Shown: positions 1 to 64,000 of the stretch, one piece after another | Layout of the letters: every line of letters starts with the position of its first letter | How positions within the stretch are numbered: the first letter of the stretch is position 1 | Assembly: GCA_038727135.1 (NCBI GenBank) | Contig: JAVYWL010000001.1 | Location: 512,001 to 576,000 of the forward strand | Reading direction: 5' to 3' | DNA from: Candidatus Bathyarchaeia archaeon | GTDB taxonomy: Archaea; Thermoproteota; Bathyarchaeia; Bathyarchaeales; Bathycorpusculaceae | DNA: 64,000 bases | Notes under the pieces: model-generated | Seen by the model: the letters and a program-made list of their open reading frames with translations, nothing else | Told to the model about the DNA's origin: nothing | Databases searched by the model: none | Program-made: the position numbers and the translations under genes

Positions 1-491
1 ATGTCGCTCCGCGCCTTTACCAGAGCGTCTACCTCGTCAAGTGCAACTATCAGTATTTTTTTAGCTACGTCTAAGCCTTGCTTAAATCGGTCAAAGACCT
101 CGCCAAGAGACAGCCCGGTGAACGGAACCACGAGGTTAATACTCTGACATAAGCTCGCAAGAACTCTATACTCGGTTCCAGCTAAGCGGCAATTCACATA
201 GCAAAAACTTACAGGCGCGCCGATTTCCTTAGCCTTAGCCTCCAAGCGATTTAAAACATACTTAGTCACCGCCGTCTTACCAGTCCCTGTCTTTCCATAA
301 ACAAAAATGTTAGAACATCGTGCGCCCTTCAAAACTGGTGCAATTGCCTCCCCGAGGCGTCGGATTTGTTCTTCACGATGCGGAAGTCTTTCGGGTAAAT
401 AATCATGCCGTAGAACCTCCCGGTCCTTAAACACGCCGACGGTATTGCAGAACCTTTCAAACACCTCGTCAAGTATACCTGCATCGTTCAT
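1..491 (-). CDS. cdc6: Orc1/Cdc6 replication initiator, 5' part (runs off window start)
   Basis: Not in ORF track. Manual translation from ATG at 491 gives MNDAGILDEVFERF...VLRHDYLPERLPHREEQI...IFVYGKTGTGKT (Walker A), typical of archaeal Orc1/Cdc6. Confidence 0.95.
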   Translation of the reverse strand, partial: MNDAGILDEVFERFCNTVGVFKDREVLRHDYLPERLPHREEQIRRLGEAIAPVLKGARCSNIFVYGKTGTGKTAVTKYVLNRLEAKAKEIGAPVSFCYVNCRLAGTEYRVLASLCQSINLVVPFTGLSLGEVFDRFKQGLDVAKKILIVALDEVDALVKARSD

Positions 492-640
492 TAGTCACAC
501 CTTCCTCCTAAATGAAACTCTTAACGCAAGCGTTCGCCCTTTTCTTCCGCCAATTTAAGATAAGGCATGCCATACAGAAAAGTGAACAAGCAACAGAAAA
601 ATCCTAAAATGACAAAGGTTTTATTGTTGGGAAAAGGGAG

Positions 641-664
641 ACACCCCATCACTTCAACTGGAAA
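641..664 (-). promoter_or_regulatory. ORB element 1
   Basis: Reverse complement TTTCCAGTTGAAGTGATGGGGTGT matches the ORB consensus (TCCA-TG-AA plus G-string). Confidence 0.85.
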
Positions 665-832
665 ACTCTAAAAGCTGTTACTTAATATCCTTGTTTCCTT
701 CGTAGAAAGGAAAATACTCTGAAAGGTTAGAACATTCAGAAAGGTAAAAAGGATTCTCCTAGAAGTTTTTATACCTAAACTAAAAATGTTTCACTTCAAT
801 GCTGAATTAGAAATCTACTGCTCACCAACCTC

Positions 833-852
833 TCCAGTGGAAAATATGGGGT
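833..852 (+). promoter_or_regulatory. ORB element 2
   Basis: TCCAGTGGAAAATATGGGGT; inverted relative to ORB1, with an AT-rich stretch (candidate DUE) between them. Confidence 0.85.
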
Positions 853-1050
853 AGCACTTCGCCATCTTTTAAGTAGAGTTCAAAAAGGGTGCGAGTTTCG
901 TTATGGTTTACGGGATGCATTTGCCATATTATGGTGCAGGTAAACGACTTCACTTTTGTGAAAACCTTGTGAAGTTTACTCATTTTTGGCGTTTTTATCC
1001 GAGCAATTCTCGTGACGTTGCTATTTCTGTGTCTTTTCTCTGTGAAAAAG

Positions 1051-1074
1051 ACACCCCATCATTTCTACTGGAAA
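1051..1074 (-). promoter_or_regulatory. ORB element 3
   Basis: Reverse complement TTTCCAGTAGAAATGATGGGGTGT, 22/24 identical to ORB1. Confidence 0.85.
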
Positions 1075-1227
1075 GCTGCAAGCATAATTTAACGATTTTT
1101 CATTTGCAAAATGGGTTTTGCTGTAAACTCTGTTAATAAAAATCTTTGGAAATAAGGCTCTTCACGCTGCTTTCAGTTCAAAATTTGCTCTTTATTTTTC
1201 TCCTTTTCACCGCAATAGCTATATCTT

Positions 1228-1707
1228 GTGAAGTGCAAACTTGTGAAAAGAATTTGCGGGTGCCCGACAACAGTGCCAGCGAGAAAGATGCGAATAGAAG
1301 TGTTCGACAGTGAAGGTAATAAGTACAGCATAGCCTTTGAAGGACAAATCACGCGAGATAAAGCCCTCCGCCTATTAGATCTGGTAGAATTGCTTGGAGG
1401 AGTTACATCGAGCGGCACTAATCCTAGCGTTAGCGCTGTCAACATTGAGAAGTCAAAATACGATAAGTTGCTAGCTGTCCTCCAAAAGAACTTTCCCATA
1501 GTTTGGTTCTCATCAAAGGAAGTTCAGGCTGCCTACGAACAAGAGTTTAAAGAACCCATCAGCTTAAGCACCGTGGCCACGTATCTTTCAAGAATGGCTA
1601 ATAAAGGATTGCTCATGAAGGCCGGCGCCTCTAACCGCCTTAAATATAGAATTGCGCCTGGCCCTCCACAAGTTATAGTGAAGCATCACCTACCAAGCGA
1701 GGGTTAA
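1228..1707 (+). CDS. Winged-helix DNA-binding protein (true start probably near 1270-1288)
   Basis: C-terminal FSSKEV...ISLSTVATYLSRMANKGLLMK...YRI wHTH pattern. Confidence 0.75.
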   Translation: MKCKLVKRICGCPTTVPARKMRIEVFDSEGNKYSIAFEGQITRDKALRLLDLVELLGGVTSSGTNPSVSAVNIEKSKYDKLLAVLQKNFPIVWFSSKEVQAAYEQEFKEPISLSTVATYLSRMANKGLLMKAGASNRLKYRIAPGPPQVIVKHHLPSEG

Positions 1708-1713
1708 TGCTTC

Positions 1714-2427
1714 TTAAGTGGCCTCCGTTTCAGCTCTTTTCAAAAATTTCTCCATTTCCTTCTTCACACTGTATTTGAAGGGGATTTTACTTGAGTCCCT
1801 TTCTAAATAACCTTCCTCGTAGAGCCTCTTCATAAGCCTAGCTGTGTGCTCCCTGCTAAGCCTAATCCTCTCCTTAATTTCCGGGGCTGTTTTTGGGCCC
1901 TCAGCGGCCAACATCTCCAACACAGCAAGCTCCGTTTCAGTTAATTTGGCTAATGCCTTCTCTCTCTTTATTGGTATGGCCGCCTCAACTCCGATTTCAG
2001 GAAGCGTTGACACTGTTTGGGTTCTCTCTTCAATCGTTGAAACTTTAGCGAGAACCTCTTTTTGTGCTTCGGTAACGTCACGGGTCTGTTTCTCTATATC
2101 GTTTAGTCGAGTTAGCATCTTCTCCTTGTCCTCAAAAAGCTCCTTCGCCTTGTCTTCCAAGAGTTTTAGCCGATTCTCCATGTCTTTAACGGCCTTTAGC
2201 GCATCGGTGCCCTTGGCAGAAGCGGCTTCAATCTTATAAGAAATGGTTTGTAAGACGTCTGTCGCATGCTTAAGCTCCCTACTGAAGCTCAAGATTATAT
2301 CGTTAAATGCTTCCTTGGCCTTCTCGTACTCTTTTCTAATTTTAACAAGGTTCCTATAATACTCTACAGCAGCACCAACAGCCACTGCCAGAAAGATGCT
2401 CGAGATAATAATTAAGAGATCAACCAT
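1714..2427 (-). CDS. Membrane-anchored coiled-coil protein with C-terminal winged-helix domain
   Basis: N-terminal hydrophobic helix, heptad-rich middle, LTETELAVLEMLAAEGPKTAPEI...SREHTARLMKRLYEEGYLER. Confidence 0.85.
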   Translation of the reverse strand: MVDLLIIISSIFLAVAVGAAVEYYRNLVKIRKEYEKAKEAFNDIILSFSRELKHATDVLQTISYKIEAASAKGTDALKAVKDMENRLKLLEDKAKELFEDKEKMLTRLNDIEKQTRDVTEAQKEVLAKVSTIEERTQTVSTLPEIGVEAAIPIKREKALAKLTETELAVLEMLAAEGPKTAPEIKERIRLSREHTARLMKRLYEEGYLERDSSKIPFKYSVKKEMEKFLKRAETEAT

Positions 2428-2692
2428 GTGATGCCTCCTGTGATTCTTCTGTAATATGTCGTGACTTTAACATGTTACATCACACATCACAGTTTTAGCC
2501 TAAAAATCATTTAAAGATTGTGGTCGCCGTGAAGACTTATGACGTCACAGGTCACGAATAGATGCGTCCAACGTTATCTTATCCTTTTAAAGAAAACCTC
2601 GTTTTTGCCTTCTTCTTCCATTTGGCCCTATTTTTCACTTCCTTTATCTGCAATAGGGACTTGTAATTTTCTCTGTGATTTGTGATGTCACA
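2427..2692. repeat. Cluster of short YGTGAY / RTCACR motifs
   Basis: TGTGAT at 2427, 2439, 2674, 2681; ATCACA at 2479, 2486; GTCACA at 2544, 2687; CGTGAC 2460; GTCACG 2551; further near-matches. Confidence 0.7.
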
Positions 2693-3239
2693 TAAAACCT
2701 TCCGATGGGTTTGAGAGTACATTTAAGCTGTTTTCAAGCTCTTCCCTTAACATTTTAAGGATTTTTATTTGTTCCTCTGGCTGCTCGATTTTGTTTGACA
2801 GACCTTTGTGGGCGTTAATGTATTCTTGCAGTTTGTTTGCGATTTCAATATATTGGTCAAGTGCTGTGCTTTCAAAAATTCCTAAATACCCTAAAAGCAG
2901 CACTGTGTAAACCGCTTTTATGACATTTTTTTGCGCTTGCTTTAAGGTTCTATTGAAGGCCCCGCGGCTTATTTTTGCCTTTGTTAGGCGTAATTTGGCT
3001 TTTTCATCGTATTTCATCGGTTTTTCCGAAAAATTTTCGGCTAAAATGTCTATGAGCAGCGTTTCTAGCTGCGTTTTTGTCAGGTGGCTATTCTTTGTGA
3101 GTATTTTGACTATGGGATCTTCTAAAGACTTTTTTAACCATAATTGAACGCTGTTTTTCAACATTTCAGTTTCGCCACTATTAGCTATGCTTGTTGAATA
3201 CACTTTTGTATACAGGCTTTTAAGAGTTCTGTTCAACAT
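2688..3239 (-). CDS. Hypothetical HTH protein (Tfx/sigma-region-4-like)
   Basis: LTKTQLETLL...ISRGAFNRTLKQAQKNV resembles the Tfx-type HTH; true start probably at the internal MLKNSV. Confidence 0.65.
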   Translation of the reverse strand: MLNRTLKSLYTKVYSTSIANSGETEMLKNSVQLWLKKSLEDPIVKILTKNSHLTKTQLETLLIDILAENFSEKPMKYDEKAKLRLTKAKISRGAFNRTLKQAQKNVIKAVYTVLLLGYLGIFESTALDQYIEIANKLQEYINAHKGLSNKIEQPEEQIKILKMLREELENSLNVLSNPSEGFM

Positions 3240-3314
3240 TTAAAAGTACGCTTTCAAGACGCAACCATTATATGCTAAAGCATATAACACGTAGTTCGAG
3301 GAGAGCGTTTAACA

Positions 3315-4488
3315 TTGCAATTTAAGGCTTCTGAACGCCTAAAAAACATAAAGCCCTCTGGAATTCGCCGATTTTTCGCTTTGGCCCAAGAATTTCCCGG
3401 CATTATCAATTTAAGTGTTGGAGAGCCGGATTTTACACCGCCGATGCATGTTTTGGAGGGAGGATGGAAGGCAGTATTAGAGGGCAAAACCCATTATGCT
3501 CCAACTAATGGCATTCCAGAACTTCGAGAGGCTCTAGCTGAAAAGGCCCGTAAAGAGTACGGTCTTAAGTATGACCCAAACTCTGAGGTTTTGGTCACTG
3601 TTGGCGGTACAGAAGCTATTTCCCTTGCTTTAATGGCTCTGGTCAATCCAGGCGACGAAGTATTAATCCCTAATCCTGGATTTGTTTGCTAGAGCCTAGT
3701 GTTAGATTGGCAGGTGGGATTCCTGTTTCAATTCCAATTTTGGAGGAAAAGGGGTTTAAGCCTCCGTTGATGATGTGACGTCACTTATCACGGAGAAATC
3801 ACGTGTGATGATTTTGAACTCTCCAAATAACCCAACAGGGGCTGTTCTTTCATATGATGAACTTAAAGCATTAGCCAAAATAGCTGTTGAGCGTGATTTG
3901 ATTGTGATTTCGGATGAGGTTTACGAGAAAATAATCTATGATGGAGAAAAACACTGTTGCCTAGCGACGTTTCCGGGGATGAAGAAGCGCACCTTAGTTG
4001 TAAACTCTTTTTCTAAAACTTATGCTATGACGGGCTTAAGAGTTGGTTATGTTTATGGCCCTAAAGAGCTTATTGCTCACCTATGGCTTTGCCACCAATA
4101 TTTTACTGCTTGTGTTGATACCTTTGCACAGTATGCGGCGTTAGCCGCTTTGAAAGGGCCACAAGACTTTGTTAAAGAGATGGTGGCTGAGTTTGATAAG
4201 CGAAGGCGCTTCGTCTTTAAGAGGCTGAATGAGATTGGAGGATTTAGATGTAACCTCCCGAAAGGCGCCTTCTACATGTTTCCAAGCATAAAAGCCTTTA
4301 ACATGTCTTCGGAGGATTTCGCCCAACTTCTGCTTAGAGAAGCACGTGTTGCCACTGTGCCGGGTTCTGCTTTTGGTTCTTATGGTGAGGGTTACATCCG
4401 GATTTCCTACGCCGCAGCCTATGAGCAACTGGAAGAGGCTTTTAACCGTATGGAGAAGGCTGTTAAAAAGCTTAAGGGCTCTTGTTAG
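3315..4488 (+). pseudogene. Class I/II PLP aminotransferase (AspC-like), interrupted by two 1-nt deletions
   Basis: ORFs 3315-3692 and 3775-4488 join via a third frame (EPSVRLAGGIPVSIPILEEKGFK); NSPNNPTG, DEVY and SFSKTYAMTGLRVG motifs intact. Confidence 0.8.
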
Positions 4489-5318
4489 AGCTTTTCTGCT
4501 TTCTCCTTTAGTTTGTCGAAAAGTTCCGGGCGCAAATCTTTCAATGTTGGGACAAAGGCTTCAATAGGCTTTATGTTGGCATAATTTACTTCGCCCACCA
4601 CGAGGTCTTCCTCGTCGTATTTCGCCTTTGCAATTATTTTCCCGTTTGGGGCTATTAGTCTGCTTCCACCCCAGAACTGCAGTCCATCTTCTATGCCTAC
4701 AAGGTTTACATAAGCAAGAAACACCGCATTTTCAATAGCCCTAGCAACCGTTAGAGTCTCGAAAAACGATTTGCGAACGGCTGGCGAAGCTGAAATACAG
4801 ACAATCATTTGAGCGCCTTCTAAACGTGTTAGCCGGCAAACTTCTGGGAAAAAGATGTCATAGCATATTATTAGCCCAATTTTTCCAATGGCTGTTTCGA
4901 AGGCACTTGCCTGGTAGCCTTGTCTAAAATATCTCTTCTCCTCAAAAACGCTGTGGGTTGGTAGGTGCATCTTCCTATATTTCCCAATGTAACCTTCCGG
5001 TCCTACGAGAACTGCAGTATTGTAAATGGTTGCTTGTGCCTTTTCGCTGAGTTCCGGCATCCCAAACACTATGTAGACTTTATACTTCTTCGCGATTCTT
5101 TCGATTGCATCGGTTGATGGCCCTGGGATTCTTTCTGCCAATTCATAAAGTTCATCCCTTACCGTATATCCTGTCAGTGAGAGTTCGGGGAAAATAACGA
5201 GCTCTGCACCTTTTCGCTTTGCTTTTACAGTGAATTCTTCAATTTTCTGTATGTTTGCCTTTTTATCTCCCCGTTGGCAGCTTATTTGGGCAAGGGCTGT
5301 CAAGAATTTTTCCTTCAA
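4485..5318 (-). CDS. Carbon-nitrogen hydrolase (nitrilase family)
   Basis: FPEL, YRKMHL, ICYD catalytic E-K-C triad. Confidence 0.9.
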   Translation of the reverse strand: MKEKFLTALAQISCQRGDKKANIQKIEEFTVKAKRKGAELVIFPELSLTGYTVRDELYELAERIPGPSTDAIERIAKKYKVYIVFGMPELSEKAQATIYNTAVLVGPEGYIGKYRKMHLPTHSVFEEKRYFRQGYQASAFETAIGKIGLIICYDIFFPEVCRLTRLEGAQMIVCISASPAVRKSFFETLTVARAIENAVFLAYVNLVGIEDGLQFWGGSRLIAPNGKIIAKAKYDEEDLVVGEVNYANIKPIEAFVPTLKDLRPELFDKLKEKAEKL

Positions 5319-5330
5319 ATTTTTCCTTCC

Positions 5331-6170
5331 TTATCTTGTGAATGGTATTCTAAAGTCAAATCCAGCGGTCCTATATTGAAGTTTTGTTGTTAGCGGCATC
5401 CTTCTCTTATGTTCCATTTTTAGCCACCGCTCTTTTACCCTTTCCACCAAGTCTTTTTGCAGGCCTAGCTGTTCAGCTATATCCTCTATTTTCATGAAAT
5501 GCTCAAGTCCGTATAGGATAAGGTCTAACGTTTCATATTTTATCCCTAATTCTTCCTCTGCCGTTTGCCCGGGCCACAATGTGGGGGATGGCGGTTTCTC
5601 CACAATTTCTTTTGGTATGCCCAAATGTCTTGCAAGCTTTTTCACTTGGGTTTTGTAAAGGTCCATTATTGGAGATATGTCTGCTGCTACATCTCCCCAT
5701 TTAGTGAAGTAGCCCATCATCGTCTCCGACTTGTCAGAGCTTCCACACACTATCAGGTTAAGCTTGTTGGCGTAATAATAAATGTAGAGCATACGCATCC
5801 GTGCTTTCAAGTTGCCCTTAGAAAGCTTATCTTCAGCATCAAAAATTGGTAGCGTTTTTTGGAGCGCCTCCAATGCCGGTGTGATATCTATGGCTTCTGT
5901 TTTTAGGCCGAACTTTTCTGCCACAAGCCTTGCGTGCTCCATGTCTTTTGGGTTATATGTTTCCTTCTCTGGAAGCATAAGTCCCAAAACCTTGTTTCCT
6001 CCCACGGCTTTAGAAGATAGTGCTGCCACTGTGCTACTGTCTATGCCGCCGGAAAGCCCTAAAACAATGCCGTTAGCCTTTGCCTTTTCCACATAATCCT
6101 TTATGAAACGTGTTATCTTCTCTTCTACTTCCGTCCAGTCCAGCTCCAATACTGATGGTATCAATTTCAA
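5331..6170 (-). CDS. nadE: NAD+ synthetase
   Basis: LGLSGGIDS, GNLKARMRM, GYFTKWGD, LYKTQV, PSPTLWPGQ. Confidence 0.95.
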   Translation of the reverse strand: MKLIPSVLELDWTEVEEKITRFIKDYVEKAKANGIVLGLSGGIDSSTVAALSSKAVGGNKVLGLMLPEKETYNPKDMEHARLVAEKFGLKTEAIDITPALEALQKTLPIFDAEDKLSKGNLKARMRMLYIYYYANKLNLIVCGSSDKSETMMGYFTKWGDVAADISPIMDLYKTQVKKLARHLGIPKEIVEKPPSPTLWPGQTAEEELGIKYETLDLILYGLEHFMKIEDIAEQLGLQKDLVERVKERWLKMEHKRRMPLTTKLQYRTAGFDFRIPFTR

Positions 6171-6272
6171 AGGGTTTCATCCTCACTGTTTATGGGATTA
6201 GGCAAGTATTTAAGGACGAAGATGGGATAATGAATAGGTGTAGCCTTAAACACGTACGTGAAGGATTGGTGT

Positions 6273-6542
6273 ATGGGGCGTAGAAGGCGGAAGGTTGTCC
6301 GAATTCCAAAGAAGCGTTTGCCAAAATTCTTCTCATGCCCTATTTGTGGAAAGGCCTCGGTTCGTGTTGAAATGTTCAGGGATGAGGGAAGAGCTGTTGT
6401 AAGCTGCGGTAATTGCGGTGCAAAAGAGGAGTTTCCAGTTAAAGGTGCCCTTGGCGAGATAGACGTGTACTGCATGTTCACCGACAAGATCTACGGCGGG
6501 GTTAGGCGACTGCCCGCCCCAGAGGTTAAGGAATCCGCATAA
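6273..6542 (+). CDS. elf1: Transcription elongation factor Elf1
   Basis: MGRRRRK...[11 protein letters not shown]...CGNCG...IDVYCMFTD. Confidence 0.9.
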
Positions 6543-6557
6543 AAGGATGGATAGCTC

Positions 6558-7310
6558 TTGATAGGAGCTGTTGAAAAATATCTGCTGGATAAAATCAGTT
6601 CAGAGGGGTCGATTCACATAACTCTGATCGACCCCGAGAAAGTTACGCCTTCTCAAGCCTCAGCAATAGCCAGAAAAGCGCGGGCTAGTGGGACGTCTGC
6701 AATAATGATAGGGGGCTCGACTTTTATCTCGGCTAAACACTTAGATGACGTTGTTAAGACGGTTAAGCGGGCTGTGGATATCCCTATAATCCTATTTCCA
6801 AATAATGTCACTAGTATTAGCCGTTATGCGGACGCCATATGGTTCATGTCTCTCCTAAACTCCCTTGATCCGTACTTTATTGTGGGAGCGCAGGTTTTAG
6901 GCGCGCCCTTGATTAAGAGGTACCGCCTCGAGCCGATTCCGCTGGGCTACATTATTGTTGGTGAAGGTGGGACAGCTGGCATTGTGGGGAAGGCTGTTCC
7001 CATACCTTATGATAAGCCGGAATTGGCTGTTGCTCATGCATTGGCGGGGCAGTATTTGGGCATGCGTTTCATTTACCTCGAAGCGGGTTCAGGTGCCAAA
7101 AAACCGGTTCCCAAGGAAATGATTCGTGCTGTGAGGAAAAGCATTGATGTTCCTTTAATTGTTGGTGGAGGAATAAGGACAAGGGCGCAGGCACTGGCGG
7201 CAGCATCGGCAGGCGCGGACATTATTGTTACAGGCAATGTTGTTGAGAATGGTCAGGTTAGGGACAAGGTTTCAGAGATTGTTGAGGGCTTGAAAAGCTG
7301 TAAAGCGTGA
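6558..7310 (+). CDS. Geranylgeranylglyceryl phosphate synthase
   Basis: LIDPEK, IMIGGST, IYLEAGSGA, VGGGIR, IVTGN. Confidence 0.95.
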   Translation: MIGAVEKYLLDKISSEGSIHITLIDPEKVTPSQASAIARKARASGTSAIMIGGSTFISAKHLDDVVKTVKRAVDIPIILFPNNVTSISRYADAIWFMSLLNSLDPYFIVGAQVLGAPLIKRYRLEPIPLGYIIVGEGGTAGIVGKAVPIPYDKPELAVAHALAGQYLGMRFIYLEAGSGAKKPVPKEMIRAVRKSIDVPLIVGGGIRTRAQALAAASAGADIIVTGNVVENGQVRDKVSEIVEGLKSCKA

Positions 7311-7446
7311 CACTGCTTATAAAGTTTGCATTTTCTTGTATAAAACTTGATAGCTTTGCCGCTCCAAGGCAATGGCGTCTTTGCCTCTTACTTGTTAGAA
7401 AACAGAAATATGCAACTACCAGCCAAATGAAGTACCGAGTGGTTGA

Positions 7447-10400
7447 TTGGACATTCTGATGAGCAAATCCTACGAAAAATACATCGAGGCTTTAGAAAAA
7501 CAACTCGGGCAATTATACAGCGTAGCCGCCAAAGCCCGAGAAAAAGGCCTCGACCCCGAATTTAAGCCTGAATGCACAATTGCAAGGGACATGGCTGACC
7601 TTGTTGAGGGGCTTGTCGGTCCCAAAGGCGTTGCTGAAAGAATACGGGAGTTAAGCTCAAAACTCTCGAGGGAGGAGCTTGCCTTTAAAATTGCTGAGGA
7701 AATTGTTTATGGAAAGTTTGGGCATTTGGAGCCTGAAGCTGCCGCTGAGCAAGCCATACGCACGGCCTTGGCTATTCTCACGGAGGGGGTTACCGCCGCC
7801 CCCATACAAGGCGTTGCACAAGTTAAGATTAAAACTAACCATGATAGGTCAAAGTATTTGGCTATCTACTTTGCTGGTCCTATACGTTCTGCTGGTGGCA
7901 CAGATCAAGCGCTCACATTAGTCATAGGTGACTTTATTCGTAGGATTCTTGGGCTTGACCGTTACAAGCCCACGGAAGAGGAAATCGCTCGCTTCGTTGA
8001 GGAGGTTAGGCTTTATGAACGCAGTGTCAGTCGCTTCCAATATCATGTTTCAGACGAAGAGTTACAGAGGGCGCTACGCTGGCTGCCAGTAGAAGTTACC
8101 GGCACAGAATCTGACCCTGTGGAGGTTTCAGCTTACCGTAATCTACCTCGCATTGAAACCAACAGGGTTCGAGGCGGAGCATTGCGTGTGGTTAATGATG
8201 GGATTGTTGGTCGGGCCTCGAAGGTTTGGGCTATTGTGGAGAAATTGGGCATCCAAGGCTGGGATTGGCTTAAGGAAATCCGGAAAATGTCTGAAAAGAA
8301 AGCGGCTGGTTTTATGGACGACATTGTTGCAGGACGCCCCATATTCTCCTTTCCGGGCAGCCGTGGAGGCTTCCGCCTACGATATGGAAGGGCAAGAAAC
8401 ACAGGATTAACAGCTGTGGGCGTTCATCCAGCCACGATGCTTGTTCTTCAAGGGTTTATTGCAGCGGGCACTCAGCTTCGCCTTGAGCTTCCAGGGAAAG
8501 GTGGAATCGCAGTGCCTGTTGATGCTTTAGAGCCGCCAATAGTGAAGTTAAGAGACGGGTCAGTTGTGCGCGTCACCTTGGAAAATTTCAGCGATGTTAA
8601 AGACAGAATTGAGAAAATCTTGTTTTTGGGTGACATCCTCATAAGTTTTGGCGATTTCCTTTACCAAGGGAAAAGCCTTGTTCCTGCCGGATATGTTGAA
8701 GAGTGGTGGGCTGGAGACTTAAAAAAAGCCATAGCCGAGAAGTTTGGAGGAGATTTTGAAAAGGCTGCGGCTGCCGCCGGGATACTTGTTGAGAGGCTTA
8801 AAAGTTTTCTTGGAAACCCGTTTGTGAATAAGCCGACATGCAAGGAGGCTATAGCACTTTCACTAAATGTTACAATTCCGCTTCATCCAGCCTATACCTT
8901 CTTCTGGTCCAGTTTAGGTTCCGTTGAGGAGCTTAAGCTTCTTAGGAACTGGGCGCTTACGGCTAGTGTGGAGTGTGATGAGGGCTTCGCTCACCGTATA
9001 GTTGGTAAGATGGATGAAAGTGTTAAGAAGGCTCTGGAAGCGATATGCTTGCCCCATAAAGTTGTTGGTGGCAATATAGTTGTTGAAGGGGATGATGCGT
9101 GTGCCTTCACCTTCTGCCTTGGCATTGGTAAGTCTGACGTTAATTTTCGACAAGTGGGAGATGTTTTGAAGGCTATTGAGGAACTTTGCGGTGTGGTTGT
9201 TAGGGATAAGGCTTCAACTTTTATTGGTGCAAGGATGGGGCGCCCTGAGAAGGCTAAGAGGCGGGAGATGAAACCTCTTGTGCATGTTTTGTTCCCCGTG
9301 GGTTTGGCTGGTGGTTCTCAAAGAGATGTTTTGGAGGCTGCCAAACGTGGAAACGTTTACGTGGAAGTTGTCAAGCGCAAGTGTCCTCCATGTAAGACAG
9401 TTGCCTTTGGGAGAAAGTGCCCCGCGTGTGGTTCTGAAACGATTTTGGAGCATGTTTGCCCAAGATGTGGAAGAACCCTCAATGGGGGCGGCGAATGTCC
9501 GGTTTGTAAAGTTTTTGCGGTTCCCTATCAGCGGCAATACGTTAACATAAGCGAGCTGCTGGACCAAGCGTGCAGCCATCTGGGTGTTTCGTCGCTGAAG
9601 ATTTTGAAGGGTGTTAAGGGCTTAACCAACGAAACTAAGACTCCAGAAATTCTAGAGAAGGGTGTTTTGCGGGCAAAGTATGACTTATCCGTATACAAGG
9701 ATGGCACTATTCGCTTTGATGCAACAAACGCTCCGTTAACACATTTCAAACCGTCGGAGATAGGGATTTCCGTTGAGAAACTTGTTAAGCTTGGTTACAC
9801 AACTGATGCTTATGGCAATCCCCTAACAAGTCCGGAGCAGATATGCGAGCTGAAAATACAAGATGTCATCATCCCAATTAAGTGTGCAGAATATTTTGTT
9901 CGTGTGGCAAACTTTGTTGACGAACTTCTCGTGAAAGTTTATGGACTGCCAGCATACTACAATGTTAGGAACATTGAAGACCTTATCGGTCACTTGGTTA
10001 TTGGTTTGGCTCCTCACACATCTGTTGGCATTCTTGGACGGATAATTGGTTTTACAAGCCTAAATGTTTGTTATGCCCATCCAGTTTGGCATTCTGCCAA
10101 ACGGAGGGACTGCGACGGCGACGAGGATGCGCTAATGCTTGCACTAGACACATTGCTAAACTTTTCAAGGGTTTTCTTGCCAGCGCAAATAGGCGGAATA
10201 ATGGATGCTCCGCTGCTGCTGATATCTGTTGTTAACCCAAAAGAGGTGCAAAGGCAAGCCCACGACTTTGATGTGGCTGAAGCCTATCCATTAGAGTTTT
10301 ACCAGAAAACTTTGGAAAAAGCTGAAGCCAAACATGTTAGCCCACTAGTAGACCTCATCGAATATCGCCTTGGCACAGAAGCACAGTTTGAAGGCTACCA

Positions 10401-10863
10401 CTTTACAGTTCCCGTTTCAAACATTAATATGGGAAATGAGGAAAGCTCCTACAAACGCTTCAAAACCATGGTGGAAAAGCTTAACGGCCAGCTGGCACTC
10501 GCGGAGAAAATTGAGGCTGTGGACGCCAAAAAAGTCGCCTTAAAAGTCTTGACAAAACATTTTATCCGCGACATTGCCGGAAACCTTCGGGCCTTTTCAA
10601 TGCAAGGGTTCCGATGCAAATCTTGCAATAAGCGTTTTCGACGTTTGCCACTACGGGGTAAATGTCCAACATGTGGTGGAGAGCTAACCTTGACAGTCTA
10701 TCGAGGTGGCATAGAAAAGTATCTTGAGGCTGCTGAGCATATAATTAAGAAGTATGATTTGCCACGCTACTATAGTCAACGGATTCTGCTTGTGAGGGAG
10801 GAGATTAACTCTTTATTTGAGGGTAAAAAGCCAAAACAAATTAGCCTAACAAGCTTCGCCTAA
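7447..10863 (+). CDS. polC: DNA polymerase D large subunit DP2
   Basis: AGPIRSAGGT, GGFRLRYGR, catalytic RRDCDGDED, C-terminal Zn finger and PIP box QISLTSF; no intein. Confidence 0.97.
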   Translation: MDILMSKSYEKYIEALEKQLGQLYSVAAKAREKGLDPEFKPECTIARDMADLVEGLVGPKGVAERIRELSSKLSREELAFKIAEEIVYGKFGHLEPEAAAEQAIRTALAILTEGVTAAPIQGVAQVKIKTNHDRSKYLAIYFAGPIRSAGGTDQALTLVIGDFIRRILGLDRYKPTEEEIARFVEEVRLYERSVSRFQYHVSDEELQRALRWLPVEVTGTESDPVEVSAYRNLPRIETNRVRGGALRVVNDGIVGRASKVWAIVEKLGIQGWDWLKEIRKMSEKKAAGFMDDIVAGRPIFSFPGSRGGFRLRYGRARNTGLTAVGVHPATMLVLQGFIAAGTQLRLELPGKGGIAVPVDALEPPIVKLRDGSVVRVTLENFSDVKDRIEKILFLGDILISFGDFLYQGKSLVPAGYVEEWWAGDLKKAIAEKFGGDFEKAAAAAGILVERLKSFLGNPFVNKPTCKEAIALSLNVTIPLHPAYTFFWSSLGSVEELKLLRNWALTASVECDEGFAHRIVGKMDESVKKALEAICLPHKVVGGNIVVEGDDACAFTFCLGIGKSDVNFRQVGDVLKAIEELCGVVVRDKASTFIGARMGRPEKAKRREMKPLVHVLFPVGLAGGSQRDVLEAAKRGNVYVEVVKRKCPPCKTVAFGRKCPACGSETILEHVCPRCGRTLNGGGECPVCKVFAVPYQRQYVNISELLDQACSHLGVSSLKILKGVKGLTNETKTPEILEKGVLRAKYDLSVYKDGTIRFDATNAPLTHFKPSEIGISVEKLVKLGYTTDAYGNPLTSPEQICELKIQDVIIPIKCAEYFVRVANFVDELLVKVYGLPAYYNVRNIEDLIGHLVIGLAPHTSVGILGRIIGFTSLNVCYAHPVWHSAKRRDCDGDEDALMLALDTLLNFSRVFLPAQIGGIMDAPLLLISVVNPKEVQRQAHDFDVAEAYPLEFYQKTLEKAEAKHVSPLVDLIEYRLGTEAQFEGYHFTVPVSNINMGNEESSYKRFKTMVEKLNGQLALAEKIEAVDAKKVALKVLTKHFIRDIAGNLRAFSMQGFRCKSCNKRFRRLPLRGKCPTCGGELTLTVYRGGIEKYLEAAEHIIKKYDLPRYYSQRILLVREEINSLFEGKKPKQISLTSFA

Positions 10864-10909
10864 AGTGAAACCTTTTCTACACCCTCATTACAAAAATGTT
10901 TTGATGGAC

Positions 10910-11173
10910 ATGCCACGGGAAGGGTATCACCCCAACGCTTACCTTAAGGACTTTAGAAACGTTAAGCTGGGCTTGAATGCGCGCACCCTAATACTGAATT
11001 TTCTTGAGAGGTCTTCTGCGGATGCAAAAACAATTGCTAAAGAGACAGGCTTGCCCTACAACGTGGTCTTGCATCACCTAAAACTTCTAGAATTAAAGGG
11101 AATTACAAAAAGGGAAAGCAAGCGTCCATCTGTTTGGGCTTTAACTGGACTTGGACAGAAACGTTTAGGTTAA
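10910..11173 (+). CDS. Small ArsR-like winged-helix protein
   Basis: AKTIAKETGLPYNVVLHHLKLLELKGI. Confidence 0.75.
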   Translation: MPREGYHPNAYLKDFRNVKLGLNARTLILNFLERSSADAKTIAKETGLPYNVVLHHLKLLELKGITKRESKRPSVWALTGLGQKRLG

Positions 11174-11183
11174 TGCTGATACC

Positions 11184-11471
11184 CTAAAAAGTGCATTGAC
11201 AAGGTGAGTGTCTACATTTCGGGCATTTTCCATCATACTTGCCCAGAGCAGCCTTTTCCAAATCTACGTTTGTTATGTTGGCTAATGATGCGAGCCATGC
11301 GATGACGTCTGCAAACTCGTTTTCCAAGGCTTTTCTATCATCCGTCCTTAGTGCTTCACCTAGTTCCGCCACTTCTTCCACAAGCCATTCAAAGGTCTTT
11401 TCTACACCCCGCTGTGAGTCTCTGTGAAAATACAGAGTTCGCATCATCTCCTGAAACTCGTGTATATGCAT
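11184..11471 (-). CDS. MazG-like nucleotide pyrophosphohydrolase
   Basis: WLVEEVAEL...ENEFADVIAWLASLAN; C-terminal CPKC. Confidence 0.9.
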   Translation of the reverse strand: MHIHEFQEMMRTLYFHRDSQRGVEKTFEWLVEEVAELGEALRTDDRKALENEFADVIAWLASLANITNVDLEKAALGKYDGKCPKCRHSPCQCTF

Positions 11472-11507
11472 TCTTTACTGCACCAGCTAATCGGGTTTGT
11501 ATTGCTT

Positions 11508-11948
11508 TTAGTTTTTAAAGTTAAGTAAGGCTTTCTGTCCTTTGGCTGTTATGTGGATAACCTTTACGCCTCTTTTCTCAAGATGGGTGGCAATAAAACG
11601 CCTGTGACAGTATTTTGGGTTTGGCTCCATACACATCATGCATGTTCTCTTTTGGCTGGCAATTTCAAGGAGCTTTTTTATGCCCTCTCTAAAAAGTTTG
11701 GTTCGCATGTGCCTTTTATATCCGCCCTTTCGATAGCCTCCCAACTCTCTGCCTAGCCAAACGTATTCTATTCCGTTTTCTGGCAGCCACTTTTCCATTT
11801 GTTCTCTTTTGAAATGTTCGATTTTTGATGTTGGGAAATGGCGAATGTCCGCCAATACTTGTATTTCATGCTCCTTTAGCATTTCTAGGAAGGTGCTAAT
11901 AGAGCGGTTACTGTGCCCAATAGTCCAGACGATCACTTGTTTTTCCAT
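11508..11948 (-). CDS. DUF488 family protein
   Basis: WTIGHSNR, LADIRHFP, ELGG, MCME...CHRR. Confidence 0.9.
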   Translation of the reverse strand: MEKQVIVWTIGHSNRSISTFLEMLKEHEIQVLADIRHFPTSKIEHFKREQMEKWLPENGIEYVWLGRELGGYRKGGYKRHMRTKLFREGIKKLLEIASQKRTCMMCMEPNPKYCHRRFIATHLEKRGVKVIHITAKGQKALLNFKN

Positions 11949-11956
11949 TGGTGAGC

Positions 11957-13291
11957 CTAGCGGATTCTTATGTACTGATAGGCCTCTGTTGCGTTCTCGA
12001 AGCAGTAGTGCACTTTCTGGTAGTCTTTTCTGAACTCCGCCACGTCAATGGCTACCTTTTCTGGTGGTTCCTTATCTATTACCACGCGTTTTATGAATTC
12101 GGCTATTTCCACCATCTCCGACTCTCTCATTCCAAGCCTTGTGACCTCCGAAACGCCCAGTCTTATGCCGCCTGGATGCTGGAAGTGGCGTCCCTCCTTA
12201 ATGTCCCATGGCAACAGATTCCTATTGATAATTATGTTTGCCTTTTCCAATGTTTCTTCTATGGTGCCTCCATCGCCGTACTTTGTTATGTCTATTAGAA
12301 TCACGTGGGATTCCGTGAAGCCCTTATGTTCAGCCAATACGTTGAAGCCTCTCTCATACAATGCTTGGGCTAAAGCCTTTGCATTTTTAACAACTTGGCG
12401 TGCATATTCTCTTCCAAACTCAAGCAGCTCTGCTGCGGCAATTGCCACACCAGCCACTGCATGCAAGTGGTGGTTGCTCACCATTCCAGGAAAGGTGGCA
12501 CGCTTTATCTTGTCGGCGTACTTCTCCCAAGACAAGACTGCACCGTGTTGAGGTCCAAAAAACGTTTTGTGAGTACTTAAACTTACAACGTCAGCACCCT
12601 CGCGGAGAGGATCTTGGAAACACTTTCCAGCGATTAAACCAGCGACATGGGCAGCATCATAACCGACGGTTCCCCCCACTGCGCGTATAGTGTCTGCTAA
12701 CTCTTTTACTGGGTGGGGGAATGGGAAGACGCTGGCTCCAAACATCACAAGTTTAGGAGGCTTTCCTTCCGCCGCAAGTTTTTCTATCCTTTGCTTCGCC
12801 TTATCCACGTCGATGTTTAACTCTTTGTAGTCCAAAGGTAAGTATTCAACCACTAAACCGTGAACCGCGCCCGCTGTACCCCCAAGTTCCTTCTTGCCCA
12901 TTGTTATATGCCCACCACAAGGTATGGACAAAGCCATCATCACATCGCCCGGCTCAGTAAAAGCCGTATAAACAACAAGGTTTGCCACAACACCAGAAAT
13001 GGGACGCACATCCACGAACTCCGCGTCAAAAAGCCTCTTCATAAGCTCAATACATTTGAACTCAACTTGGTCTATGAAGCGGCATCCAGCATAAACCCTT
13101 TCTCCAGGCCAACCTTCAGCGTATCTGTTTCCAAAATCTGTTGTTAATGCTTCACGCACCGCTGGGCTCGGTATATTTTCACTTGCTATTAGGGGGATGC
13201 ATTCTCGGAACCATGCATGGTGCTTCTGCAGAACATCCAACACAAACTGATATTCTTCGCGTGGGGTTGGCATTAACATACCTCGCTTCAT
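11957..13291 (-). CDS. glyA: Serine hydroxymethyltransferase
   Basis: LIASEN, YAEGWPGERVYAG, STHKTFFGPQ. Confidence 0.96.
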   Translation of the reverse strand: MKRGMLMPTPREEYQFVLDVLQKHHAWFRECIPLIASENIPSPAVREALTTDFGNRYAEGWPGERVYAGCRFIDQVEFKCIELMKRLFDAEFVDVRPISGVVANLVVYTAFTEPGDVMMALSIPCGGHITMGKKELGGTAGAVHGLVVEYLPLDYKELNIDVDKAKQRIEKLAAEGKPPKLVMFGASVFPFPHPVKELADTIRAVGGTVGYDAAHVAGLIAGKCFQDPLREGADVVSLSTHKTFFGPQHGAVLSWEKYADKIKRATFPGMVSNHHLHAVAGVAIAAAELLEFGREYARQVVKNAKALAQALYERGFNVLAEHKGFTESHVILIDITKYGDGGTIEETLEKANIIINRNLLPWDIKEGRHFQHPGGIRLGVSEVTRLGMRESEMVEIAEFIKRVVIDKEPPEKVAIDVAEFRKDYQKVHYCFENATEAYQYIRIR

Positions 13292-13397
13292 TATCGCCTT
13301 TACAGAAATAAAACTGTTTTGAACAACAACGCAAGGTTAATAATGGAGAAGTCTAAAGGTTTAAAGTGCCTAAGGACTGTTTGGAGACGATTTACTA

Positions 13398-13568
13398 ATG
13401 AGTAAGAAAAAGAAGAAAAGCGAATCAGCGCCAATGCCCGCCGCAAGCGCCGGATTGCTGCGGTTTTTTGAGGAGGAAACAGAAGGCGTTAAAGTAAGAC
13501 CAGAAATTCTAATAGCTGCAGCCATAGCCCTAATAGTGATATGTGTTTTGGCGCGCCTACTTTTCTAG
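13398..13568 (+). CDS. secG: Preprotein translocase Sec61-beta/SecG
   Basis: Not in ORF track (56 aa): MSKKKKKSESAPMPAASAGLLRFFEEETEGVKVRPEIL followed by a C-terminal TM helix. Confidence 0.9.
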   Translation: MSKKKKKSESAPMPAASAGLLRFFEEETEGVKVRPEILIAAAIALIVICVLARLLF

Positions 13569-13579
13569 GCTTTACTCTT

Positions 13580-13897
13580 TTAGCGGCGAGAAGTTGGATG
13601 TAAAATTTCAATTCTCTGAACGGAATTTAAGTGAATGAATATTTCGCTACGCTCCTCTCTGCTCGCAACCTGTGGGATGGGCTGGGCAATCGTCGCCCGT
13701 AGAACTATGGCTTCAGCGTTTGAAAGCCATATGCCGGCTGGTTCACGGGTTACTGCCGCCAAAACGCCCTCAAAACCATAGGAAGGGTCTAAGATAACGC
13801 GGACACTCTTTCCAAGGTTTTTCTCGAGCATATGAAATATTGTCGGGGGGAGGGATTGCTCGGGCATAGCACCAGCAAAACTATAGACGGCTTTCAA
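13580..13897 (-). CDS. Sm/LSm-like domain protein
   Basis: LEKNLGKSVRVIL...FEGVL...IWLSNAE...IFIHLNSVQRIE resembles the Sm1/Sm2 motifs. Confidence 0.6.
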   Translation of the reverse strand: MKAVYSFAGAMPEQSLPPTIFHMLEKNLGKSVRVILDPSYGFEGVLAAVTREPAGIWLSNAEAIVLRATIAQPIPQVASREERSEIFIHLNSVQRIEILHPTSRR

Positions 13898-13908
13898 AGA
13901 TAAAACAC

Positions 13909-15846
13909 TTGCTCTTCAAATTAACATTTAGTGCAACCGCAAGGGCGCCTTTCCTCAAAATTTTTGCTCTTTCAAAATTTATGCAACACTTTAATATGTC
14001 TATACACCTTCAGAAACTCTTTGAGCGGATAAGCGTGGCTAACGATGCCTCTTTAAGCCAGTATTTAGATAAGGCGGTTAAACACTATTCATCGCTTTTT
14101 AGGCTTCCATCATATAAAAGGACAGTCCAACTTCTGGCCGCGTTTTGTGTAGTATGCGGTTTTTTGTCGACTTTTACTCTCCAGGCTTCTGGACTGGTTT
14201 CTGGGATGCTTTTGGGTTTTACGCTGTTTTTCATGACGCTTCTTGCAGACTATCTTTTGGCGCTGTTTGTATTAAAAAAGGACCCAATTTATGACTTGAG
14301 AAGGACCGCTGCTCTTTCCTTGTTCTGCTGGGGATTGTGGCTTTTCTTCATCGCCACGGGCTGTGCTACAACCTATTTTACGGCTTTTCCGTTGTGGGCG
14401 GTCAGGCTTTGCCTTCTAGGTTTTTCAGCTGTTTTGATATCCCGCATTATCGTTTTATACTCAACATCATCCGTGAGTTATCCGCGCTTTTTGTTAGCCT
14501 CTATTCTCCCGCCTTTTCTATGCCTAATCCCTTTCATGTTTTTATGGTGGTTTAATAATGCCAATATTCCAGCCATTCTGAGTTTTTCAACTGTTGCGTC
14601 AGCCGTTGCTTTAGCCTCCGGCTTCGCTTTTATTTTCCTTTTGAATTTTATTGGAAAACGCTCTATTGGTGAACAGTCGATTCCCATTTTTAGAGCTTTC
14701 CTACTTAATTGGGTTGCAGACCTAAACGCGCCCTTCGAAGCTTTTCTCGAAAAATTGAGCGAGGAACACGATATTGAGGTTTCAATAATAAAATTTGACT
14801 GTTCAAAACCCGTGTTTATTGTTGTTCCGTCAGTGCACCCGGGGCCGTTCAAAAATGTTGGTAGTAGCTTTTTGCCTTTCATGCTTAAAACGGCTTTAGA
14901 GCAAAAGTTTGGTGGTGTTGCGTGTGTGCCATTGGGTTTGCTGGGCCACGAGCTTGATGTTGCTTCCCAAAGCCAAGTTCAGAAAATTATTACTGGCACC
15001 CTTGAATCAGCAGATTTTACGGCGAAGGGGGTTAAGACTACCCCTTTCATTAAAGTTAGTAACGGCTTAGCTACAGCTTGCTGCCAAGTTTTTGGCAAAA
15101 CTGCGTTAATTGTGTTTTCCCTAGCCCCGAAAACAACAGAGGATTTTCCACAAGAATTAGGCGACGCTATTCAAAAAGAGGCTGAAAATCTTGGCTTGGA
15201 ATCTTGCATTGCCATCAACGCGCATAACAGCATAAACGGAGTTGTGGACACGCAAGCAGCATTAGATGCATTGAAAGATGTTGCTTCTAACTGCTTAAAA
15301 GAAGCGATCTCCGCGAGGCCTACCTCATTTAAAGTGGGTGCTGCCACGGTCTTGCCAAAAGAGTTCAGCCTTAGGGACGGAATAGGTCTTGGTGGCATAA
15401 CAGTGATTGCCATCGAGGCTAGTTTGCAGAAAGTCGCCTATGTAATTGTTGACGGGAATAACATGGTTTCGGGCTTGAGGGAAAAAATTTTGGACGCACT
15501 CAAGTCGCTGGGCTTTGCCGATGGTGAGGTTTTCACTACGGACACGCATGCTGTTAATGCCGTGACGTTTAATGAGCGTGGATACCATCCAGTGGGCGAG
15601 GTAATAAGTCATGAGAAGCTGATAGGCTACATAGTTGAAGCTGCAAAGAGCGCGCTGGCAAGCCTAGAGCCAGCCAAGTTCGGATACAGAAGTGCACTTA
15701 TTTCGGGTGTGAAGGTTATTGGGCGGAAACCACTGGAGAAATTGTGTGTATTCACAGACAAAGTAATTCAAACTGCAAAGAGGATAGTTATCCCCTTGTT
15801 CGGTGCGACCTTTCTCGTTTTAACGTTGATTTCACTTTACGTTTAG
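13909..15846 (+). CDS. DUF2070 family membrane protein (true start probably downstream)
   Basis: Multi-TM N-terminus, VHPGPF, NAHN, DGNNM, TTDTH motifs. Confidence 0.85.
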   Translation: MLFKLTFSATARAPFLKIFALSKFMQHFNMSIHLQKLFERISVANDASLSQYLDKAVKHYSSLFRLPSYKRTVQLLAAFCVVCGFLSTFTLQASGLVSGMLLGFTLFFMTLLADYLLALFVLKKDPIYDLRRTAALSLFCWGLWLFFIATGCATTYFTAFPLWAVRLCLLGFSAVLISRIIVLYSTSSVSYPRFLLASILPPFLCLIPFMFLWWFNNANIPAILSFSTVASAVALASGFAFIFLLNFIGKRSIGEQSIPIFRAFLLNWVADLNAPFEAFLEKLSEEHDIEVSIIKFDCSKPVFIVVPSVHPGPFKNVGSSFLPFMLKTALEQKFGGVACVPLGLLGHELDVASQSQVQKIITGTLESADFTAKGVKTTPFIKVSNGLATACCQVFGKTALIVFSLAPKTTEDFPQELGDAIQKEAENLGLESCIAINAHNSINGVVDTQAALDALKDVASNCLKEAISARPTSFKVGAATVLPKEFSLRDGIGLGGITVIAIEASLQKVAYVIVDGNNMVSGLREKILDALKSLGFADGEVFTTDTHAVNAVTFNERGYHPVGEVISHEKLIGYIVEAAKSALASLEPAKFGYRSALISGVKVIGRKPLEKLCVFTDKVIQTAKRIVIPLFGATFLVLTLISLYV

Positions 15847-15895
15847 CTAAACACTAATAAGGGAAGCGGCTTAACCTTCCAATTCTCAAGAAGGG

Positions 15896-16462
15896 TTGAA
15901 AGGCTTGCTTAGAGAAATTAGGATACATGGTCGGGGCGGGCAAGGCGCTGTCACAGCGGCACAACTGTTAGCCCACGCGGCTCACATAGAGGGCAAATAC
16001 GTTCAAGCTTTCCCATATTTTGGGGCTGAACGCAGAGGCGCCCCAGTTAAAGCCTTCGCCAGAATAAGCGACGCGCCCATTCTCCTCCACAGCCAAGTCT
16101 ACAACCCAGACTATGTGGTGGTTTTAGACCCGCAGCTTTACAAAATAATAGATGTTGCCGAAGGTCTCAAAAAAGATGGCATAATAGTTATGAACACCAC
16201 CAAGAAGCCGGACGAGTTAGGTTTAAAGGGTTGGCGAGTTGCCACAGTCGATGCTACTGGAATAGCCCTTGAATTGAACCTTCGGGTGGCTGGCTTACCA
16301 GTAGTCAATACCTCAATTTTAGGCGCGTTTGCTGGAGCAACAGGCGAAGTTCGTTTAGAAAGTGTTTTGAAAGCTATAAAGGAGAACTGGCGGGGCAGCG
16401 CTGGAGAGAAGAACGCCCGCGCTGCGGAGCTTGCCTACGAACGCCTAATTAAAGGGTGGTGA
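15896..16462 (+). CDS. porG: 2-oxoacid:ferredoxin oxidoreductase gamma subunit
   Basis: [25 protein letters not shown]. Confidence 0.92.
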
Positions 16463-16466
16463 AAGG

Positions 16467-16748
16467 ATGACTGTTCCTAAATCGCGTAAAGATATGCCTC
16501 TTACTCCCATATCTTATCCAACATTCGGGAGCATGGGAAAAACTGGGTCATGGAGGACCTTCCGTCCCATAATAGACTATTCAAAGTGCACGAAATGCAC
16601 GCTCTGCTGGGTTTACTGCCCAGACGCAGCCATAACAAGACGTGAGGATGATTCTCCTGAAATTGATTATGAATATTGCAAGGGCTGTGGAATATGCGCT
16701 AACGAATGCCCAGTTAAAGCAATAACAATGCAGAGGGAGGAAGAATAA
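16467..16748 (+). CDS. porD: 2-oxoacid:ferredoxin oxidoreductase delta subunit
   Basis: TGSWRTFRP, two 4Fe-4S CxxCxxCxxxCP motifs. Confidence 0.92.
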   Translation: MTVPKSRKDMPLTPISYPTFGSMGKTGSWRTFRPIIDYSKCTKCTLCWVYCPDAAITRREDDSPEIDYEYCKGCGICANECPVKAITMQREEE

Positions 16749-17926
16749 TGGCACAAATCATAATTGATACGGCAAATCACATTGCTGGTTACGCCGCCAA
16801 AGCCGCGAGGGTCAAAGTGGTTGCTGCATACCCCATAACACCACAAACAACAGTCGTGGAAAAAATCGCCGAATTTGTTGAAAACGGAGAAATGGATGCC
16901 GAATATATCCGTGTAGAATCCGAACACAGCGCGATGGCGGCGTGCATAGGAGCCGCAGCAGCCGGTGTTAGAACTTTCACGGCAACCTCAGCTCATGGCT
17001 TGGCTTTGATGCATGAAGCTTTACACTGGGCTTCTGGTTCCCGCTTGCCAATTGTTATGGCTGTTGTTAACCGTGCAATGGGAGCGCCTTGGAGCATCTG
17101 GCCAGACCTTAGCGACTCGCTTTCGCAGCGGGACACCGGGTGGATTCAGTTTTACTGCGCTGATAATCAAGAGGTTTTCGACACGATTATTCAAGCCTAC
17201 AGAATATGCGAAGATGAACGGGTTTTTCTGCCAGCCATGGTATGCCTAGAAGGATTTATCCTATCCCATACATACATGCCCGTGAAAATTCATGATCAAG
17301 AAGAGATAGACGCCTTTCTGCCCCCATACAGGTCTGGGTGGATTTTAGACGTGAATAACCCCTTTTCCCATGCGAACCTTGTTTCACCTGAATGGTACAT
17401 GGAGTTCCGCTATATGATACAGGAGGCTATGGAAAACGCCAAGCGGCTAATACCGGAGATCGATAAGGAGTATGGGCGACGCTTCGGCTTTCAATATGGC
17501 GGACTCATTGATAAATACATGTGTGAAGATGCAGATTTAATCATCTGCACAATGGGGACCATGGGAAGCGAAGCCAAAATAGCCGTTGACAACCTTAGGA
17601 AAGAGGGCTTAAAAGTTGGAGCTGCAAGGATAAGGGTTTACCGCCCCTTCCCTGTTGAAGAGGTTAGGAAGCTTGCCGAACATGCCAGCATTATAGCCAC
17701 AATAGACCGCCACATATCCTTCGGGATGGAAGGCTTCCTTGCATCAGAAATTAAGGCTTCGCTCTATCATATGGAGGGCAAACCCCTGCTAGCTGGCTTC
17801 ATTGCAGGCTTGGGCGGACGGGATGTGACATTCAAAACTATTGAGGGGATTGCCAGAAAATCGCTGAAATGGATGAAAGCGGGAAGGGTTGAGAAAGAAA
17901 CAGTATGGGTTGATTTGAGGGAGTGA
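16748..17926 (+). CDS. porA: 2-oxoacid:ferredoxin oxidoreductase alpha subunit
   Basis: YPITPQT, VESEHSAM. Confidence 0.92.
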   Translation: MAQIIIDTANHIAGYAAKAARVKVVAAYPITPQTTVVEKIAEFVENGEMDAEYIRVESEHSAMAACIGAAAAGVRTFTATSAHGLALMHEALHWASGSRLPIVMAVVNRAMGAPWSIWPDLSDSLSQRDTGWIQFYCADNQEVFDTIIQAYRICEDERVFLPAMVCLEGFILSHTYMPVKIHDQEEIDAFLPPYRSGWILDVNNPFSHANLVSPEWYMEFRYMIQEAMENAKRLIPEIDKEYGRRFGFQYGGLIDKYMCEDADLIICTMGTMGSEAKIAVDNLRKEGLKVGAARIRVYRPFPVEEVRKLAEHASIIATIDRHISFGMEGFLASEIKASLYHMEGKPLLAGFIAGLGGRDVTFKTIEGIARKSLKWMKAGRVEKETVWVDLRE

Positions 17927-18834
17927 AAAACATGGTTACAATTAAAGAGTTTCCTAAAGAGGAGTACCTGCTAAAAGGGCACGCGGCTTGTGCTGGGTGC
18001 GGTCCGTCAATAGCTCTTCGCCTCCTCTTTAAAGCTCTTGGAAACAAGGTCATCATGGTTGTTCCGGCATGCTGCACCACAGTTATCCAAGGGCCATACC
18101 CATACACTTCTTTTGCAGTTCCTCTTCAGAACATGCTTTTTGAAGCCACTGGTGCCACATGCTCGGGGATAGTGGCAGCTTTGAAAATTCGAGGTTTAGA
18201 GGATATAACAGTGGTTGGATGGGCTGGCGATGGAGGAACAGTGGACATAGGAATACAAGCCCTATCCGGCGCTGCAGAACGGGAAACCAACTTCATCTAC
18301 ATATGCTACGACAATGAGGCTTATGGCAACACTGGGCTTCAGAGAAGTGGGGCTACTCCCTATGGCGCTTGGACAACTACAACGCCTACCGGCAAGAAGG
18401 AGCGAAAGAAGAACATGCCCTTAATAATGGCTGCCCACAAGATACCGTATGTCGCAACCGCATGCCCCTCTTATCCTGTTGACTTTGTAAATAAGTTGAG
18501 GAAAGCTAAGGAAATTAAGGGAACCAAATACATCCATATCTTGGCTCCGTGTCCAACTGGCTGGCGCTATGACACTAGCAAAACTGTGGAGATTGGGCGG
18601 CTTGCGGTTCAAACCGGCATATGGGCTCTTTACGAAATCGAATATGGAAGGTTTAGGCTGAACCCACCGAGCGACCGCTTGATTGACAAGTCGAAGCGTA
18701 AGCCTGTTAGGGAATATTTGGCTATGCAGGATAGGTTCCGCTACTTGACGGAGGCTGACATTGAAAAGATTCAGCGGTGGGTTGACGAGGACTGGGAATA
18801 CTACCGAAAATTAGCCTCCAACGAGTGTGCCTGA
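17923..18834 (+). CDS. porB: 2-oxoacid:ferredoxin oxidoreductase beta subunit
   Basis: ACAGCG, GDGG...DNEAYGNTG TPP motif. Confidence 0.92.
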   Translation: MKNMVTIKEFPKEEYLLKGHAACAGCGPSIALRLLFKALGNKVIMVVPACCTTVIQGPYPYTSFAVPLQNMLFEATGATCSGIVAALKIRGLEDITVVGWAGDGGTVDIGIQALSGAAERETNFIYICYDNEAYGNTGLQRSGATPYGAWTTTTPTGKKERKKNMPLIMAAHKIPYVATACPSYPVDFVNKLRKAKEIKGTKYIHILAPCPTGWRYDTSKTVEIGRLAVQTGIWALYEIEYGRFRLNPPSDRLIDKSKRKPVREYLAMQDRFRYLTEADIEKIQRWVDEDWEYYRKLASNECA

Positions 18835-18930
18835 TTTAACTCTGCACGGAAAAATATAAGAACTCCAACAACATTATGATACGATTACAACTGCCACCAT
18901 AGCGTTTAGATGCTGAAAAGGAGGTTAAGT

Positions 18931-19263
18931 ATGTCGGAGGAAAAGCCTAAGAAGACTGCCAAAGAGGAAAAAGCCGCCAAAACGGCACAAGCAAACGAAA
19001 ACACCGTGCTGATTGGCAAGAAACCAGTAATGAACTATGTGGTCGCCTGCTTAACCTTCTTCAACTCCGGTGCACAAAAAATTGTTGTGAAGGCTAGGGG
19101 GCGGGCGATCAGCAGAGCCGTCGACACTGTTGAGTTGTTGAGAAGGGCTTTCATGAAAGACCTACAACTGAAAGAAATCAAAATAGGCACTGAGGAGGTC
19201 ACCCGCGGCGAGGGACAGAAAACCAACGTTTCAACCATAGAAATAACCGTTGCAAAACCATAA
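18931..19263 (+). CDS. albA: DNA/RNA-binding protein Alba
   Basis: [24 protein letters not shown]. Confidence 0.95.
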
Positions 19264-19405
19264 AGGGTTGTAACAGATACATCAAGGCATAAGCCAACAA
19301 TGTGCTAATGGCTATTTTATACTATAAATGATGTTTCTTTCTCTCGGCGTGGTTACAGATAGCTATATATAACTTGTTTTGGCTAAAAGTGGTTAATCCA
19401 GTCTG

Positions 19406-20752
19406 GTGAGGCGTATGACTGATTATCCGAAAATTGTTGTAACTCCGCCGGGACCGAAAGCTAGAGAGCTTGTGAAAAAGGATGAGAGGTTCATTTCGCC
19501 TTCCTATGTGCGCTTCTACCCCCTCGTCGTCGAGTCTGGTAAGGGCTGCATAGTTAGGGATGTTGACGGAAACGAGTACATAGACTTTAACTCCGGGCTT
19601 GCGTGCTTAAATGTTGGTCATAACCATCCAAAAGTTATTGAAGCCATAAAAAGGCAGTGTGACCGCTTCCTTCACTATTCGAACACAGACTTCTACTATA
19701 ATGAGGTTGTCGCACTTGCCGAGAGACTTGCCGAAATTACTCCCGGAAATTTTGAGAAGAAGGTTTACTTCGGCAATAGTGGAACTGAGGCTGTTGAGGC
19801 GGCAATTAAGCTGGCTAGGTGGCACACGCGGAAACAGCTTTTCATAGGTTTCATTAACGCCTTTCATGGGCGGACAATAGGCTCCTTGTCCTTTACGGCT
19901 AGCAAGCCAACTCAAAGGCGCTATTTCTTCCCCCTAATGCCAGGGGTAAACCATGTTCCGTACCCGTACTGTTATCGTTGCCCCTTTAAGCAGACCTACC
20001 CCGACTGCCACTATTGGTGTGTTGACTTCATCGACGAGTTTGTTCTGCAAAAGTATGCGCCGCCAGAGGACGTTGCCGCAATTGTTTTCGAGCCTATTCA
20101 AGGGGAGGGCGGATACGTTGTTCCACCGCCAGAATACTTCCAACGCCTAAAGAAACTAGCCGACAAATACGGCATCCTGCTAATAGATGATGAAGTTCAA
20201 TCTGGAATAGGGAGAACTGGGAAATGGTTCGCCATTGAACACTGGAATGTAGAGCCAGACATAATATGCAGTGCTAAGGCTTTGGCTTCTGGACTGCCGT
20301 TGGGCGCAACTATTGCAAAGGCGAAAATAATGGATTGGGTTGGAGGCTCTCACGCCAGCACTTTCGGCGGAAACCCGCTTTCATGCGTTGCGGCAATAGC
20401 CGTCATAGACGCCATTAAAGAAGAGCGACTGCTGGAAAACGCCACCAAGCAAGGAACCTACATCATGAAGAGACTTGAAGAGCTGAAAGAGAAAAGCGAA
20501 ATAGTTGGAGACGTCAGAGGCAAGGGCTTAATGATTGGCGTTGAATTCGTAGAGGACAAGGATAGCAAAAAACCAGCACCCCAAAAAGCAAATGAGATTA
20601 TGCTGAGGTCATGGAAGCGCGGGGTAGCCGTCATCACATGTGGAATTTCAACCCTAAGAATTGTGCCGCCCCTCAACATTACAAGAGAGCTTGTGGATGC
20701 CGGACTAGAAATAATCGAAGATGTTGTAAGGGAAGTTGAAAAGGAGAAGTAG
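19406..20752 (+). CDS. Class III aminotransferase (acetylornithine/4-aminobutyrate type)
   Basis: NSGTEAVE, FHGRT, EPIQGEGG, DEVQSG, AKALASG. Confidence 0.92.
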   Translation: MRRMTDYPKIVVTPPGPKARELVKKDERFISPSYVRFYPLVVESGKGCIVRDVDGNEYIDFNSGLACLNVGHNHPKVIEAIKRQCDRFLHYSNTDFYYNEVVALAERLAEITPGNFEKKVYFGNSGTEAVEAAIKLARWHTRKQLFIGFINAFHGRTIGSLSFTASKPTQRRYFFPLMPGVNHVPYPYCYRCPFKQTYPDCHYWCVDFIDEFVLQKYAPPEDVAAIVFEPIQGEGGYVVPPPEYFQRLKKLADKYGILLIDDEVQSGIGRTGKWFAIEHWNVEPDIICSAKALASGLPLGATIAKAKIMDWVGGSHASTFGGNPLSCVAAIAVIDAIKEERLLENATKQGTYIMKRLEELKEKSEIVGDVRGKGLMIGVEFVEDKDSKKPAPQKANEIMLRSWKRGVAVITCGISTLRIVPPLNITRELVDAGLEIIEDVVREVEKEK

Positions 20753-20768
20753 AGGCTAAAGGCGTTTC

Positions 20769-21197
20769 ATGGAAATTCGAGAATTAACAATAGACCACTA
20801 TGAAGAGCTCATCAACCTTTGGCGTAGGGCAGGTTTACCCTTCAAACCGAAGGGGAGAGACAGCAAAGAAGCCATAGCAAGGCAGATAAGCGCGAACCCA
20901 GAATTTTTCTTGGGAGCTTTCGAAAATGGTAGGCTGATTGGCGCGGTTATTTTAAGTTCTGATGGGCGAAAAGGCTGGATAAACCGGCTGGCAGTAGACC
21001 CAAGTTTTAGGCGCCGCGGCATTGCAAGTGCCTTGGTTGCTGAAGCTGAAAGAGTCTTTTTAAAGCATGGTATCAAAATTTTCTGTGCGCTAGTTGAGGA
21101 TGAGAATGAGGTTTCTAAAAGGCTTTTCAGAAAATGCGGATACATGGAACACCGTGATATAATCTACTTTAGTAAGCGCGAATCCGATGATATCTAG
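20769..21197 (+). CDS. GNAT N-acetyltransferase
   Basis: LAVDPSFRRRGIA acetyl-CoA motif. Confidence 0.9.
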   Translation: MEIRELTIDHYEELINLWRRAGLPFKPKGRDSKEAIARQISANPEFFLGAFENGRLIGAVILSSDGRKGWINRLAVDPSFRRRGIASALVAEAERVFLKHGIKIFCALVEDENEVSKRLFRKCGYMEHRDIIYFSKRESDDI

Positions 21198-21769
21198 AAG
21201 CTGGAAGGCTTCGCTATAACCTCTTTTATTTTTAAATCGAAGAATCTTGCACTGTTTGCTGGTTGTATGCGCAACGCTGTGTCGGCGCCTCTGCCGGTCC
21301 CGGCTATAGCTATGACATCTCTATCAGCCGGTATTAGTCCAGCGTCAGCTGCCATGAGAACAATTTCTACGCATACTTTTGTTCCTTCCCCCATAAGCCT
21401 GAGAACATTGGCGATAAGCTCTAGGGGCTGAAGGGTTCCAAAATCCTTTCGTATGGCTCGCTCAACGCTGCTGAGGGCGTGGGTTCCCGTGAAAATTTTG
21501 CCACCGTTATTTAGAATTTCTTTCTTAAATTCCTCTTTTAGCTCGCTTTCTCCCGGCTTTTGGAAGCCAACATGATGAGTTACAACGACAACGTTGTAGC
21601 CTTTGAAAATTTTTGAGGCTTTTGCACCAGTCTCGCCTGTTGTGGACGCAACAACAATGTCTCTTATGCCTTCCTTTTCTGCGTATTCTTTAACAATTTC
21701 CAGCAGTGTGTCCGTGTTGGCTTTCCCAGCGCTTTTGAAATATGCAGTTTTCCTTTCAATGTAGCTCAT
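21194..21769 (-). CDS. Pyruvate-kinase C-terminal-like protein (MTH1675 type)
   Basis: IVVASTTGETG, VVVTHHVGF, KVCVEIVLMAADAG, GADTA. Confidence 0.85.
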   Translation of the reverse strand: MSYIERKTAYFKSAGKANTDTLLEIVKEYAEKEGIRDIVVASTTGETGAKASKIFKGYNVVVVTHHVGFQKPGESELKEEFKKEILNNGGKIFTGTHALSSVERAIRKDFGTLQPLELIANVLRLMGEGTKVCVEIVLMAADAGLIPADRDVIAIAGTGRGADTALRIQPANSARFFDLKIKEVIAKPSSF

Positions 21770-21787
21770 TTCATCCCAACCTCGTTC

Positions 21788-22320
21788 TTACTCTTTTTGA
21801 GAGGTTTTTCTTAATGGTTTCCTTTTAAGCTCTGTGCCACAAATTTGACATTTACTTAACTTGTAGTCTGAAGGATATTTTCTGTGGCATGCGGGACAAT
21901 ACCTCACCCACTTTAGCGGTTGGCGTATGCCAAAAGTTATAAGGGACGCGAACTCTATGCCCAGGTGTTTAGCCACGTTCTGGATGGAATAGTCGTCTGT
22001 TGCCACTAGCGGTGTGCATCCCTGCATTTTCAACTGCAAAGCTAAAGCCAAAACCTGCACATCTGTCTCAGAAAGCCAAAAGGCATCTCCAACAGCTTCA
22101 GCCGAAGCCTTAACCTCGTCGATGAAAGCTTTTCCAGGCGTCTGAATTTTTAGGCGTCCACTTTCGATGGCTGTTTTAAAGCGTATTCGGGCTATGCGGC
22201 TCCCCGCCACCTCCTCCCTAACCAAGGGAACTGTATACTGCTCCTCGCTTATCGAGAACGGATCGAAGCCAGCCACAAAAGCCGAAGTGTCTAGGACAAT
22301 AACCCTTTTGATGGCGGCCG
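21788..22320 (-). CDS. nob1: Ribosome maturation endonuclease Nob1 (start uncertain)
   Basis: PIN motif VIVLDTSAF upstream of GTG 22276, LSETD, TDDYSIQNVA, C-terminal CPAC...CQICG Zn ribbon. Confidence 0.88.
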
Positions 22321-23169
22321 TTAGATTTTTCCTCCAAACCCGCGGAAGATAAGCCTACCCCTCAAACGGTTGTAGAAGTTTTCCCGAAACCTAATGAAGG
22401 TTGTCGCGTTTTCTGAACGTGTAACTGTTATGCATGGATTTTTAGATTCTAAAACATGCCTATAGGCTCCATCAACAACAACCATAATTCGTTTAGGCCT
22501 TAACACGGTAACCATAATTTTTGAATCACTTGGGAAAACTATTGAGCGTAAAACGCTTAGGGAGCATATGGGCGTTAAAACAAAAGCATCAACATTTGGG
22601 TCTAGAACTGGTCCACCAGCTGAAAGCGAATAACCTGTTGATCCGGTTTGGGTGGCCACCATCAACCCGTCTGCTTGGCAATCTAAAACATGCTCACCAT
22701 TTTTTGAAACTTTAGCGTATAGCAGTTTTACTGGCTCATCTACGGCTATGAGAACCTCGTTTAATGCATCTGGAATTTTTGCGTTATCCGCTGTTATGGC
22801 GAGTTTTGCGCATTTCTCCGTTATATAATCGCCCTTGAGACACCTTTCAACAGCCGTGTAAGCCTCTTTCGGCGTGACTTCTGTCAAAAAACCCCGAACA
22901 CCCATATTTATCGCCAAGATTGGGGGTTCAGGCTTTGGGATTGCAACACATGTCCTTAAAATTGTTCCGTCTCCGCCAATCGTTATTATAAGGTCTGTTT
23001 TCATGTCTTCCAGCGGGCGGAAGTTTCCTCCCTTCTTGACTTTTCCCTTCAACGTTTCTTCGACGTAAACCTCTAAGCCCTTTTTTTCTATGTATGCCGC
23101 TAGGTCTTCTGCAAGTTTTATGGCGTTTCGCTTGTCATAGCGGGCCACTATACCGACGCTTTTGAACAT
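22321..23169 (-). CDS. ppnK: NAD kinase
   Basis: GGDGTIL, LNEV, ADG...TGSTGYSLSAGGP. Confidence 0.95.
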   Translation of the reverse strand: MFKSVGIVARYDKRNAIKLAEDLAAYIEKKGLEVYVEETLKGKVKKGGNFRPLEDMKTDLIITIGGDGTILRTCVAIPKPEPPILAINMGVRGFLTEVTPKEAYTAVERCLKGDYITEKCAKLAITADNAKIPDALNEVLIAVDEPVKLLYAKVSKNGEHVLDCQADGLMVATQTGSTGYSLSAGGPVLDPNVDAFVLTPICSLSVLRSIVFPSDSKIMVTVLRPKRIMVVVDGAYRHVLESKNPCITVTRSENATTFIRFRENFYNRLRGRLIFRGFGGKI

Positions 23170-23261
23170 TTCCCTCCCTTCGACAGCGAAATCTTTAAAC
23201 TCAACTTATATATGGGTGTTGTTTAAAATTGCTGTGGTGAAACGTTTAAGCTGGTGGTAAT

Positions 23262-23654
23262 GTGAGCAAACCCGTGGATGTTGGGAGTCTTCGCGAAGGC
23301 GGATACATTATTGTTGATGGGGAACCATGCCGAATAGTTGAGATAACAAAGTCTAAGCCGGGAAAACATGGCTCTGCGAAGGCGCGGATAGTTGCCATAG
23401 GCATCTTCGACAGCGTGAAAAGAAGCATTGTTAAACCGGTGGATGCAACAGCTGAAGTACCTATAATTGAAAAAAGAAGTGGACAAGTTTTCGCCGTCAC
23501 GCCTACAAGCGTCCAGATTATGGATTTAGAAACTTACGAATATTTGGATGCACCATATCCCGAAGAGGAGGAGCTTAAGGCTAAGCTGGCGCCAGGCGTT
23601 GAAATAGAATACTGGAAGATACTTGGCAAAGTTAAGATTGTAAGAACAAAATGA
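23262..23654 (+). CDS. eif5a: Translation factor aIF-5A
   Basis: SKPGKHGSAK hypusine motif. Confidence 0.96.
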   Translation: MSKPVDVGSLREGGYIIVDGEPCRIVEITKSKPGKHGSAKARIVAIGIFDSVKRSIVKPVDATAEVPIIEKRSGQVFAVTPTSVQIMDLETYEYLDAPYPEEEELKAKLAPGVEIEYWKILGKVKIVRTK

Positions 23655-23685
23655 TCTCGTTTGTTTTACTTTGGGGACTTGCTAG

Positions 23686-23895
23686 TTACCGCCACCACTC
23701 CCAGTCTAACCTTTTAAAGCCTATGTATAGGATTAAGAGGATGACACCCCAGCTTAGGGCTATTGCCGCGGCTTCTAGGATCACGTTTCCGCTTAGGTAG
23801 GTGTAGCTTGCCCAAGCGCTTAGTCCGCATAAGCCTACGAGAATAAGGATGAACATGGCGAATTGTATTGCCCTTTCCGCGGTCAAATGTGTCAC
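23686..23895 (-). CDS. Small two-TM membrane protein
   Basis: Two hydrophobic helices, fills an intergenic gap. Confidence 0.6.
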   Translation of the reverse strand: MTHLTAERAIQFAMFILILVGLCGLSAWASYTYLSGNVILEAAAIALSWGVILLILYIGFKRLDWEWWR

Positions 23896-23974
23896 CGGCT
23901 AAACCTAGTTTTAGGCAGTTTTTGTTTTAAGATTTTTCATTAAGCTTATTTGGCAGTTTTGTCCCTTTAACTTT

Positions 23975-24039
23975 TGAAGCCGATGATGCGAGAAGAGCCG
24001 TCTGAATTGTGACGACGTCTGAGGAGAGCTGAGGCTTCA
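23975..24039 (+). ncRNA. C/D-box guide sRNA
   Basis: 7-bp terminal stem TGAAGCC/GGCTTCA; C-like ATGATG, D' CTGA (24002), C' GTGACGA, D CTGA (24029); two ~13-nt guides. Confidence 0.8.
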
Positions 24040-24486
24040 TTCGATTGGAATTTCATACTCGTGTTTTCTTGGTAAGCGGATTTCTAGTATACCTCTTTTG
24101 AAGCGGATTTCCATTCGGTCCATGTAGACGGGCACCGGAATCCGTGTTTGGCAGTGGAATCTTTGGAACTCGCCTCTGTGGTGGGTTATGCCAAACTCGT
24201 CAAAGCTTATTTTGCGTCGCATTTTCGCCGAAATTTCGATGGTGTCTCTGCTTATGGGTTTAACCTCTATCGTGTTCTGCTCGGCATAGGGCAGATCAAC
24301 AGTCACTATTACTTCGTCGGCTGTTACCATAATATCCCGCAGCGGCTCCATGGTGCATGTCCTACAGTTCCAGCTGGGCCTTTCCATTAGGGTTTCTCTT
24401 ACTCTTTCAGCCCATAATTCAAGGCTTTCAAAATACTCGTCTATTATGTCGAAGATTGAGCGCCTTCTGCGGCTATAATCCGACAT
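24037..24486 (-). CDS. Hsp20/alpha-crystallin small heat-shock protein
   Basis: VTVDLP...IPVPV...FKRGILEIRLPR. Confidence 0.9.
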   Translation of the reverse strand: MSDYSRRRRSIFDIIDEYFESLELWAERVRETLMERPSWNCRTCTMEPLRDIMVTADEVIVTVDLPYAEQNTIEVKPISRDTIEISAKMRRKISFDEFGITHHRGEFQRFHCQTRIPVPVYMDRMEIRFKRGILEIRLPRKHEYEIPIE

Positions 24487-24500
24487 TCTCCATCAGCCTC

Positions 24501-25247
24501 CTAGGAAATGTATAATGGTATGTCGTATTCCTGTGTCTTCCGCATTTTCGCCAGTTCCTGCTGTGTTCTCTTCATCATGTCCCTTGCTTTTAGGCGTATC
24601 TCCTCGCCTTTTTCCAAAAGCTTTGAAACATCCACCTTCACTCCCGTTAAATTCGCAAGTTGTTCTAATGCTTTGGCTGCGGCCTCCGGATCTGGGTAGT
24701 TGAAGAAGCATTGTGCCAAAAGTGTCAAAGCTGGCACTCCGAGGGTGGCGCAGTACTGGAGCATAACCGCTTGGGGGCCGACCATGTAACCTTCCCTCAA
24801 AATTTCTAAACCCTTATCCTGAACCAATTTCAGCATTTCTGGACTTGAGGCTGCTGCGAAAACCTTCAATTCGTCAAGGTCTTGTCTATCTTGAACTGGT
24901 ATGCCGCTTAGTGAAATCATCATTTTAGCCCCTTTGGTTTTTCCCCAGTCGATTAGCGCGTGCATTACTGGGTAGATGAGGTCTTCCCGTAGGGCTGTTT
25001 CTGAAACTGCTAGGAGGATTTGGTGATTTCCAAAAATCCTTATGGGCGAGTGTGGAAGCCCCTCATGCAAGACTATCACTGGGGGCAGAAGCCTTGAATC
25101 CATGTAGGCAACCTCCTCCAACCCAAGCTCTGAAATTAGGTGGGAGGCTGCTATGACTCCGACTAGTCCCACGTCTGGGAAGCCGAAAACCATGACGGCC
25201 CCTTTTGGAATCTCCTTCCTCTCAATAATTTTGATTTCTTCGCTCAA
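24501..25247 (-). CDS. PAC2 family proteasome assembly chaperone
   Basis: GFPDVGLVGVIA, YPDPEAA. Confidence 0.9.
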   Translation of the reverse strand: MSEEIKIIERKEIPKGAVMVFGFPDVGLVGVIAASHLISELGLEEVAYMDSRLLPPVIVLHEGLPHSPIRIFGNHQILLAVSETALREDLIYPVMHALIDWGKTKGAKMMISLSGIPVQDRQDLDELKVFAAASSPEMLKLVQDKGLEILREGYMVGPQAVMLQYCATLGVPALTLLAQCFFNYPDPEAAAKALEQLANLTGVKVDVSKLLEKGEEIRLKARDMMKRTQQELAKMRKTQEYDIPLYIS

Positions 25248-25321
25248 AATTTAACCCTCTTGAAAATGTTCTGTTGGGAAACTGTAAAAAGCTTGCGGCA
25301 AAAGCCTTAACTTAACAAGCT

Positions 25322-27427
25322 TTAAGGGTCGTTAGCCATAAACTGCTCTATTCTGGTGAGTATTTTCTCTATTTGGAAATGAGCCTTCATCTCTTTTTGC
25401 CATTCTTCTGGCAGTTTGCGTTTAAATCTTCCAGCGGCACGCTTGTCCATGATGACTATTATGCCTCTATCTTCTGGGCTGCGTAAGAGTCTCCCGGCTG
25501 ACTGGGCTAGCGCATTTAGGCATGGCATGTTGTTGGCGTATTCTATGGCTTTAGCCCCGAACTTCTCTTTAAAGTACTTGTAGAGGGCTGCTTGAAGCTC
25601 TGTCTTTTTTGGAAACGGCAACCCAACAATAATGACTGCTGAAAGTAGGCTTTTCCCCTCCATTGTCATGTCAACACCCTCGCTTATTTTTCCCCTTGCC
25701 ACGCCGAAGACAACGCAGCTTCCATTTTCCTCTAAAAACTTGAGGACGTCCAGAATCTTTGTTCGCTTTTCTTCTACTAGCAGTGGCTGTTCCAGCTTGA
25801 CTATTTGGGCGATGTCTCTCATTACCTCGTATGATGGGAAGTACACGGCGACTCTTCCGCCAACTTTTTGGATTATTTGGCTGAGGTGGGCTGCTATGCG
25901 CTTCCATTGTATTTCGTTGCGTTTCTCAAACTTTGTCGTAACAGCCTCATCCACAAGTATAAGCCTATTCTCTGGTGGGAAGGGGTTTGGAAGCTCTAGG
26001 CTTTGGCAGCGGCTTCTGTCAAGACCTAAAACATCCATGTAATAGTCCATGTTCCACAAAGTGCCGGACATAAGTATGGTGGAGCGAAGCTCGTTGATTA
26101 TGCCAGCCGCCAATGAGGGGTCAAGGCATTTGATTCCAAGCCTCACACGTTTTTTCTGGTCTCTGTCCACTTCAACTTTAACATATCGCACATAGCTTGA
26201 ACCTGTTAAGCTTACCCAATTGGAGAGAAATTCTACGCAACGTGAGAGATATGATATTGGACTTTTTCCCATCTCGCTTCTTTTGACGCGGATTTGTTCA
26301 CCCTTGTCAGCCAGTTCTTGCAGTAGTGCATCCAGTTTTTCGTGGTTGATTTTGAGTTTCTCGCCTAAGGCATAGGTTAGCGCTTCTCCATCGATTATGT
26401 GTTCAATGTCCAATCCATAGTTTCTGTAAACCTTTTTTCCAAAATTCACCATGATTGTGTATAAGGCTTCTAAAAAGCCCGAGTCGTCGATCTCGAAGTT
26501 TTTAATCTCTTTATGTGCTCTTCTGACAGACCTTGATGAGAGTTCTTCTGAAAATATGCCGCTTGCATAGTATGGGAGGCTGTGAGCCTCATCAAAGACG
26601 CAGTTAATTGCCTTCGTGCGTATTCCGGCTTTTCCCAATATTGAGCCGCGTATAGCGTCCACCAGAATGTAGTTGTAATTGCCTATGACGATGTCTGCGT
26701 AGCGTGTCAGAATCTTTGTAACTTCGTAGGGGCATAATCCCTCGTCGCGGCATATTTCATAGGTTTCCTCTGGCAGTAGGGGTCCAATCTTCTTTATTTT
26801 GCCTACTAGATTGTAGGCTTGCCAGCTTGGCTTCCACCCGTCATATGTTCTTTCATAGTATTCACATGTTTTGCCGAACAAGCCTTCCTTCATGCCCTTG
26901 CAGTAGTAGAGGAAGTCCCGGTAGGCTATGTCCTTAAGCTTGGGGTCTTCGAAGGCATGGGGGCACATTTCCTTCTTGCTCTTAAAGATGGATGCGGCAA
27001 AACTTACGCCACTGTGGTCTTTTATGTTCTTTAGCTCTCTTGAGTAGATTTCAAGCTGATTTTTCGTTCTAGTTAAGGCAATGAGCCTTCCAATAGAAGG
27101 ATTTTGTTCTTTCGCCACGAAAAAGGCTGTTAAAACCGAGATGGATTTTCCAGTGCCGCATGGGGAGCATAGCAAACCAATTCTTCCTTCTTTGAAGGTT
27201 TGGTAGGCGAATTTTATGGCTTTAATCTGGAAGGGGCGGAAACTCTGGTAAGGAAAGAACTTCCTAACTAGATCATCAAAATGTTCTTCATCTTCCTCTT
27301 TTATTGCAGTTTGATGCACCGCTGTTCTTGTCAAAAAGGTTCCACAGCTTCCACAGAAATGGCTCTTCAAATATTCCTCGGCGGTGTAGGTCCTCCCGCA
27401 TCGGCGGCAGATGTAAACTGTTTCCAT
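25322..27427 (-). CDS. xpd: XPD/Rad3-type Fe-S DNA helicase with N-terminal Zn ribbon
   Basis: SPCGTGKS, four Fe-S Cys, DEAH, MSGTL, SEGVD, QSAGRLLR. Confidence 0.9.
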   Translation of the reverse strand: METVYICRRCGRTYTAEEYLKSHFCGSCGTFLTRTAVHQTAIKEEDEEHFDDLVRKFFPYQSFRPFQIKAIKFAYQTFKEGRIGLLCSPCGTGKSISVLTAFFVAKEQNPSIGRLIALTRTKNQLEIYSRELKNIKDHSGVSFAASIFKSKKEMCPHAFEDPKLKDIAYRDFLYYCKGMKEGLFGKTCEYYERTYDGWKPSWQAYNLVGKIKKIGPLLPEETYEICRDEGLCPYEVTKILTRYADIVIGNYNYILVDAIRGSILGKAGIRTKAINCVFDEAHSLPYYASGIFSEELSSRSVRRAHKEIKNFEIDDSGFLEALYTIMVNFGKKVYRNYGLDIEHIIDGEALTYALGEKLKINHEKLDALLQELADKGEQIRVKRSEMGKSPISYLSRCVEFLSNWVSLTGSSYVRYVKVEVDRDQKKRVRLGIKCLDPSLAAGIINELRSTILMSGTLWNMDYYMDVLGLDRSRCQSLELPNPFPPENRLILVDEAVTTKFEKRNEIQWKRIAAHLSQIIQKVGGRVAVYFPSYEVMRDIAQIVKLEQPLLVEEKRTKILDVLKFLEENGSCVVFGVARGKISEGVDMTMEGKSLLSAVIIVGLPFPKKTELQAALYKYFKEKFGAKAIEYANNMPCLNALAQSAGRLLRSPEDRGIIVIMDKRAAGRFKRKLPEEWQKEMKAHFQIEKILTRIEQFMANDP

Positions 27428-27535
27428 TTTTGGGTTTTCACTAACTTTACTAGTGGCTTTCGTAGTAAAAGAGGTTTGCCTAGTTAGGACTTGTGAAAAT
27501 GTTAGGTTTAAGTTCTCTGTAAAGCCATTTATTGA

Positions 27536-28216
27536 TTGAGGCGCATTGGCGTGTCAAGCGAGTTTAAGCCAACGGTTTTCGCCGATATCCGCGAAAGCAT
27601 GGACGTGAAAGACCATTTGAAAGAGCTTGGATGCGAAGTTGTGGAGAAGGCTTTGGCTCCAGCGGACTATGTAGTGGCTGAGGACTACGCCGTAGAAAGG
27701 AAAGAGCTTCACGACTTTTTCCGCTCGGTCTTTGACGGCAGACTTTTTGAGCAGGCTGAGAGGCTTGCAAAAACTTACGAGAACGCGTGCCTTATTGTTG
27801 AAGGAGACGTTGTCAACGCCGTAAAGTATATTCGCACTCCACGAGCCTTCTGGGGAGCACTTTCAAAGGTTATGGCTGACCATAATATCTCGGTGGTGTT
27901 CACCCCCAACGAGGCGCACACAGCCATGTTCTTGTATACATTAGCCAAGAAACTGCAAGAAGAGGAAAGACGAAAAATAGCTGTCAAGCACAAGCCGAAA
28001 ACCTACACGCTGAGACAGAGGCAACTCCTTGCAGTGCAAAGCCTGCCAAAAATAGGTCCGGAAAGGGCAGAAGAACTTTTAAGGCGTTTTGGAAGTGTGC
28101 GCCGCGTTTTCCAAGCCTCAAAGAGGGAGCTGCTGTCCGTTAAGGGACTTGGCGAAAAGACTGTCCAAGCTATAATTGAAGTTTTGGACACAAAATATCC
28201 CGGACTGGAGCAGTAA
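27536..28216 (+). CDS. xpf: Short XPF/ERCC4 nuclease with HhH2
   Basis: ADY...VERK...DGRLFEQ; C-terminal helix-hairpin-helix repeats. Confidence 0.9.
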   Translation: MRRIGVSSEFKPTVFADIRESMDVKDHLKELGCEVVEKALAPADYVVAEDYAVERKELHDFFRSVFDGRLFEQAERLAKTYENACLIVEGDVVNAVKYIRTPRAFWGALSKVMADHNISVVFTPNEAHTAMFLYTLAKKLQEEERRKIAVKHKPKTYTLRQRQLLAVQSLPKIGPERAEELLRRFGSVRRVFQASKRELLSVKGLGEKTVQAIIEVLDTKYPGLEQ

Positions 28217-28286
28217 CGGCTCATGTTATTATCGGCATGTTTAAATGTATTTAAGTGTGTAAGCAGTCTTAAATCTGGAGAACGTC

Positions 28287-29621
28287 ATGGCTTTAGAAAG
28301 GCTTGGCGCTTCGCTTCACGAAGCTTTGAGAAAGCTTTTCAGAGCCGCCGCTGTCGACGAGGCTGCTGTAAAAGAGCTTGTGAGGGACGTGCAACGAGCT
28401 TTACTGCAAGCTGATGTGAACGTTCAACTGGTCTTGGAAATTTCTAAACGCATAGAAGAAAGAGCCCTAAAAGAGAAGGTTCCGCCTGGAATTTCGCGCC
28501 GCGAACATGTCATTAAGGTTGTTTATGAGGAGTTAACACGGTTTCTAGGGGAAAAGCCAGTCCCATTAAAGGTTGAGCCTGGAAAAAGGAAGGTTTTGAT
28601 GCTCGTCGGCATCCAAGGTTCTGGTAAAACCACTGCTGCGGCTAAGCTTGCAAGATACTTCCAGAAAAGGGGCTTAAAACCCGCCTTAATATGTGCTGAC
28701 ACCTATCGTCCAGGCGCCTTTGACCAGCTTCAGCAACTTGCCAACAGAATTAATGTGCCAATTTACGGCGACCCAAAAGCCAAAGACCCTGTTAAAATTG
28801 CTCTCGAAGGTTTGAAGCATTTCAGCGACAAAGACATAGTCATAGTTGACACGGCTGGACGCCACAAGGAAGAACGCGAGCTCATAAAGGAGATGAAGGT
28901 GCTTGAGGAGAAAATCAAGCCAGACGAGGTTATGCTTGTCATTGACGGAACCATTGGTCAGCAAGCCCTTGTGCAAGCCAAAGCCTTCAACGAGGCAACA
29001 TCCATAGGCTCCATACTTGTGACGAAGCTTGACGGCTCAGCCAGAGGTGGAGGCGCCCTGTCCGCTGTTGTAGCCACTGGCGCGCCAATAAAGTTCATAA
29101 GCACTGGCGAAAAGGTTGAGGACATAGAGCCCTTTGTTCCATCTCGTTTTGTTGGCAGGCTCCTAGGCATGGGCGACTTGGAAACTCTCATCGAGAAGGT
29201 TCGGGAAGCCGAAATTAAGGTTCCGGAAAAGAAGGCTAAGGCTATTTTGAGCGGCAAATTCACTTTGACGGATATGTATGAACAGTTTGAAGCCATGAAG
29301 GGCATGGGGCCCTTCCGGAAACTCTTGAAGATGCTGCCTGGCATGTCTTACAATGTGCCTGAAGAAATGCTTGACATGGCTGAGGACAAGCTGGAAAAGT
29401 GGCGGGTCATAATTCAATCAATGACTCCGGCAGAGCGAGAAAACCCCAAAATCTTTAATGCCTCAAGGATTAGGCGTGTGGCGCGGGGCTCTGGAACTAG
29501 CGAGAAAGATGTGAAGGAGCTTTTGAAACAGTATGTTCTCATGCGGAAAATGTTGAAAACATTAAGGAGAAAGAAGAGGCTTCCTTTCTTTGGAAAGGGA
29601 CTGCCCGTTGGCGTAGGCTAA
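28287..29621 (+). CDS. srp54: Signal recognition particle protein SRP54
   Basis: GIQGSGKTT, DTAGRH, TKLDGSARGGG, M domain. Confidence 0.97.
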   Translation: MALERLGASLHEALRKLFRAAAVDEAAVKELVRDVQRALLQADVNVQLVLEISKRIEERALKEKVPPGISRREHVIKVVYEELTRFLGEKPVPLKVEPGKRKVLMLVGIQGSGKTTAAAKLARYFQKRGLKPALICADTYRPGAFDQLQQLANRINVPIYGDPKAKDPVKIALEGLKHFSDKDIVIVDTAGRHKEERELIKEMKVLEEKIKPDEVMLVIDGTIGQQALVQAKAFNEATSIGSILVTKLDGSARGGGALSAVVATGAPIKFISTGEKVEDIEPFVPSRFVGRLLGMGDLETLIEKVREAEIKVPEKKAKAILSGKFTLTDMYEQFEAMKGMGPFRKLLKMLPGMSYNVPEEMLDMAEDKLEKWRVIIQSMTPAERENPKIFNASRIRRVARGSGTSEKDVKELLKQYVLMRKMLKTLRRKKRLPFFGKGLPVGVG

Positions 29622-29660
29622 GGCTTTATCGCGGTAAAGCATACCTAAAAGGAGTCTTTT

Positions 29661-30998
29661 ATGGGGATATTAGAAAAAGCCCTACAAATGCTGGAAAGAT
29701 ATCCCCTATGTGACCACTGTTTGGGTAGGCAATTCGCTTTTCTGGGGCATGGAATGGAAAACGATGGGAGAGGAAAAGCCATAAAAAATGTCTTATTAAT
29801 GGAAGCCCAAGCCCTTGCCTGCACAAAAAAGGATGAAGGGGCAAGAATTCTCAAAGTCCTTGCAATAAACGGCTTCTGTAAAAAAGCATTAGAGGCTCTT
29901 CGCAGGATGGGAAGACGCATTTCCGAGAAAAAAGTGGCGAAGACCTGTTTTCTCTGCGAGAACAGTTTTGAAATAGTTGACGAGTTGGCAAAAAGGGCTG
30001 TTGAAAAGCTACAAGAATATGAGTATAGCAGCTTTTTGGTGGGCATCGAACTTCCAGTCGAGGTTGAGGAACGCGAGGACGAGTTTAAGGCTCGCTTTGA
30101 CGTGGAATACGGCGAAAATATGAGGCTGGAATTTGGGAGAATCTTAGGCAAGAAAATCGCCGCATACAGCCAAAAAACAGTGGAACACCGAAAACCAGAC
30201 ATTGTTGTGCTCATAAACCCCATGACCAGCGAAATAAGGGTTCAGGTTAACCCCCTCTACATTGCCGGACGCTACAAGAAACTTGTTAGGGGCATACCCC
30301 AATCAAAATGGTTCTGCACCAAGTGTTACGGAAAAGGATGCGGGAAATGTAACTGGACCGGGAAAAGATATCCAGAATCCGTTGAGGAGTTAATAAGCGA
30401 ACCCATTCTCGCAGTTACGGGCGGCACTAAAACAGCATTTCATGCCTCCGGAAGAGAGGATGTGGACGCCCGCATGCTTGGAAAGGGCAGACCCTTCGTC
30501 ATAGAAATAGCACAGCCAAGAAAACGCTTCCTAAACCTTAAGGAAATTGAGGAAGCCGTAAACGCCCACGCGAAAGGCAAGGTTGAGGTTTCAGAACTCC
30601 GCTTTGTTGACAAAGACTTCGTGCGGAAACTGAAAAAGGCGGAGTCTGCGCAAAAAGAGTACCGCGTCACTGTGGAATTTGAAAAAGAAGTTTCAGACGA
30701 GGATTTAAAGCTGTTGGAGGAAAAGCTTAGCGGCGCAGTTGTTAAGCAGAGGACGCCACTACGTGTTTTACACAGGCGGGCGGATTTAACGCGGGAAAAG
30801 TACATATATGAGGTTAAAGCTAAAAGATTGTCACCGAATAGGGCTGAACTGAAAGTTAGATGTCAAGGAGGACTATATGTAAAAGAACTGGTGACGGGTG
30901 ATGAGGGAAGAACAACCCCAAGCGTCTCAGAAATTCTCGGGAACAAAGCGAAGCCTATAAAACTTGATGTTTTAAAGGTAATTGTGAAGGAAGGGTGA
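29661..30998 (+). CDS. pus10: tRNA pseudouridine(54/55) synthase Pus10
   Basis: LCDHCLGRQF, SGREDVDARMLG, GGLYVKEL. Confidence 0.95.
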   Translation: MGILEKALQMLERYPLCDHCLGRQFAFLGHGMENDGRGKAIKNVLLMEAQALACTKKDEGARILKVLAINGFCKKALEALRRMGRRISEKKVAKTCFLCENSFEIVDELAKRAVEKLQEYEYSSFLVGIELPVEVEEREDEFKARFDVEYGENMRLEFGRILGKKIAAYSQKTVEHRKPDIVVLINPMTSEIRVQVNPLYIAGRYKKLVRGIPQSKWFCTKCYGKGCGKCNWTGKRYPESVEELISEPILAVTGGTKTAFHASGREDVDARMLGKGRPFVIEIAQPRKRFLNLKEIEEAVNAHAKGKVEVSELRFVDKDFVRKLKKAESAQKEYRVTVEFEKEVSDEDLKLLEEKLSGAVVKQRTPLRVLHRRADLTREKYIYEVKAKRLSPNRAELKVRCQGGLYVKELVTGDEGRTTPSVSEILGNKAKPIKLDVLKVIVKEG

Positions 30999-31002
30999 AA
31001 AT

Positions 31003-31299
31003 TTGAGAAAGTCAAAGGGATACAGGTCAAAAACGCGGCGCCTCCTTAGGAAAGACCCTAGGGAAAGAGGCAAAATGAGACTAAGCAAACTGCTCCACGA
31101 ATACCAGCCTGGAAACAGCGTGGTCATAAAAATTGACCCAAGTGTTCAGAAGGGCATGCCCCATAGACGCTATCATGGAAAAGTGGGAAAGATTGTCGGC
31201 GTGCGCGGTAAAAGCTACATTGTAAGCGTCACTCAAGGTGATGCTGTCAAGGAGATCATTGTTAGACCAGAGCATTTGGAGCCCTATAAGGGTGGTTAG
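31003..31299 (+). CDS. rpl21e: 50S ribosomal protein L21e
   Basis: SKGYRSKTR, GMPHRRYHGK, VRPEHL. Confidence 0.96.
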   Translation: MRKSKGYRSKTRRLLRKDPRERGKMRLSKLLHEYQPGNSVVIKIDPSVQKGMPHRRYHGKVGKIVGVRGKSYIVSVTQGDAVKEIIVRPEHLEPYKGG

Positions 31300-31300
31300 G

Positions 31301-31648
31301 ATGCTGGAAAAGGCTGAAACTGAAAAGGTTAAGGAGAAAATCCTAACGATTCCACAGGTCAAAAAGCTACTGGAGGAGCTGGGCGAGGAAAAGTTGGACC
31401 AGTTCCAGAGGCGCGTGCTTGACTATGCATCCAAGTTTTCAAAAGTTAACGCCGAAACTGCCGAGATGCTTGTGGAAAAACTTGTTAAAGATTTTGGTTT
31501 AGAAGAAGCCGAGGCTGTTCAAATAGTTAATTGTATGCCCAGCACCATTGAAGAGCTTAGAGTCTTTCTTGGGGGCGGGCGCAAAATTATTGAAGCCTCT
31601 AAACTGGAAGCAATGGTTAAACTTTTAAACGAACATAGATTGAAATAA
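31301..31648 (+). CDS. rpoF: RNA polymerase subunit Rpo4/F
   Basis: LDYASKFSK...AVQIVNCMP...EELR; conserved rpl21e-rpoF-DUF655-rsmA order. Confidence 0.92.
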   Translation: MLEKAETEKVKEKILTIPQVKKLLEELGEEKLDQFQRRVLDYASKFSKVNAETAEMLVEKLVKDFGLEEAEAVQIVNCMPSTIEELRVFLGGGRKIIEASKLEAMVKLLNEHRLK

Positions 31649-31694
31649 CTCTTCAAACCGTATTTTAAATGTAAGGGGTTTAAAAGGGAATACA

Positions 31695-32267
31695 ATGGAG
31701 AAGGAGAAACGCTACGAAGAGTACGCCTACGTCCTAGACTTTCTCCCCCACGGGCGCCCTGGAGTTCGAATAACAGGACGAGCTGGCTACAGAGCTGGAG
31801 CCCTAGTCCAGCTTGTCGGCGAGGAATTCTTCACCCTTTTAGAGGCTTTGGTTAAGGAAGGTGTCACTTTAAAGCCTCATGACCGTGTTTATGTTGGGAA
31901 GGATGCTCGTGAGGAGATAACCTACATTATTGGGCGGATAGGTTATGACGAATTGACATCAGCCGCTAAAATGGAGCTTCCAGCGGTTATAAGCCGCATA
32001 GTGCTTAACCGTGAAAAATGGTTTGTCAATTTCTTCAACACGGCACAAGCCATAACCCCGAGAATGCACGCCCTGGAGCTTATTCCCGGGATAGGCAAAA
32101 AGTACATGTGGCAGGTTATAAACGAGCGGGAGAAAAAACCTTTTGAAAGCTTTGAGGACCTACAAAAGCGAACCGAAATCCCCAACCCGGTTAAGCTCCT
32201 CACAAAAAGGATTTTGGAGGAGTTGGCTGGCGAAAGCAAGTATAGGCTTTTCACAAGAGCCCGCTGA
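31695..32267 (+). CDS. DUF655 family protein
   Basis: YVLDFLPHG, FTLLE, RMHALELIPGIGKK. Confidence 0.92.
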   Translation: MEKEKRYEEYAYVLDFLPHGRPGVRITGRAGYRAGALVQLVGEEFFTLLEALVKEGVTLKPHDRVYVGKDAREEITYIIGRIGYDELTSAAKMELPAVISRIVLNREKWFVNFFNTAQAITPRMHALELIPGIGKKYMWQVINEREKKPFESFEDLQKRTEIPNPVKLLTKRILEELAGESKYRLFTRAR

Positions 32268-32287
32268 AAGGGGCTGTAAACGCTTCC

Positions 32288-33106
32288 ATGAGTCTAATTG
32301 AAGAGGCGAAGCTTCTCCTTCGAAGGTATCGAATTTTCCCGAAGAAGCGTCTCGGGCAACATTTTATGGTTGAACCGTCAATTTTTCAACTTTTAGCCAG
32401 TTACGCCTCGCTTTGCAAAAATGATGTTGTTTTGGATATTGGCGCTGGGTTGGGTTTTTTAACCCGCTTTTTAGCCGAAAAGTGTGAACGGGTTTTGGCT
32501 GTTGAAGTGGATAATAGGCTTGTTAGAGTTTTGCGTGAGCAACTTGGAGCGTTGCCAAATGTCGAGGTTATTGAGGGAGACGTTCTTAAGCTTCCACTTC
32601 CAGTATTCAACAAGGTTGTTTCCGTACCGCCATACAGCATTTCTTCAGCTTTAATCCAATGGCTCTTCGACAAGAAACTCGAGTGTGCAGTTTTTATTTT
32701 TCAAAAAGAGTTTGCAAGCCGTCTTGTGGCACCCGTCGGAAGCGAAGACTATGGCTGGTTGACTGTTCTAACCTACTACCATTTCGATGTTGAGCCTTTA
32801 GACGATGTGCCAAAGACTTTTTTCTATCCACAGCCCGAAGTAGACTCCATAATTGTCCGTCTGAAACCTAAACTGCCACCGCCTTTTAAGCTGAGGGATG
32901 AAGCTCTTTTTGTTAGACTTGTGCAAGCTCTTTTCACACAACGCAACAGAAAAGTTAGAAACGCAATCCAACCCTTCATGAGGAAAGAGCATAAAGCTTT
33001 CAGAGAAGCTGTCAAAATAGCTGATGCTCTTCCCTTTCATGATAGGCGTGTGCGGGAACTGGCGCCAGAAGACTTTGGTGAGCTGGCAAATGCGCTTGCC
33101 AACTAA
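32288..33106 (+). CDS. rsmA: 16S rRNA dimethyltransferase KsgA/Dim1
   Basis: KKRLGQHF, DIGAGLG, PPYSISS, FYPQPEVDS. Confidence 0.95.
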   Translation: MSLIEEAKLLLRRYRIFPKKRLGQHFMVEPSIFQLLASYASLCKNDVVLDIGAGLGFLTRFLAEKCERVLAVEVDNRLVRVLREQLGALPNVEVIEGDVLKLPLPVFNKVVSVPPYSISSALIQWLFDKKLECAVFIFQKEFASRLVAPVGSEDYGWLTVLTYYHFDVEPLDDVPKTFFYPQPEVDSIIVRLKPKLPPPFKLRDEALFVRLVQALFTQRNRKVRNAIQPFMRKEHKAFREAVKIADALPFHDRRVRELAPEDFGELANALAN

Positions 33107-33713
33107 GCGGGTGTTCTTCAAAAACTATGTTTTCGATGTTTGGCAAGACGTTTACGAACCAGCAGAAGACTCCTTTCTGTTCGCGGAAAACCTAGCTGTG
33201 AAGGAAGGCGAAAAAGTCCTTGATGTGGGAACTGGATGCGGTATCCTCGGTATAATCGCCTCAAACAAAGCCTCCCAAGTAGTTGCAATAGATATAAACC
33301 CAGCAGCGGTGCGATGTGCCAAGGAAAATGCTAAGCTAAACGGTGTTGGCGATAAAATGTTCTTTATTCAAGGCGACCTTTTTGCGCCACTAAAGACTGG
33401 AGAAAAGTTCGATTTAATCCTTTTTAATGCACCCTATCTGCCAACAGAACCGTTTGAAGGCAAAACTTTTGTTGAGCGTGCATGGGCTGGCGGGACAAGC
33501 GGCAGAGCGGTCATAGACCGCTTTTTGAACGGAGTTCGTGGTTATGTTAATGTTGGTGGTCGTGTTTTGTTGATGCAGTCCACCCTCGCGGATATAGATG
33601 AAACTATGCAAATTTTGGAGGTTAAAGGTTTCAAAGCGGAGATCATTGTAAGTTTAGACCTTCCCTTCTTTGAAACGATAGTGCTCATTGAAGCGAAAGC
33701 TAGCCTTCCCTAG
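33090..33713 (+). CDS. HemK2/PrmC-like methyltransferase
   Basis: VYEPAEDSFL, DVGTGCG, FNAPY. Confidence 0.9.
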   Translation: MRLPTKRVFFKNYVFDVWQDVYEPAEDSFLFAENLAVKEGEKVLDVGTGCGILGIIASNKASQVVAIDINPAAVRCAKENAKLNGVGDKMFFIQGDLFAPLKTGEKFDLILFNAPYLPTEPFEGKTFVERAWAGGTSGRAVIDRFLNGVRGYVNVGGRVLLMQSTLADIDETMQILEVKGFKAEIIVSLDLPFFETIVLIEAKASLP

Positions 33714-34725
33714 CCCTAAAGGATTCTAACCTTGCGAGCATTTCTTGCTTCTTTTGCTCGCTTAAGAAGGAGGCTTGAAAAGAGTTTTTGGCGAGCTCAA
33801 AAATGTGGTGTGCGTCTAAGCGGAGCGCCCTCTGTACTGCAATGTAGTTTTCGTTTATGTAGCCTCCAAAATATGCTGGGTCATCAGAATTCACCGTTAC
33901 AAGGAGTCCCTTGTCGAACATTTTCCTCAATGGATGCTCCTTCATGCTTTTTACAACGCCCAACTTCAGATTTGAAAGCGGACAAAGCGTTAACGGGATT
34001 TTCTGCCTAGCCAACTCTTTAACAAGATTTTCATCGTCAAGGGCGTGGTTTCCATGGTCAATGCGGGAAACCTTGAGAAGCTTGATTGCCTCCCAAACAT
34101 ATTCTGCGGGGCCCTCCTCACCAGCATGAGCAACCGTCAAAAAGCCTTCATCAATAGCTTTTTCAAAGACCTTTTGAAACTTTGAGGGTGGATTACCAAC
34201 CTCAGCTGAGTCAAGCCCGACAGCCACAATCCAGTCCTTGTAAGGCAAAGCCTCTTCTAATGTTTTGAAAGCTGAATCCACGTCTAAATCCCTTAAGAAA
34301 CACATTATCAGTTTTGTTGAAATCCCAAGCTTCTTTTCTCCATCTTTAAGGGCTTTGTGTATGCCTGTCACTACGACATCGAATTTTATTCCTCTTCTCG
34401 TGTGGGCTTGGGGGTCAAAGAATACTTCAACATGTAAAACGTTTTGGGAGCGCGCCCTTTCCAGATAAGCCCATGTTAAATCATAAAAATCCTGCTTCTT
34501 TTGCAGAACTTTCACTCCCTCGTAGTAAACGTCCAAAAAGTCTTGGAGATTTCTGAAGTTGTAAGCCTTCCTACCTTCTTCAACACTTCCATATTTTGGT
34601 TGGATACTATTCCTTCGTGCGATTTCAATCATCATTTGTGGTTCAAGAGTGCCTTCAATGTGTAGGTGCAGCTCTGCTTTCGGAATTTCTCTAATAAGTG
34701 TCTCCAAGGAATTTTTGTCTCTCAT
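33700..34725 (-). CDS. Adenine/adenosine deaminase
   Basis: PKAELHLHIEG, AHAGEEG, RIDHG, NSDDPAYF. Confidence 0.93.
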   Translation of the reverse strand: MRDKNSLETLIREIPKAELHLHIEGTLEPQMMIEIARRNSIQPKYGSVEEGRKAYNFRNLQDFLDVYYEGVKVLQKKQDFYDLTWAYLERARSQNVLHVEVFFDPQAHTRRGIKFDVVVTGIHKALKDGEKKLGISTKLIMCFLRDLDVDSAFKTLEEALPYKDWIVAVGLDSAEVGNPPSKFQKVFEKAIDEGFLTVAHAGEEGPAEYVWEAIKLLKVSRIDHGNHALDDENLVKELARQKIPLTLCPLSNLKLGVVKSMKEHPLRKMFDKGLLVTVNSDDPAYFGGYINENYIAVQRALRLDAHHIFELAKNSFQASFLSEQKKQEMLARLESFRAREG

Positions 34726-34832
34726 TTCTATGTGAATAGCTGTTTCAACCGCTTTATAGGATTTTGTTGAAAAACTATATAATGTGAAGGCTTTACTATT
34801 GCTAGAAAACACCACTTGGAGCGTGAACATTC

Positions 34833-35354
34833 ATGTGTATAATTGGGAAGGACAAGTTGAAGGAGCTTATTGAAAATTACAAGTGTATATACCCATACGA
34901 CTATAACCTCCTTGATGGGGACAGCTATGTGCTAACGGTTAAAGATGAGACGACGCTAAATTATCTGGAACATAAAAACTTAATATCCTACGAGATAGTT
35001 TTCACCCCGCCGAATTATGTTGCCCATCTAACGGCCAAAAGCAAGTATGGGCGGATGGGCTTATCCTTCCTTAACGCGGCGAAGGTTCACAGCGGCTTTG
35101 TGGGTAGGCTTGCCCTTGAGATTGTGAATTTGAGCAATGACCGTTGCCCAATAACCATTAAGCGGGGAGACCCCTTCATGCATATAGAGTTCATAACAAG
35201 GGAAGGCGAACCATCACCCTACATAGGCGAGTACCAGTTCCAGTACTTGACAGACGAAGAAGTGAAAATGTATATTCCAATTTTAAAGCGGGTTTTTCCA
35301 AACTATGATGAGCTTGCAAAAATATGGTTTAAAAATAGACCCTTTCCTCCATAG
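34833..35354 (+). CDS. dCTP deaminase/dUTPase-fold protein (divergent)
   Basis: AKSKYGRMGL...VHSGFVGRLALEIVN...IKRGD...GEYQFQ. Confidence 0.75.
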   Translation: MCIIGKDKLKELIENYKCIYPYDYNLLDGDSYVLTVKDETTLNYLEHKNLISYEIVFTPPNYVAHLTAKSKYGRMGLSFLNAAKVHSGFVGRLALEIVNLSNDRCPITIKRGDPFMHIEFITREGEPSPYIGEYQFQYLTDEEVKMYIPILKRVFPNYDELAKIWFKNRPFPP

Positions 35355-35475
35355 TTCCCACCCCGCATTCCTAAACTGAATTCACAATTCATAATCTTAA
35401 TCAAGTATGGGATGCCTATGCATGCTTAACAAACTGCTTAAATACCACTATTGTGTATGCTGAAAGGGATGCACC

Positions 35476-35988
35476 ATGCGCGCGCGCAACTACAGAGAGG
35501 TTAAAGGGCAACCCTACACTAGACGGGAGTTTGTCAAGGGTTTCCCCCAGCCGAAAATAACCAAGTTCACTATGGGAGACCCTAACGCCAAATTCGAGTA
35601 TGAGGCTAGGCTCATAGCCCTAGAAAGAGCCCAGATTAGGCATAATGCGTTGGAAGCTGCCCGTGTGGCAACAAACCGCCTCCTAATGGATAAACTTTCA
35701 AACAATTACTTTTTGCAAGTTCACCCATATCCACATGTTATTCTTCGGGAAAACAAAATGATTTTTGGGGCTCACGCAGACCGCCTTCAGGATGGTATGA
35801 GGCGGGCTTTTGGAAAGCCTATTGGCACTGCAGCACGTGTGGAACCAAACCAGACGATTATGACTGTTAGAGTGAACGCCAACGGCGTTGAAGTTGCAAA
35901 GGAAGCCTTAAGGCGGGGAGCCGCAAAACTTCCAACACCATGCAGGATAGTTGTTGAAAAATTGCAAGTTGAGGAGGCGAAAATGTAA
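35476..35988 (+). CDS. rpl10e: 50S ribosomal protein L10e (uL16)
   Basis: QIRHNALEAAR, ADRLQDGMRRAFGKP. Confidence 0.96.
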   Translation: MRARNYREVKGQPYTRREFVKGFPQPKITKFTMGDPNAKFEYEARLIALERAQIRHNALEAARVATNRLLMDKLSNNYFLQVHPYPHVILRENKMIFGAHADRLQDGMRRAFGKPIGTAARVEPNQTIMTVRVNANGVEVAKEALRRGAAKLPTPCRIVVEKLQVEEAKM

Positions 35989-38465
35989 TGGCGGAGACGA
36001 AAACAGACCTCGTGATATGGTTTGAAAACCTTAGGAGGACAGACATACCCCTTGTTGGAGGAAAAAACGCGAACCTAGGCGAAATGCTAAGTGCCGGCAT
36101 TCCAATCCCCCACGGATTTGCAATAACAGCCTACTCCTACAAACGTTTCATTGAGGAGACCGGCATAGCCAGCGAAATCTACAAAATCATAAAGGAGACT
36201 GTTAAGGACCCAAACGATCCAAAACAGTATGAGGAGGCCTCTAAAAAGATTCGCGCCCTAATCGAGTCTACGCCCATGCCTAAGGACATAGAAGAGGCCA
36301 TAAGAGCCGCCTACAGAGAACTATGCAAACGGTTAAACGTGAGTGATGTTTTTGTGGCGGTCCGATCCAGCGCTACGGCTGAGGACTTGCCGGACGCTTC
36401 TTTTGCTGGACAACAAGAAACGTATCTGAATGTTAGGGGCGAAAACGAGGTTATCGAGAAAACTATTAAATGCTGGTCCAGTCTTTTCACGCCTCGCGCC
36501 ATTTTCTATCGCACCCAGAAAGGCTTCGCCCATGAAAGGGTCCTCATAAGCGTCGGCGTCCAAAAAATGGTTCATGCTAAAGCTGCCGGCGTTATGTTCA
36601 CAATAAACCCCGTTACCGGAGACCCGAACCAAATTGTTATTGAGGGCAATTATGGCTTAGGCGAAGCTGTTGTTTCTGGAGCAGTCACTCCAGACGAGTT
36701 CATCGTTGACAAGCGAACCATGAAAATCATTGAGAGACGCATCGCCACCAAAAAAGTGATGTATGCTCGTGACCCCGATACTGGCAAGACCGTACACTTG
36801 GACGTGCCGGCTGAAAAGCAGAATATGCCATGCCTAACAGATGAAGAGGTTCTAAAACTCGCCGAGTTAGCTATAAAAATTGAGCAGCACTATGGCAAGC
36901 CCCAAGACATTGAATGGGCCATTGACAGCGAATTAGGCTTCCCAGAAAATGTTTTCATTGTCCAGTCCAGACCGGAAACTGTTTGGAGCCTTAAGGCGGC
37001 TGAAGCGCCCGAAAAGAAGGTTGAGATTGGCTTAGCAAAGCCAGAAGAGGCGTTAAAGGTTGTTGTTAAGGGTATACCAGCGGGCAAGAGGGGAATAGGC
37101 TTCGGAGTGGCAAAGGTTGTTTTAAACCCGGAGGAAGCTGCAAAAGTCATGCGGAAGGGCGACATTCTCGTCACAGACATGACTAATCCGGACTATGTAC
37201 CCTTCATGAGGCTTGCCGGCGCCATAGTCACAGACAAGGGTGGCATAACATGCCATGCAGCTATTGTGAGCCGTGAGCTTGGCATACCGTGTGTAGTCGG
37301 CACTGAAAACGCTACAAAGCTGATGGTTAGCGGCAAGGAATATACCGTTGATGCAAGAAGCGGAGTTGTCTATGAAGGCATAGTTCCAGCCATGACTGAA
37401 CATCCAACGCCGACGCCATCCGGAGCAGCTTCCCAAGCGGCGTTTGCTGGCATTGTCCAATCGGTTCCAGTAACTGCAACGAAAATTTACATGAACCTTG
37501 GGGTTCCAGAGAAGATCGAAGATTATAAGGACTTGCCCTTTGAAGGCATCGGGCTTATGCGCATCGAATTCATTCTAGCCAGCTACATTGGAGAGCATCC
37601 ACTCTACCTCATAGAGATTGGGCAAGGACAAAAGTTTGTGGACAAGCTTGCAGAAGGCATAGCCACTGTCGCTAGGGCTATACAGCCCCGCCCAGTTGTT
37701 GTGCGCTTCAGCGACTTCAAAACAAACGAGTACCGCGAACTTAAAGGCGGAGAAAAATACGAGATTGTTGAGAACAATCCTATGTTGGGCTGGCGGGGAT
37801 GCAGCCGCTACATAAGCCCATGGTATGAGAAAGCCTTCCGCCTAGAATGTCAAGCTATAAGAAAGTGCCGTGAAGAGTGGGGACTAAAAAACGTCTGGGT
37901 TATGCTTCCAGTCGTGCGTACCCTCTGGGAAGCCAAAAAGTGTCTGGAAATAATGCGTGAGGAAGGCTTGGAAAGGTCAAAGGACTTTAAGGTTTGGTTT
38001 ATGGCTGAAACACCATCAATAGCCATATTAGCCGACGAGTTCTCGAAGCTTTGCGACGGCTTCTCCATAGGCTCAAACGACATGACGCAAGGCATACTGA
38101 TGATTGACAGAGACTCCGAACGCCTAGGGCAGATGGGATACTTTGATGAGAGAGACCCGGCTGTAAAAAGGATAATAGCCCACCTAATCAAGGTAGCCCA
38201 CGAAAACGGCTGCACTGTCTCCATCTGCGGCGAGGCGCCTTCAAACCTTCCAGACTTCACAGAGTTTCTGGTGCGGGCTGGAATAGACAGCATATCAGTA
38301 AACCCCGACGCTGTAATAGCCACAAAGAAGCTTGTAGCAAGCATAGAGCAAAAAATAATCCTAGAAAAGCTTGCAGAACAGCATGAGCGAGCCCTAGGGC
38401 GTCCGGTTAAAAGACCAAAAGAAGACTGGGAATGGACGCCCAGATGGGATGAAAGCATAAGGTAA
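35988..38465 (+). CDS. ppsA: Phosphoenolpyruvate synthase
   Basis: VGGKNANLGE, SFAGQQET, GGITCHAAIVSRE, FSIGSND. Confidence 0.96.
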   Translation: MAETKTDLVIWFENLRRTDIPLVGGKNANLGEMLSAGIPIPHGFAITAYSYKRFIEETGIASEIYKIIKETVKDPNDPKQYEEASKKIRALIESTPMPKDIEEAIRAAYRELCKRLNVSDVFVAVRSSATAEDLPDASFAGQQETYLNVRGENEVIEKTIKCWSSLFTPRAIFYRTQKGFAHERVLISVGVQKMVHAKAAGVMFTINPVTGDPNQIVIEGNYGLGEAVVSGAVTPDEFIVDKRTMKIIERRIATKKVMYARDPDTGKTVHLDVPAEKQNMPCLTDEEVLKLAELAIKIEQHYGKPQDIEWAIDSELGFPENVFIVQSRPETVWSLKAAEAPEKKVEIGLAKPEEALKVVVKGIPAGKRGIGFGVAKVVLNPEEAAKVMRKGDILVTDMTNPDYVPFMRLAGAIVTDKGGITCHAAIVSRELGIPCVVGTENATKLMVSGKEYTVDARSGVVYEGIVPAMTEHPTPTPSGAASQAAFAGIVQSVPVTATKIYMNLGVPEKIEDYKDLPFEGIGLMRIEFILASYIGEHPLYLIEIGQGQKFVDKLAEGIATVARAIQPRPVVVRFSDFKTNEYRELKGGEKYEIVENNPMLGWRGCSRYISPWYEKAFRLECQAIRKCREEWGLKNVWVMLPVVRTLWEAKKCLEIMREEGLERSKDFKVWFMAETPSIAILADEFSKLCDGFSIGSNDMTQGILMIDRDSERLGQMGYFDERDPAVKRIIAHLIKVAHENGCTVSICGEAPSNLPDFTEFLVRAGIDSISVNPDAVIATKKLVASIEQKIILEKLAEQHERALGRPVKRPKEDWEWTPRWDESIR

Positions 38466-38529
38466 CAACCGCTCAGACTATCCCCCTTTTCCTAGTCAAT
38501 GTTCTTTAAAGGTTGTTTGGTGTTCCACC

Positions 38530-39525
38530 TTGAAGATGTTTGATTTTGAAGAAGAAAGGTTAAGGCAGGAAATTGCTAAGCTTGGAGCCAAACGCGTTTT
38601 AATACAACTGCCAGAAGGACTGAAAGGTGAGGCTCCCCGTCTGGCAAAAGTTGTTGAAAAGGCTGGTGCTTTGCCAATCGTTTCCGCAGACCCATGCTAC
38701 GGTGCTTGTGACCTAGCAACTTCTGAAGCTGAAAGCCTCGGCGCAGATCTCATAGTGCATTATGGGCATACAAAGCTTTTGAAATATGAAAAAGTACCAA
38801 CCATTTACATTGAGGCGCGAGCCACCATAAGTGTCACAGAGACCGTTGAAAAGGCACTACCTTTAATGGAAAATTGGCATAAGGTGGGCTTAGCCACAAC
38901 GGTCCAGCATGTGCAAACCCTCGACGAAGCAAAAGAAGTGCTAATTCGCGCCGGAAAAACTGTCATGGTTGGCGATGCTGGACGCCTAAACTATCCCGGA
39001 CAGGTTGTTGGATGCGACTACAGCAACGCTAAATCCATTGCTGAAGACGTTGAAGGCTTCCTCTTTATAGGCGGCGGACGCTTTCATGCTCTAGGATTAG
39101 CTCTCGCAACATCAAAACCCACAATAGTCGCAGACCCCTACGAGAAGAGAGCCTACCCAATAGACGAGGAAGCCCAAAAGGCTCAAAAGCAAAGATGGGC
39201 GTGCATCCAAGAAGCCCAAAAAGCAAAAACCTTCGCAGTTCTTGTGGGACTTAAAACCGGACAAAAACGGCTGGATGAAGCCCTAACCATAAGAGAAAAG
39301 CTTGAAAAAGCTGGCAAGGACGCCTACCTATTCGCCATTAGAGAAATAACACCAGAAACAGTCATGAACTTTCCAACCGTGGACGCTTACGTTAATACGG
39401 CATGCCCACGAGTGTCCATTGATGCTCCATCCAAGTTCTCAAAGCCGATGCTAACCATAAACGAGGCACTTATGGTTCTCAGTGAAATTTCATGGAAAGA
39501 GCTTTGTAAAAGGGGATTTTTCTAG
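38530..39525 (+). CDS. dph2: Diphthamide biosynthesis enzyme Dph2
   Basis: QLPEGL, CYGACD, HYGH, GQVVGC, TACPR. Confidence 0.95.
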   Translation: MKMFDFEEERLRQEIAKLGAKRVLIQLPEGLKGEAPRLAKVVEKAGALPIVSADPCYGACDLATSEAESLGADLIVHYGHTKLLKYEKVPTIYIEARATISVTETVEKALPLMENWHKVGLATTVQHVQTLDEAKEVLIRAGKTVMVGDAGRLNYPGQVVGCDYSNAKSIAEDVEGFLFIGGGRFHALGLALATSKPTIVADPYEKRAYPIDEEAQKAQKQRWACIQEAQKAKTFAVLVGLKTGQKRLDEALTIREKLEKAGKDAYLFAIREITPETVMNFPTVDAYVNTACPRVSIDAPSKFSKPMLTINEALMVLSEISWKELCKRGFF

Positions 39526-39537
39526 AGACGAAGGCGT

Positions 39538-40266
39538 ATGGCAAGGAAGATTGCGGTTTGTCTTGAAGTCGGCTTAGAGGGAACAGGCGCCTTTGTTCCA
39601 GAATGCCCGGGATGCTGGGTTTTCGGACACTCTCCAGAAAGCGCTCTTACAAAAGTGAGAACCGCTGTCGCTGAATGGTTCGACTGGCTAGAAAAGCACG
39701 GTGAACATGTTCCAGCCGAGGCAAGAGGCTTTGAAATTGAGGTTGCAGAAGTTTTGAGGGTGAGCTACAATCCAGTTGAGGCTGGAAAGCCTGAACCCCT
39801 CTTCTGGTCTGAAGTGGCTCCCATCACTAGAAAAGATATTGCTTGGACTTTAAAGCTCATGGATTATTCTAGGGAAGACTTGTTGAAACTTGTTTCAAAC
39901 TTGAGCATCGGAATTCTGGACTGGCTGCCTCCGGGAAAGCCTCGCACCATTAAGAACTGCTTGCGACACATTGCCCATGTTGAATCTTGGTACATAACGC
40001 GTTTAAATGTTGAACTGCCCACATGTTATCCAAGAAATGTGTTTGAACTATTAAGCCACACTAGAAAAGTCGTTGTTGACTATTTGAAGAACATGCCGAA
40101 GGAAAAAATGCGAGGAGTTTTCCAACCCGAAACGGACAAAAGTCCGATGTGCAATCTCTGGACCGCCAGAAAGGTTTTGAGGAGACTTGTGGACCATGAA
40201 AGGTTGCATACGCGTTACATAGCCAAAGTACTTCAGACCTACAGCGAACTGGGAAAGGTTTATTGA
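39538..40266 (+). CDS. HicB-like N-terminal domain fused to a DinB-like domain
   Basis: AFVPECPGCWVFG...EWFDWL (HicB-like); RHIAHVESWY...RRLVDHERLH (DinB His motifs). Confidence 0.7.
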   Translation: MARKIAVCLEVGLEGTGAFVPECPGCWVFGHSPESALTKVRTAVAEWFDWLEKHGEHVPAEARGFEIEVAEVLRVSYNPVEAGKPEPLFWSEVAPITRKDIAWTLKLMDYSREDLLKLVSNLSIGILDWLPPGKPRTIKNCLRHIAHVESWYITRLNVELPTCYPRNVFELLSHTRKVVVDYLKNMPKEKMRGVFQPETDKSPMCNLWTARKVLRRLVDHERLHTRYIAKVLQTYSELGKVY

Positions 40267-40314
40267 GCTGTTCCGAAGTATTCTAATAAGCCTTATAGTT
40301 GGGATGCTGGCAAC

Positions 40315-40896
40315 ATGAGTTTGCAATCTTCAAAAAGGAACAGTGGACAACTGGTTCTGCCCGGCGAACCCTTAGGCGTTATTGAAGAGTTTGTTCCAAA
40401 CGCTGGCACATATGTTAAGGACGGGGTCATATACTCGAAGATTGTTGGGCGTTCCCTTCTGGATCTTCTCAACAAGCGGGTTTCAGTCTTCCCATTAGTT
40501 CATGGAGCCCGCGTTCCAAAGGTTGGAAGCATCGTTATAGGGCAAGTTTCCAATGTCCAGACGCAAATAGCCACAGTCCGCATTTTCAAAATTGGAAAGA
40601 AGCTTCTTTCAGGATTTTTCACTGGTCTACTTCATGTTTCTGACGTGCACTTAAGATTTGTTGAGTCCATGTTTGACATCTGCAAGCCCGGCGACATAAT
40701 CCGCGCAAAAGTAATCAGCGAAAAGAACAGGGCTTATCATCTAACAACCAAGGATAAAAGCTTAGGCGTTGTTTATGCGTTTTGTTCTCAATGCGGCGAA
40801 GTGCTGGAGCTTAAAGGCCGAGGTTTGCAGTGTCCAAGGTGCGGGAAAATTGAAAAGCGCAAAACAGCTTTAGACTATGGTAGAGGAATAATCTGA
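40315..40896 (+). CDS. csl4: Exosome subunit Csl4
   Basis: VLPGEPLG, S1 domain, GDIIRAKV, LGVVYAFCSQCG...CPRCG. Confidence 0.93.
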   Translation: MSLQSSKRNSGQLVLPGEPLGVIEEFVPNAGTYVKDGVIYSKIVGRSLLDLLNKRVSVFPLVHGARVPKVGSIVIGQVSNVQTQIATVRIFKIGKKLLSGFFTGLLHVSDVHLRFVESMFDICKPGDIIRAKVISEKNRAYHLTTKDKSLGVVYAFCSQCGEVLELKGRGLQCPRCGKIEKRKTALDYGRGII

Positions 40897-40897
40897 A

Positions 40898-41194
40898 ATG
40901 GTTGGTGGAAAAGTGAAAGTTAACGTTTTAAAGAGAACGGAAAACGAGCTTAAAATTGAGGTTGAAGGGGCTGGTCACACCATCTGTAACCTCCTCCAAA
41001 AAAGGCTTTTAGAAGATGAAAATGTGGAGTTGGCTGGCTACGATATTCCACATCCCCTTACACCAGTTCCAGTCATTTATGTTCGGACAAAGGGCAAAGT
41101 TAAACCCGAGGAGGCTCTACTAAAAGCGTTAGAAAAAGCCCGTGAAATGAACGAGGAGTTTAGCAAAGCCCTCCAAAAAGCCCTTAAAAAGTGA
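40898..41194 (+). CDS. rpoL: RNA polymerase subunit Rpo11/L
   Basis: GHTICNLL, AGYDIPHP. Confidence 0.93.
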   Translation: MVGGKVKVNVLKRTENELKIEVEGAGHTICNLLQKRLLEDENVELAGYDIPHPLTPVPVIYVRTKGKVKPEEALLKALEKAREMNEEFSKALQKALKK

Positions 41195-41573
41195 CTCTAT
41201 CCCTTATCGTCGATAATAGTCGGGTGAAGCCGTCCACAGAATTTTCTGACTTATGTAGTATTGATACACACTCGTCCAGTGGCATGAGTCCATAAAGCCA
41301 GGCATAAACTATGAGGGCTTCGGCGGCATCAGCCAACATGTGGCTTGAAACCCTTGAGGGCATGTGTGTTCTTAACCCGGCCTCTTTGAAGGCTTCCACC
41401 AGCACCGTTCCCTTTACCTTAGCACCGGAAGGTTTGCCTCTTTTCATGGACAATGCTAATGAATAAGCGAAATTTATGTATGCATCGCCCAAAGCTGCCA
41501 ACTTATGGTCGGTGAGCACCTCTGTTAAGCTTCTATAGGACTTTGTGAAAGGAAACCGCTTATGTTTCTTCAA
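41184..41573 (-). CDS. Archaeal RNase III-like domain protein
   Basis: LAALGDAYINF...LADAAEALI. Confidence 0.8.
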   Translation of the reverse strand: MKKHKRFPFTKSYRSLTEVLTDHKLAALGDAYINFAYSLALSMKRGKPSGAKVKGTVLVEAFKEAGLRTHMPSRVSSHMLADAAEALIVYAWLYGLMPLDECVSILHKSENSVDGFTRLLSTIRDRVTF

Positions 41574-41657
41574 TTCTCAACCCTTAAAGGCTCTTGTGCT
41601 CCTCCGACTTATATTTAAGTACAACTCCTTGTGTATGTTGTTTTGGGTGCAAAAAGT

Positions 41658-42785
41658 ATGGCTGCAGAGGAGGTCCGCAGAACCGAGAACATCGAACTTT
41701 CTGAAGAAGCCTTAAGAGAATATCTTTCCAGCTTATATGGCTGCGAAGTGGAGATTCTTGGCTTTTGGAAACTTGGCGAGGAAAAAGTCGAAGGCGTCGG
41801 GGACTTGAAAGGTTTTGGTTATGGTGTACCCTACGTTATTGAGTTCCGGACCAAGGGCGATGTTAAACGGGTTGTGTTGGAAACATTGCGTCCAAACGGT
41901 TTCGGCCACGATTTTCCTTCAGACCGTGCACAAGTTCTTCTTTGGCAGCACAGCGCCTTCAACAAGTTGAATAGGCACGTACGTTCTATCGATGTCGGTG
42001 CTTTCACAGTTGATGGTAAAAAGCTGAAGTCTCTCGGAGACACGGGCGAATTCTTCATTCTAACAGAATTTGTAGAGGGCGTGCCCTACCATTGCGATTT
42101 GGATAGAATTAAGAAAACTGGCAGCCTAACAGATTTGGATGAAGAGAGATGCCTAGCCTTATCCGATTATTTGGTTGAAATCCACTCGGTTAAGAGAAAG
42201 GATGCCCCTCAACTTTACGTCAGGAGGCTTAGAGACCTCCTTGGGCATGGAGAGGGAATCTTCGGATTGGCGGATAGCTATCCCAGCGGCTTAGACTACG
42301 TTAATGAGAAGTTTTTGGTTGAGTTAGAGAAGATGTGTGTTGAGTGGCGGTGGCGTCTTAAAAAGAAAGCCCATAGGCTTTCGCAAGTGCATGGGGACTT
42401 CCACCCATGGAATATCCTATTCAGAGAAGGCTTAGACTTCATAGTTCTTGATCGCAGCAGGGGCGAATGGGGCGAACCAGCAGATGATGTGAGCGCCATG
42501 ACAATAAACTATATCTTTTATTCGCTGCAGGTCTATGGGCGAATGGATGGGCCATTTGATAGACTTTTTCTGCTTTTCTGGCGGAATTATGTGGATAAAA
42601 CAGGTGATGAAGAAATTTTAAGCGTAATCCAACCCTTCTATGCTTGGAGAAGCCTTGTTTTAGCCTCGCCTATATGGTATCCAAATCTTCAGACCGATGT
42701 AAGAAGGAAGATTTTGCAGTTTTCACAGAAAATGCTAAAAACTAAAACCTTCGACTATGAGAACGTCGACGTGTACTTCAGATAA
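41658..42785 (+). CDS. Aminoglycoside/choline phosphotransferase family kinase
   Basis: VHGDFHPWNILF, VLDRSRG. Confidence 0.85.
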   Translation: MAAEEVRRTENIELSEEALREYLSSLYGCEVEILGFWKLGEEKVEGVGDLKGFGYGVPYVIEFRTKGDVKRVVLETLRPNGFGHDFPSDRAQVLLWQHSAFNKLNRHVRSIDVGAFTVDGKKLKSLGDTGEFFILTEFVEGVPYHCDLDRIKKTGSLTDLDEERCLALSDYLVEIHSVKRKDAPQLYVRRLRDLLGHGEGIFGLADSYPSGLDYVNEKFLVELEKMCVEWRWRLKKKAHRLSQVHGDFHPWNILFREGLDFIVLDRSRGEWGEPADDVSAMTINYIFYSLQVYGRMDGPFDRLFLLFWRNYVDKTGDEEILSVIQPFYAWRSLVLASPIWYPNLQTDVRRKILQFSQKMLKTKTFDYENVDVYFR

Positions 42786-42978
42786 GGATTTGGAGATTGA
42801 GACTTTGAGTGGGGATTTAAGGTCGGATGTAAAGGCTATGTTGAGGCAGATAGGCTACTCCGAAAAAGCGGTTGAGGAAATATTGAAATGGTATGAAAGT
42901 GGTGGTTTGCAGGCGGAAGGGGTTGGTGAAAGGAGTTTACGTTCTGGCAATATCAGTCAGCAAAAACATAAACGTTAA
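42757..42978 (+). CDS. Small hypothetical protein (start uncertain; overlaps neighbours)
   Basis: Amphipathic MLRQIGYSEKAVEEILKWY segment filling the gap between two genes. Confidence 0.35.
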   Translation: MRTSTCTSDKDLEIETLSGDLRSDVKAMLRQIGYSEKAVEEILKWYESGGLQAEGVGERSLRSGNISQQKHKR

Positions 42979-43345
42979 GGTCTGTTCGCGAAAGAATTTT
43001 TTCTTAGAAAAGGGCTTTTACGCTTATGTGGGTTCTGGTCAAAAAAGCCTCGAAAAACGTCTTATAAGGCACTTTAGCAAGACAGGTAAAAAGCGCTTTT
43101 GGCATATAGACCACCTCCTCGCCATAAACGGCGTAAGTGTTGTAAAGGCTTTTTACAAGGAGGCTGCAAAACAAGAAGAGTGCAGAACTGCGCTAAGCCT
43201 TAGCGGTGTTGCTTTTTCAATTGATGGATTTGGTTGTTCTGATTGTAAGTGTGAAAGTCACCTCTTCCGTTTTGAAAGCTTAAGCCTCTTAGAGAATGCT
43301 TGTCTAAAGTTGGGTTTTAAGCTTTTCACCCTATCTTGCCAGTGA
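42893..43345 (+). CDS. GIY-YIG/DUF123 family endonuclease
   Basis: GVYVL, YAYVGS, WHIDHL, FGCSDCKCESHL. Confidence 0.88.
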   Translation: MKVVVCRRKGLVKGVYVLAISVSKNINVKVCSRKNFFLEKGFYAYVGSGQKSLEKRLIRHFSKTGKKRFWHIDHLLAINGVSVVKAFYKEAAKQEECRTALSLSGVAFSIDGFGCSDCKCESHLFRFESLSLLENACLKLGFKLFTLSCQ

Positions 43346-44107
43346 ATCGCCATATTGGGAGACGTCTGTTTTTTGGAGGATTTCCCTTCTCTTAACAACT
43401 TCTTCAAAGCTCATGTAGTCTCCGCCGACGATTTTCAGTTTAGCTTCAACCTTCTTATTTTTGACTTCTATAACGTTGTAGGAGTTGAGGAAGAAGCCCC
43501 TCAGCCTTTCACATGAGACGCTTCCAGCGTGAACCACCTGCATGTCTTCTATTCGCCACCTCCACGGTCTGTGGCGGTGCCCGCACAAGACTAAATCCGC
43601 CCTAGCCTTCACAAGACTTCTAAGGACGTCGCCAGCATCCACTATTGTGATTTGGTCTGCACCTGTGTCTGGAACTGGGATTATGTGGTGGTGTATTGCC
43701 ACAATTTTCACTCGGTCCTTATAATTTTCTAGGGTGTTCTCTAACCAAAGGTTTTGCCTATGACCCACTTCGCCGTCATCCCTGTCGGGGCGGGCGCTGC
43801 TCAGCACAATTATTACGGCGTCGTCGACCTCTGTTATTTGGTTGAAGGGGAAGAACTGTTTGAAAAGCAAATAACCCGTGGAACGGTAATCGTGATTGCC
43901 ACTTATGTAAATGACATTTTTGGCTTTCAAACGCTTAAACTCGTCTGCAGCCATCTTGAACTCGGATAATATGCCGTTTTCCGTTATGTCGCCAGTTATC
44001 ACCACGGCATCAGGCGACAAAGCGTTAATCTCGTCCATGGCGGTGCGGAAAATCACATAATTAAACATCGGTCCACAGTGAACATCCGAAATCTGAACAA
44101 TTAACAT
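43331..44107 (-). CDS. Calcineurin-like metallophosphoesterase
   Basis: SDVH, TGD, GNHD, HHH, GHRH. Confidence 0.92.
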   Translation of the reverse strand: MLIVQISDVHCGPMFNYVIFRTAMDEINALSPDAVVITGDITENGILSEFKMAADEFKRLKAKNVIYISGNHDYRSTGYLLFKQFFPFNQITEVDDAVIIVLSSARPDRDDGEVGHRQNLWLENTLENYKDRVKIVAIHHHIIPVPDTGADQITIVDAGDVLRSLVKARADLVLCGHRHRPWRWRIEDMQVVHAGSVSCERLRGFFLNSYNVIEVKNKKVEAKLKIVGGDYMSFEEVVKRREILQKTDVSQYGDSLAR

Positions 44108-44217
44108 GGCGTTTCGCCTTTCAAACCATGCAGAACAGCAACCAAAATAAATGTTGTGGAAATTAGAATATTCGGGCATTAAACGAAAACATGCTTGAAG
44201 AGCGTACCAAAATGAGC

Positions 44218-44239
44218 GAGGGTTGGTGTGTCTGGGTTA
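44218..44239 (+). repeat. attL core
   Basis: GAGGGTTGGTGTGTCTGGGTTA, identical to 48992-49013; preceded by the original host start ATG AGC at 44212. Confidence 0.95.
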
Positions 44240-44399
44240 GGATACCACTATTATTATTGTCATTAGTAGTGTTATTACTTATATTTTCCATCTTATTCCC
44301 TCAAATCTTATGTAGAGTAGAATAATTATTAAATTTTGTTAAAACTTATTTTTTAAGGGTATTTAAATAGGAGTAGAGATAAGAATAATATTGACCTCT

Positions 44400-44645
44400 A
44401 TGAGTAGAAAAGTAAAATTGTATGAGAGAGTGGAGCCTCCCCAAATTGTAAGACCCAGAAGAGTGGCAGAGTATGATGAACTTATTAAATCCATTGAAAG
44501 TGAACCAAAGGGATGGTATAAGGTGACAATTCCTAACAGAAAGCCTTCCACAATCTTTGTGGCTCTAGCTAAAAAACTCAGAGGTAGAAGAGACCTTAAA
44601 CTCCATTTCATAAACAAAACAGTATACATTGAAAAAATAGAATAG
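44400..44645 (+). CDS. Element small basic protein, possibly DNA-binding
   Basis: 81-aa K/R-rich ORF downstream of a TTTAAATA box. Confidence 0.65.
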   Translation: MSRKVKLYERVEPPQIVRPRRVAEYDELIKSIESEPKGWYKVTIPNRKPSTIFVALAKKLRGRRDLKLHFINKTVYIEKIE

Positions 44646-44773
44646 ATTCCTCTAATCTATATATATTAAGAGTTAAATCTAAGACAATTCCAAGTTCTAA
44701 ATAGTTACAGTACAATATAACAGTAAGGTTTAAAAGCCACTATACTACTTCTTGTACTACTTGGTGATAGGGT

Positions 44774-45418
44774 ATGTCTGATTCAAATATATTGTACCAT
44801 AAATCAAGAGATTGCATTATTGCCTCTAACTTTATTGAAGACCTTCCAATGAATTTGTCTGACTTAGAACAAAGAGCTATAGTAATATCAGCATTGGAAA
44901 AGCTAAAACAAAGTTTGAAAAATACTGATGTAATAACAGACATAGATATTCAGACTATTAGGCTTTATTGTTCTAAAATATTGGATTTAATAGATTATTT
45001 AGAAAAACAAAATAGTGAAAGCTATACGAAACTTATCAAATATCTAAAGGATACATTGAACATTTTAGAAGAATATATAAGAAGCTATTACCATAAGGTG
45101 GAAGCACTCCCAGAATATTCTAGATATGAAAAAGAGTACTGGGGAAGATATTTTACTGACAAGGATTATTATCCACCTTCTTATTATTACTGGAACAAAT
45201 ACACATCTAAAAGTAAACCCATCTTTAAATATATTGATAGAATTACTGGTAAATTAGAATTGACTGAAGAGGCTAAAGATGCAATATTCAGGGAAATAAC
45301 TGTACCTGACAGTAGAAAATACATTTGGGACAGACCTGAAATGACATTTGAGGAATTGATGCAGTATACTTTGGAAAAGTTACAAGAAAGACCAATGAGC
45401 TTAGGTCTAAAAGATTAG
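44774..45418 (+). CDS. Element hypothetical protein (may extend to 45531 through a frameshift)
   Basis: 214-aa ORF with upstream GGTGA RBS; no recognisable motif. Confidence 0.7.
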   Translation: MSDSNILYHKSRDCIIASNFIEDLPMNLSDLEQRAIVISALEKLKQSLKNTDVITDIDIQTIRLYCSKILDLIDYLEKQNSESYTKLIKYLKDTLNILEEYIRSYYHKVEALPEYSRYEKEYWGRYFTDKDYYPPSYYYWNKYTSKSKPIFKYIDRITGKLELTEEAKDAIFREITVPDSRKYIWDRPEMTFEELMQYTLEKLQERPMSLGLKD

Positions 45419-45532
45419 AACTTGAGGCTAAAGAACAACAAGAATTATCCCAAGACCCTTTACATGAAAAGATGGAATTTCTACTAAATGTTTGGTTACC
45501 TTGGGAGAAAAAGAGAATGGAGGAACAGTAAA

Positions 45533-45817
45533 ATGTCTAGGGAAATAGAACACATTAGTCTCCTACAGTTATTAAGTCACAATCCCTTAACACTAGGAGA
45601 GTTAGCTAAGCTAACTTGTGTTAATTCTGAAGCTAAACTCAATGTAATCCTAAACAAACTTGTCAAAAGAGGCTTTCTTGTAAAGTCTAAGACTATAGAT
45701 AATAGGAATCAATATATTATTACTTCTAGAGGATTGCTCTATTTATTCTACAAAATTATGGATAGGAAATTAAAAGAAGGTGATACCTATGTCACAGAAT
45801 CTAGAACAAACCCTTAA
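45533..45817 (+). CDS. Element winged-helix protein
   Basis: LSHNPLTLGELAKLT...LNVILNKLVKRGFLVK...YIITSRG; GGAGG RBS. Confidence 0.75.
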   Translation: MSREIEHISLLQLLSHNPLTLGELAKLTCVNSEAKLNVILNKLVKRGFLVKSKTIDNRNQYIITSRGLLYLFYKIMDRKLKEGDTYVTESRTNP

Positions 45818-46169
45818 ATCTCTAGAGGAAAGGATTAAAGAATTGGAGACTAAGTTTAAGGCTTTATCCTCTATCTTAGGTGAATATGTTGCACAACTAC
45901 AAGTTCTAGAGGAATCTCTAGTTAATACTAGAAATATTAAGAACACTATGACATTAGAAAAGAACAGTCTAGATTCCTATGCATATGATACTCAAGGAAC
46001 AACACCTAGAGAAAGACACATTGAACCTTCTATTCCACTATCTTCTCTAGCATTTGCTACTATTGAAGACTATGAAACTCCTACAGATGAATTGAAAAGA
46101 AAAATAGCTAATGTAGCAGAGCTTATAATAAAGACTGGTAACAAACTAGACTACATAAGTGCAAGATGA
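45789..46169 (+). CDS. Element coiled-coil protein
   Basis: LEQTLKSLEERIKELETKFKAL heptads; GGTGA RBS. Confidence 0.7.
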   Translation: MSQNLEQTLKSLEERIKELETKFKALSSILGEYVAQLQVLEESLVNTRNIKNTMTLEKNSLDSYAYDTQGTTPRERHIEPSIPLSSLAFATIEDYETPTDELKRKIANVAELIIKTGNKLDYISAR

Positions 46170-46215
46170 CAAAAATAGGGGGACTTCATCTTGTCCCCAT
46201 ATCAAGGTGGTGCCT

Positions 46216-46881
46216 ATGTCCCAACAAGTTAAATATGATGGAATGACTTTATTAAGATTTCCAGAACCTAAAAGAGATTATTGCTACAATGTTGGTAGAC
46301 TTAAAGAAGTGTTGGTTTCAGATTTGTCTGATGATATTCTCAATGATTTAGCAGAATTGCACTTTACATTGAAAGATAAGAATGCTGATGTTGTCTATAC
46401 AAAGACTAATTTAGCTCTTGAAGTTATGAATGTCTATAAACCTATACTGGATTATACTAGAATTAGAAGAATAAAGTCTAATCTTAAAGGATATAAATAC
46501 AAAGGCATCATAGTCTCAAGAATGTCTAAAGCCATGAAAAGAAGACTAAAAGGCATTCCTATCTTAGAACTTGGTTTCCAATTGCTTCCTTCTCATTATA
46601 TTTCCTTCTATAGTAGTAGACATTCCACTAAATATAGAAAATTTGTTAATAAGAGGACTATTAAGTATCTAGTTAACTGCCTATATTCTTTCTTTTTGAA
46701 GATTGGAGCTATTAAAAAGACTGTTTCCTCTAATAAGCCTAAATCTAGTTATGTAAATTCTATAGTAAATTCAAGGTTTAGTTTTAGGATAGACAATGTT
46801 AGGGATATTGTTGAAGACTTTTTGGAATATGTTTATCCATGGTTTTTAGAGGAGAGGGTAGGGTGGTTGTATGAAGGTTAG
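46216..46881 (+). CDS. Element hypothetical protein, possible PD-(D/E)XK fold
   Basis: NADVVY...LALEVMN pattern, weak match. Confidence 0.55.
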   Translation: MSQQVKYDGMTLLRFPEPKRDYCYNVGRLKEVLVSDLSDDILNDLAELHFTLKDKNADVVYTKTNLALEVMNVYKPILDYTRIRRIKSNLKGYKYKGIIVSRMSKAMKRRLKGIPILELGFQLLPSHYISFYSSRHSTKYRKFVNKRTIKYLVNCLYSFFLKIGAIKKTVSSNKPKSSYVNSIVNSRFSFRIDNVRDIVEDFLEYVYPWFLEERVGWLYEG

Positions 46882-46914
46882 CAGAGTAGCCTAGTTGAAT
46901 TCTTCAATGTACCA

Positions 46915-47223
46915 GTGGTAACTCTAAAAGATATCAAACAAGACCCTAAAATAGAATTTAATTGTTACTGCTGCACTAAGTCTAGATACTGTAGCAAATT
47001 CCAAGACTTTCTTGTTCTAAGAGAGAAGCTAAAAGGAATGAAACAATTAGCTTTGGATAGCAATATAATCAAAGCAAAAGAGGACTATAAACACTTGTTA
47101 AGGGAACTAAAGAAGGTAAGAAGTCTAATATGGAAATGTACAAGAAGAAGAACCTTTCTATTTGGACTAGGCTACAAGACATTTAGAATAGGTGGTATAG
47201 ATGAAAGAAGATGTAGAAGTTAA
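46915..47223 (+). CDS. Element Cys-containing basic protein
   Basis: CYCCTKSRYC...WKC. Confidence 0.6.
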   Translation: MVTLKDIKQDPKIEFNCYCCTKSRYCSKFQDFLVLREKLKGMKQLALDSNIIKAKEDYKHLLRELKKVRSLIWKCTRRRTFLFGLGYKTFRIGGIDERRCRS

Positions 47224-47533
47224 AACTGTTACTAAAGGAGTGATAGCAGGATTTACTAAATCCATAAATAGGATTAACAGATTAATAACTAAGAATCCTA
47301 AAAAGAGGAGTTTGATAAGAAGGTTAGAGAGAATTGGTAAATGCAATAATTGTAGTAGACCCTTTCAATTGGGTGAACAGTTCATACAAGTAGGACACAA
47401 TAAGTATCACTTAGAATGCTACAATAAAGCATTTCTAGAAGTACCTGATGACTTTACTCCAGAAGAGACATATTTTATAGAATATGGTACTATTCCATCT
47501 TATATAGTAAATACAGACAGTAAACACACATAA
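47201..47533 (+). CDS. Element zinc-finger protein (C-x2-C-x18-H-x2-C)
   Basis: CNNCSRPFQLGEQFIQVGHNKYHLECY. Confidence 0.7.
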   Translation: MKEDVEVKTVTKGVIAGFTKSINRINRLITKNPKKRSLIRRLERIGKCNNCSRPFQLGEQFIQVGHNKYHLECYNKAFLEVPDDFTPEETYFIEYGTIPSYIVNTDSKHT

Positions 47534-48084
47534 TGTAATAGAGTCAAACCCTCTCCTCTTTTTCTCTTCTCTTTTTACTTTTGTTTCCTTTTGACCATAA
47601 CCAAACCATAGGTTAGAACATAGACAGAGCCTATCTATGGAGATTTTTGTCAGTTCTTTTATAGGGTCTTGAAAAACTCCATTACTTATTTAGGATATAT
47701 CTAGACTAATCTAGAAACATAAAGAATAAAGAAAGACAAAAGGAAAAGCCAAAAGAAAACATAGACAAGACTCAAATTCTTTGTTTTTAAAGCACATTTT
47801 TATCTCTTATAGATTAGTGTAAGTGTATAGATAACACACATTTAACATTCAAAATAGAACATAGTGGAAGTGTGTTAAGGACATAGCCATTTAAGCCTAA
47901 CCTATGGTTTATATCACACATTAAAAGGTCTATTTTGTATTGACTTGGATTCTAGACAAATTGAATTAGACAAATTAGACCTTAAACATGCCTTAATCTG
48001 GATTCTAAATAGGTGATTGGACCTAAACAAGGTGAAATATATTCGAATTGTATAGAATGTAGAAAAATAGAGGATATGGAAAAG

Positions 48085-48984
48085 CTATTTCCTTTTCCTA
48101 AAGAGCATTATGTTATCAAAGGTTGTAACATAGTCATAGCCTTGTTCTATCAGACTTTTAGCTTCCTCTATTGTTTTAGCTACTGAACATACCCATTCAT
48201 TCTCATTGAAATTGACAAGGTGTGTGTAGATGAGAGTGTTTTGAATGGAGACATGACCTAGAATTTCTTTAACATACAAGATGTCTCTGGTTTTGTAGTA
48301 GGTCATAGTAGCTTTAAAATGTCTAAGACTTCTTAGAGTAATCATGTTTATTCTTGGATTTCCAAGTTTCTCAGCTATTTGTTTCCTTTTCAGTCTTAAT
48401 CTATCAGCAAAGTCTTCTAGTTTACTCTTATCATTATGTTTGAAGATGTAGATACTTACTCTAGGCAATTGATTCAACATAGCAATTGTCTGATTGGAAA
48501 CTTTAACTATCCTAGCCCTACTACCCTTAGCTGGATTATTAATTATTATAGTGTTGTTCTCAGTATTAACATCAGACCATTTAAGATTCCAAGCTTCTAT
48601 TGGTCTAGCTCCAGTATCCTTGATTACCTGACAGAAGGCAGCATACTTTAGACTTAAGCCTCCAATTAGAGCATTGATTTCACTTTCTAATGGTACAAAT
48701 GGAAGTCTATTGGTTCTCTTGTACTTTGGCTTTTCAAAGTTTATCCCTAGATATTGACAGTACAGAGCATAAGCATCTACAAGCTTCTTCTTGTAACTGT
48801 CAAGGTTCTTATTGGATATGAAAGCCTTAACCTCTTCAACATTGTTCAAGTCTACATGTTTACCTAAGTGTTTCAGAGCATAACCAATGGTTCTTAAAGT
48901 TGATTCCTTGTAGCCCTTGTTCTTAAGGTCAATGAGTAGGTTTATGATATTCTGGTTTTGTTGTTTAGAGAGTGGGTAACTCAT
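48085..48984 (-). CDS. Tyrosine recombinase/integrase
   Basis: TGARPIE (R), PAKG (K), RSLRH, LGH, TLIY (catalytic Y); abuts attR. Confidence 0.95.
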   Translation of the reverse strand: MSYPLSKQQNQNIINLLIDLKNKGYKESTLRTIGYALKHLGKHVDLNNVEEVKAFISNKNLDSYKKKLVDAYALYCQYLGINFEKPKYKRTNRLPFVPLESEINALIGGLSLKYAAFCQVIKDTGARPIEAWNLKWSDVNTENNTIIINNPAKGSRARIVKVSNQTIAMLNQLPRVSIYIFKHNDKSKLEDFADRLRLKRKQIAEKLGNPRINMITLRSLRHFKATMTYYKTRDILYVKEILGHVSIQNTLIYTHLVNFNENEWVCSVAKTIEEAKSLIEQGYDYVTTFDNIMLFRKRK

Positions 48985-48985
48985 T

Positions 48986-49537
48986 ATGGTTGAGGGTTGG
49001 TGTGTCTGGGTTACAGGGTTGCCGGGGAGCGGCAAGTCTGTTGTAGCGGAGACGCTTATCAAGTTTTTGCTTCAAAGGGGCATCCGCGCTCAACTTTTGT
49101 CTTCTGACGCTTTGCGTAAGGTTTTGACTCCTAAGCCAACATACTCGCTTGAGGAACGCGACATAGTTTACGCAACTCTTGTCTACATCGCTAAATTGCT
49201 AACGCAGAACGGTGTAAATGTTGTTATTGATGCCACTGGCAATTTGAGGCGTTATAGGGATAATGCCCGAAACCAAATCCAAAAGTTCATGGAAGCCTAC
49301 CTAGAATGCCCGCTTGAAATCTGCATTGAACGCGAATCCCGGAGGGCTGATACCCGCCAAGCGCCAAAACAAATCTATAAAAGAGCCTTGAAAGGCGAGG
49401 CGCCCACAGTACCCGGTGTTGGACAACCCTACGAGCCCCCACTGAACCCGGAAATAACAGTGAATACCGCCGAGTGCACGCCGGAGCAAGCAGCCCATAA
49501 AATACTTGAGGTTATTATTGGCAAGTGGTACGCCTAA
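48986..49537 (+). CDS. Adenylyl-sulfate kinase family P-loop kinase (integration target, restored)
   Basis: WVTGLPGSGKS, DALRK, YLECPLE, YEPPLNPE. Confidence 0.88.
   Translation: MVEGWCVWVTGLPGSGKSVVAETLIKFLLQRGIRAQLLSSDALRKVLTPKPTYSLEERDIVYATLVYIAKLLTQNGVNVVIDATGNLRRYRDNARNQIQKFMEAYLECPLEICIERESRRADTRQAPKQIYKRALKGEAPTVPGVGQPYEPPLNPEITVNTAECTPEQAAHKILEVIIGKWYA
48992..49013 (+). repeat. attR core
   Basis: GAGGGTTGGTGTGTCTGGGTTA, identical to 44218-44239. Confidence 0.95.
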
Positions 49538-49682
49538 AAGTATAGAGGGGGGGGCTATCAATTTTGCAGTAGCTGGCGCTGAGCAAAATTGACATGGCGT
49601 ATCCACGTTTATAGTGTGAGTAGAAATGGTAATGTTTATAACCTAAATGTCTCATTCCTAGAAGACGCGAAGCGGGGAAACA

Positions 49683-50696
49683 ATGGGTCACCGGAAACAG
49701 CACGGTCCAAAACGCGGTTCGCTTGCCTATTTGCCTAGGAAACGGGCTAAAAGCCTTTTGGCTAGAATACGCTATTGGCCAAAAATTGAGGCCGAAACGC
49801 CTAGGCTTCTTGGTTTTGTTGGTTATAAGGCTGGCATGACCTACGCCATGGTGATTGAAGATCGGAAGCGTTCCCCAAACGTTGGGAAGGAGGTAATCCG
49901 CCCAGTCACTGTTTTGGAAACTCCGCCCCTTCTTATTTGTGCCATAAGAGCCTATAAGAAAACGCCTTATGGACTGCAAACTTTTTGTGAAGCTTGGATG
50001 GAAAAACCGCCCGAAGGGCTTGATAGAGTTTTAACCCTTCCTGAAAAATTTAACACCGAAGAGAATTTGAAAAAAATTGAGGCTAATTTAGACAAAATCT
50101 CAAACATTCGCGTAATAGCCATAACCCAACCCAAGCAAACAAGCGTGCCGAAGAAAAAGCCAGACGTAGCCGAAATAGAGATAGGTGGAGGAACAATTCA
50201 GCAACAATTTGAATACGCAAAAAGTCTGTTAGGAAAAACCGTGAACCCCTCTGACGTTTTCAAGGAAGGGCAACACGTAGACGTAATAGCCGTCACAACC
50301 GGAAAAGGTTTTCAAGGACCGGTAAAACGTTGGGGAGTAGCCATCCTCCAACACAAGGGTAGGAAAACAAAGCGGGGAGTCGCCACCCTTGGTCCATGGA
50401 ACCCCCACCGTGTGCTGTACACTGTCCCACGCGCCGGGCAAATGGGCTTCCATCAAAGAACAGAATATAACAAGCGGATTTTGAAGATAGGCAAAGATGG
50501 CAAAGAAGTAACACCGAAAGGCGGCTTCATACGTTACGGCATCGTCCGCGGACCCTACATGCTCATAGAGGGAAGCATACCGGGACCGGAAAAGCGTCCA
50601 ATTAAACTGCGTTATCCGGCTCGTCCGCCAAAGGAAGCCCCAGAAGAGCCCCCACAGATAACGTATCTATCCTTAGAGTCTCCGCAGGGCAAGTAG
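49683..50696 (+). CDS. rpl3: 50S ribosomal protein L3
   Basis: GYKAGMT, GKGFQGPVKRWG, GQMGFHQRTEYNK. Confidence 0.97.
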   Translation: MGHRKQHGPKRGSLAYLPRKRAKSLLARIRYWPKIEAETPRLLGFVGYKAGMTYAMVIEDRKRSPNVGKEVIRPVTVLETPPLLICAIRAYKKTPYGLQTFCEAWMEKPPEGLDRVLTLPEKFNTEENLKKIEANLDKISNIRVIAITQPKQTSVPKKKPDVAEIEIGGGTIQQQFEYAKSLLGKTVNPSDVFKEGQHVDVIAVTTGKGFQGPVKRWGVAILQHKGRKTKRGVATLGPWNPHRVLYTVPRAGQMGFHQRTEYNKRILKIGKDGKEVTPKGGFIRYGIVRGPYMLIEGSIPGPEKRPIKLRYPARPPKEAPEEPPQITYLSLESPQGK

Positions 50697-50711
50697 GAAC
50701 GGTGAAAGTTT

Positions 50712-51500
50712 ATGGCTAAAACGGTGAAAGTCTTCGACCTCAACGGAAAACCCGTTGGAAAAATCAAACTTCCGCCAATCTTTGAAACACCCATAAGGCC
50801 AGATGTCATAAAACGGGCAGTCTTAGCCATACAGTCAACAAGATTTCAGCCGCAAGGCAGAGACCCGATGGCTGGAAAAAGAACATCAGCAGAATCAAGG
50901 GGCGTAGGCTTAGGCATAGCGAGAATACCAAGAATTAAAGGACCTGTTGGAAGAGGTGCCTTCGCACCCGGAACCGTCGGTGGTAGGCTGGCGCATCCGC
51001 CAACTCCAGAGAAAAAGATTGTTAAACGTATTCCAAAAAAGGAGAAGCGGTTAGCTCTTTTCTCCGCCATAGCCGCCACTGCCTCTAAAGAAATGGTGGT
51101 TTCTCGGGGACACGCCATTGAAGGAGTACCACAAATCCCTCTCGTCGTCACAGACGAGCTTGAAAGCCTGAAAAGGACTAAGGATGTTGAAGAAGCCCTC
51201 ATAAAGCTCGGCGTTTTAGCCGACTTGTATAGGGTTAAGGAAAGCGTGAAAGTCAGGGCTGGAAAGGGGAAAATGAGGGGGCGAAGAATAAAACAGGCTG
51301 TTGGACCATTAATAGTTGTGGCTGAAGACAAAGGCGTGGGCGAAGCTGCAAGGAACATACCCGGCGTTGACGTTGTTCCAGTTAGGAGTTTGAATGCTGA
51401 GGTTCTCGCGCCCGGAACACATCCTGGAAGATTGACAATTTGGACAGCCAGCGCCATAGAAACCCTCGACAAGCTTTATTGCAGAGGTGAGGAAGCCTAA
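50712..51500 (+). CDS. rpl4: 50S ribosomal protein L4
   Basis: [31 protein letters not shown]. Confidence 0.97.
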
Positions 51501-51760
51501 TGGACCCTTATGAGGTTATACTTTACCCGTTGATGACGGAATCCGCCAGCCTAATGGTTGAGAGGGAAAACAAACTGGTCTTCATAGTCAACCTAAAAGC
51601 CACAAAGGAGGACGTGAAAAGGGCTGTTGAAGAGCTTTACGAAGTTAAGGTTGAAAAAGTAAACATTGTTATAACGCCTAAAGGGCAAAAGAAAGCCTTT
51701 GTTAAGCTCCATCCAGATTATAAGGCTACGGATGTCGCCATAAAGCTTGGAATACTATAA
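51500..51760 (+). CDS. rpl23: 50S ribosomal protein L23
   Basis: [15 protein letters not shown]. Confidence 0.96.
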
Positions 51761-51777
51761 TTTGTGTGGTGAAAGTT

Positions 51778-52521
51778 ATGGGAAAGAGGATTCGTGTCCA
51801 AAGGCGTGGGCGCGGCGGACCAACCTTTAGAGCGGCAACCCACAAGAGAGTAGCTCCGGCATGTTACCCGCCAGCAACAAAAGAAATCTTCGACACTGTA
51901 ACGAGGGGGGTTGTTGAGGAACTCCTTCACGACCCGGGAAGAGGCGCCCCCCTAGCTCTAATAAGATTTGAAAATGGGGAAGAATGCTACACGGTGGCTC
52001 CTGAAGGCGTATACACTGGACAGCAGATACAGATGGGCGGGAAAGCAAGCATCGAGGTTGGCAACATTCTGCCAATTGGTAGAATTCCAGAAGGCACAAT
52101 GGTCTGCAACATAGAGCTTAAACCCGGAGACGGCGGAAAAATCGCAAAATCTTCAGGCGCATACGCCACCATTGTGGCGCACACGGCACAGGGAACCCTA
52201 ATAAAGCTGCCCTCTGGCAAAACCAAGTATATTAGCGATCATTGCAGAGCCACAATAGGCGTTGTTGCTGGTGCCGGCAGGACAGAAAAGCCGTTCTTAA
52301 AGGCTGGTGCAAAATTCCACCTAATGAGGGCAAGAGGAAGAAAATATCCGAGAACCCGTGGAAAAGCGATGGTTGCGGCAGTCCACCCATATGGAAGCAG
52401 CAAAAGAAGTGCGCGGAAAGTTACAACTGTTTCGCGGAACGCCCCGCCTGGAAAGAAGGTTGGGCTTATAGCGGCTAGAGGCACTGGGCGGAGAAAGAAG
52501 AAGGTGAAGGAAGGCGAGTAA
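51778..52521 (+). CDS. rpl2: 50S ribosomal protein L2
   Basis: MGKRIRVQRRGRG, HDPGRGAP, GLIAARGTG. Confidence 0.97.
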   Translation: MGKRIRVQRRGRGGPTFRAATHKRVAPACYPPATKEIFDTVTRGVVEELLHDPGRGAPLALIRFENGEECYTVAPEGVYTGQQIQMGGKASIEVGNILPIGRIPEGTMVCNIELKPGDGGKIAKSSGAYATIVAHTAQGTLIKLPSGKTKYISDHCRATIGVVAGAGRTEKPFLKAGAKFHLMRARGRKYPRTRGKAMVAAVHPYGSSKRSARKVTTVSRNAPPGKKVGLIAARGTGRRKKKVKEGE

Positions 52522-52567
52522 TCAGAAGGTTTATAGCGTCACAATCAAAATTTATGAGGGATAAGTC

Positions 52568-52972
52568 ATGCCGAGGGAATTCACATACCGCGGATACACA
52601 CTTGAACAATTGCAAAGTATGTCAATGGACGAGTTCATAATGCTGCTTCCAGCGAGACAAAGAAGAAGCCTCCATAGAGGCTTGTCTCCAGAGCAGCGAA
52701 CCCTGCTGGAAAACATAAGGAAGGCGAAGGAAGCCATGAGGAAAGGCGGAAACGTGACCATCAAGACCCACTGCCGCGACATGATAATACTGCCAGAAAT
52801 GGTTGGATTAACAATTCACGTTCACAACGGCAAAGAATTCGTTCCTGTTGAGATAAAGCCAGACATGATTGGGCATTACCTAGGCGAGTTTGCAATAACC
52901 AACAAGCCTGTCAAGCATGGAACACCCGGCATAGGTGCATCTCGCTCTTCAATGTATGTCCCGCTAAAATAG
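52568..52972 (+). CDS. rps19: 30S ribosomal protein S19
   Basis: [24 protein letters not shown]. Confidence 0.97.
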
Positions 52973-53003
52973 GAATAGCCTTCCGCCAGTTTTAGCAGCG
53001 CTT

Positions 53004-53441
53004 TTAGGCTGTATAATCCACACCAGAAGGCTTTTTCTCCGCCTCTTTCGCCGGCGGAATCTGTGGTAACGGTATCGGCGGCGGGATATTCAAAGTTCTT
53101 GAAATGATTACGCTCTCCACAAAAACCACATTTGAGATGGACTGCACAAGAACTGGTGGCGGCGGCTTCTTATCCTTATAATCCTCGTAAATCTTTGCTA
53201 TCTCATCTTTGCTACCAGCCACGTAGGCTCTTCCTTTGAGACTTATTTGTGCTATCGAAGGGTTGTAGTTAACCGTTAAGACAAAGGGTACTTCCAGCGT
53301 GTCATCCGACTTTTTCTCCACCTCAACAAGGTTGAGGTTTGTGTTTATCTGGATTGGCGGAATGGGTTTCCTAATATCCCAGAACCGCTCCCCAGAAACA
53401 TTTGTAATTAGGATATTTACCCTAATCATTCTGACCATCAT
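53004..53441 (-). CDS. Hypothetical protein
   Basis: Last gene of the rpoE-rps24e-rps27ae run; beta-rich N-terminus, Pro-rich tail. Confidence 0.75.
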   Translation of the reverse strand: MMVRMIRVNILITNVSGERFWDIRKPIPPIQINTNLNLVEVEKKSDDTLEVPFVLTVNYNPSIAQISLKGRAYVAGSKDEIAKIYEDYKDKKPPPPVLVQSISNVVFVESVIISRTLNIPPPIPLPQIPPAKEAEKKPSGVDYTA

Positions 53442-53462
53442 ACACTATGGTGGTCGTGCAAT

Positions 53463-53708
53463 TTAAGTGTGTTTATATCTCGTGAAGCCGCAGTGCCCGC
53501 ATGCGTATCGGTCCCCGTGGTCAGCCATGAAATATCCAAGTCCACAGCGTTCGCACGTTGGGCGAAGTCTGACAATTTTTTCTCCTTCAATTTTATAGAT
53601 GGAGTGGATCCCTTTCTCTTCCCTTTTTCTTTTTTCTCTCTTTCCCTTTTTCGGTGCCGCCTTTGGTGCTGCTTCTTCTGCTGGGGCTTTCTCGTTTTTT
53701 TCAGCCAT
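53463..53708 (-). CDS. rps27ae: 30S ribosomal protein S27ae
   Basis: CERCG...FMADHGDRYACGHCG. Confidence 0.95.
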   Translation of the reverse strand: MAEKNEKAPAEEAAPKAAPKKGKREKRKREEKGIHSIYKIEGEKIVRLRPTCERCGLGYFMADHGDRYACGHCGFTRYKHT

Positions 53709-53709
53709 T

Positions 53710-54021
53710 TTACTCTTTCCCTTCTTCTTTTGGTTTTTCTGGCGGTATGTTTCTCTTTACAATGTATTTGGGCTCAATAAGCTTTGCGTGTTCAATAGAG
53801 TCATAAACGTTAGCCAGCCCGATGGCTTTACGTGTGCCAGTCTTTGTCTCTAACTTTTTGATGAAAACAAGGTTTGCGTCAATTTTCAGCAGCTTTGCAA
53901 TGGCATTTTTTACCTCTAACCTCGGAGGAGTGCTGCCGGTCTGGTTGTGGTCCACTTGGAAGACAACTTCTTTACGTTTTAAAAGCGGGTTCACATTTTC
54001 AGACAGGATTTTGACTTCCAT
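53710..54021 (-). CDS. rps24e: 30S ribosomal protein S24e
   Basis: NPLLKRKE, TPPRLEV, ANVYDS. Confidence 0.95.
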   Translation of the reverse strand: MEVKILSENVNPLLKRKEVVFQVDHNQTGSTPPRLEVKNAIAKLLKIDANLVFIKKLETKTGTRKAIGLANVYDSIEHAKLIEPKYIVKRNIPPEKPKEEGKE

Positions 54022-54066
54022 AGCTTTTCCCTTGTGGTGTCTGACTTGATACCATTTTCCCTTTAT

Positions 54067-54594
54067 TTAGCCTTTCGCAACCTCCATAGCCTTTAATATT
54101 CTGGCAACCTCTTCCTTCTTCTGCCTTGTAGCTTTAACAACCACTATGCCCTCACGGGGCTGACCATAAACCACAAAGGAGTCTTCAGGCGCATACGAGA
54201 TAGCACACAAAGCTAAAAGATCTTCTTCCCCGTCAACAACAATTTTCGTCCTCCGATTAGCCTCCAAGGCTTCTTTGATGGCATTTAAAGCTTCAAAAGT
54301 TATAGTTCCAGGAGGATTTTTAACACGCCTTTCCACATCCGCCTTTAGCGGCGTTGGAGCTATATCCCTGCGCATAACTCGGTTATCAATAATCATAAGG
54401 TTTGGAAAAATGCCGTTTTCTGCTAGATTTTTTGAAACAGTATCTCCAACCGAAATTATGCTTGGCGGCTTTTCTCCATCCACGATCTGCTTAAACCTTT
54501 TGACGGTTTCTTCAAAAGAGCCTCTGATTAACATGCCGAGTGGCTTTTTAAGTTTTCTCCGAAGCGCTAACGGCAATACATAGGCTATGCTCAT
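54067..54594 (-). CDS. GTP-dependent dephospho-CoA kinase (DUF359)
   Basis: SVGD, NPPGTI, VDGEEDL, YGQP. Confidence 0.92.
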   Translation of the reverse strand: MSIAYVLPLALRRKLKKPLGMLIRGSFEETVKRFKQIVDGEKPPSIISVGDTVSKNLAENGIFPNLMIIDNRVMRRDIAPTPLKADVERRVKNPPGTITFEALNAIKEALEANRRTKIVVDGEEDLLALCAISYAPEDSFVVYGQPREGIVVVKATRQKKEEVARILKAMEVAKG

Positions 54595-54780
54595 TTATCT
54601 AACCTTTAAGGCGTAGCGCCCCTTTTCCTTAATATTCATCGCCTTTGCAATAGCTGAGCCCTCTGGGTCAAATATTATCACAAGCCCACTATAATCGTCG
54701 CTGAGAGTTGAGGTCTTACATTTTGGGCAGATGTTGCTGGTTGTTATTGTGTGGCATGTTGTACAGGCTTTTTCGCTCAT
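54595..54780 (-). CDS. spt4: Transcription elongation factor Spt4 (RpoE'')
   Basis: ACTTC...CPKC...GLVIIFDPEGSAIAK...YALKVR. Confidence 0.95.
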   Translation of the reverse strand: MSEKACTTCHTITTSNICPKCKTSTLSDDYSGLVIIFDPEGSAIAKAMNIKEKGRYALKVR

Positions 54781-55376
54781 TCTTTAGCCTTCTCCTTCTC
54801 TTTTTCCTTCTTCTTTTCAGAAGCTTCTTTCAACTTTTGCAAGTCCTGCTCTATCCACTCCAGCTTTCCGAGGAATGGCTGTCTTGCTGTTACACCTATT
54901 TTCGCCGAGCCGCCTACCCTGCCGAGAGAGACGGCTGTTATGCGGACGCGAACCCTGTCACCCGTCGCCAGTCTCCGGTTAGTCTGTTTTCCAATTAGAA
55001 CGCCTTGTTTCTCGTCGTAGGAGATAAAATCATCCATCAACTGTGAAACATGAAGCAGAGCGTCAACCGGTCCTATACGGACAAAAGCTCCAAAATCCGC
55101 GATTTCAACAACCTCTCCCTCAACAACCTCTTGGAGAACCGGATAAAATGTTAACAATGAAAAGGTTACCTTATGGTAGGTTGCCCCGTCACCCGGAATT
55201 ATTTTCCCTATAGGGCTTACTTTAACATCTGTTGCAGCGATAACATAGCCTAGAGCTTCGTCCACAACCCCCTCATATTTTGCTTTAACTTGCTGGTAGC
55301 CCACCTCATCCAGCGGATTACCAAAGGTTTCTGGGGGTATGCGAATTGTATCCTCCATGGTTATGAGTTTAAACAA
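54777..55376 (-). CDS. rpoE1: RNA polymerase subunit Rpo7/E'
   Basis: IRIPP, GDGATY, FGAFVRIGPVDALLHVSQ. Confidence 0.95.
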   Translation of the reverse strand: MFKLITMEDTIRIPPETFGNPLDEVGYQQVKAKYEGVVDEALGYVIAATDVKVSPIGKIIPGDGATYHKVTFSLLTFYPVLQEVVEGEVVEIADFGAFVRIGPVDALLHVSQLMDDFISYDEKQGVLIGKQTNRRLATGDRVRVRITAVSLGRVGGSAKIGVTARQPFLGKLEWIEQDLQKLKEASEKKKEKEKEKAKE

Positions 55377-55809
55377 GGTTGCATCCTCCCTCAATTTCAA
55401 GCCGGGACTTTTGCCTCACATAAATAACTGGCACATTTATATCTCTTAACCTCTTTCGAAGCGCTCTATCATTGGTGAAAACGGGACTTTTCCATTCACC
55501 CGCCACTTTCACAATGGCGTCGTCCGGAGAACCCGCATAATTTTCACCTAAATCCATAAGTTTGCACTTTTCAGTAAGCCTCAAAGCATAGGCAGCCTCT
55601 TTTCGTGTTTTAGGCGAGCCTCTGGCAGCGAGAGTTTCCAACTCCCTCTTAACCGGCGAAAGCAACACAAATTCAACGTTCCTCTCCAAAAGATTCTTCA
55701 ACTCCTCGAATATGTCAATTTTAAACTTTAAAGGGACAAAAAACGCATTTGAGTCAAGAATAACCTTCAATTTTTCCTTTTTAGCTTTGGGGTTTTGACG
55801 GCTTGTCAC
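55369..55809 (-). CDS. PIN-domain protein (Utp24/Fcf1-like)
   Basis: VILDSNAF, DDAI, TNDRALRKR. Confidence 0.9.
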   Translation of the reverse strand: MTSRQNPKAKKEKLKVILDSNAFFVPLKFKIDIFEELKNLLERNVEFVLLSPVKRELETLAARGSPKTRKEAAYALRLTEKCKLMDLGENYAGSPDDAIVKVAGEWKSPVFTNDRALRKRLRDINVPVIYVRQKSRLEIEGGCNLV

Positions 55810-57056
55810 TTTATCATTCCGTATCCTATTAATCGCCATCTTCCGGCAATCTTCCTACTTATGGCAACCCTCGAACCGGTAAGTGCGCACACCGGCCTTG
55901 TGAGCTTAAGCGTGGTCATTTCACCCTTAACCGCCACAACTTTTCCAACAGTTATTGCAGCGCCCACATGAAGCAGTAGCGTTTCATCCTTGCTTATGCT
56001 TTCCACTTTTGCCAACTCCTTAGTTCCCACGGCCCTCTCAAGAATGTACGTTTCCAAATTGAGCTCTGTGAGAACTTGCGGGAGCATTCCGGCTTTTCCA
56101 ACAATGTTTCCAGTTAAACCATCAGCCTTAGAAAGCGAGGGATCCAGAAGGGTTCCGACGCCGACAAGACCGCCGCAGTGGGCTTCTTTGACGTTCCTTC
56201 CGCCAGCGTGCAAACTTGTGATTTCGCTGAAGAGAGGCTTGTAGACTGTTTTGCCCTCCTCCTCAACGCTTATTCCTGGTCGAAGCTCTATCTCATCCTC
56301 AACAGCAAACTTTCCCTGCAAAATTGTTCCGCCTATAACCCCGCCCCTAAGCTTTTCTATCGGAGTGCCCGGCTTATTCACATCAAAGGAGCGTACAACA
56401 TACATTAAAGGCTGTTTTGTCTCATCCCTTTTAGGCGTTGGTATAAACTCTTCCATGGCTTGGATTAAAGCGTCTATGTTCACGCCCCGTTGGGCTGAAA
56501 CTGGAATTATCGGGGCGTTTTCGGCAATTGTTCCCTTAACAAAATTTTTAATCTCCTCATAACTTTTCCGAGCCCTTTCCTCGGTTACAATGTCGATTTT
56601 GTTTTGTGCTATAATGATGTTCTTAATGCCGATAATTTCAGCCGCAGCCAAGTGCTCTCTAGTTTGTGGCTGAGGGCAAGGTTCATCAGCAGCAATAACA
56701 AGTATTGCCCCATCCATTATTGCTGCTCCAGATAGCATCGTAGCCATCAAAGCCTCATGTCCAGGAGCATCAACAAAGCTCACAGCTCTTATAAAAGTTG
56801 TTTCAGAACCGCAGTGAGGGCAAACGGCCTCTTTTGAATAGTTTTTAGGTGGTTCACATTTGGGACATTTGTATATAGGCATGTCCGCATAGCCTAACTT
56901 TATTGTTATGCCCCGCTTGAGTTCCTCGCTGTGTCTAGCAGCCCAGATCCCAGTTAAAGCCTGCACTAAGGTTGTTTTGCCATGGTCAACATGCCCTATT
57001 GTGCCAATGTTTATTTCCGGCTGCCGCGGTAAAGCAATAGTCTTTTCTTCACTCAT
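55806..57056 (-). CDS. eif2g: Translation initiation factor aIF-2 gamma
   Basis: GHVDHGKT, RGITIKLGY, DAPGHE, QNKID. Confidence 0.97.
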   Translation of the reverse strand: MSEEKTIALPRQPEINIGTIGHVDHGKTTLVQALTGIWAARHSEELKRGITIKLGYADMPIYKCPKCEPPKNYSKEAVCPHCGSETTFIRAVSFVDAPGHEALMATMLSGAAIMDGAILVIAADEPCPQPQTREHLAAAEIIGIKNIIIAQNKIDIVTEERARKSYEEIKNFVKGTIAENAPIIPVSAQRGVNIDALIQAMEEFIPTPKRDETKQPLMYVVRSFDVNKPGTPIEKLRGGVIGGTILQGKFAVEDEIELRPGISVEEEGKTVYKPLFSEITSLHAGGRNVKEAHCGGLVGVGTLLDPSLSKADGLTGNIVGKAGMLPQVLTELNLETYILERAVGTKELAKVESISKDETLLLHVGAAITVGKVVAVKGEMTTLKLTRPVCALTGSRVAISRKIAGRWRLIGYGMIK

Positions 57057-57134
57057 TTCCTTTTTCCTTCACAACACAATTATTGAAGGATTTTACCTTG
57101 CAAGCTAATAAACATTAAGCACGTAATCCGCGTT

Positions 57135-57560
57135 TTAAGCTTCATTTCCTGCTTTCTGCTCTTCTTTAGGTGGCTGGGGCTTTTCCCTCACCTCTCCAGC
57201 CTTCTTACCCTTAGGCTTTTCAACAATCTTCATATTCACCTGAACAATCTCGTCGGTGATAATGTTTCCACGAACCCTCTTTCGTCTCCGTTCCCCCTCA
57301 TCCTGCGGGTTAAAGCCAACCCCGCCGCTTAACACGACGTTTCTTCGCACTCCACCATGAACGTTAGGTCTCATTGGGAAGCCATCCTTATCGGAGCCGC
57401 CGGTAATCTGAACCTTAAAACCTGGTAAGCCGACAACTGAACCGTCTATTATGTCGCCTATTTTCTTCCCGATTAACGGAACCGCTCGCGCATCTTCCAA
57501 CTCTACAGTCTTCGAAGTACCATCCTCAGGATCCGACACTATAACCTTAAATTTAGCCAT
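57135..57560 (-). CDS. rps6e: 30S ribosomal protein S6e
   Basis: ITGGSDKDGFPM, GERRRKRVRG. Confidence 0.96.
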   Translation of the reverse strand: MAKFKVIVSDPEDGTSKTVELEDARAVPLIGKKIGDIIDGSVVGLPGFKVQITGGSDKDGFPMRPNVHGGVRRNVVLSGGVGFNPQDEGERRRKRVRGNIITDEIVQVNMKIVEKPKGKKAGEVREKPQPPKEEQKAGNEA

Positions 57561-57612
57561 TGGCGTTTCTCTCCAGCGGAGATTATGAAGTTAAATCTCT
57601 AATTATTAAGGG

Positions 57613-58890
57613 TTGTGTGAAAACATTGACTGTGTATATAGCTTTCAGTTTTACCTAAAGGCAAAAGTTTTAATTTTGCCATTATGTTGTTCACTGTTTA
57701 TGTGGCGTCTGGGATTCCTGTTCCATGAAATGGCTTTTGGTCTGCTTTCAGTTTTCCTCCCCCTTTACATCATAAGCATTGGCGGGTCGTTGCTCGACAT
57801 AGGAGTGATGACTTTCACCGCTTCACTCGCGTCCATTCCAGCCTTCTTCTTCTGGGGTTACATATGCGACAAAACACAACGTTACAAACGCTACATCCTG
57901 CTTTCGTTTTTATCCACCTCTATTCTGCTATACCTTTTCACTCTCTCAGCCAATGTGAATGTGCTCATAGCTTTGTACGTAGTTATTTCGATTTTCCACG
58001 CTGCGCATGAACCGCCCAAAAATGTGCTCATAGCCGAATTCTATACAAGAGATGAATGGGAGAAAGCCTACGCCCTTTATGAAGGGTTAACCGAAATAGG
58101 CTGGCTAACCGGACTATGCACGGGAATTTTCATATTCTCCTCAGCGAGTTTTGATGCAAAGACAACATTGCTGATTTGTAGCGGCTCAAACTTTTTGGCC
58201 TTCCTGCTCTCCTTGTTTTTGGTTGCTGATCCAATCATAGTTGTTGAAAGAGGTTTGGTAAACATAGAAAAAAGCGTTAGTTTCGTACATAAAGGTGCGA
58301 CTTTGGCCTCGAAAATTTTGGAAGGTTTACCCGTTCATATACGCCTTAAAATGGAGAATGTTTACGCTTTTTGCTGGGGATTGATGCTTTTCTCTTTTGC
58401 CACAAACATTCTATTCACACCTCTACCAGTCTTCTTCTCCAAAGATTTGAACTTGCCAACCTACATGGTTTACGCCATATACGTTTCAAACTCCGCGGCA
58501 TGCACCGTTGGCTATTTCTTAGCAGGAAAAAGGCTCGAACAATATGAGGAGAGGACACGTTTGCAAAAGATAGTTTGGATGAGGAGCCTCCTTGCCCTTC
58601 TCTTGGCGGGTTTTACTGTTTTAAGCTTTTGCACAGCAATTTTTGCCACATTAATCCTAACGTTAATGGGTTTCGCTTATGCTTTATACCATGTTTCAGT
58701 GCTCTCTCTGTCAATGGAGCTTATACCCGCTGGAAAGGCGGGCGTCTTTGATGTCCTTGTAAGTGTAGGTGGCGCCATAGGCGCTTTCACTGGTCCGTTT
58801 GTTGCCCAAACTTTGGGTTTCACTTACGCGTTCTTATTCGCTGGAGCAGCTTTTCTCCTTGCTTATGCATCTTTTAAGCTGTACTTCTGA
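57613..58890 (+). CDS. MFS transporter (start uncertain)
   Basis: About 12 hydrophobic segments, WGYICDKTQR motif-A-like loop. Confidence 0.85.
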   Translation: MCENIDCVYSFQFYLKAKVLILPLCCSLFMWRLGFLFHEMAFGLLSVFLPLYIISIGGSLLDIGVMTFTASLASIPAFFFWGYICDKTQRYKRYILLSFLSTSILLYLFTLSANVNVLIALYVVISIFHAAHEPPKNVLIAEFYTRDEWEKAYALYEGLTEIGWLTGLCTGIFIFSSASFDAKTTLLICSGSNFLAFLLSLFLVADPIIVVERGLVNIEKSVSFVHKGATLASKILEGLPVHIRLKMENVYAFCWGLMLFSFATNILFTPLPVFFSKDLNLPTYMVYAIYVSNSAACTVGYFLAGKRLEQYEERTRLQKIVWMRSLLALLLAGFTVLSFCTAIFATLILTLMGFAYALYHVSVLSLSMELIPAGKAGVFDVLVSVGGAIGAFTGPFVAQTLGFTYAFLFAGAAFLLAYASFKLYF

Positions 58891-58905
58891 AGCAAAAGGT
58901 ATCGC

Positions 58906-60363
58906 TTATTCTACATGTACTCTGTAGACGTCTATGTCTTCCCTCATTTCTGGTGTTAACTCTAGGAACTCCCTAACGGATCTTTCAATATCTTTTGACT
59001 GCGTTACATAGCGTCCAACAACAACTATGTCGGCGCCCTTCTCTAACGCCTCTTTCGCGGTTTCTGGAATTATCCCACCAGCCACGGCTATAAGGAACTT
59101 CTTATCCTTGAATGCTTGCCTAAGTTCTTGAATAAGCTCTAGTCCAATGGTTCTGCCGGTCTCCTCGTCTATGCCCCTATGAATAATGATAATGTCTGGA
59201 AAGTCTCTGAGAGTTTTGAGTTTTTTTATCGGGTCTTCAACATTAAGCATGTCAATAGCCGCATAAATCCCAAGCCTTTTCGCCTCATAAATGAAGGCGT
59301 CTAAGGTTTCGGTGGGCGCTAAACCAGCCGCTATGACACCGTCAGCCGTCTCTTCATAGGCTATGTCCACTTCCACCTTCCCAACGTCGAGAGTCTTCAA
59401 ATCCGCCATGAAGAATATGTCTTTGGCGACCTCTCTAAGCTCGCTTATCACTTTGGTGCCGTAACGCTTTATGAGCGGTGTGCCAGCCTCCAGAATTATT
59501 CTGTCGCTTCTTGGAATTTGCATGATAATCTTCTTAGTTCGCTCTAAGTCAGGTATGTCGAGGGAAATCTGCAGGTAAGGTGGCCTCCAAAGGCGTGGCA
59601 CTCTGTAACCCAGCATTGGATGCTTAGCCCTATCCTTGTCGTAGAAGACCTTCTCCAGTGAGGGATACCTCGCCATAGCCCTCTTCAAAGCCAACTTCGT
59701 TGCGCTATAATTGTAATGGTATATTTTTCGGTAGTCACTAGCCTTCGGATGGACAAAGACGCTGCACACGACAACCCAGTCGTCAACCTTATCTTTCGGG
59801 ATTATGCCCTCTTCAACAGCATCTGCAATGGCCTTAGCAACAGCCGCTTGAGCCGGGCCAAAAACTTTGTTGGCATCCTCAAGATTCTTTATTGTCACTT
59901 TGGGCACAAGCAAAGTATGCGGTTTAGGCGGAAGATTAGGCCTAATAACAGCCAAAAGTGGCGTGTGCCCCATAGAAAGGTGCGCCAGACCATTTGCAAA
60001 GGCCTCGCCAACAGGCCCATCCTTGTCGCCTATTAAGAGGTCTATATGAGCAACTTCGTTCCCTTCTCCGACAAGAGCCTCTCCGATAAGATAAGTGTAA
60101 CCTTTAGAAGGCTGCGGAACACCCGACACTTCAGCAGCAGAAACGCCAGCAGCAACCTCATCAAAATCGACATTAAACTCCCTAAGCCAGGAATAAAGCG
60201 TATCCCTATGAATCCCTAAAATTTTTGCTGTCCCGGAAACTGTTGCCTTTGCAGGTTTACCCGACAGAAGAGTGCGTGCTTCCACCTCTTTCCTAGCGGC
60301 ATCCGTCAAAATTCTGACGAATTCTTCACGAGTTTCAGGCTTCTTAAAGTACCTTTCCGACAT
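58906..60363 (-). CDS. fae-hps: Formaldehyde-activating enzyme/3-hexulose-6-phosphate synthase with an extra N-terminal HTH
   Basis: IGEALVGEGNEVAHIDL and FGPAQAAVAKA (Fae); LQISLD, EAGTPLIK, DLKTLDVG (Hps); TAKILGIHRDTLYSWL (HTH). Confidence 0.92.
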   Translation of the reverse strand: MSERYFKKPETREEFVRILTDAARKEVEARTLLSGKPAKATVSGTAKILGIHRDTLYSWLREFNVDFDEVAAGVSAAEVSGVPQPSKGYTYLIGEALVGEGNEVAHIDLLIGDKDGPVGEAFANGLAHLSMGHTPLLAVIRPNLPPKPHTLLVPKVTIKNLEDANKVFGPAQAAVAKAIADAVEEGIIPKDKVDDWVVVCSVFVHPKASDYRKIYHYNYSATKLALKRAMARYPSLEKVFYDKDRAKHPMLGYRVPRLWRPPYLQISLDIPDLERTKKIIMQIPRSDRIILEAGTPLIKRYGTKVISELREVAKDIFFMADLKTLDVGKVEVDIAYEETADGVIAAGLAPTETLDAFIYEAKRLGIYAAIDMLNVEDPIKKLKTLRDFPDIIIIHRGIDEETGRTIGLELIQELRQAFKDKKFLIAVAGGIIPETAKEALEKGADIVVVGRYVTQSKDIERSVREFLELTPEMREDIDVYRVHVE

Positions 60364-60497
60364 TTACCGCTTCCTCCAGAGATGTAATTCTTTGAAGAGT
60401 TATTTAAATTTGTCGGATCATATGTCGACTTAGGTTGGTTCTTGTAAATTATGTTTTCAAATATGTCGGATATTATCATTGTATACAGAAATGTTTT

Positions 60498-60575
60498 TGG
60501 TGCTCCGGCCGGGATTTGAACCCGGGTCCGCGGCTCGAGAGGCCGCTATACTTGACCGGACTATACTACCGGAGC
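60498..60575 (-). tRNA. tRNA-Glu(CTC)
   Basis: Cloverleaf with GCGGC-CTCTCGA-GCCGC anticodon arm, GGTTCAAATCC T-arm, encoded CCA. Confidence 0.96.
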
Positions 60576-60607
60576 CTTTAGCCAAGTAATATTTCATGAT
60601 GGCTGTA

Positions 60608-60991
60608 TTAATTTGCTTTCCTCTTATCCTTTCCTTTATCTTTTTCTTCTTTTTCTTTTAGTTTTAGTTCTTCGACCGTGTGTGCTTTTTGGAGTTGTTT
60701 CATGTACCACGCTCTTTCCTTGGCGTAGTGAATGCTTAGGGCTATGCCTAAAATGAGGAGGACTAAGCCCGCTAGTGTTAGGGATAAGCCTAAAAAGCTG
60801 TAGGGATGTGATGTTAGATGGTATGGTATTATTAGGAACCATTCTGGGTTTTCTACTGTTATGACGGTTTCTAGGAGGCCTCCGACGAAGAATATCGCGC
60901 CTATTATGGTTATTAGGTATCCTATTGTTTCGTTGTGTCTTGATTCTTCGGCCTTTTCATGAAGGTATTCGCTAAGAAGCATTAAATCCAC
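60608..60991 (-). CDS. Two-TM membrane protein
   Basis: Two hydrophobic helices and a charged tail. Confidence 0.7.
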   Translation of the reverse strand: MDLMLLSEYLHEKAEESRHNETIGYLITIIGAIFFVGGLLETVITVENPEWFLIIPYHLTSHPYSFLGLSLTLAGLVLLILGIALSIHYAKERAWYMKQLQKAHTVEELKLKEKEEKDKGKDKRKAN

Positions 60992-61139
60992 GATTTGTGG
61001 CGTGGGGTGGATGGCTATAAATGTTATTTTGAATTCCGAATTCCAGAATGCTTTCCGACATGGTGAGTGGCTAATTCAGGTTTAGAAAAGCCTATATGCA
61101 TAGCTACTGTTAGTCGTTTGTTGCAACGGCTAAAGTGGT

Positions 61140-61760
61140 TTGATGCCTTTCAAAGACGAGTGTCAACTTTGTGGAAGGGTTCTTCCCTACAATTATCTTA
61201 GGCGGTGTTGGAGATGCGGGAAGCTCTTCTGCATAGACTGTATGGTTCCAGAAGTATCAACCGGAGACGCTTCAAGACTGCTTTGCCTTAACTGTGCAAG
61301 GAAGATTGTTTCTCCAAAGTCTAAAGCCAAATACGAGCCTCTTAAGGGATATTTGAAGTTTAGGGCAGCATTCACAGATTCCGTTAAGCTGTCTTTTGCC
61401 CAAATAGACGGGATTATCGGGGATAATCTTCCAATGGAGGCTTACCGCTCTGAAAGCTGGTGGGCAAATTCTCCTGACACTGTGCATGCGCGGTCTTGGC
61501 TTGATGCCGGATGGGAAACCAGCGAAGTGAACTTGAAAGAAGGTTATGTAATCTTCCGAAAAGTGAAGAAAATTCCATGTGTGGATCTTCCAAAGAAAAG
61601 GGAGGCTGAGGAGCCGAAAAAGCCGTTTACACCGCCGCCCTCAAGGATTATGCGACGCAAGAGGCCTTCAAAAACAAAGATTGCAAAGCTTTACGCTAGG
61701 CTTAAAAACTTGGAGAGGCAGAAGACTGCTCCCAAAAAGCTTAGAGGCAGCTTCAAATAG
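61140..61760 (+). CDS. Cys-rich Zn-finger domain fused to a 'WWAN'-motif domain
   Basis: Four CxxC pairs, then KYEPL..YL...LSFAQIDGIIG..LP..A....WWAN...SWLDAGW. Confidence 0.75.
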   Translation: MMPFKDECQLCGRVLPYNYLRRCWRCGKLFCIDCMVPEVSTGDASRLLCLNCARKIVSPKSKAKYEPLKGYLKFRAAFTDSVKLSFAQIDGIIGDNLPMEAYRSESWWANSPDTVHARSWLDAGWETSEVNLKEGYVIFRKVKKIPCVDLPKKREAEEPKKPFTPPPSRIMRRKRPSKTKIAKLYARLKNLERQKTAPKKLRGSFK

Positions 61761-61812
61761 AAAACTGGTAAGAATTTTTATTTATCCGTTTTGAATTTAG
61801 GAAAAGTGTTGT

Positions 61813-61921
61813 GCGGCCGTCGTCTAGTCTGGTTAGGACACAGACGCTGTAAAGGCGGTTAACGGCGTGTGGAGGCCTTCCAAGCCTGCGATCCCGGGTT
61901 CGAATCCCGGCGGCCGCACCA
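61813..61921 (+). tRNA. tRNA-Gly(TCC) with 31-nt non-canonical intron (~61844-61874)
   Basis: Removing the intron gives CAGGC-CTTCCAA-GCCTG; encoded CCA. Confidence 0.92.
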
Positions 61922-61937
61922 TAAAAGATGACCAGCC

Positions 61938-62183
61938 ATGAGCGAACACCGCGTACGGAAATGTCCTCTCTGCAATGTTGAGCTGCAGTTTGCGCAGAAG
62001 GTGCCTTTCCGGATTAAGGGCACCTCTGGCGTGTGGAAACTTTTCTTTGGAGAACTAGCCGAGCTTGGCGAAGAGTTATTGTCCTTTGAGCTCTATGTGT
62101 GCCCAAAATGCGGAGAAGTTAGGTTCTTTGCCGATGAAAAATCAAAGCAGTCCTTGTTAAGGCTAACGCCTAAACAATCCTGA
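61938..62183 (+). CDS. Small Zn-ribbon protein
   Basis: CPLC...YVCPKCGEVRFF. Confidence 0.7.
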   Translation: MSEHRVRKCPLCNVELQFAQKVPFRIKGTSGVWKLFFGELAELGEELLSFELYVCPKCGEVRFFADEKSKQSLLRLTPKQS

Positions 62184-62238
62184 AAATTGTCTATATGTGG
62201 AGTTAAGCAATCATGGGAAAGGCTAGTTTGCAGAATTT

Positions 62239-62348
62239 TGGCGGGCCCGCGGGGATTTGAACCCCGGTTCTCCGGCTCCGGAGGCTTGCGCACATACATG
62301 CTTGTGCATGCACATTCGGCGCCTTAATCCATACTGGGCTACGGGCCC
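62239..62348 (-). tRNA. tRNA-Arg(CCG) with 31-nt intron at position 29/30 (62286-62316)
   Basis: BHB motif (GCGC/GCGC helix, CGA and AAG bulges); spliced arm CCGGC-CTCCGGA-GCCGG; encoded CCA. Confidence 0.95.
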
Positions 62349-62393
62349 TCAAGGATAAGTTGCACTTACTTGGAATTATTTGTTGTTGTGCTG

Positions 62394-62894
62394 CTAGATT
62401 TCTATTAGTTCTTCGTTTATCCACCATGCCTTTTTCTTTCCGCCCTTTTCTCCCGGATAATATTCGATTATGGGTTTGCCCAGCTGCTTTTTTGAGGCTT
62501 TTTCTATTCTTCTTAGGCGGTTTAGGATTAGCCACCTGTTTGTTTTTGTGTATTCGGCTAGTTCTGGTGTTGTTGCGCCCTTATAGTGTATGAGGTAGTC
62601 GACTATTTTGTGGTCCAGTTCGTCGATGCAAAAGGTATGCGGGTTTGTTTTTCCCCTTTCATAGGTGAGCAGTTCCAAGTCTGCAAGATACTTTCTTATT
62701 TGGGAGAATTCAGCCTCAAGCTTTTCCAGTCGCTTCTCTAATTCGAGGATTTTGTCGGGTTTGGGTGTTTTTTGAAGCTTTTCTATTATGGCGTCTCTTA
62801 TGAAGTTGCTTCTTTCGCCTTCTGGGACTCGTAAAAGAAGCTCCTTGTAAACTTCGTCGGGTATCTTTACTGAAATTACTCTTAACTCGCTCAT
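62394..62894 (-). CDS. Ribbon-helix-helix + coiled-coil + winged-helix protein
   Basis: VISVKIPDEVY...RSNFIRDAIIEKL (RHH); LDHKIVDYL...ATTPELAE...ILNRLRRI (wHTH). Confidence 0.75.
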   Translation of the reverse strand: MSELRVISVKIPDEVYKELLLRVPEGERSNFIRDAIIEKLQKTPKPDKILELEKRLEKLEAEFSQIRKYLADLELLTYERGKTNPHTFCIDELDHKIVDYLIHYKGATTPELAEYTKTNRWLILNRLRRIEKASKKQLGKPIIEYYPGEKGGKKKAWWINEELIEI

Positions 62895-62999
62895 ATGCTT
62901 ATACGCCCTTTCATGTTGGCTGTTCTCTATTTCTTTCGGAAATCTTTTAAAAGCTAGAGGGTAAACTCTAGACCGAGTTCCGATTCAAAGTGGTATATC

Positions 63000-64000
63000 A
63001 TGTCTAGAAAAACCACAATTTCCCTTATAAAATGTGATGTTGGCTCCCTGGCGGGACATCATGTTGTCCCAAAACCCCTACTAAACATTGGAGAGAGAAA
63101 CCTAAAAAAAGCCAAGGAAGAGGGCCTAATCAACAGTTATTACGTTTTCAATGTTGGCGACGACTTAGAGCTATTAATAGTGCATGAGCGAGGCGAATCC
63201 AGTCCTGAAATTCATAGGCTTGCATGGAACACTTTTCAGGAAGCTGCCAACAAAGCCTTGGAACTGAAGCTTTATGGTGCTGGACAAGACTTGCTAAAGA
63301 ACGCTTTCAGCGGGACGGTCCGTGGACTTGGCCCCGGAGTGGCTGAAATGGAGATTGAGGAGCGAAAATCCGAACCAATAGTTGTTTTTGCAGCTGATAA
63401 GACTTCGGCTGGAAGCTTTAATCTGCCTCTTTTCAGGATTTTTGCCGATCCTATGAATACCGCTGGACTTGTGATAGATCCAAACATGGCTGGCGGTTTC
63501 AAGTTTGAGGTTGTTGATGCCCAAGAGGGTAAGAAAGTTGTGCTTGAATGTCCAGAGGAAATGTATGAGCTTGTCGCCCTAATTGGGACTGTTGAGCGTT
63601 ACATAGTTTCTCGGGTTTGGCGCCGCAGAGACGATTTAATATGCGCTTCTGGCAGTGTGACGAAGCTTTCGCTGATCGCTGGAAAATATGTTGGAAAAGA
63701 TGACCCGGTGATGATTGTTCGAACACAGCACGGTTTGCCAGCCGTTGGAGAGGTTCTAGCACCCTTCATGCACAGTTATTTGGTGGCTGGTTGGATGAGG
63801 GGAAGCCACTGGGGACCGCTGATGCCTGTTGGTTTGAAGGATGCTCGGTGCACGCTTTTTGATGGACCGCCGCGAATGGTGGCTTTAGGCTTTCAAGTTG
63901 CAGATGGTGCAATAGCAAGCGATGATGATGGCAAGCCCATGATAACAGACTTTTTCGCTGACCCAGCATTTGCCCTTGCGAGAAAGGAGGCATTGAAATA
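63000..64000 (+). CDS. fbp: Fructose-1,6-bisphosphate aldolase/phosphatase (runs off window end)
   Basis: Not in ORF track: MSRKTTISLIKCDVGSLAGHH...VGDD...LYGAGQDLL...GPGVAEM...ADKT...YVGKDDP...GWMRGSH. Confidence 0.95.
   Translation, partial: MSRKTTISLIKCDVGSLAGHHVVPKPLLNIGERNLKKAKEEGLINSYYVFNVGDDLELLIVHERGESSPEIHRLAWNTFQEAANKALELKLYGAGQDLLKNAFSGTVRGLGPGVAEMEIEERKSEPIVVFAADKTSAGSFNLPLFRIFADPMNTAGLVIDPNMAGGFKFEVVDAQEGKKVVLECPEEMYELVALIGTVERYIVSRVWRRRDDLICASGSVTKLSLIAGKYVGKDDPVMIVRTQHGLPAVGEVLAPFMHSYLVAGWMRGSHWGPLMPVGLKDARCTLFDGPPRMVALGFQVADGAIASDDDGKPMITDFFADPAFALARKEALK

Follow-up and report, generated by a model that had tools for sequence, protein, structure and literature searches.

When an element integrates beside its own integrase gene, is that gene left whole, is it destroyed, or is it disconnected from its start? 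The question is raised by a window of 64,000 nucleotides from a Candidatus Bathyarchaeia archaeon (assembly GCA_038727135.1, contig JAVYWL010000001.1, positions 512,001 to 576,000), in which an integrase gene and a host kinase gene stand head-to-head at one end of a small integrated element (E1). Coordinates given without a contig name refer to this window. We consider it likely that the attP core of E1 lies inside the 5′ coding region of the integrase gene, with integration parting the gene from its start and excision rejoining it, and with expression switched off or down in the integrated state.

E1 extends from 44218 to 49013, as defined by a direct repeat, the GC content and the empty site. 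Counting both cores, it spans 4796 nt; the unit itself measures 4774 nt (~4.77 kb). The exact 22-nt direct repeat consists of the attL core (44218-44239) and the attR core (48992-49013), and it occurs nowhere else in the 7 contigs (1.55 Mb) of the genome. The attL core corresponds to codons 18-25 of the circular-form integrase (minus strand). The attR core corresponds to codons 3-10 of the kinase (plus strand) and is located 7 nt upstream of the ATG of the integrase body (minus strand). The GC content of E1 is 0.32, compared to 0.44-0.45 for the genome contigs. Counted per 500 nt, it is 0.30-0.36 in E1 and 0.41-0.52 in the flanks.

A genome of the same genus (G005) has the uninterrupted site, with the left flank, one core and the right flank in succession, save for a few substitutions. 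The same joint is found in hot-spring metagenome contigs from three runs, where 44217 is joined to 48992 with 4774 nt skipped and 22 letters in common. The depths of this joint are 110 in X1, 27 in X2 and 17 in X4, and X3 is without it. Pieces of E1 are also present in metagenome contigs, mostly at depths of 3-26. With both empty and element-bearing contigs in the metagenomes, empty and occupied sites coexist in related populations. E1 is confirmed as an integrative element of small size and precise bounds, from a lineage of hot-spring Bathyarchaeia. The circular junction of E1 was not found among the contig joints listed for the hot-spring metagenomes. No RNA sequencing run with the E1 region is listed, and 0.22 of the sampled words are present in the best DNA run.

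The integrase body (48085-48984, minus strand) has 299 codons and a complete PF00589 catalytic domain, and it starts with its own ATG two codons past the core. A single base, 48985, separates this ATG (48984, minus strand) from that of the kinase (48986, plus strand), in the head-to-head arrangement that a preliminary description of this DNA had reported. The integrase leader is located at the opposite end of the element (44240-44291, minus strand). It consists of an ATG and 16 codons that are unique to the left end, is rich in Asn and Thr, and is the counterpart of Int(N). The minus-strand ORF that starts at the ATG at 44291 crosses the left core and has 42 residues (44291-44163).

Joining the ends in silico by script produces one open frame of 27 + 299 = 326 codons, so the in-frame 326-aa integrase that had been predicted for the excised form is indeed encoded by the circle. 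In this form, 17 leader codons are followed by 8 core-encoded codons, 2 further codons and the 299-codon body, and a stop is located 4 codons upstream of the distal ATG at 44291. The earlier statement that a 27-aa leader is removed on integration needs to be adjusted, as 17 of these codons are unique to the left end but each end retains the 8 residues that the core encodes. The leader is of low complexity and too short for a domain, and no domain was detected in it. In the integrated state, the frame of the body continues without a stop into the upstream host DNA and reaches a TTG at 49062, for an ORF of 325 aa.

The two start codons differ in their expression signals. The leader ATG has a Shine-Dalgarno (SD)-like GAGG 11 nt upstream (44299-44302, minus strand) and a TATA-like TTTAATAA, the putative integrase promoter, that starts 42 nt upstream (44326-44333, minus strand; TTTAAT at -42). 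Both are at positions that are usual in this genome, whose 16S rRNA 3′ end reads ..GGATCACCTCCT. These positions were established in a survey, in 5-nt bins, of the DNA that precedes the first ATG in 942 ORFs with at least 200 codons. The SD-like 4-mers have a peak within -15 to -6, with 342 per bin at -15 to -11 compared to 54-78 in bins upstream of -20, and the TATA-like hexamers have a peak at -45 to -41, with 103 compared to 39-57 in bins upstream of -60. The combination of an SD-like 4-mer at -16 to -6 and a TATA-like hexamer at -50 to -36 is found at 5 of the 157 ATGs of E1. Neither signal is present, in the integrated state, at the body ATG at 48984 or at the TTG at 49062. The ATG at 44291 with its upstream GAGG and TATA-like box, reading through the core, was thus found where the preliminary description had placed it, and the proposal that integration cuts the expression signals off from the body agrees with the presence of both signals at the distal ATG and of neither at the body ATG.

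The 108-nt gap between 44291 and the first gene of the element, an 84-aa ORF on the opposite strand (44391-44645, plus strand), contains a second, divergent TATA-like box, and the gap has the layout of a putative divergent promoter region. The 84-aa ORF, divergent from the integrase leader, has its own TATA-like TTTAAA at -38 from an ATG at 44400. No match to it was found in Pfam or PHROGs. Of the non-integrase ORFs of E1, it alone has a homologue in another element, at the same position in L142 (42% identity over 73 aa), and we consider it a candidate for a regulator or a directionality factor. None of the seven ORFs of E1 besides the integrase is confidently named by PHROGs or Pfam, a weak MarR-like match (7.9e-4) being below the cut-off.

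Another reading of the same locus is that E1 behaves like elements with type II (pNOB8- or lambda-like) integrases. The 299-aa protein would be produced from the ATG at 48984 in both states, with attP a short distance before the gene. The distal frame would then be a by-product or a leader that is not translated, and integration would at most remove a promoter. The 299-aa ORF is intact and has an ATG, and the leader has no detectable domain, both of which are compatible with this reading. The ATG at 48984, on the other hand, lacks SD-like and TATA-like signals even though the SD peak of the genome is clear, and the distal ATG has both at the usual positions. An in-frame ATG before a stop is not rare by itself, however, and would be expected from shuffled upstream DNA in about one-fifth of elements (~3.2 of 15). 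The layout is found again in related elements.

The comparison set contains 31 related loci from other genomes and metagenomes. At 13 of these, an exact repeat of at least 16 nt is present: one copy precedes the integrase match by 44-116 nt, and the second follows 4.7-15 kb downstream. The other 18 loci are without such a repeat, with some of their contigs being cut and five having repeats of 12-14 nt only. Together with E1 and E2, a second small, low-GC element of the same genome, 15 elements were circularised. An in-frame ATG before a stop is found beyond the core in 13 of the 15 circles, the exceptions being L155 and E2. This number was reached in none of 2000 shuffles of the upstream DNA (mean 3.2, maximum 9). 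The preliminary description had named, as the observation that would speak against it, homologues that never have an N-terminal extension crossing att; instead, 12 of the 14 other elements gain an in-frame ATG. The count includes the near-duplicates L145 and L146, as well as L154 and L155, whose repeats are not clearly att sites and could not be linked to a target gene (neither a kinase nor a tRNA gene for L154). In the other frames, an ATG precedes a stop in 1 (frame +1) and 7 (frame +2) of the 15 circles. The value for frame +2 exceeds the shuffle mean, and it weighs against the reading of a parted gene, as does the lack of an extension in E2.

E2 is 5.1 kb in length (C1:307786-312937), and the 30-nt repeat at its two ends corresponds to the 3′ end of tRNA-Cys. 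The core is again within the 5′ frame of the integrase, which is 32% identical to that of E1 and whose end of the element is covered by L007. An in-frame GTG is contained in the core. The circle of E2 shows no ATG extension, and a TATA-like run is located just beyond the core.

The cores resemble tRNA 3′ ends in 11 of the 13 relatives, with ARAGORN confirming L142, L148 and L043 (and also E2) and the rest being assigned by eye. One of four SD-like 4-mers is present within 20 nt upstream of 7 of the 13 distal ATGs, as judged by eye, against a background of 26 of the 157 ATGs in E1. The leaders have 5-33 codons and are mostly polar, and several are rich in Asn and Ser like that of E1. In most relatives, the stretch from the core to the conserved body contains no ATG, which indicates that the integrase gene is truly parted there. 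As the comparison set holds no left end from a close relative (>60% identity), the leader of E1 itself is without direct comparative support.

In two of the relatives (L148, G380:C2, and L152, G125:C9), a second repeat, 18 nt of tRNA-Leu sequence, is present in the leader region, and 56 nt with an inverted repeat separate it from the 24-nt core. The attP of these elements looks like a tRNA 3′ half with an insert. The amino-acid similarity between the two leaders had been considered as a sign of a translated peptide and was dropped, because this stretch contains tRNA-Leu-like DNA.

The closest homologues bear on the start of the body. The codon equivalent to the body ATG of E1 encodes Met or Val in P0002, P0004, P0007 (the same as L029, with GTG) and P0008, Leu in P0003, and Thr in P0005. 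In this kinase-targeting clade, a codon that could serve as a start after the core (ATG or GTG, in 4 of 6 close homologues) is common but not universal. In addition, gene callers start four of the seven family proteins at this position, including P0001 of the window. Together, these observations suggest that the short form may be a real product, as the type II reading would have it. The Thr codon in P0005 argues against that reading, as do the in-frame ATGs across the core in 12 of 14 other elements, most of which have no ATG after the core. Taking both sides into account, we regard a type II arrangement as unlikely, and a gene that is parted by integration remains the preferred reading. The N-terminal read-through in P0003, P0005, P0008 and L029 is the antisense of the P-loop region of the kinase, like that in the 325-aa ORF of the window, so other assemblies use the same kind of target. 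Gene callers will mis-annotate such integrases, which they may truncate or, as in P0003, P0005 and P0008, extend into host sequence read in antisense.

Members of the family (E ≤1e-60) are present in 150 of the 401 genomes of the order, with a best non-self identity of 51%. Metagenome contigs provided at least 80 loci. Among the matches listed, L029 is the only one in the kinase-targeting clade, with its left end missing, and none of 80 metagenome loci among these matches has a terminal overlap that would suggest a circle. A protein scan of viral contigs found no relative, and the core pattern had 0 matches. In isolated phages and plasmids, nothing exceeds 30% identity, and a scan of genome contigs returned nothing but an unrelated Pedobacter match.

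The target of E1 is a host APS-kinase-like gene of 183 aa (48986-49537, plus strand; PF01583, 8.6e-31). Its first two codons (ATG GTT) and all of the DNA upstream are derived from the element. The displaced native 5′ region of the kinase is located at the other end of E1 (44108-44217, plus strand), and consists of the old intergenic region and ATG AGC (44212-44217). It is nearly identical to the empty site in G005, and now continues into the integrase leader read in antisense, in a fused ORF (44191-44325). Among the kinase loci of 11 relatives, 9 have a protein that starts with M/L/V-G-E-G-W, with Gly as residue 2, and a conserved upstream region.

In two genomes of the same genus, G003 and G004, the kinase starts with M-V-E-G-W like that of the window, and the upstream DNA is unrelated. 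The match to the read-through ORF of the window is limited to the first 28-36 residues. In G003 (L021, C11), a frame-shifted remnant of the integrase N-terminus, ~80 nt in length, is located beside the kinase gene. In G004 (L022, G004:C2), a short integrase 5′ remnant accompanies the element-type kinase start (Val as residue 2). Neither locus has an integrase body, and a second copy of the core is absent from both assemblies. We read these two loci as the probable scar of an older integration, in which the element-derived start of the kinase has become fixed. An ORF of 618 aa in G003 and of 789 aa in G004, with a hydrophobic N-terminus, follows the scar, and next to it is the same metallophosphoesterase gene that the window has.

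With E1 in place, the DNA before the kinase start (48900-48985, plus strand) is all derived from the element and is the antisense of integrase codons 1-28. An AT-rich TTTATGATA is found there ~37-45 nt before the kinase ATG, with no match to the strict list of TATA hexamers. As the kinase genes of the scar genomes are intact, the element-derived upstream region may well drive expression of the kinase. At the other end of E1 (43331-44291, minus strand), the putative integrase promoter and the leader point across attL into the host metallophosphoesterase gene, the likely start of which is the minus-strand ATG at 44107. As the promoter and this gene are on the same strand, the element may add read-through transcription.

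The scars raise the possibility that E1 itself is a trapped, decaying remnant, in which the layout has no present function and the continuity of the frame is a relic. Two genomes of the genus carrying just the scar, with the element-type kinase start and a short integrase 5′ remnant, and the lack of a circular form among the listed joints would be in line with this. On the other side, the repeats of E1 are perfect and all its ORFs are open. Moreover, integrases at least 90% identical to that of E1 are found in five other assemblies (one of them on a contig of 5,371 nt), empty and occupied sites coexist in related populations, and the residues of catalytic type are invariant in the homologues. 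A decaying remnant is therefore very improbable.

The integrase body matches Phage_integrase (PF00589) with an E value of 4.9e-16, the sole Pfam match even at E up to 10. Residues R127, R221, H244 and Y253 are invariant in 9 homologues (the A1 profile), and we take them to be the catalytic Arg, Arg and His and the Tyr nucleophile of the enzyme. By these features of its sequence, the enzyme is assigned to the tyrosine recombinase superfamily. The preliminary description had pointed out a resemblance to the split integrases of SSV1 and pTN3. The resemblance holds for the architecture, with attP in the ORF and the gene split, but not for the protein family. PF16795 is absent from the E1 integrase at E up to 10, whereas the SSV1 integrase, as a control, matches it at 1.5e-61 in the same library. 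An hhalign comparison of the A1 profile, which is shallow with 9 sequences, to the SSV1 integrase gives a probability of 0.2% and an E value of 0.27. There is no SSV-type chain among the PDB profile matches at E up to 0.01, and the best solved relatives in this search are XerA proteins (5hxy, 4.4e-14; 4a8e, 4.3e-10). The motif R218-x-x-R221-H222 is invariant in E1 and 8 close homologues and, if placed by the canonical box, would read RxxR, not KxxR. The SSV-type catalytic signature is given as R..KxxR..Y in the accessible part of PMC8371274.

All the named homologues are proteins of Bathyarchaeia or Bathyarchaeota MAGs, except for one labelled Nitrososphaeria. In a quick, unrooted FastTree of 100 distinct bodies, all 66 forms with a zinc ribbon are in one group of 77 rows (support 91). 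The 23 short forms that fall outside this group include E1, which pairs with L029 and L154. A tRNA gene found by ARAGORN overlaps or abuts the 5′ frame at 17 of 61 short-form loci, compared to 1 of 69 zinc-ribbon loci (duplicates kept). The genome of the window holds seven more intact paralogues and one that is broken by a TAG stop (C2:9702-10375). Five paralogues (L002-L006) carry an N-terminal zinc ribbon of ~100 aa, and one is the integrase of E2.

These results can be combined into a model for E1. In the circle, the TATA-like promoter at ~44330 would drive an mRNA whose first ATG, at 44291 and with an SD, would lead to a 326-aa integrase translated through attP. E1 would recombine with the identical 22 nt in codons 3-10 of the host kinase. 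After integration, the left end would retain the leader with its start codon, SD and promoter, pointing out toward the metallophosphoesterase gene. The body would be at the right end, at a distance of 4.8 kb, antisense to the kinase it faces and without signals, and as a result its expression would fall. Excision would restore the expression of the integrase. In the process, E1 also swaps the promoter and the first two codons of the kinase. As initiation is led by an SD, and the core plus 6 nt before the body is fixed by the host target, the start must lie beyond the core and be read through in frame. The layout thus appears to be forced by SD-dependent initiation beside a fixed att core.

For SSV-type integrases, both pieces are taken to be inactive after integration. 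In E1, the C piece still has an ATG, and its PF00589 domain is whole, together with the helices upstream of it. As this remaining body is complete, low-level expression could still allow self-excision. Integration therefore probably turns the expression of the integrase down without destroying the enzyme. We read the layout as a type-I-like ('suicidal') partition that belongs to another lineage of integrases and has an N-terminal piece of very small size. We would extend this more tentatively, with somewhat less than even confidence, to the lineage as a whole. A XerA-like lineage that is widespread in Bathyarchaeia may have reached self-splitting independently of SSV, pTN3 and pT26-2, with an N piece that comprises the promoter, SD, start codon and a short leader and serves as a reversible expression switch. 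E1 would be the extreme case, in which the start of the body is kept, the 5′ end of a kinase gene is targeted, and the promoter and start swap is fixed as a scar in two sister genomes.

The closest parallels in architecture are the type I (SSV-type) integrases of SSV1, pTN3 and pT26-2. As in these, the attP of E1 is within the ORF, and a promoter-proximal N piece and a catalytic C piece are at opposite ends of the integrated element. The core is at codons 18-25 of 326 in E1, compared to about codons 63-78 of 335 for the annotated 44-nt site of SSV1. Unlike in SSV-type integrases, the C piece of E1 is predicted to be the whole enzyme, integration is into a protein-coding gene at its 5′ end and not into a tRNA gene, and the host belongs to Bathyarchaeia. 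How a trapped element excises is a paradox for the classical split integrases, and a C piece that is a whole enzyme softens it. The idea that a C piece is still expressed is not new, as relatives of pTN3 have a start codon in frame close to where int(C) begins, and the tRNA promoter may provide its transcription, according to the accessible part of PMC8371274. E1 is a natural test case for partition as a control of directionality.

Type I integrases, with attP inside the ORF, are described in the accessible parts of PMC8371274 and PMC7253208 as restricted to archaea, with geothermal hyperthermophilic hosts, the PF16795 domain and a single origin. A second, unrelated self-splitting lineage, if true, would argue against confinement to one superfamily as put forward in those parts, and the layout would be a recurrent solution rather than a one-off. 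In the literature searched, there is no report of a self-splitting architecture in Bathyarchaeia or outside the SSV superfamily, though supplementary tables may list Bathyarchaeal families.

The type II systems share other features with E1. As in pNOB8, an intact integrase ORF is located beside the reconstituted target after integration (PMC3293823 and PMC8371274, in their accessible parts), and the catalytic domain is of the classical PF00589 type. The attP of type II elements is separate from the ORF. In E1, the 299-codon ORF is likewise unchanged, yet the frame, the SD and the TATA-like signal continue across the core. A further parallel is provided by Thaumarchaeal elements in protein-coding genes, where the element supplies a replacement gene end and the host ORF stays open, as in E1 (Krupovic et al. 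2019, PMC6563490, accessible part). All 14 of the cases described there are 3′-distal with the stop codon replaced, whereas E1 replaces the start codon and the promoter region. Integration at the 5′ ends of genes can rewire host promoters.

The E1 integrase has the two-domain layout of XerA. XerA, however, is a chromosomal dimer-resolution enzyme, whereas the E1 enzyme is encoded on a mobile element with its own att. Finally, in the circular intermediates of transposons and IS elements, a junction promoter is built from two halves when the ends join. The expression signals of E1 are likewise connected to the gene only when the ends are joined. Unlike at those junctions, a whole putative promoter and a start codon are joined in E1 to the coding body, by way of an in-frame att core.

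Follow-up and report, generated by a model that had tools for sequence, protein, structure and literature searches.

How does a protein-coding gene survive when a foreign element settles in its first codons? This question is raised by a locus in the window analysed here, a stretch of 64,000 nucleotides from the genome of a hot-spring Bathyarchaeia archaeon, in which an island separates a kinase gene from its native upstream region. Read as a whole, the island is very likely a site-specific integrative element of 4,774 bp that carries a substitute start codon for the gene it interrupts.

Boundaries of the element and its target site

The island is delimited by two exact copies of the 22-bp direct repeat GAGGGTTGGTGTGTCTGGGTTA on the plus strand, attL at 44218-44239 and attR at 48992-49013, with boundaries at 44218/44240 and 48991/49013. 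With up to three mismatches allowed, these are the sole matches in the window, a count of two being reached in 0 of 100 shuffles, and the whole 1.55-Mb assembly contains the repeat only in these two places. The GC content of the island is 0.32, compared with 0.45 and 0.49 in the flanking Bathyarchaeia chromosome.

The repeat spans codons 3-9 plus one nucleotide of a gene for a P-loop kinase of 183 residues (48986..49537, plus strand), and both ATG codons of the locus are in frame with the core. The kinase scores 107.5 bits against PF01583 (cut-off 21.1; 8.6e-31) and 121.2 bits against the NCBIfam equivalog TIGR00455, which is below the cut-off of 138.7; it is therefore termed APS-kinase-like. 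The left host flank is a calcineurin-like metallophosphoesterase gene (43331..44107, minus strand; PF00149, 1.6e-17), followed by the native intergenic or promoter region (44108..44217, plus strand), which ends in a stranded ATG AGC at 44212-44217. In the related genome G005, 58 of 60 nucleotides directly upstream of the ATG GGC start are identical to this region. At the opposite end of the element the kinase starts with element-supplied Met-Val codons, ATG GTT (48986..48991, plus strand), which are also present in the genomes G003 and G004. Thus the coordinates given by the sequence-only reading for the repeat over the first kinase codons, for ATG AGC at attL and for ATG GTT at attR are confirmed. 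The exchange of Ser2 for Val that it deduced holds with respect to the genome's own stranded start; measured against the norm of the genus, where empty sites begin with ATG or TTG followed by GGC, the exchange is Gly2 to Val.

An uninterrupted site is found in 8 of the 10 congeners with a full orthologue, the phosphoesterase flank being followed by ATG/TTG GGC, the core and the kinase. G005 represents a clean empty site, where the two flanks meet and overlap by 28 nt, and in metagenome contigs of runs X1, X2 and X4, from two studies, position 44217 is joined to 48992, the two sides sharing 22 letters; one such contig comprises 290 nt with 8 differences. A site-specific integrative element is recognised by direct repeats that flank it and by relatives in which the site is uninterrupted, and the proposed integration into a protein-coding gene is borne out by these empty sites. 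The joint expected between ATG AGC and the kinase exists, but with GGC as second codon. The search of metagenomes for both joints returned the empty attB but not attP, predicted as ...CTCATTATGGTT-core-GGATACCAC..., among the 15 joints listed out of 24. Of the 332 host-family genomes, only one was found to contain the element with this cargo.

The core is present with up to four mismatches at 59 of 66 kinase loci, and this stretch is conserved across the class in a way comparable to a tRNA gene. The metallophosphoesterase gene, which is divergent from the kinase in empty-site relatives, lies ~105-120 nt from the kinase start at 19 of the 66 loci, and none of the other loci harbors an integrase within 7 kb upstream of the kinase.

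Integrase, cargo genes and element family

The attR end of the island is occupied by an intact gene for a XerA-like tyrosine integrase of 299 residues (48085..48984, minus strand), which matches PF00589 with 59.7 bits (cut-off 27.1) and the phrog_1 integrase at 3.5e-26. Tyrosine recombinases employ the catalytic residues Arg...His-x-x-Arg...His/Trp...Tyr. In the alignment to the XerA entry 5hxy (1.5e-12) the segments TGARP, LRH, LGH and IYTH pair with the XerA motifs and the catalytic Arg, Arg, His and Tyr positions coincide, the first His of HxxR being Arg in the element integrase. The start ATG at 48984 lies beyond the core at a distance of 8 nt, and in the integrated state the 299-residue frame is whole. 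A split integrase of the SSV type was rejected, as attP lies outside the frame, the frame is unsplit and PF16795 is not matched. For the circular form an in-frame extension of the integrase by 27 codons across att is predicted, although conservation does not support it. The integrase promoter presumably lies across att as well, so that integration would uncouple the gene from it.

All seven cargo ORFs are encoded on the plus strand. ORF84 (44400..44645), a small basic protein without a family match, has homologues at the same position in the loci L128 (39% identity, 8e-19) and L173 (31% identity, 4e-10). A 1-nt frameshift near 45390 interrupts the Tyr-rich, helical ORF214 family gene (44774..45531), whose homologues measure 252-253 residues and include one in L173 (3e-4); the window copy may therefore be decaying. 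ORF109 (45533..45817) is a putative winged-helix DNA-binding protein with sub-threshold matches only (MarR 7.9e-4, Sulfolobus_pRN 0.018, ORF80_fam 0.0065). The coiled-coil protein ORF129 (45780..46169) has a positional counterpart, o100, in L173, L174 and L175, with sequence similarity that is not significant. It is followed by the best-conserved cargo gene, of the ORF240 family (46216..46881), by the Cys-rich small protein ORF102 (46915..47223), which has no relatives among the compared loci, and by the zinc-ribbon-like ORF110 (47201..47533), whose homologues in L173 (1e-13) and L174 lie directly 3' of the ORF240 homologue. Between ORF110 and the integrase extends a non-coding region of ~550 bp (47534..48084, no strand assigned). 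It contains a polypyrimidine tract as well as inverted repeats, among them perfect 14-nt arms at 47603-47616 and 47897-47910, has no Rfam match and is a candidate origin or regulatory region.

The N-terminal domain of the ORF240 family shows the pattern E...G-x-D...E-V-x-N...NL...KYKG...ELGFQ-x-LP, the order of which fits the E...D...(D/E)-x-K core of PD-(D/E)xK nucleases, but the Lys is replaced (E-V-W/M/L-N). Comparison with the Hjc of the lineage by hhalign gave a probability of 0.25%, and a PDB profile search gave no match. The sub-threshold Pfam matches (three to BsuBI_PstI_RE, one each to Mrr_cat and DUF6602) concern at most 5 of 43 members. Of the structure predictions suggested for the ORFs two AlphaFold2 models were obtained, both of them poor (pLDDT 34 for ORF240 and 58 for ORF214). 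The family comprises 81 representatives at E<=1e-3 and is present in 7 of 401 Bathyarchaeia genomes, with pseudogenes in G021 and G687.

The syntenic module ORF84-ORF214-ORF129-ORF240-ORF110 is common to L173, L174 and L175 (BLASTP values of 4e-10 for ORF84, 3e-4 for ORF214, 4e-24 for ORF240 and 1e-13 for ORF110). It is known from at least five host families and recurs in further AT-rich elements of uncultivated archaea, which use other integrases and have tRNA genes as targets; L173, for instance, encodes a split SSV-type integrase (PF16795), and ORF240-family genes are found in AT-rich islands adjoining tRNA genes with either integrase type. Secreted beta-helix proteins of the NosD/pectate-lyase-like kind are encoded by the larger relatives. 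The earlier suggestion of a new family is thus upheld: judged from gene content and order, the element appears to be a minimal member of an undescribed family in which the module is combined with interchangeable integrase/att modules, and most relatives target tRNA genes.

In Pfam, PHROGs, NCBIfam and PADLOC none of the cargo ORFs gave a match that reached the threshold, in agreement with the previous remark that Rep, primase, capsid and conjugation genes are not recognisable. A plasmid of the pRN or prim-pol type was rejected, since no ORF of the window matches a RepA Prim-Pol/helicase and the largest measures 240 residues; so was a Fuselloviridae-like spindle virus, as a two-helix hydrophobic capsid ORF and matches to PHROGs or virus records are lacking. 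The proposed search for CRISPR spacers yielded no link to the element. Possession of an integrase and att sites together with the lack of virus, conjugation and casposon hallmark genes corresponds to the cryptic integrated elements as defined in PMC6563490, and the element, which has no recognisable replicase, may be cryptic and plasmid-like, or helper-dependent.

Fate of the interrupted kinase and competing explanations

In the proposed mechanism the integrase would have recombined the 22-bp attP core with the identical sequence at kinase codons 3-9. Since an ATG GTT of the element adjoins the core, the kinase reading frame is rebuilt at attR as Met-Val-Glu-Gly-Trp..., whereas the promoter and start codon of the native gene, together with the duplicate core, remain 4.8 kb upstream at attL. 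There, a chimeric ORF of 37 codons (44212..44325, plus strand) composed of the native start, nine kinase codons and a hydrophobic element tail is predicted as a product of integration (maximum KD19 of the predicted product 3.08). At attR, the kinase frame has no possible start ahead of ATG GTT, which precedes the strand before the P-loop and is therefore needed by the kinase; the claim of a replacement start codon is supported. The kinase is under purifying selection, with dN/dS values of 0.049 (G000-G003), 0.064 (G000-G004) and 0.070 (G003-G004), empty-site pairs in the same range and values of 0.05-0.09 in 9 of 9 pairs tested. It may well still be expressed from element-derived sequence.

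G003 and G004 lack the element, yet both have kept ATG GTT at the start of an intact kinase gene, and G003 retains the 8 element bases upstream of it. In both genomes the native promoter and start are gone and a beta-helix surface-protein gene is found at the kinase site; such genes are cargo in related elements. These sites are probably decayed insertions of a related element that left behind ATG GTT and the cargo gene. Somewhat tentatively, with chances close to even, we propose that the process is caught live in the window and its end product in two sister species: a family of small elements swaps integrase/att modules, one lineage was re-targeted from tRNA genes to the first kinase codons, and decayed insertions permanently replaced promoter, start codon and second residue and donated a beta-helix gene. 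If so, the 5' end of an archaeal core gene has been rewired by mobile elements, and the sister genomes suggest that insertions of this type can become fixed.

A regulatory switch, in which integration silences the kinase, excision alone restores it and the in-frame ATG GTT is incidental, would agree with the 4,774 bp that, as claimed earlier, lie between the kinase and the promoter it originally had. The kinase cannot be fed by read-through, because its immediate upstream neighbour, the integrase gene, is encoded on the other strand, and PMC4701971 offers a bacterial precedent in SpyCI, integrated in mutL of Streptococcus pyogenes. This explanation is nevertheless unlikely: the in-frame ATG of the element takes precisely the place of the native one, and the G003 and G004 kinases are maintained with ATG GTT after loss of the native promoter (dN/dS 0.07 at dS 0.88). 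In these two genomes a same-strand gene upstream of the kinase could provide transcription. An immobile remnant, a fixed and decaying insertion no longer able to excise, is doubtful. The frameshift in ORF214, the ORF240-family pseudogenes elsewhere and the lack both of attP among the 15 joints listed and of a circular or second copy in the assembly speak for it. However, the two cores are identical despite a silent divergence of 0.30 from the sister genome, where an insertion older than the split should, by estimate, have led to ~3 changes in a neutral attL core; moreover, the integrase is intact with its catalytic Tyr and near-identical empty sites coexist in metagenomes.

Rather improbable, too, is a provirus or virus satellite. 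In this case virion or packaging proteins would have escaped recognition among the products of the module, or a helper virus would package the element, as happens with pSSVi and pSSVx in Sulfolobus. Such a nature is suggested by the beta-helix proteins of the larger relatives, by the SSV-type integrase of L173 and by ORF240 homologues of 60-92% identity on contigs of 1.1-6.5 kb binned to unrelated archaea (public contigs of 5.4 kb and 6.5 kb carry the 92% and 76% homologues); PMC10541130 describes a spindle-type provirus of Bathyarchaeia that encodes a polysaccharide lyase. Against this, the seven cargo ORFs have no PHROG match at E<=1e-3, no hydrophobic ORF of at least 30 residues is present on the coding strand besides the chimeric attL peptide, and neither tblastn of ORF240 against 72,556 plasmid and 50,697 phage records nor comparison of the ORF214 alignment with IMG/VR gave a match. 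Highly improbable is an assembly artefact, a free circle joined in silico to the chromosome at the shared 22 bp. The source is a metagenome-assembled genome of 7 contigs, no metagenome run contains more than 23% of the words of the element, and the matching contigs, low-depth diverged relatives, do not bridge attL or attR. Yet the junctions are reciprocal and in register, the 22-bp overlap is shorter than the k-mers typical of final assembly steps, and the attR-type junction (aactcattATGGTT-core) occurs independently in G003 and also among the loose ends of run X1. The preferred reading remains the site-specific integrative element.

Comparison with known systems

The mobile elements of the abundant, uncultivated Bathyarchaeia are barely charted. 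Closest to the window element by integrase (42-48% identity in BLASTP) are mini-elements in tRNA genes of the same class, AT-rich insertions of 4.0-7.9 kb with the integrase at one end and repeats that overlap the tRNA gene and abut the integrase start codon, an arrangement held in 5 of 20 loci examined (L125, L126, L127, L128 and L138). They differ in their targets, tRNA-Cys in L125 and L128 and tRNA-Leu in L127 and L138, and in their cargo, which apart from ORF84 in L128 is unrelated; the Prim-Pol replicase of L138 (PF09250) is absent from the window element. The pRN family and pSSVi of the Sulfolobales are small integrative plasmids of 5-8 kb with an integrase and small DNA-binding regulators. 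Size, integrase and the weak sub-threshold matches of ORF109 to the Sulfolobus_pRN and ORF80 models are reminiscent of them, whereas the window element lacks a RepA/prim-pol-helicase, its integrase is not of the SSV type and there is no significant sequence relationship.

The Bathyarchaeia virus survey in PMC10541130 covered proviruses of at least 5 kb and found capsid genes on 54 of 56 contigs, and would therefore have missed elements of the present type. The minimal element with its precise bounds and predicted attP/attB could serve as a starting point for genetic tools or PCR assays in these archaea, and its five-gene module of cryptic function is a target for structural and functional work.

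Cryptic elements of Thaumarchaeota, as reported in PMC6563490, likewise have short att sites and an integrase of the tyrosine type and lack hallmark replication or virion genes, and NitEve-E2 supplies a new stop codon to the displaced end of its target gene, just as the window element carries a substitute for such an end. In that account 14 of 68 insertions are in protein genes, all 14 in 3'-distal regions; in contrast, the window element targets the 5' end, so that the start codon and the entire upstream regulatory region are replaced. Host class and cargo differ as well. The literature search found no report of an element-supplied start codon for a 5'-interrupted gene in archaea, and the locus offers an archaeal example of such an integration. 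In bacteria, start-codon replacement by mobile elements is known: according to PMC4701971, streptococcal ICEs in the 5' ends of rbgA, ftsK or ebfC, and SpyCI in mutL, also use a tyrosine integrase, target a housekeeping gene at its conserved 5' end and rebuild its N-terminal coding sequence, in some cases with replacement of the promoter. These elements are bacterial and, except for SpyCI, large and conjugative, while the window element has no conjugation genes; and the ICEs leave the N-terminus of the target protein unchanged, whereas here residue 2 is altered.

Boundaries of the element and its empty site

The element is delimited by an exact 22-bp direct repeat, GAGGGTTGGTGTGTCTGGGTTA, with copies at 44218-44239 (attL) and 48992-49013 (attR). 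With up to three mismatches allowed, two matches are found in the window, a number reached in none of 100 shuffles, and the same two copies are the sole ones across the 1.55-Mb assembly of the genome, denoted G000. The interval between the repeats comprises 4,752 bp with a GC content of 32%, compared to 45% and 49% in the flanks. The repeat codes for E-G-W-C-V-W-V. In the APS-kinase-like protein (183 aa; PF01583 at 107.5 bits; 48986-49537, plus strand) these residues form the strand preceding the P-loop. The left copy is preceded by ATG AGC (44212-44217) and the right copy by ATG GTT (48986-48991), both in frame. Repeat and start codons are thus as the sequence-only reading had described them, and the island is a real integrative element with exact boundaries. 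The junction predicted from the integrated form for attP, the site on the excised circle, is ...CTCATTATGGTT-core-GGATACCAC....

Orthologous kinase loci were compared in Bathyarchaeia genomes assembled from metagenomes. A full-length kinase orthologue is present in 10 of the 13 other genomes of the genus, and in eight of these ten the sequence upstream of the core corresponds to the left flank of the window, reading ATG GGC or TTG GGC. In the congener G005 the left flank (to 44239) and the right flank (from 48986) abut with a 28-nt overlap, hence this genome carries a clean attB, the empty site. Of 66 kinase loci from across the class, 19 have the phosphoesterase gene of the left flank (43331-44107, minus strand) in divergent orientation about 105-120 nt upstream of the kinase, so the arrangement is ancestral; an integrase within 7 kb upstream of the kinase was found in none of the 66. 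Metagenome runs sharing words with the region carry the label hot springs metagenome. In contigs of three of them (X1, X2 and X4, from two studies) position 44217 is followed by 48992, the 22 letters at the join being common to both sides; one 290-nt empty-site contig differs from the window at eight positions. The earlier reading had named the lack of an unoccupied site in relatives as one finding that would refute the insertion; such sites are seen in the congeners, as attB of G005 and in the metagenome joins. Its proposed S2V change in the kinase holds only against the stranded start of G000 itself; measured against the genus, where the native codon 2 is GGC, the change is G2V. At most 23% of the words of the element occur in the reads of any run, and the element region is covered solely by low-depth, diverged contigs.

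At the left boundary a chimeric 37-codon ORF (44212-44325) is predicted, consisting of the native promoter and start, nine kinase codons and a strongly hydrophobic element-coded tail. The native kinase promoter points in the direction in which all cargo genes are read. Directly 3′ of the kinase, ORF translations judged by eye resemble a ribosomal-protein operon (49683-52521; L3, L4, L23 and L2-like), so the element appears to adjoin a highly expressed core region. No Rfam matches are found across 44000-49200. A non-coding stretch of 550 bp (47534-48084) contains inverted repeats and is a candidate origin by position only. Within it, 32 nt (47765-47796) also occur in higher-depth contigs of X2 and X4; the match does not look like a CRISPR spacer, as the flanks of these contigs differ both from the window and among themselves.

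The integrase and its relatives at tRNA genes

The integrase ORF (48085-48984, minus strand) matches PF00589 with 59.7 bits and phrog_1 with an E-value of 3.5e-26, while its match to the archaeal XerA model lies below the cut-off of that model. Aligned to the XerA entry 5hxy, the motifs TGARP, LRH, LGH and IYTH are in register, with arginine replacing the first histidine of the HxxR motif. The integrase ATG lies at a distance of 8 nt from the core, and 1 nt separates it from the kinase ATG of the opposite strand. In the integrated state all sequence upstream of the integrase is kinase coding sequence, from which we infer that its promoter must lie across att in the circle. By our own reading an in-frame 27-codon extension of the integrase across att would exist in the circle, and nothing favours its use. 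The integrase is not a split gene of the SSV type.

In the host order 264 of 301 genomes match the integrase family at E<=1e-10, often with several copies each, and the closest non-self match is 51% identical. Matches often number at least seven per genome, many of them located at contig ends; this abundance and position suggest a large uncharted mobilome.

Twenty loci around close integrase homologues were examined by a simple exact-repeat search. Five show repeats of 25-45 nt beside the integrase start, bounding AT-rich insertions of 4.0-7.9 kb; at the remaining 15 this crude method gave no repeat of at least 17 nt. ARAGORN places a tRNA gene on the repeat in four of the five, which is tRNA-Cys for both L125 and L128, and tRNA-Leu for both L127 and L138. 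The window integrase is therefore of a common Bathyarchaeia type normally aimed at tRNA genes, and the kinase target is the unusual part of the window element. Apart from ORF84 in L128, the integrase is all that these relatives share with it. L138, a 7.9-kb element of the congener G003 (contig C7), combines the window-type integrase with an 823-aa Prim-Pol protein (PF09250, 28.1 bits) missing from the 4-5 kb elements; this plasmid-like element is related through its integrase alone. At L179 (G354:C30, 5900-11400) two tandem window-type integrases each follow a 44-nt near-identical, palindrome-containing repeat, and the interval also encodes a beta-helix protein, a membrane protein of the multi-pass type and a member of the ORF240 family.

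Kinase alleles with an element-type start codon

The congeners G003 and G004 have no integrase at the kinase site. Instead, 2.0 kb or 2.5 kb with 39% GC are inserted between phosphoesterase and kinase, coding for a secreted NosD/beta-helix protein of 618 aa (G003, locus L024) or 789 aa (G004, L025). Both lack the attL core as well as the native kinase start and its 57-nt promoter region, and the kinase starts with ATG GTT as in the window. In G003 the eight bases upstream (aactcatt) are identical to those of the element, in which they contain, on the opposite strand, the start codon of the integrase. When the 120 nt before the kinase start are freely aligned to the integrase 5′ region, the local similarity is not significant (z 0.9 for G003, 0.7 for G004); the argument for a scar therefore has two supports, the cargo gene and, in G003, the anchored eight-base identity together with GTT. 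Module-bearing elements carry such beta-helix genes at three independent loci (L173, G354 with its window-type integrase, and G021). The insert is accordingly read as a decayed related insertion which left behind its start codon and one cargo gene. The junctions of this allele are present in all four runs (X1-X4). The tree of the right flank pairs G000 with G003 (100/100) and separates G004 from them by several nodes, among which empty-site genomes branch off. G003 and G004 are about equally diverged in insert (87% identity) and flanks (85%). This implies either repeated events or recombination between lineages.

About 25 nt upstream of the kinase start, three loci of other genera (L077, L079 and L098) carry ...gatgggtaac... 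and ...gagtgcgtaact..., resembling ...gagtgggtaactcatt of the element; for L098 the comparison with the integrase 5′ region gives a z of 3.7, and L077 and L079 appear similar by eye. These could be either further scars or a native motif mimicked by the element.

The kinase dN/dS is 0.049-0.070 when G000, G003 and G004 are compared pairwise, and six other pairs (four empty-site, and the mixed pairs G000-G001 and G000-G005) range from 0.049 to 0.087. As the range is the same, selection has been maintained on kinases with element-type start codons across a long divergence. In G003 and G004 the same-strand gene upstream could supply kinase transcription; in G000 the kinase would need a promoter within the 5′ coding part of the integrase gene. 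A silencing or switch model, by which integration turns the kinase off, is kept as a rival explanation. A sigma-70 promoter scan, whose model is not applicable to archaea, found 20 promoters with 19.8 expected and hence no enrichment.

The cargo module and comparison with known systems

None of the seven plus-strand cargo ORFs gave a match above threshold in Pfam, PHROGs, NCBIfam or PADLOC. ORF109 shows weak winged-helix matches (MarR 7.9e-4, Sulfolobus_pRN 0.018, ORF80 0.0065). Close homologues of ORF214 and ORF240, with 60-92% identity, all reside on contigs of 1.1-6.5 kb, among them public contigs of 5,389 nt and 6,502 nt with a 92% identical ORF240 and a 76% identical ORF214 homologue. Two small contigs hold both homologues together with matching spacing and are binned to unrelated archaea, as mis-binned episomes would look.

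L173, a metagenome contig (1-11400), carries an element of about 11.2 kb whose 31-nt repeat covers the 5′ part of tRNA-Asp, and its SSV-type integrase ORF runs through this tRNA-derived repeat and is split by integration. It contains homologues of ORF84, ORF214, ORF240 and ORF110 in window order (BLASTP 4e-10, 3e-4, 4e-24 and 1e-13) and a coiled-coil ORF in the place of ORF129; L174 and L175 contain parts of the same module. Further cargo of L173 comprises a clostripain-like peptidase, a radical-SAM-like protein and a beta-helix protein. HMMER yielded 81 representatives of the ORF240 domain, many forming the N-terminus of 350-490-aa proteins without a Pfam domain. Among 401 sampled Bathyarchaeia genomes seven carry ORF240-family genes, some of them pseudogenes, namely G000 and six genomes from five other families. 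All four ORF240 loci examined lie in AT-rich islands, three adjoin tRNA genes and two have an integrase of either type; L179 in G354 is an additional locus with the window-type integrase. The ORF214 family occurs in one of 332 genomes of the host family, G000. ORF240 gave no tblastn match in plasmid and phage collections, and the ORF214 alignment no relatives in the IMG/VR and JGI metagenome collections. The gene content defines a family by its module (ORF84-ORF214-ORF129-ORF240-ORF110), with exchangeable integrases, of which the window element is a minimal member.

In the ORF240 domain an E...G-x-D...E-V-x-N pattern matches PD-(D/E)xK nucleases in register, but the lysine is missing. Its comparison with the Hjc of the lineage is not significant (hhalign probability 0.25%), the PDB profile search gave no match, and restriction-endonuclease-type matches are sub-threshold and restricted to at most 5 of 43 members. 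AlphaFold2 models reached pLDDT values of 34 for ORF240 and 58 for the ORF214 family, a quality too low to base a fold search on, and Protein Atlas returned unnamed clusters only, at 0.90 or below. The ORF214 gene (44774-45531) is disrupted by a one-base frameshift that lies near 45390, within a short stretch of A residues, and the final 47 residues, conserved in its homologues, are coded in another frame, which may reflect decay or a consensus error. Both core copies are identical at a silent divergence between G000 and its sister G003 of 0.30, by which we estimate that the insertion is younger than their split or that the element cycles in and out. A search of the element DNA against the 332 host-family genomes for a CRISPR link returned mostly integrase matches; none of eight other short high-identity matches lies in a repeat array.

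According to the Thaumarchaeota survey (PMC6563490), 14 of 68 integrated elements reside in protein-coding genes, all 3′-distal, and in one example the stop codon is supplied by the element. Archaeal integration into the 5′ end of a protein gene was not found in the literature searched, which is not to say that it is absent, and Table S2 of PMC6563490 might hold a case which its main text leaves unmentioned. A Bathyarchaeia virus survey (PMC10541130) describes screening for proviruses of at least 5 kb, with capsid proteins coded on 54 of 56 contigs. In streptococci (PMC4701971), 7 of 73 tyrosine-integrase ICEs are inserted at the 5′ end of ftsK, rbgA or ebfC, where they restore the N-terminus and in some cases replace the promoter as well; SpyCI in mutL acts as a switch. 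The mechanism is ordinary tyrosine-recombinase integration with restoration of the target gene. The novelty lies in the conserved cargo module, in the host class and in the target, namely the first codons of a protein gene with replacement of its start.

What the first reader, a model, noticed from the sequence alone, without database searches (positions are those of the whole stretch)
44240..48990. Extreme CG-dinucleotide avoidance in the element
A manual scan found only two CG dinucleotides (~45027, ~48044) in ~4.75 kb, and no GATC or GGCC, while CTAG/TCTAGA is frequent. Flanking host DNA has CG on almost every line. Low GC alone would still predict many tens of CG. This points to strong selection against CG-containing restriction or methylation targets, or long residence in a host with CG methylation and deamination.
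Basis: seen in the sequence. Interest (0 to 1): 0.7.

Follow-up and report, generated by a model that had tools for sequence, protein, structure and literature searches.

The report
CG-free mobile element in hot-spring archaeon
A 4.8-kb mobile DNA element newly inserted in a hot-spring archaeon's chromosome has almost no CG steps although its host keeps them, which suggests that something still unidentified in these archaea reads or damages CG in incoming DNA.

Summary
Window 44240-48990 holds 2 CG against 120.5 expected (O/E 0.02, Poisson P 3e-49). The host genome has O/E 0.82, and its 24 other AT-rich 2-kb windows have 0.78-0.98.

The region is a 4,774-bp integrative element with a tyrosine integrase and exact 22-nt att repeats. 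It sits in the 5' end of an APS-kinase-like gene. Empty-site contigs occur in 4 of 4 hot-spring runs laid.

CG is missing at every codon position, across codon boundaries (0 of 172 C-ending codons precede a G) and in non-coding DNA. TG/CA is not raised, and the host has no C5-methyltransferase hit. Methylation-deamination decay is therefore not supported.

The element also lacks GATC and GGCC and is poor in CCTG, the host's own three most avoided words. This fits selection by host-lineage defences.

Relatives show graded depletion. One sits at the same target gene and seven ORF221-family loci lie in other genomes (O/E 0.07-0.78); this copy is the extreme.

The CTAG/TCTAGA abundance is a by-product of composition.

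What reads CG is unknown. No 2-bp restriction enzyme is known, and no CRISPR system was found.

The same scan earlier noted CG-purged crAss-like and hot-spring phages on other DNA.

The parts
44212..44239 (+). Displaced native 5' end of the target gene (ATG at 44212, MSEGWCVWV...) ending in attL, the 22-nt repeat at 44218-44239
   Evidence: an exact 22-nt direct repeat GAGGGTTGGTGTGTCTGGGTTA lies at 44218-44239 and 48992-49013. ORF 44191..44325 reads ...MSEGWCVWV and then runs into element DNA.
44240..48991 (.). Unique part of the integrative element (4,752 bp; 4,774 bp with one att copy); GC 0.32, 2 CG
   Evidence: contigs in 4 of 4 runs join 44217 to 48992, skipping exactly 4,774 bases, with 22 letters fitting both sides.
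44400..44645 (+). ORF of 81 aa, no family
   Evidence: No hit in Pfam, PHROGs, NCBIfam or PADLOC.
44774..45528 (+). ORF214, frameshifted copy of a 252-253-aa protein. Piece 1 is 44774-45418; the C-terminal 53 residues are readable in another frame at 45370-45528. It holds one of the two CGs (45027, an ACG codon).
   Evidence: 4 homologues of 70-79% identity, all 252-253 aa; two profile matches, 1-236 with a TAG inside and 200-252 in another frame.
45533..45817 (+). Winged-helix DNA-binding protein (94 aa), weak
   Evidence: MarR E 6e-4, below the cut-off; weak ORF80, Sta1 and Lrs14 hits (E 0.004-0.008).
45792..46169 (+). Coiled-coil ORF (125 aa)
   Evidence: weak DUF7310 coiled-coil hit (E 4e-4, below the cut-off).
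46216..46881 (+). ORF221, signature gene of the element family, function unknown
   Evidence: 5 homologues of 60-92% identity on contigs of 1.1-5.4 kb; 81 representatives at E<=1e-3; found in 8 of 401 genomes of the order. No Pfam family in it or in 10 long relatives.
46915..47223 (+). Cys-rich ORF (102 aa), no family
47201..47533 (+). ORF of 110 aa with a CxxC...HxxC pattern, no family
47534..48084 (.). 551-bp non-coding region: pyrimidine tract, short repeats and a perfect 14-nt inverted pair (47603-47616 / 47897-47910). A candidate origin or control region (inferred). It holds the second CG (48044).
   Evidence: (I13). CG 1 against 12.6 expected.
48085..48987 (-). Tyrosine integrase (300 aa) starting right at attR. 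An in-frame upstream ORF through att exists at both junctions, so the free form may encode about 25 more N-terminal residues (inferred).
   Evidence: PF00589, 59.7 bits (cut-off 27.1). XerA-like, 86 bits (below cut-off 220). ORFs 44163..44291(-) and 48085..49062(-) both read ...TQTHQPS across att.
48992..49013 (+). attR, second copy of the 22-nt repeat
48986..49537 (+). Target gene: APS-kinase-like P-loop kinase, re-completed by an element-supplied ATG GTT (MVEGWCVWV...)
   Evidence: PF01583, 107.5 bits; apsK 121 bits (below cut-off 138.7)..

Best explanation
The region is a small (4,774 bp), recently inserted, site-specific integrative element, either a plasmid or a virus satellite. It belongs to a hot-spring archaeon, reported as Bathyarchaeia and carrying reverse gyrase. 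Its DNA has been purged of the dinucleotide CG by natural selection acting on the DNA itself, not on codons or proteins.

Shown: the purge, its independence of coding, the precise insertion, and the family trend.

Inferred: while the element moves between strains it meets a host-lineage factor that recognises CG in incoming DNA. This could be a nuclease, or a CG-marking methylase coupled to methyl-directed restriction. Copies with fewer CG survive better, and a 4.8-kb genome can reach zero at no cost to its proteins. The same pressure removes GATC, GGCC and CCTG. After integration and decay the constraint relaxes, and CG drifts back towards the host level.
For: Size of the effect: 2 against 120.5 CG. 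The host has O/E 0.82, and its AT-rich windows have 0.78-0.98.

DNA-level constraint: CG at codon positions 1-2 is 0 against 24.8, at 2-3 is 1 against 29.5, at 3-1 is 0 against 41.5, and in non-coding DNA is 1 against 24.8. Two-fold Y-ending codons end in C 0 of 59 times before G and 103 of 263 times otherwise (P 1.3e-11). Four-fold codons do so 0 of 89 against 53 of 302 times (P 6e-7). The host's long ORFs use CGN for 42% of Arg and NCG for 14-20%; the element uses 0 of 82 and 1 of 209.

Not mutational decay of the usual kind: TG/CA rho is 0.97 (host 1.02), and there is no PF00145 hit in the host.

Shared defence pressure: the host's three most avoided 4-mers, GGCC (0.27), GATC (0.45) and CAGG/CCTG (0.47), are 0 against 2.8, 0 against 9.4 and 6 against 14.6 in the element. 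GATC is the lowest of 110 CG-free word classes. The host has three loci with DNA methyltransferases, one with a REase_II hit (E 6e-40). A HaeIII-like (GGCC) methyltransferase occurs in a genome of the same order.

Mobility: empty-site joints are seen in 4 of 4 runs from 3 studies. Relatives are inserted at the same gene: L022, and P0013, P0015 and P0018 by their antisense P-loop N-termini.

Family trend: L022 has 11 against 48.5 CG. All 7 ORF221-family loci in other genomes lie in islands with lower CG O/E (0.07-0.78) than their flanks (0.8-1.2). Two with the highest in-gene values, G021 (0.59) and G728 (0.72), carry stop codons in the ORF221 gene.
Against: No reader of CG was identified, and from my own knowledge no restriction enzyme with a 2-bp CG site is known.

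Residual CGs in partly depleted relatives are spread over all NCGN contexts except GCGC, so ordinary 4-bp site avoidance does not explain the purge.

In viruses, site avoidance is reported to be weaker in temperate than in non-temperate ones (Rusinov 2018, abstract), yet this element integrates.

The host chromosome itself is not CG-poor.

Six of the 8 integrase loci in the same genome lie in DNA with normal CG, so not all its mobile elements are affected.

The link between decay and CG regain rests on very few loci.

DNA of the closest relatives (79-92% protein identity) could not be fetched.
Confidence: 0.45

Rival explanations
1. Mutational origin. A CG-specific hypermutation acts on the element. 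It could be methylation of CG in some hosts followed by fast heat-driven deamination, or a context-specific deaminase or damage process on replicating foreign DNA. Selection would play little part.
For: The host has reverse gyrase, so it lives hot. C5-methyltransferases occur sporadically in relatives: 3 of 41 genomes over the cut-off. Five of the 7 CGs of the L022 integrase gene align with TG or CA in the window copy. Island 2 has TG/CA rho 1.17.
Against: There is no TG/CA excess in the element (0.97) or in L022 (0.92 and 1.15). The surplus is in AG/CT (1.41). There is no C5-methyltransferase hit in this host. CGN Arg codons are entirely replaced by AGR (0 of 82), which deamination cannot do synonymously. 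The one C5 enzyme that could be typed is HaeIII-like (GGCC), not CG-specific.
Confidence: 0.18
2. Physical selection. CG steps stiffen DNA. A small circular replicon at high temperature, or one packed into a small virion, is selected for flexible, CG-free DNA.
For: Forni et al. 2024 (PMC11282364; abstract and passages read) report CpG depletion in thermophilic bacteria and link it to predicted bendability and reverse gyrase. The host has reverse gyrase. The depletion ignores sequence context.
Against: The host chromosome at the same temperature keeps CG (0.82). Stretches or whole genomes of four classical hyperthermophile viruses have O/E 0.48-1.02. This idea does not explain the joint loss of GATC. 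No capsid gene was recognised.
Confidence: 0.14
3. Donor signature. The element mainly lives in another, CG-poor host, and its composition reflects that genome. The homologues are labelled Micrarchaeia, Conexivisphaerales and Saccharolobus bins.
For:: the closest ORF221 and ORF214 homologues sit on 1.1-6.5-kb contigs binned into three unrelated archaeal groups.
Against: At least five family members are integrated at the same host gene: this window, L022, and P0013, P0015 and P0018. The element shares the host lineage's avoided words. From my own knowledge, no cellular genome with CG O/E near 0.02 is known. Short AT-rich contigs are easily mis-binned (inference).
Confidence: 0.07
4. PAM avoidance. 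CG is the protospacer-adjacent motif of a local CRISPR-Cas system, and a CG-free element can be neither sampled nor targeted.
For: A bare 2-nt motif purged in all contexts is what a short PAM would predict (inference).
Against: No CRISPR array was found by two k-mer scans. There are no Cas2 or Cas7/DevR hits. The three Cas1 genes stand alone. From my own knowledge, no CG PAM is known.
Confidence: 0.03
5. Artefact: assembly chimera or synthetic CpG-free DNA.
For: CpG-free synthetic constructs exist (from my own knowledge).
Against: The element has exact att repeats inside an 820-kb contig. Precise empty sites occur in 4 of 4 runs. Natural relatives of 60-92% identity occur in several metagenomes.
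Confidence: 0.01

Closest known systems
Restriction-site (short word) avoidance in prokaryotic viruses (Rusinov et al. 2018, PMC6286503; abstract read)
   Same: Words are eliminated from a mobile genome while the host keeps them or protects them. GATC and GGCC are lost completely, as in the AFV1 stretch I measured (0 GATC and 0 GGCC in 10 kb).
   Different: The avoided word here is a 2-bp step in all 16 flanking contexts, not a 4-8-bp site. The element is integrative, whereas avoidance is reported as weaker in temperate viruses. No cognate enzyme is known.
CpG depletion of thermophilic bacterial genomes (Forni et al. 2024, PMC11282364; abstract and passages read)
   Same: A hot habitat, a host with reverse gyrase, and depletion that does not depend on CG methylation.
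   Different: That effect is genome-wide and moderate. Here the host is at 0.82 and only the mobile element is at 0.02.
CG-purged crAss-like phages and a hot-spring phage noted earlier in this scan (e1-5953976, e1-5977746, e1-5798529, e1-5919609; AI notes, not checked by me)
   Same: CG is lost by 80-97.5% through silent rewriting while hosts keep it, and the cause is unidentified.
   Different: Those are 70-116-kb bacterial viruses. This is a 4.8-kb archaeal integrative element with no recognisable virion or replication gene. My search for 'crAss-like' + 'CpG' + 'dinucleotide' found 1 unrelated paper.
Small integrative plasmids and virus satellites of Sulfolobales (pRN family, pSSVx, pSSVi; recalled from my own knowledge, no call)
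   Same: Size of about 5 kb, a tyrosine integrase, integration at a conserved host gene, and small winged-helix regulators (weak ORF80 and Sta1 hits).
   Different: There is no RepA primase-helicase. The integrase has no fusellovirus match at E<=1e-5. The target is a protein-coding gene, not a tRNA. SSV1 itself has CG O/E 1.02.
Vertebrate-type CpG decay by C5 methylation and deamination
   Same: A strong CG deficit.
   Different: There is no TG/CA surplus and no C5-methyltransferase in the host. The depletion is about ten times deeper than the roughly 0.2 of vertebrate genomes (figure from my own knowledge).

Membership tests
Site-specific integrative mobile element (tyrosine recombinase type) | Encodes a tyrosine recombinase | tested here: met
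   PF00589, 59.7 bits against a cut-off of 27.1; phrog_1 integrase, E 3.6e-26.
Site-specific integrative mobile element (tyrosine recombinase type) | Flanked by direct att repeats at a defined target | tested here: met
   exact 22-nt repeat at 44218-44239 and 48992-49013, in the 5' end of an APS-kinase-like gene.
Site-specific integrative mobile element (tyrosine recombinase type) | Empty target site exists in related genomes | tested here: met
   a joint 44217>48992 skipping 4,774 bases, with 22 letters fitting both sides, in 4 of 4 runs (3 studies). X2 record 10 differs at 3 and 5 letters over 161 and 129 nt.
Site-specific integrative mobile element (tyrosine recombinase type) | Excised circular form observed | tested here: inconclusive
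   One search lists no back-joint. The runs are contigs only, and 26 further joints were not shown.
SSV-type (gene-partitioning) archaeal integrases | attP lies inside the integrase ORF, so integration splits the gene | tested here: inconclusive
   ORFs at both junctions read through att in the same frame (...TQTHQPS...). But a start codon also sits directly at the att border, and relatives P0012 and P0014 start there.
SSV-type (gene-partitioning) archaeal integrases | Sequence similarity to fusellovirus integrases | tested here: not met
   tblastn against 50,697 phage and virus records gave 3 hits, all bacterial phages; no PF16795 hit; the best hit is XerA-like, below the cut-off.
Restriction-site avoidance | Specific short words under-represented against a compositional model | tested here: met
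   GATC 0 against 9.4 (P 8e-5). CAGG/CCTG 6 against 14.6 (P 0.01). GGCC 0 against 2.8 (P 0.06).
Restriction-site avoidance | Host or host lineage carries R-M systems of matching specificity | tested here: inconclusive
   three loci with DNA methyltransferases, one with a REase_II hit; their specificities are unknown; a HaeIII-like (GGCC) methyltransferase in G040 of the same order; the host itself avoids GGCC, GATC and CCTG. Nothing is known for CG.
Restriction-site avoidance | The avoided word is a plausible recognition site (4-8 bp) | tested here: not met
   all 16 NCGN contexts are purged (0-2 observed against 6-28 expected over both strands). Relatives' residual CGs show no palindrome bias except GCGC.
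Methylation-deamination CpG decay | C5 cytosine methyltransferase present | tested here: not met
   PF00145 gives 0 hits in G000 (94.7% complete); the control rang in 9 of 14 genomes.
Methylation-deamination CpG decay | Compensating TG/CA excess | tested here: not met
   rho(TG/CA) is 0.97 in the element against 1.02 in the host.
Thermophile-type global CpG depletion | Depletion shared by the whole genome living at that temperature | tested here: not met
   host O/E is 0.82 at all GC classes; reverse gyrase is present.

The most novel reading that the evidence does not exclude
Hot-spring Bathyarchaeia, or their community's shared set of defences, possess an unrecognised system that reads the bare CG dinucleotide in incoming DNA. 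One possibility is a CG-wide methyl mark (m4C would suit a thermophile) coupled to a nuclease. Another is a methyl-directed nuclease that punishes DNA marked at CG in a previous host. Small integrative elements would then persist only by becoming CG-free. With the CG-free crAss-like phages noted earlier in this scan, this would mean that CG-sensing immunity has been evaded independently in both prokaryotic domains.
Probability: 0.25. Interest if true: 0.85.

Novelty: new variant of a known kind. Interest (0 to 1): 0.6.

Why it matters
Word avoidance is a footprint of what a host can see in foreign DNA. A 98% purge of a two-letter word points to a pressure that current catalogues of archaeal defence do not contain. 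The purge occurs in an element that demonstrably moves, in a host that keeps the word, and it has no methylation-decay signature.

The element gives a natural pair of substrates: CG-free DNA beside CG-normal host DNA at the same temperature. It also gives a family with graded depletion, on which selection can be measured. Bathyarchaeia are uncultured and their mobile elements are barely described, and the cargo genes here define a family with no known domain.

If the cause is instead physical (DNA stiffness at high temperature), the element would be the cleanest case so far of that effect acting on one replicon but not on its host.

Tried and rejected
Searches for relatives that gave nothing useful:
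- IMG/VR scans with the integrase, ORF214, ORF221 and alignments A1 and A2 found no relatives.
- An att-derived pattern in IMG/VR gave 8 chance matches with CG O/E 0.71-1.41.
- The genome-contig scan gave only a 27%-identical Pedobacter integrase.
- tblastn of P0008 against plasmids and phages gave no match.
- The integrase against the same collections gave only 25-30%-identical hits, all but one from bacteria or their phages.

Function of the cargo genes:
- PHROGs, NCBIfam and PADLOC gave nothing beyond the integrase and weak HTH hits.
- AlphaFold2 models of ORF221 (pLDDT 37.7) and P0008 (54.7) were too poor to search with.
- The ESM Atlas gave no hit of 0.9 or more.
- Ten long ORF221 relatives have no Pfam family.

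CRISPR/PAM idea: no arrays, Cas2 or Cas7 were found.

Integrase-family trait: the 11 best non-self integrase loci (41-50% identity) have normal CG, so this was rejected.

TCTAGA as a functional motif: 11 observed against 11.4 expected, so this was rejected.

Depth of the element in the laid runs: the records are contigs and cannot give copy number, so depth was not used.

Variant letters listed: effectively 0 of 39 create a CG against 2.3 expected. The power is too low to count as evidence.

McrBC was not found, and Mrr_cat gave only two weak small hits.

Literature: the 4-term search 'CpG' + 'archaeal viruses' + 'dinucleotide' + 'depletion' found 0 papers. Searches listed nothing on CG-free archaeal elements. 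The Bathyarchaeia virus preprint PMC10541130 has 0 occurrences of 'CpG' or 'dinucleotide'. Supplementary files were not seen.

One search timed out and was redone.

Full report
OBSERVATION.

Window 44240-48990 (GC 0.32) contains exactly two CG dinucleotides, at 45027 and 48044, against 120.5 expected from its base composition (O/E 0.02). The Poisson probability is 3.4e-49. GATC, GGCC, CCGG, GCGC, CGCG and ACGT are absent. CTAG occurs 30 times and TCTAGA 11 times.

The window is G000:C1:512001-576000 of a 1.55-Mb, 7-contig genome. That genome's CG O/E is 0.69-0.84 per contig. Of 6,143 2-kb windows, the 12 lowest all lie in this region, with 0 or 1 CG each.

The 24 host 2-kb windows with GC below 0.36 outside the two islands have CG O/E 0.78-0.98.

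WHAT THE REGION IS.

An exact 22-nt direct repeat (GAGGGTTGGTGTGTCTGGGTTA) lies at 44218-44239 and 48992-49013. Between the copies are a tyrosine integrase (48085-48987, minus strand; PF00589 59.7 bits), a weak winged-helix protein, a coiled-coil ORF, and five ORFs without any family in Pfam, PHROGs, NCBIfam or PADLOC. There is also a 551-bp non-coding stretch with repeats.

The insertion sits in the first codons of an APS-kinase-like P-loop kinase gene (PF01583 107.5 bits). The displaced native start (ATG at 44212, MSEGWCVWV...) is at the left junction. The gene is re-completed at the right junction by an element-supplied ATG GTT.

I laid the contigs of four hot-spring metagenome runs from three studies on the locus. 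Each run has one contig joining 44217 to 48992. The joint skips exactly 4,774 bases, and the 22 letters of the repeat fit both sides. One such record differs from the window at only 3 and 5 letters in its two arms. So the empty site exists in very close strains, and the insertion is precise and recent.

The host has archaeal ribosomal protein genes next to the site and a full reverse gyrase (1,329.7 bits). Earlier notes of this scan call it a hot-spring Bathyarchaeia. I did not verify the taxonomy. The only support I saw is that a 50%-identical integrase homologue on a 110-kb contig is labelled Candidatus Bathyarchaeota.

HOW THE CG DEFICIT IS BUILT.

- CG is missing at codon positions 1-2 (0 against 24.8 expected), 2-3 (1 against 29.5), across codon boundaries (0 against 41.5) and in non-coding DNA (1 against 24.8).
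- All 82 Arg codons are AGA or AGG.
- Two-fold pyrimidine-ending codons end in C in 103 of 263 cases when the next codon does not start with G, and in 0 of 59 cases when it does (P 1.3e-11). For four-fold families the figures are 53 of 302 and 0 of 89 (P 6e-7).
- The host's long ORFs (433 ORFs of at least 350 codons, uncurated) use CGN for 42% of Arg and NCG for 14-20% of the four NCN families. Their boundary C|G ratio is 0.83.

The constraint therefore acts on the DNA (or RNA) word CG, not on codon preference or protein sequence. It costs the proteins nothing, because no residue or residue pair forces a CG.

WHAT REPLACED CG.

The symmetrised relative abundance of TG/CA is 0.97 (host 1.02), while AG/CT is 1.41 (host 1.03). 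A deamination route would have raised TG/CA. PF00145 (C5 cytosine methyltransferase) has no hit in this genome, which is 94.7% complete; the control rang in 9 of 14 genomes.

OTHER WORDS.

Among 110 CG-free tetranucleotide classes, GATC is the most under-represented in the element (0 against 9.4 by a Markov model, P 8e-5). The host's own three most avoided 4-mers are GGCC (O/E 0.27), GATC (0.45) and CAGG/CCTG (0.47). The element has 0 against 2.8, 0 against 9.4 and 6 against 14.6 of them. It does not avoid GTAC (12 against 10.7) or CTAG (30 against 36.4). CTAG and TCTAGA (11 against 11.4) stand at their Markov expectation, so their abundance is a by-product of AGA, NCT and CTA codon use.

HOST DEFENCE GENES.

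- The host has four N6/N4-type DNA methyltransferase genes at three loci. Each locus lies beside a large ORF of unknown family, and one of these ORFs matches PADLOC REase_II (E 6e-40).
- C5 methyltransferases pass the cut-off in 3 of 41 related genomes. One of them matches M.HaeIII (GGCC) over its full length (E 3.6e-102).
- There are two weak Mrr_cat hits and no McrBC hit.
- I found no CRISPR array, Cas2 or Cas7. Three Cas1 genes stand alone.

IS THE TARGET A SET OF SITES OR CG ITSELF?

All 16 NCGN contexts are purged: 0-2 observed against 6-28 expected, counting both strands. In four partly depleted relatives, the remaining CGs are spread over contexts roughly as flanking composition predicts. 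The exception is GCGC, with 0 against 7.1 expected in total. So the word is CG itself.

RELATIVES.

- The best integrase homologues in 40 related genomes (11 loci fetched, 41-50% identity) lie in DNA with normal CG. Six of the 8 integrase loci in this genome do too. The trait therefore does not come with the integrase superfamily.
- A metagenome contig (L022, integrase 67% identical) carries a relative inserted at the same place in the orthologous kinase gene (MEKGWCIWITGLPGSGKS). It has 11 CG against 48.5 expected in its 1,628 element bases.
- Three further integrase relatives (P0013, P0015 and P0018; 64-79% identity) have N-terminal extensions that read the antisense of the kinase P-loop. 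They are therefore integrated at the same site.
- ORF221 and ORF214 have only 5 and 4 homologues (60-92% identity) among 5.8 billion proteins. They lie on contigs of 1.1-6.5 kb, and three carry labels from three unrelated archaeal bins. I read these as mis-binned element contigs, some perhaps free forms. Their DNA could not be fetched.
- A profile of ORF221 finds 81 representatives, and the family is present in 8 of 401 genomes of the order. All 7 non-self loci lie in AT-rich islands whose CG O/E (0.07-0.78) is lower than that of their flanks (0.8-1.2). Two with the highest in-gene values, G021 (0.59) and G728 (0.72), have stop codons in the gene.
- A second 5,122-bp element in the same genome has 30-nt repeats at tRNA-Cys, its own integrase, and CG O/E 0.23.
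- For scale, SSV1 (whole genome) has CG O/E 1.02, and 10-kb stretches of SIRV2, AFV1 and STIV have 0.62, 0.48 and 0.90.

INTERPRETATION.

The best-supported reading is selection on the element's DNA to remove CG, together with GATC, GGCC and CCTG, while it circulates among strains of this lineage. Once a copy is fixed and decays, the constraint would relax. I put this at about 0.45, because the agent that reads CG is unknown and no 2-bp restriction specificity is known to me.

The rivals are:
- a CG-specific mutational process (0.18; against it are the missing TG/CA surplus, the missing methyltransferase and the total loss of CGN codons);
- selection for flexible DNA at high temperature (0.14, after Forni 2024; against it is the CG-normal host at the same temperature);
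- a foreign donor signature (0.07);
- PAM avoidance (0.03);
- artefact (0.01).

NOVELTY.

Word avoidance in mobile elements is known (Rusinov 2018; abstract read). This scan has already noted CG-purged crAss-like and hot-spring phages on other DNA (AI notes that I did not check). My four literature searches listed no paper on a CG-free archaeal element. I class the finding as a new variant of a known kind. It is an extreme, context-free dinucleotide purge in a small integrative archaeal element of an undescribed gene family.

Noticed in passing
G000:C1:307757-312908 (L001 4757-9908), outside the window: A second small integrative element of 5,122 bp between exact 30-nt repeats, at tRNA-Cys. 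It has its own tyrosine integrase (32% identical to the first), GC 0.33 and CG O/E 0.23 (33 against 143.6). Its other ORFs have no Pfam family.
   Followed up: partly
window 45370-45531: ORF214 of the element is frameshifted near an A-run around 45395. Homologues are 252-253 aa, and the last 53 residues are readable in another frame. This could be decay after integration, a sequencing error or slippage.
   Followed up: partly
G000 C3:91520-92338, C5:3965-4777, C1:802292-803101: Three Cas1 genes (E 1e-45 to 1e-47) in a genome where I found no Cas2, no Cas7/DevR and no CRISPR array. They may be casposon-type Cas1. The C3 copy lies in a block with a methyltransferase and an integrase.
   Followed up: partly
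whole genome G000: The host strongly avoids GGCC (O/E 0.27 Markov), GATC (0.45) and CAGG/CCTG (0.47), then CGCG (0.65), GTAC (0.72) and GCGC (0.73). This is the footprint of several R-M specificities in the lineage.
   Followed up: partly
G000 C1:120281-124150: Two tandem N6/N4 DNA methyltransferase genes are followed by a 608-aa ORF matching PADLOC REase_II (E 6e-40). This looks like a type IIS-like R-M system of unknown specificity.
   Followed up: partly
L033 (G030:C27:50001-68000), about 2000-11000: A 9-kb CG-poor island (O/E 0.07-0.68). It carries an integrase, a GNAT protein, a PLD-like nuclease, an AAA_21/AAA_15 ATPase (defence-like) and a distant ORF221 homologue, and it lies next to topoisomerase VI subunit A.
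   Followed up: partly
L055 (AFV1, AJ567472 3000-13000): This 10-kb stretch of Acidianus filamentous virus 1 has 0 GATC and 0 GGCC but 45 CTAG. That is the same pattern of words as the element, at CG O/E 0.48.
   Followed up: no
window 44217-44218 and 48986-48991: The 22-nt att core starts directly after a host CG (AGC|GAG). The element's own copy of the gene start replaces AGC by GTT, so the element-supplied 5' end is CG-free. The core lies within a 31-nt CG-free stretch of the host gene.
   Followed up: no
window 60501-60575 (-): One tRNA gene (Rfam RF00005, 62.2 bits), unrelated to the element.
   Followed up: no
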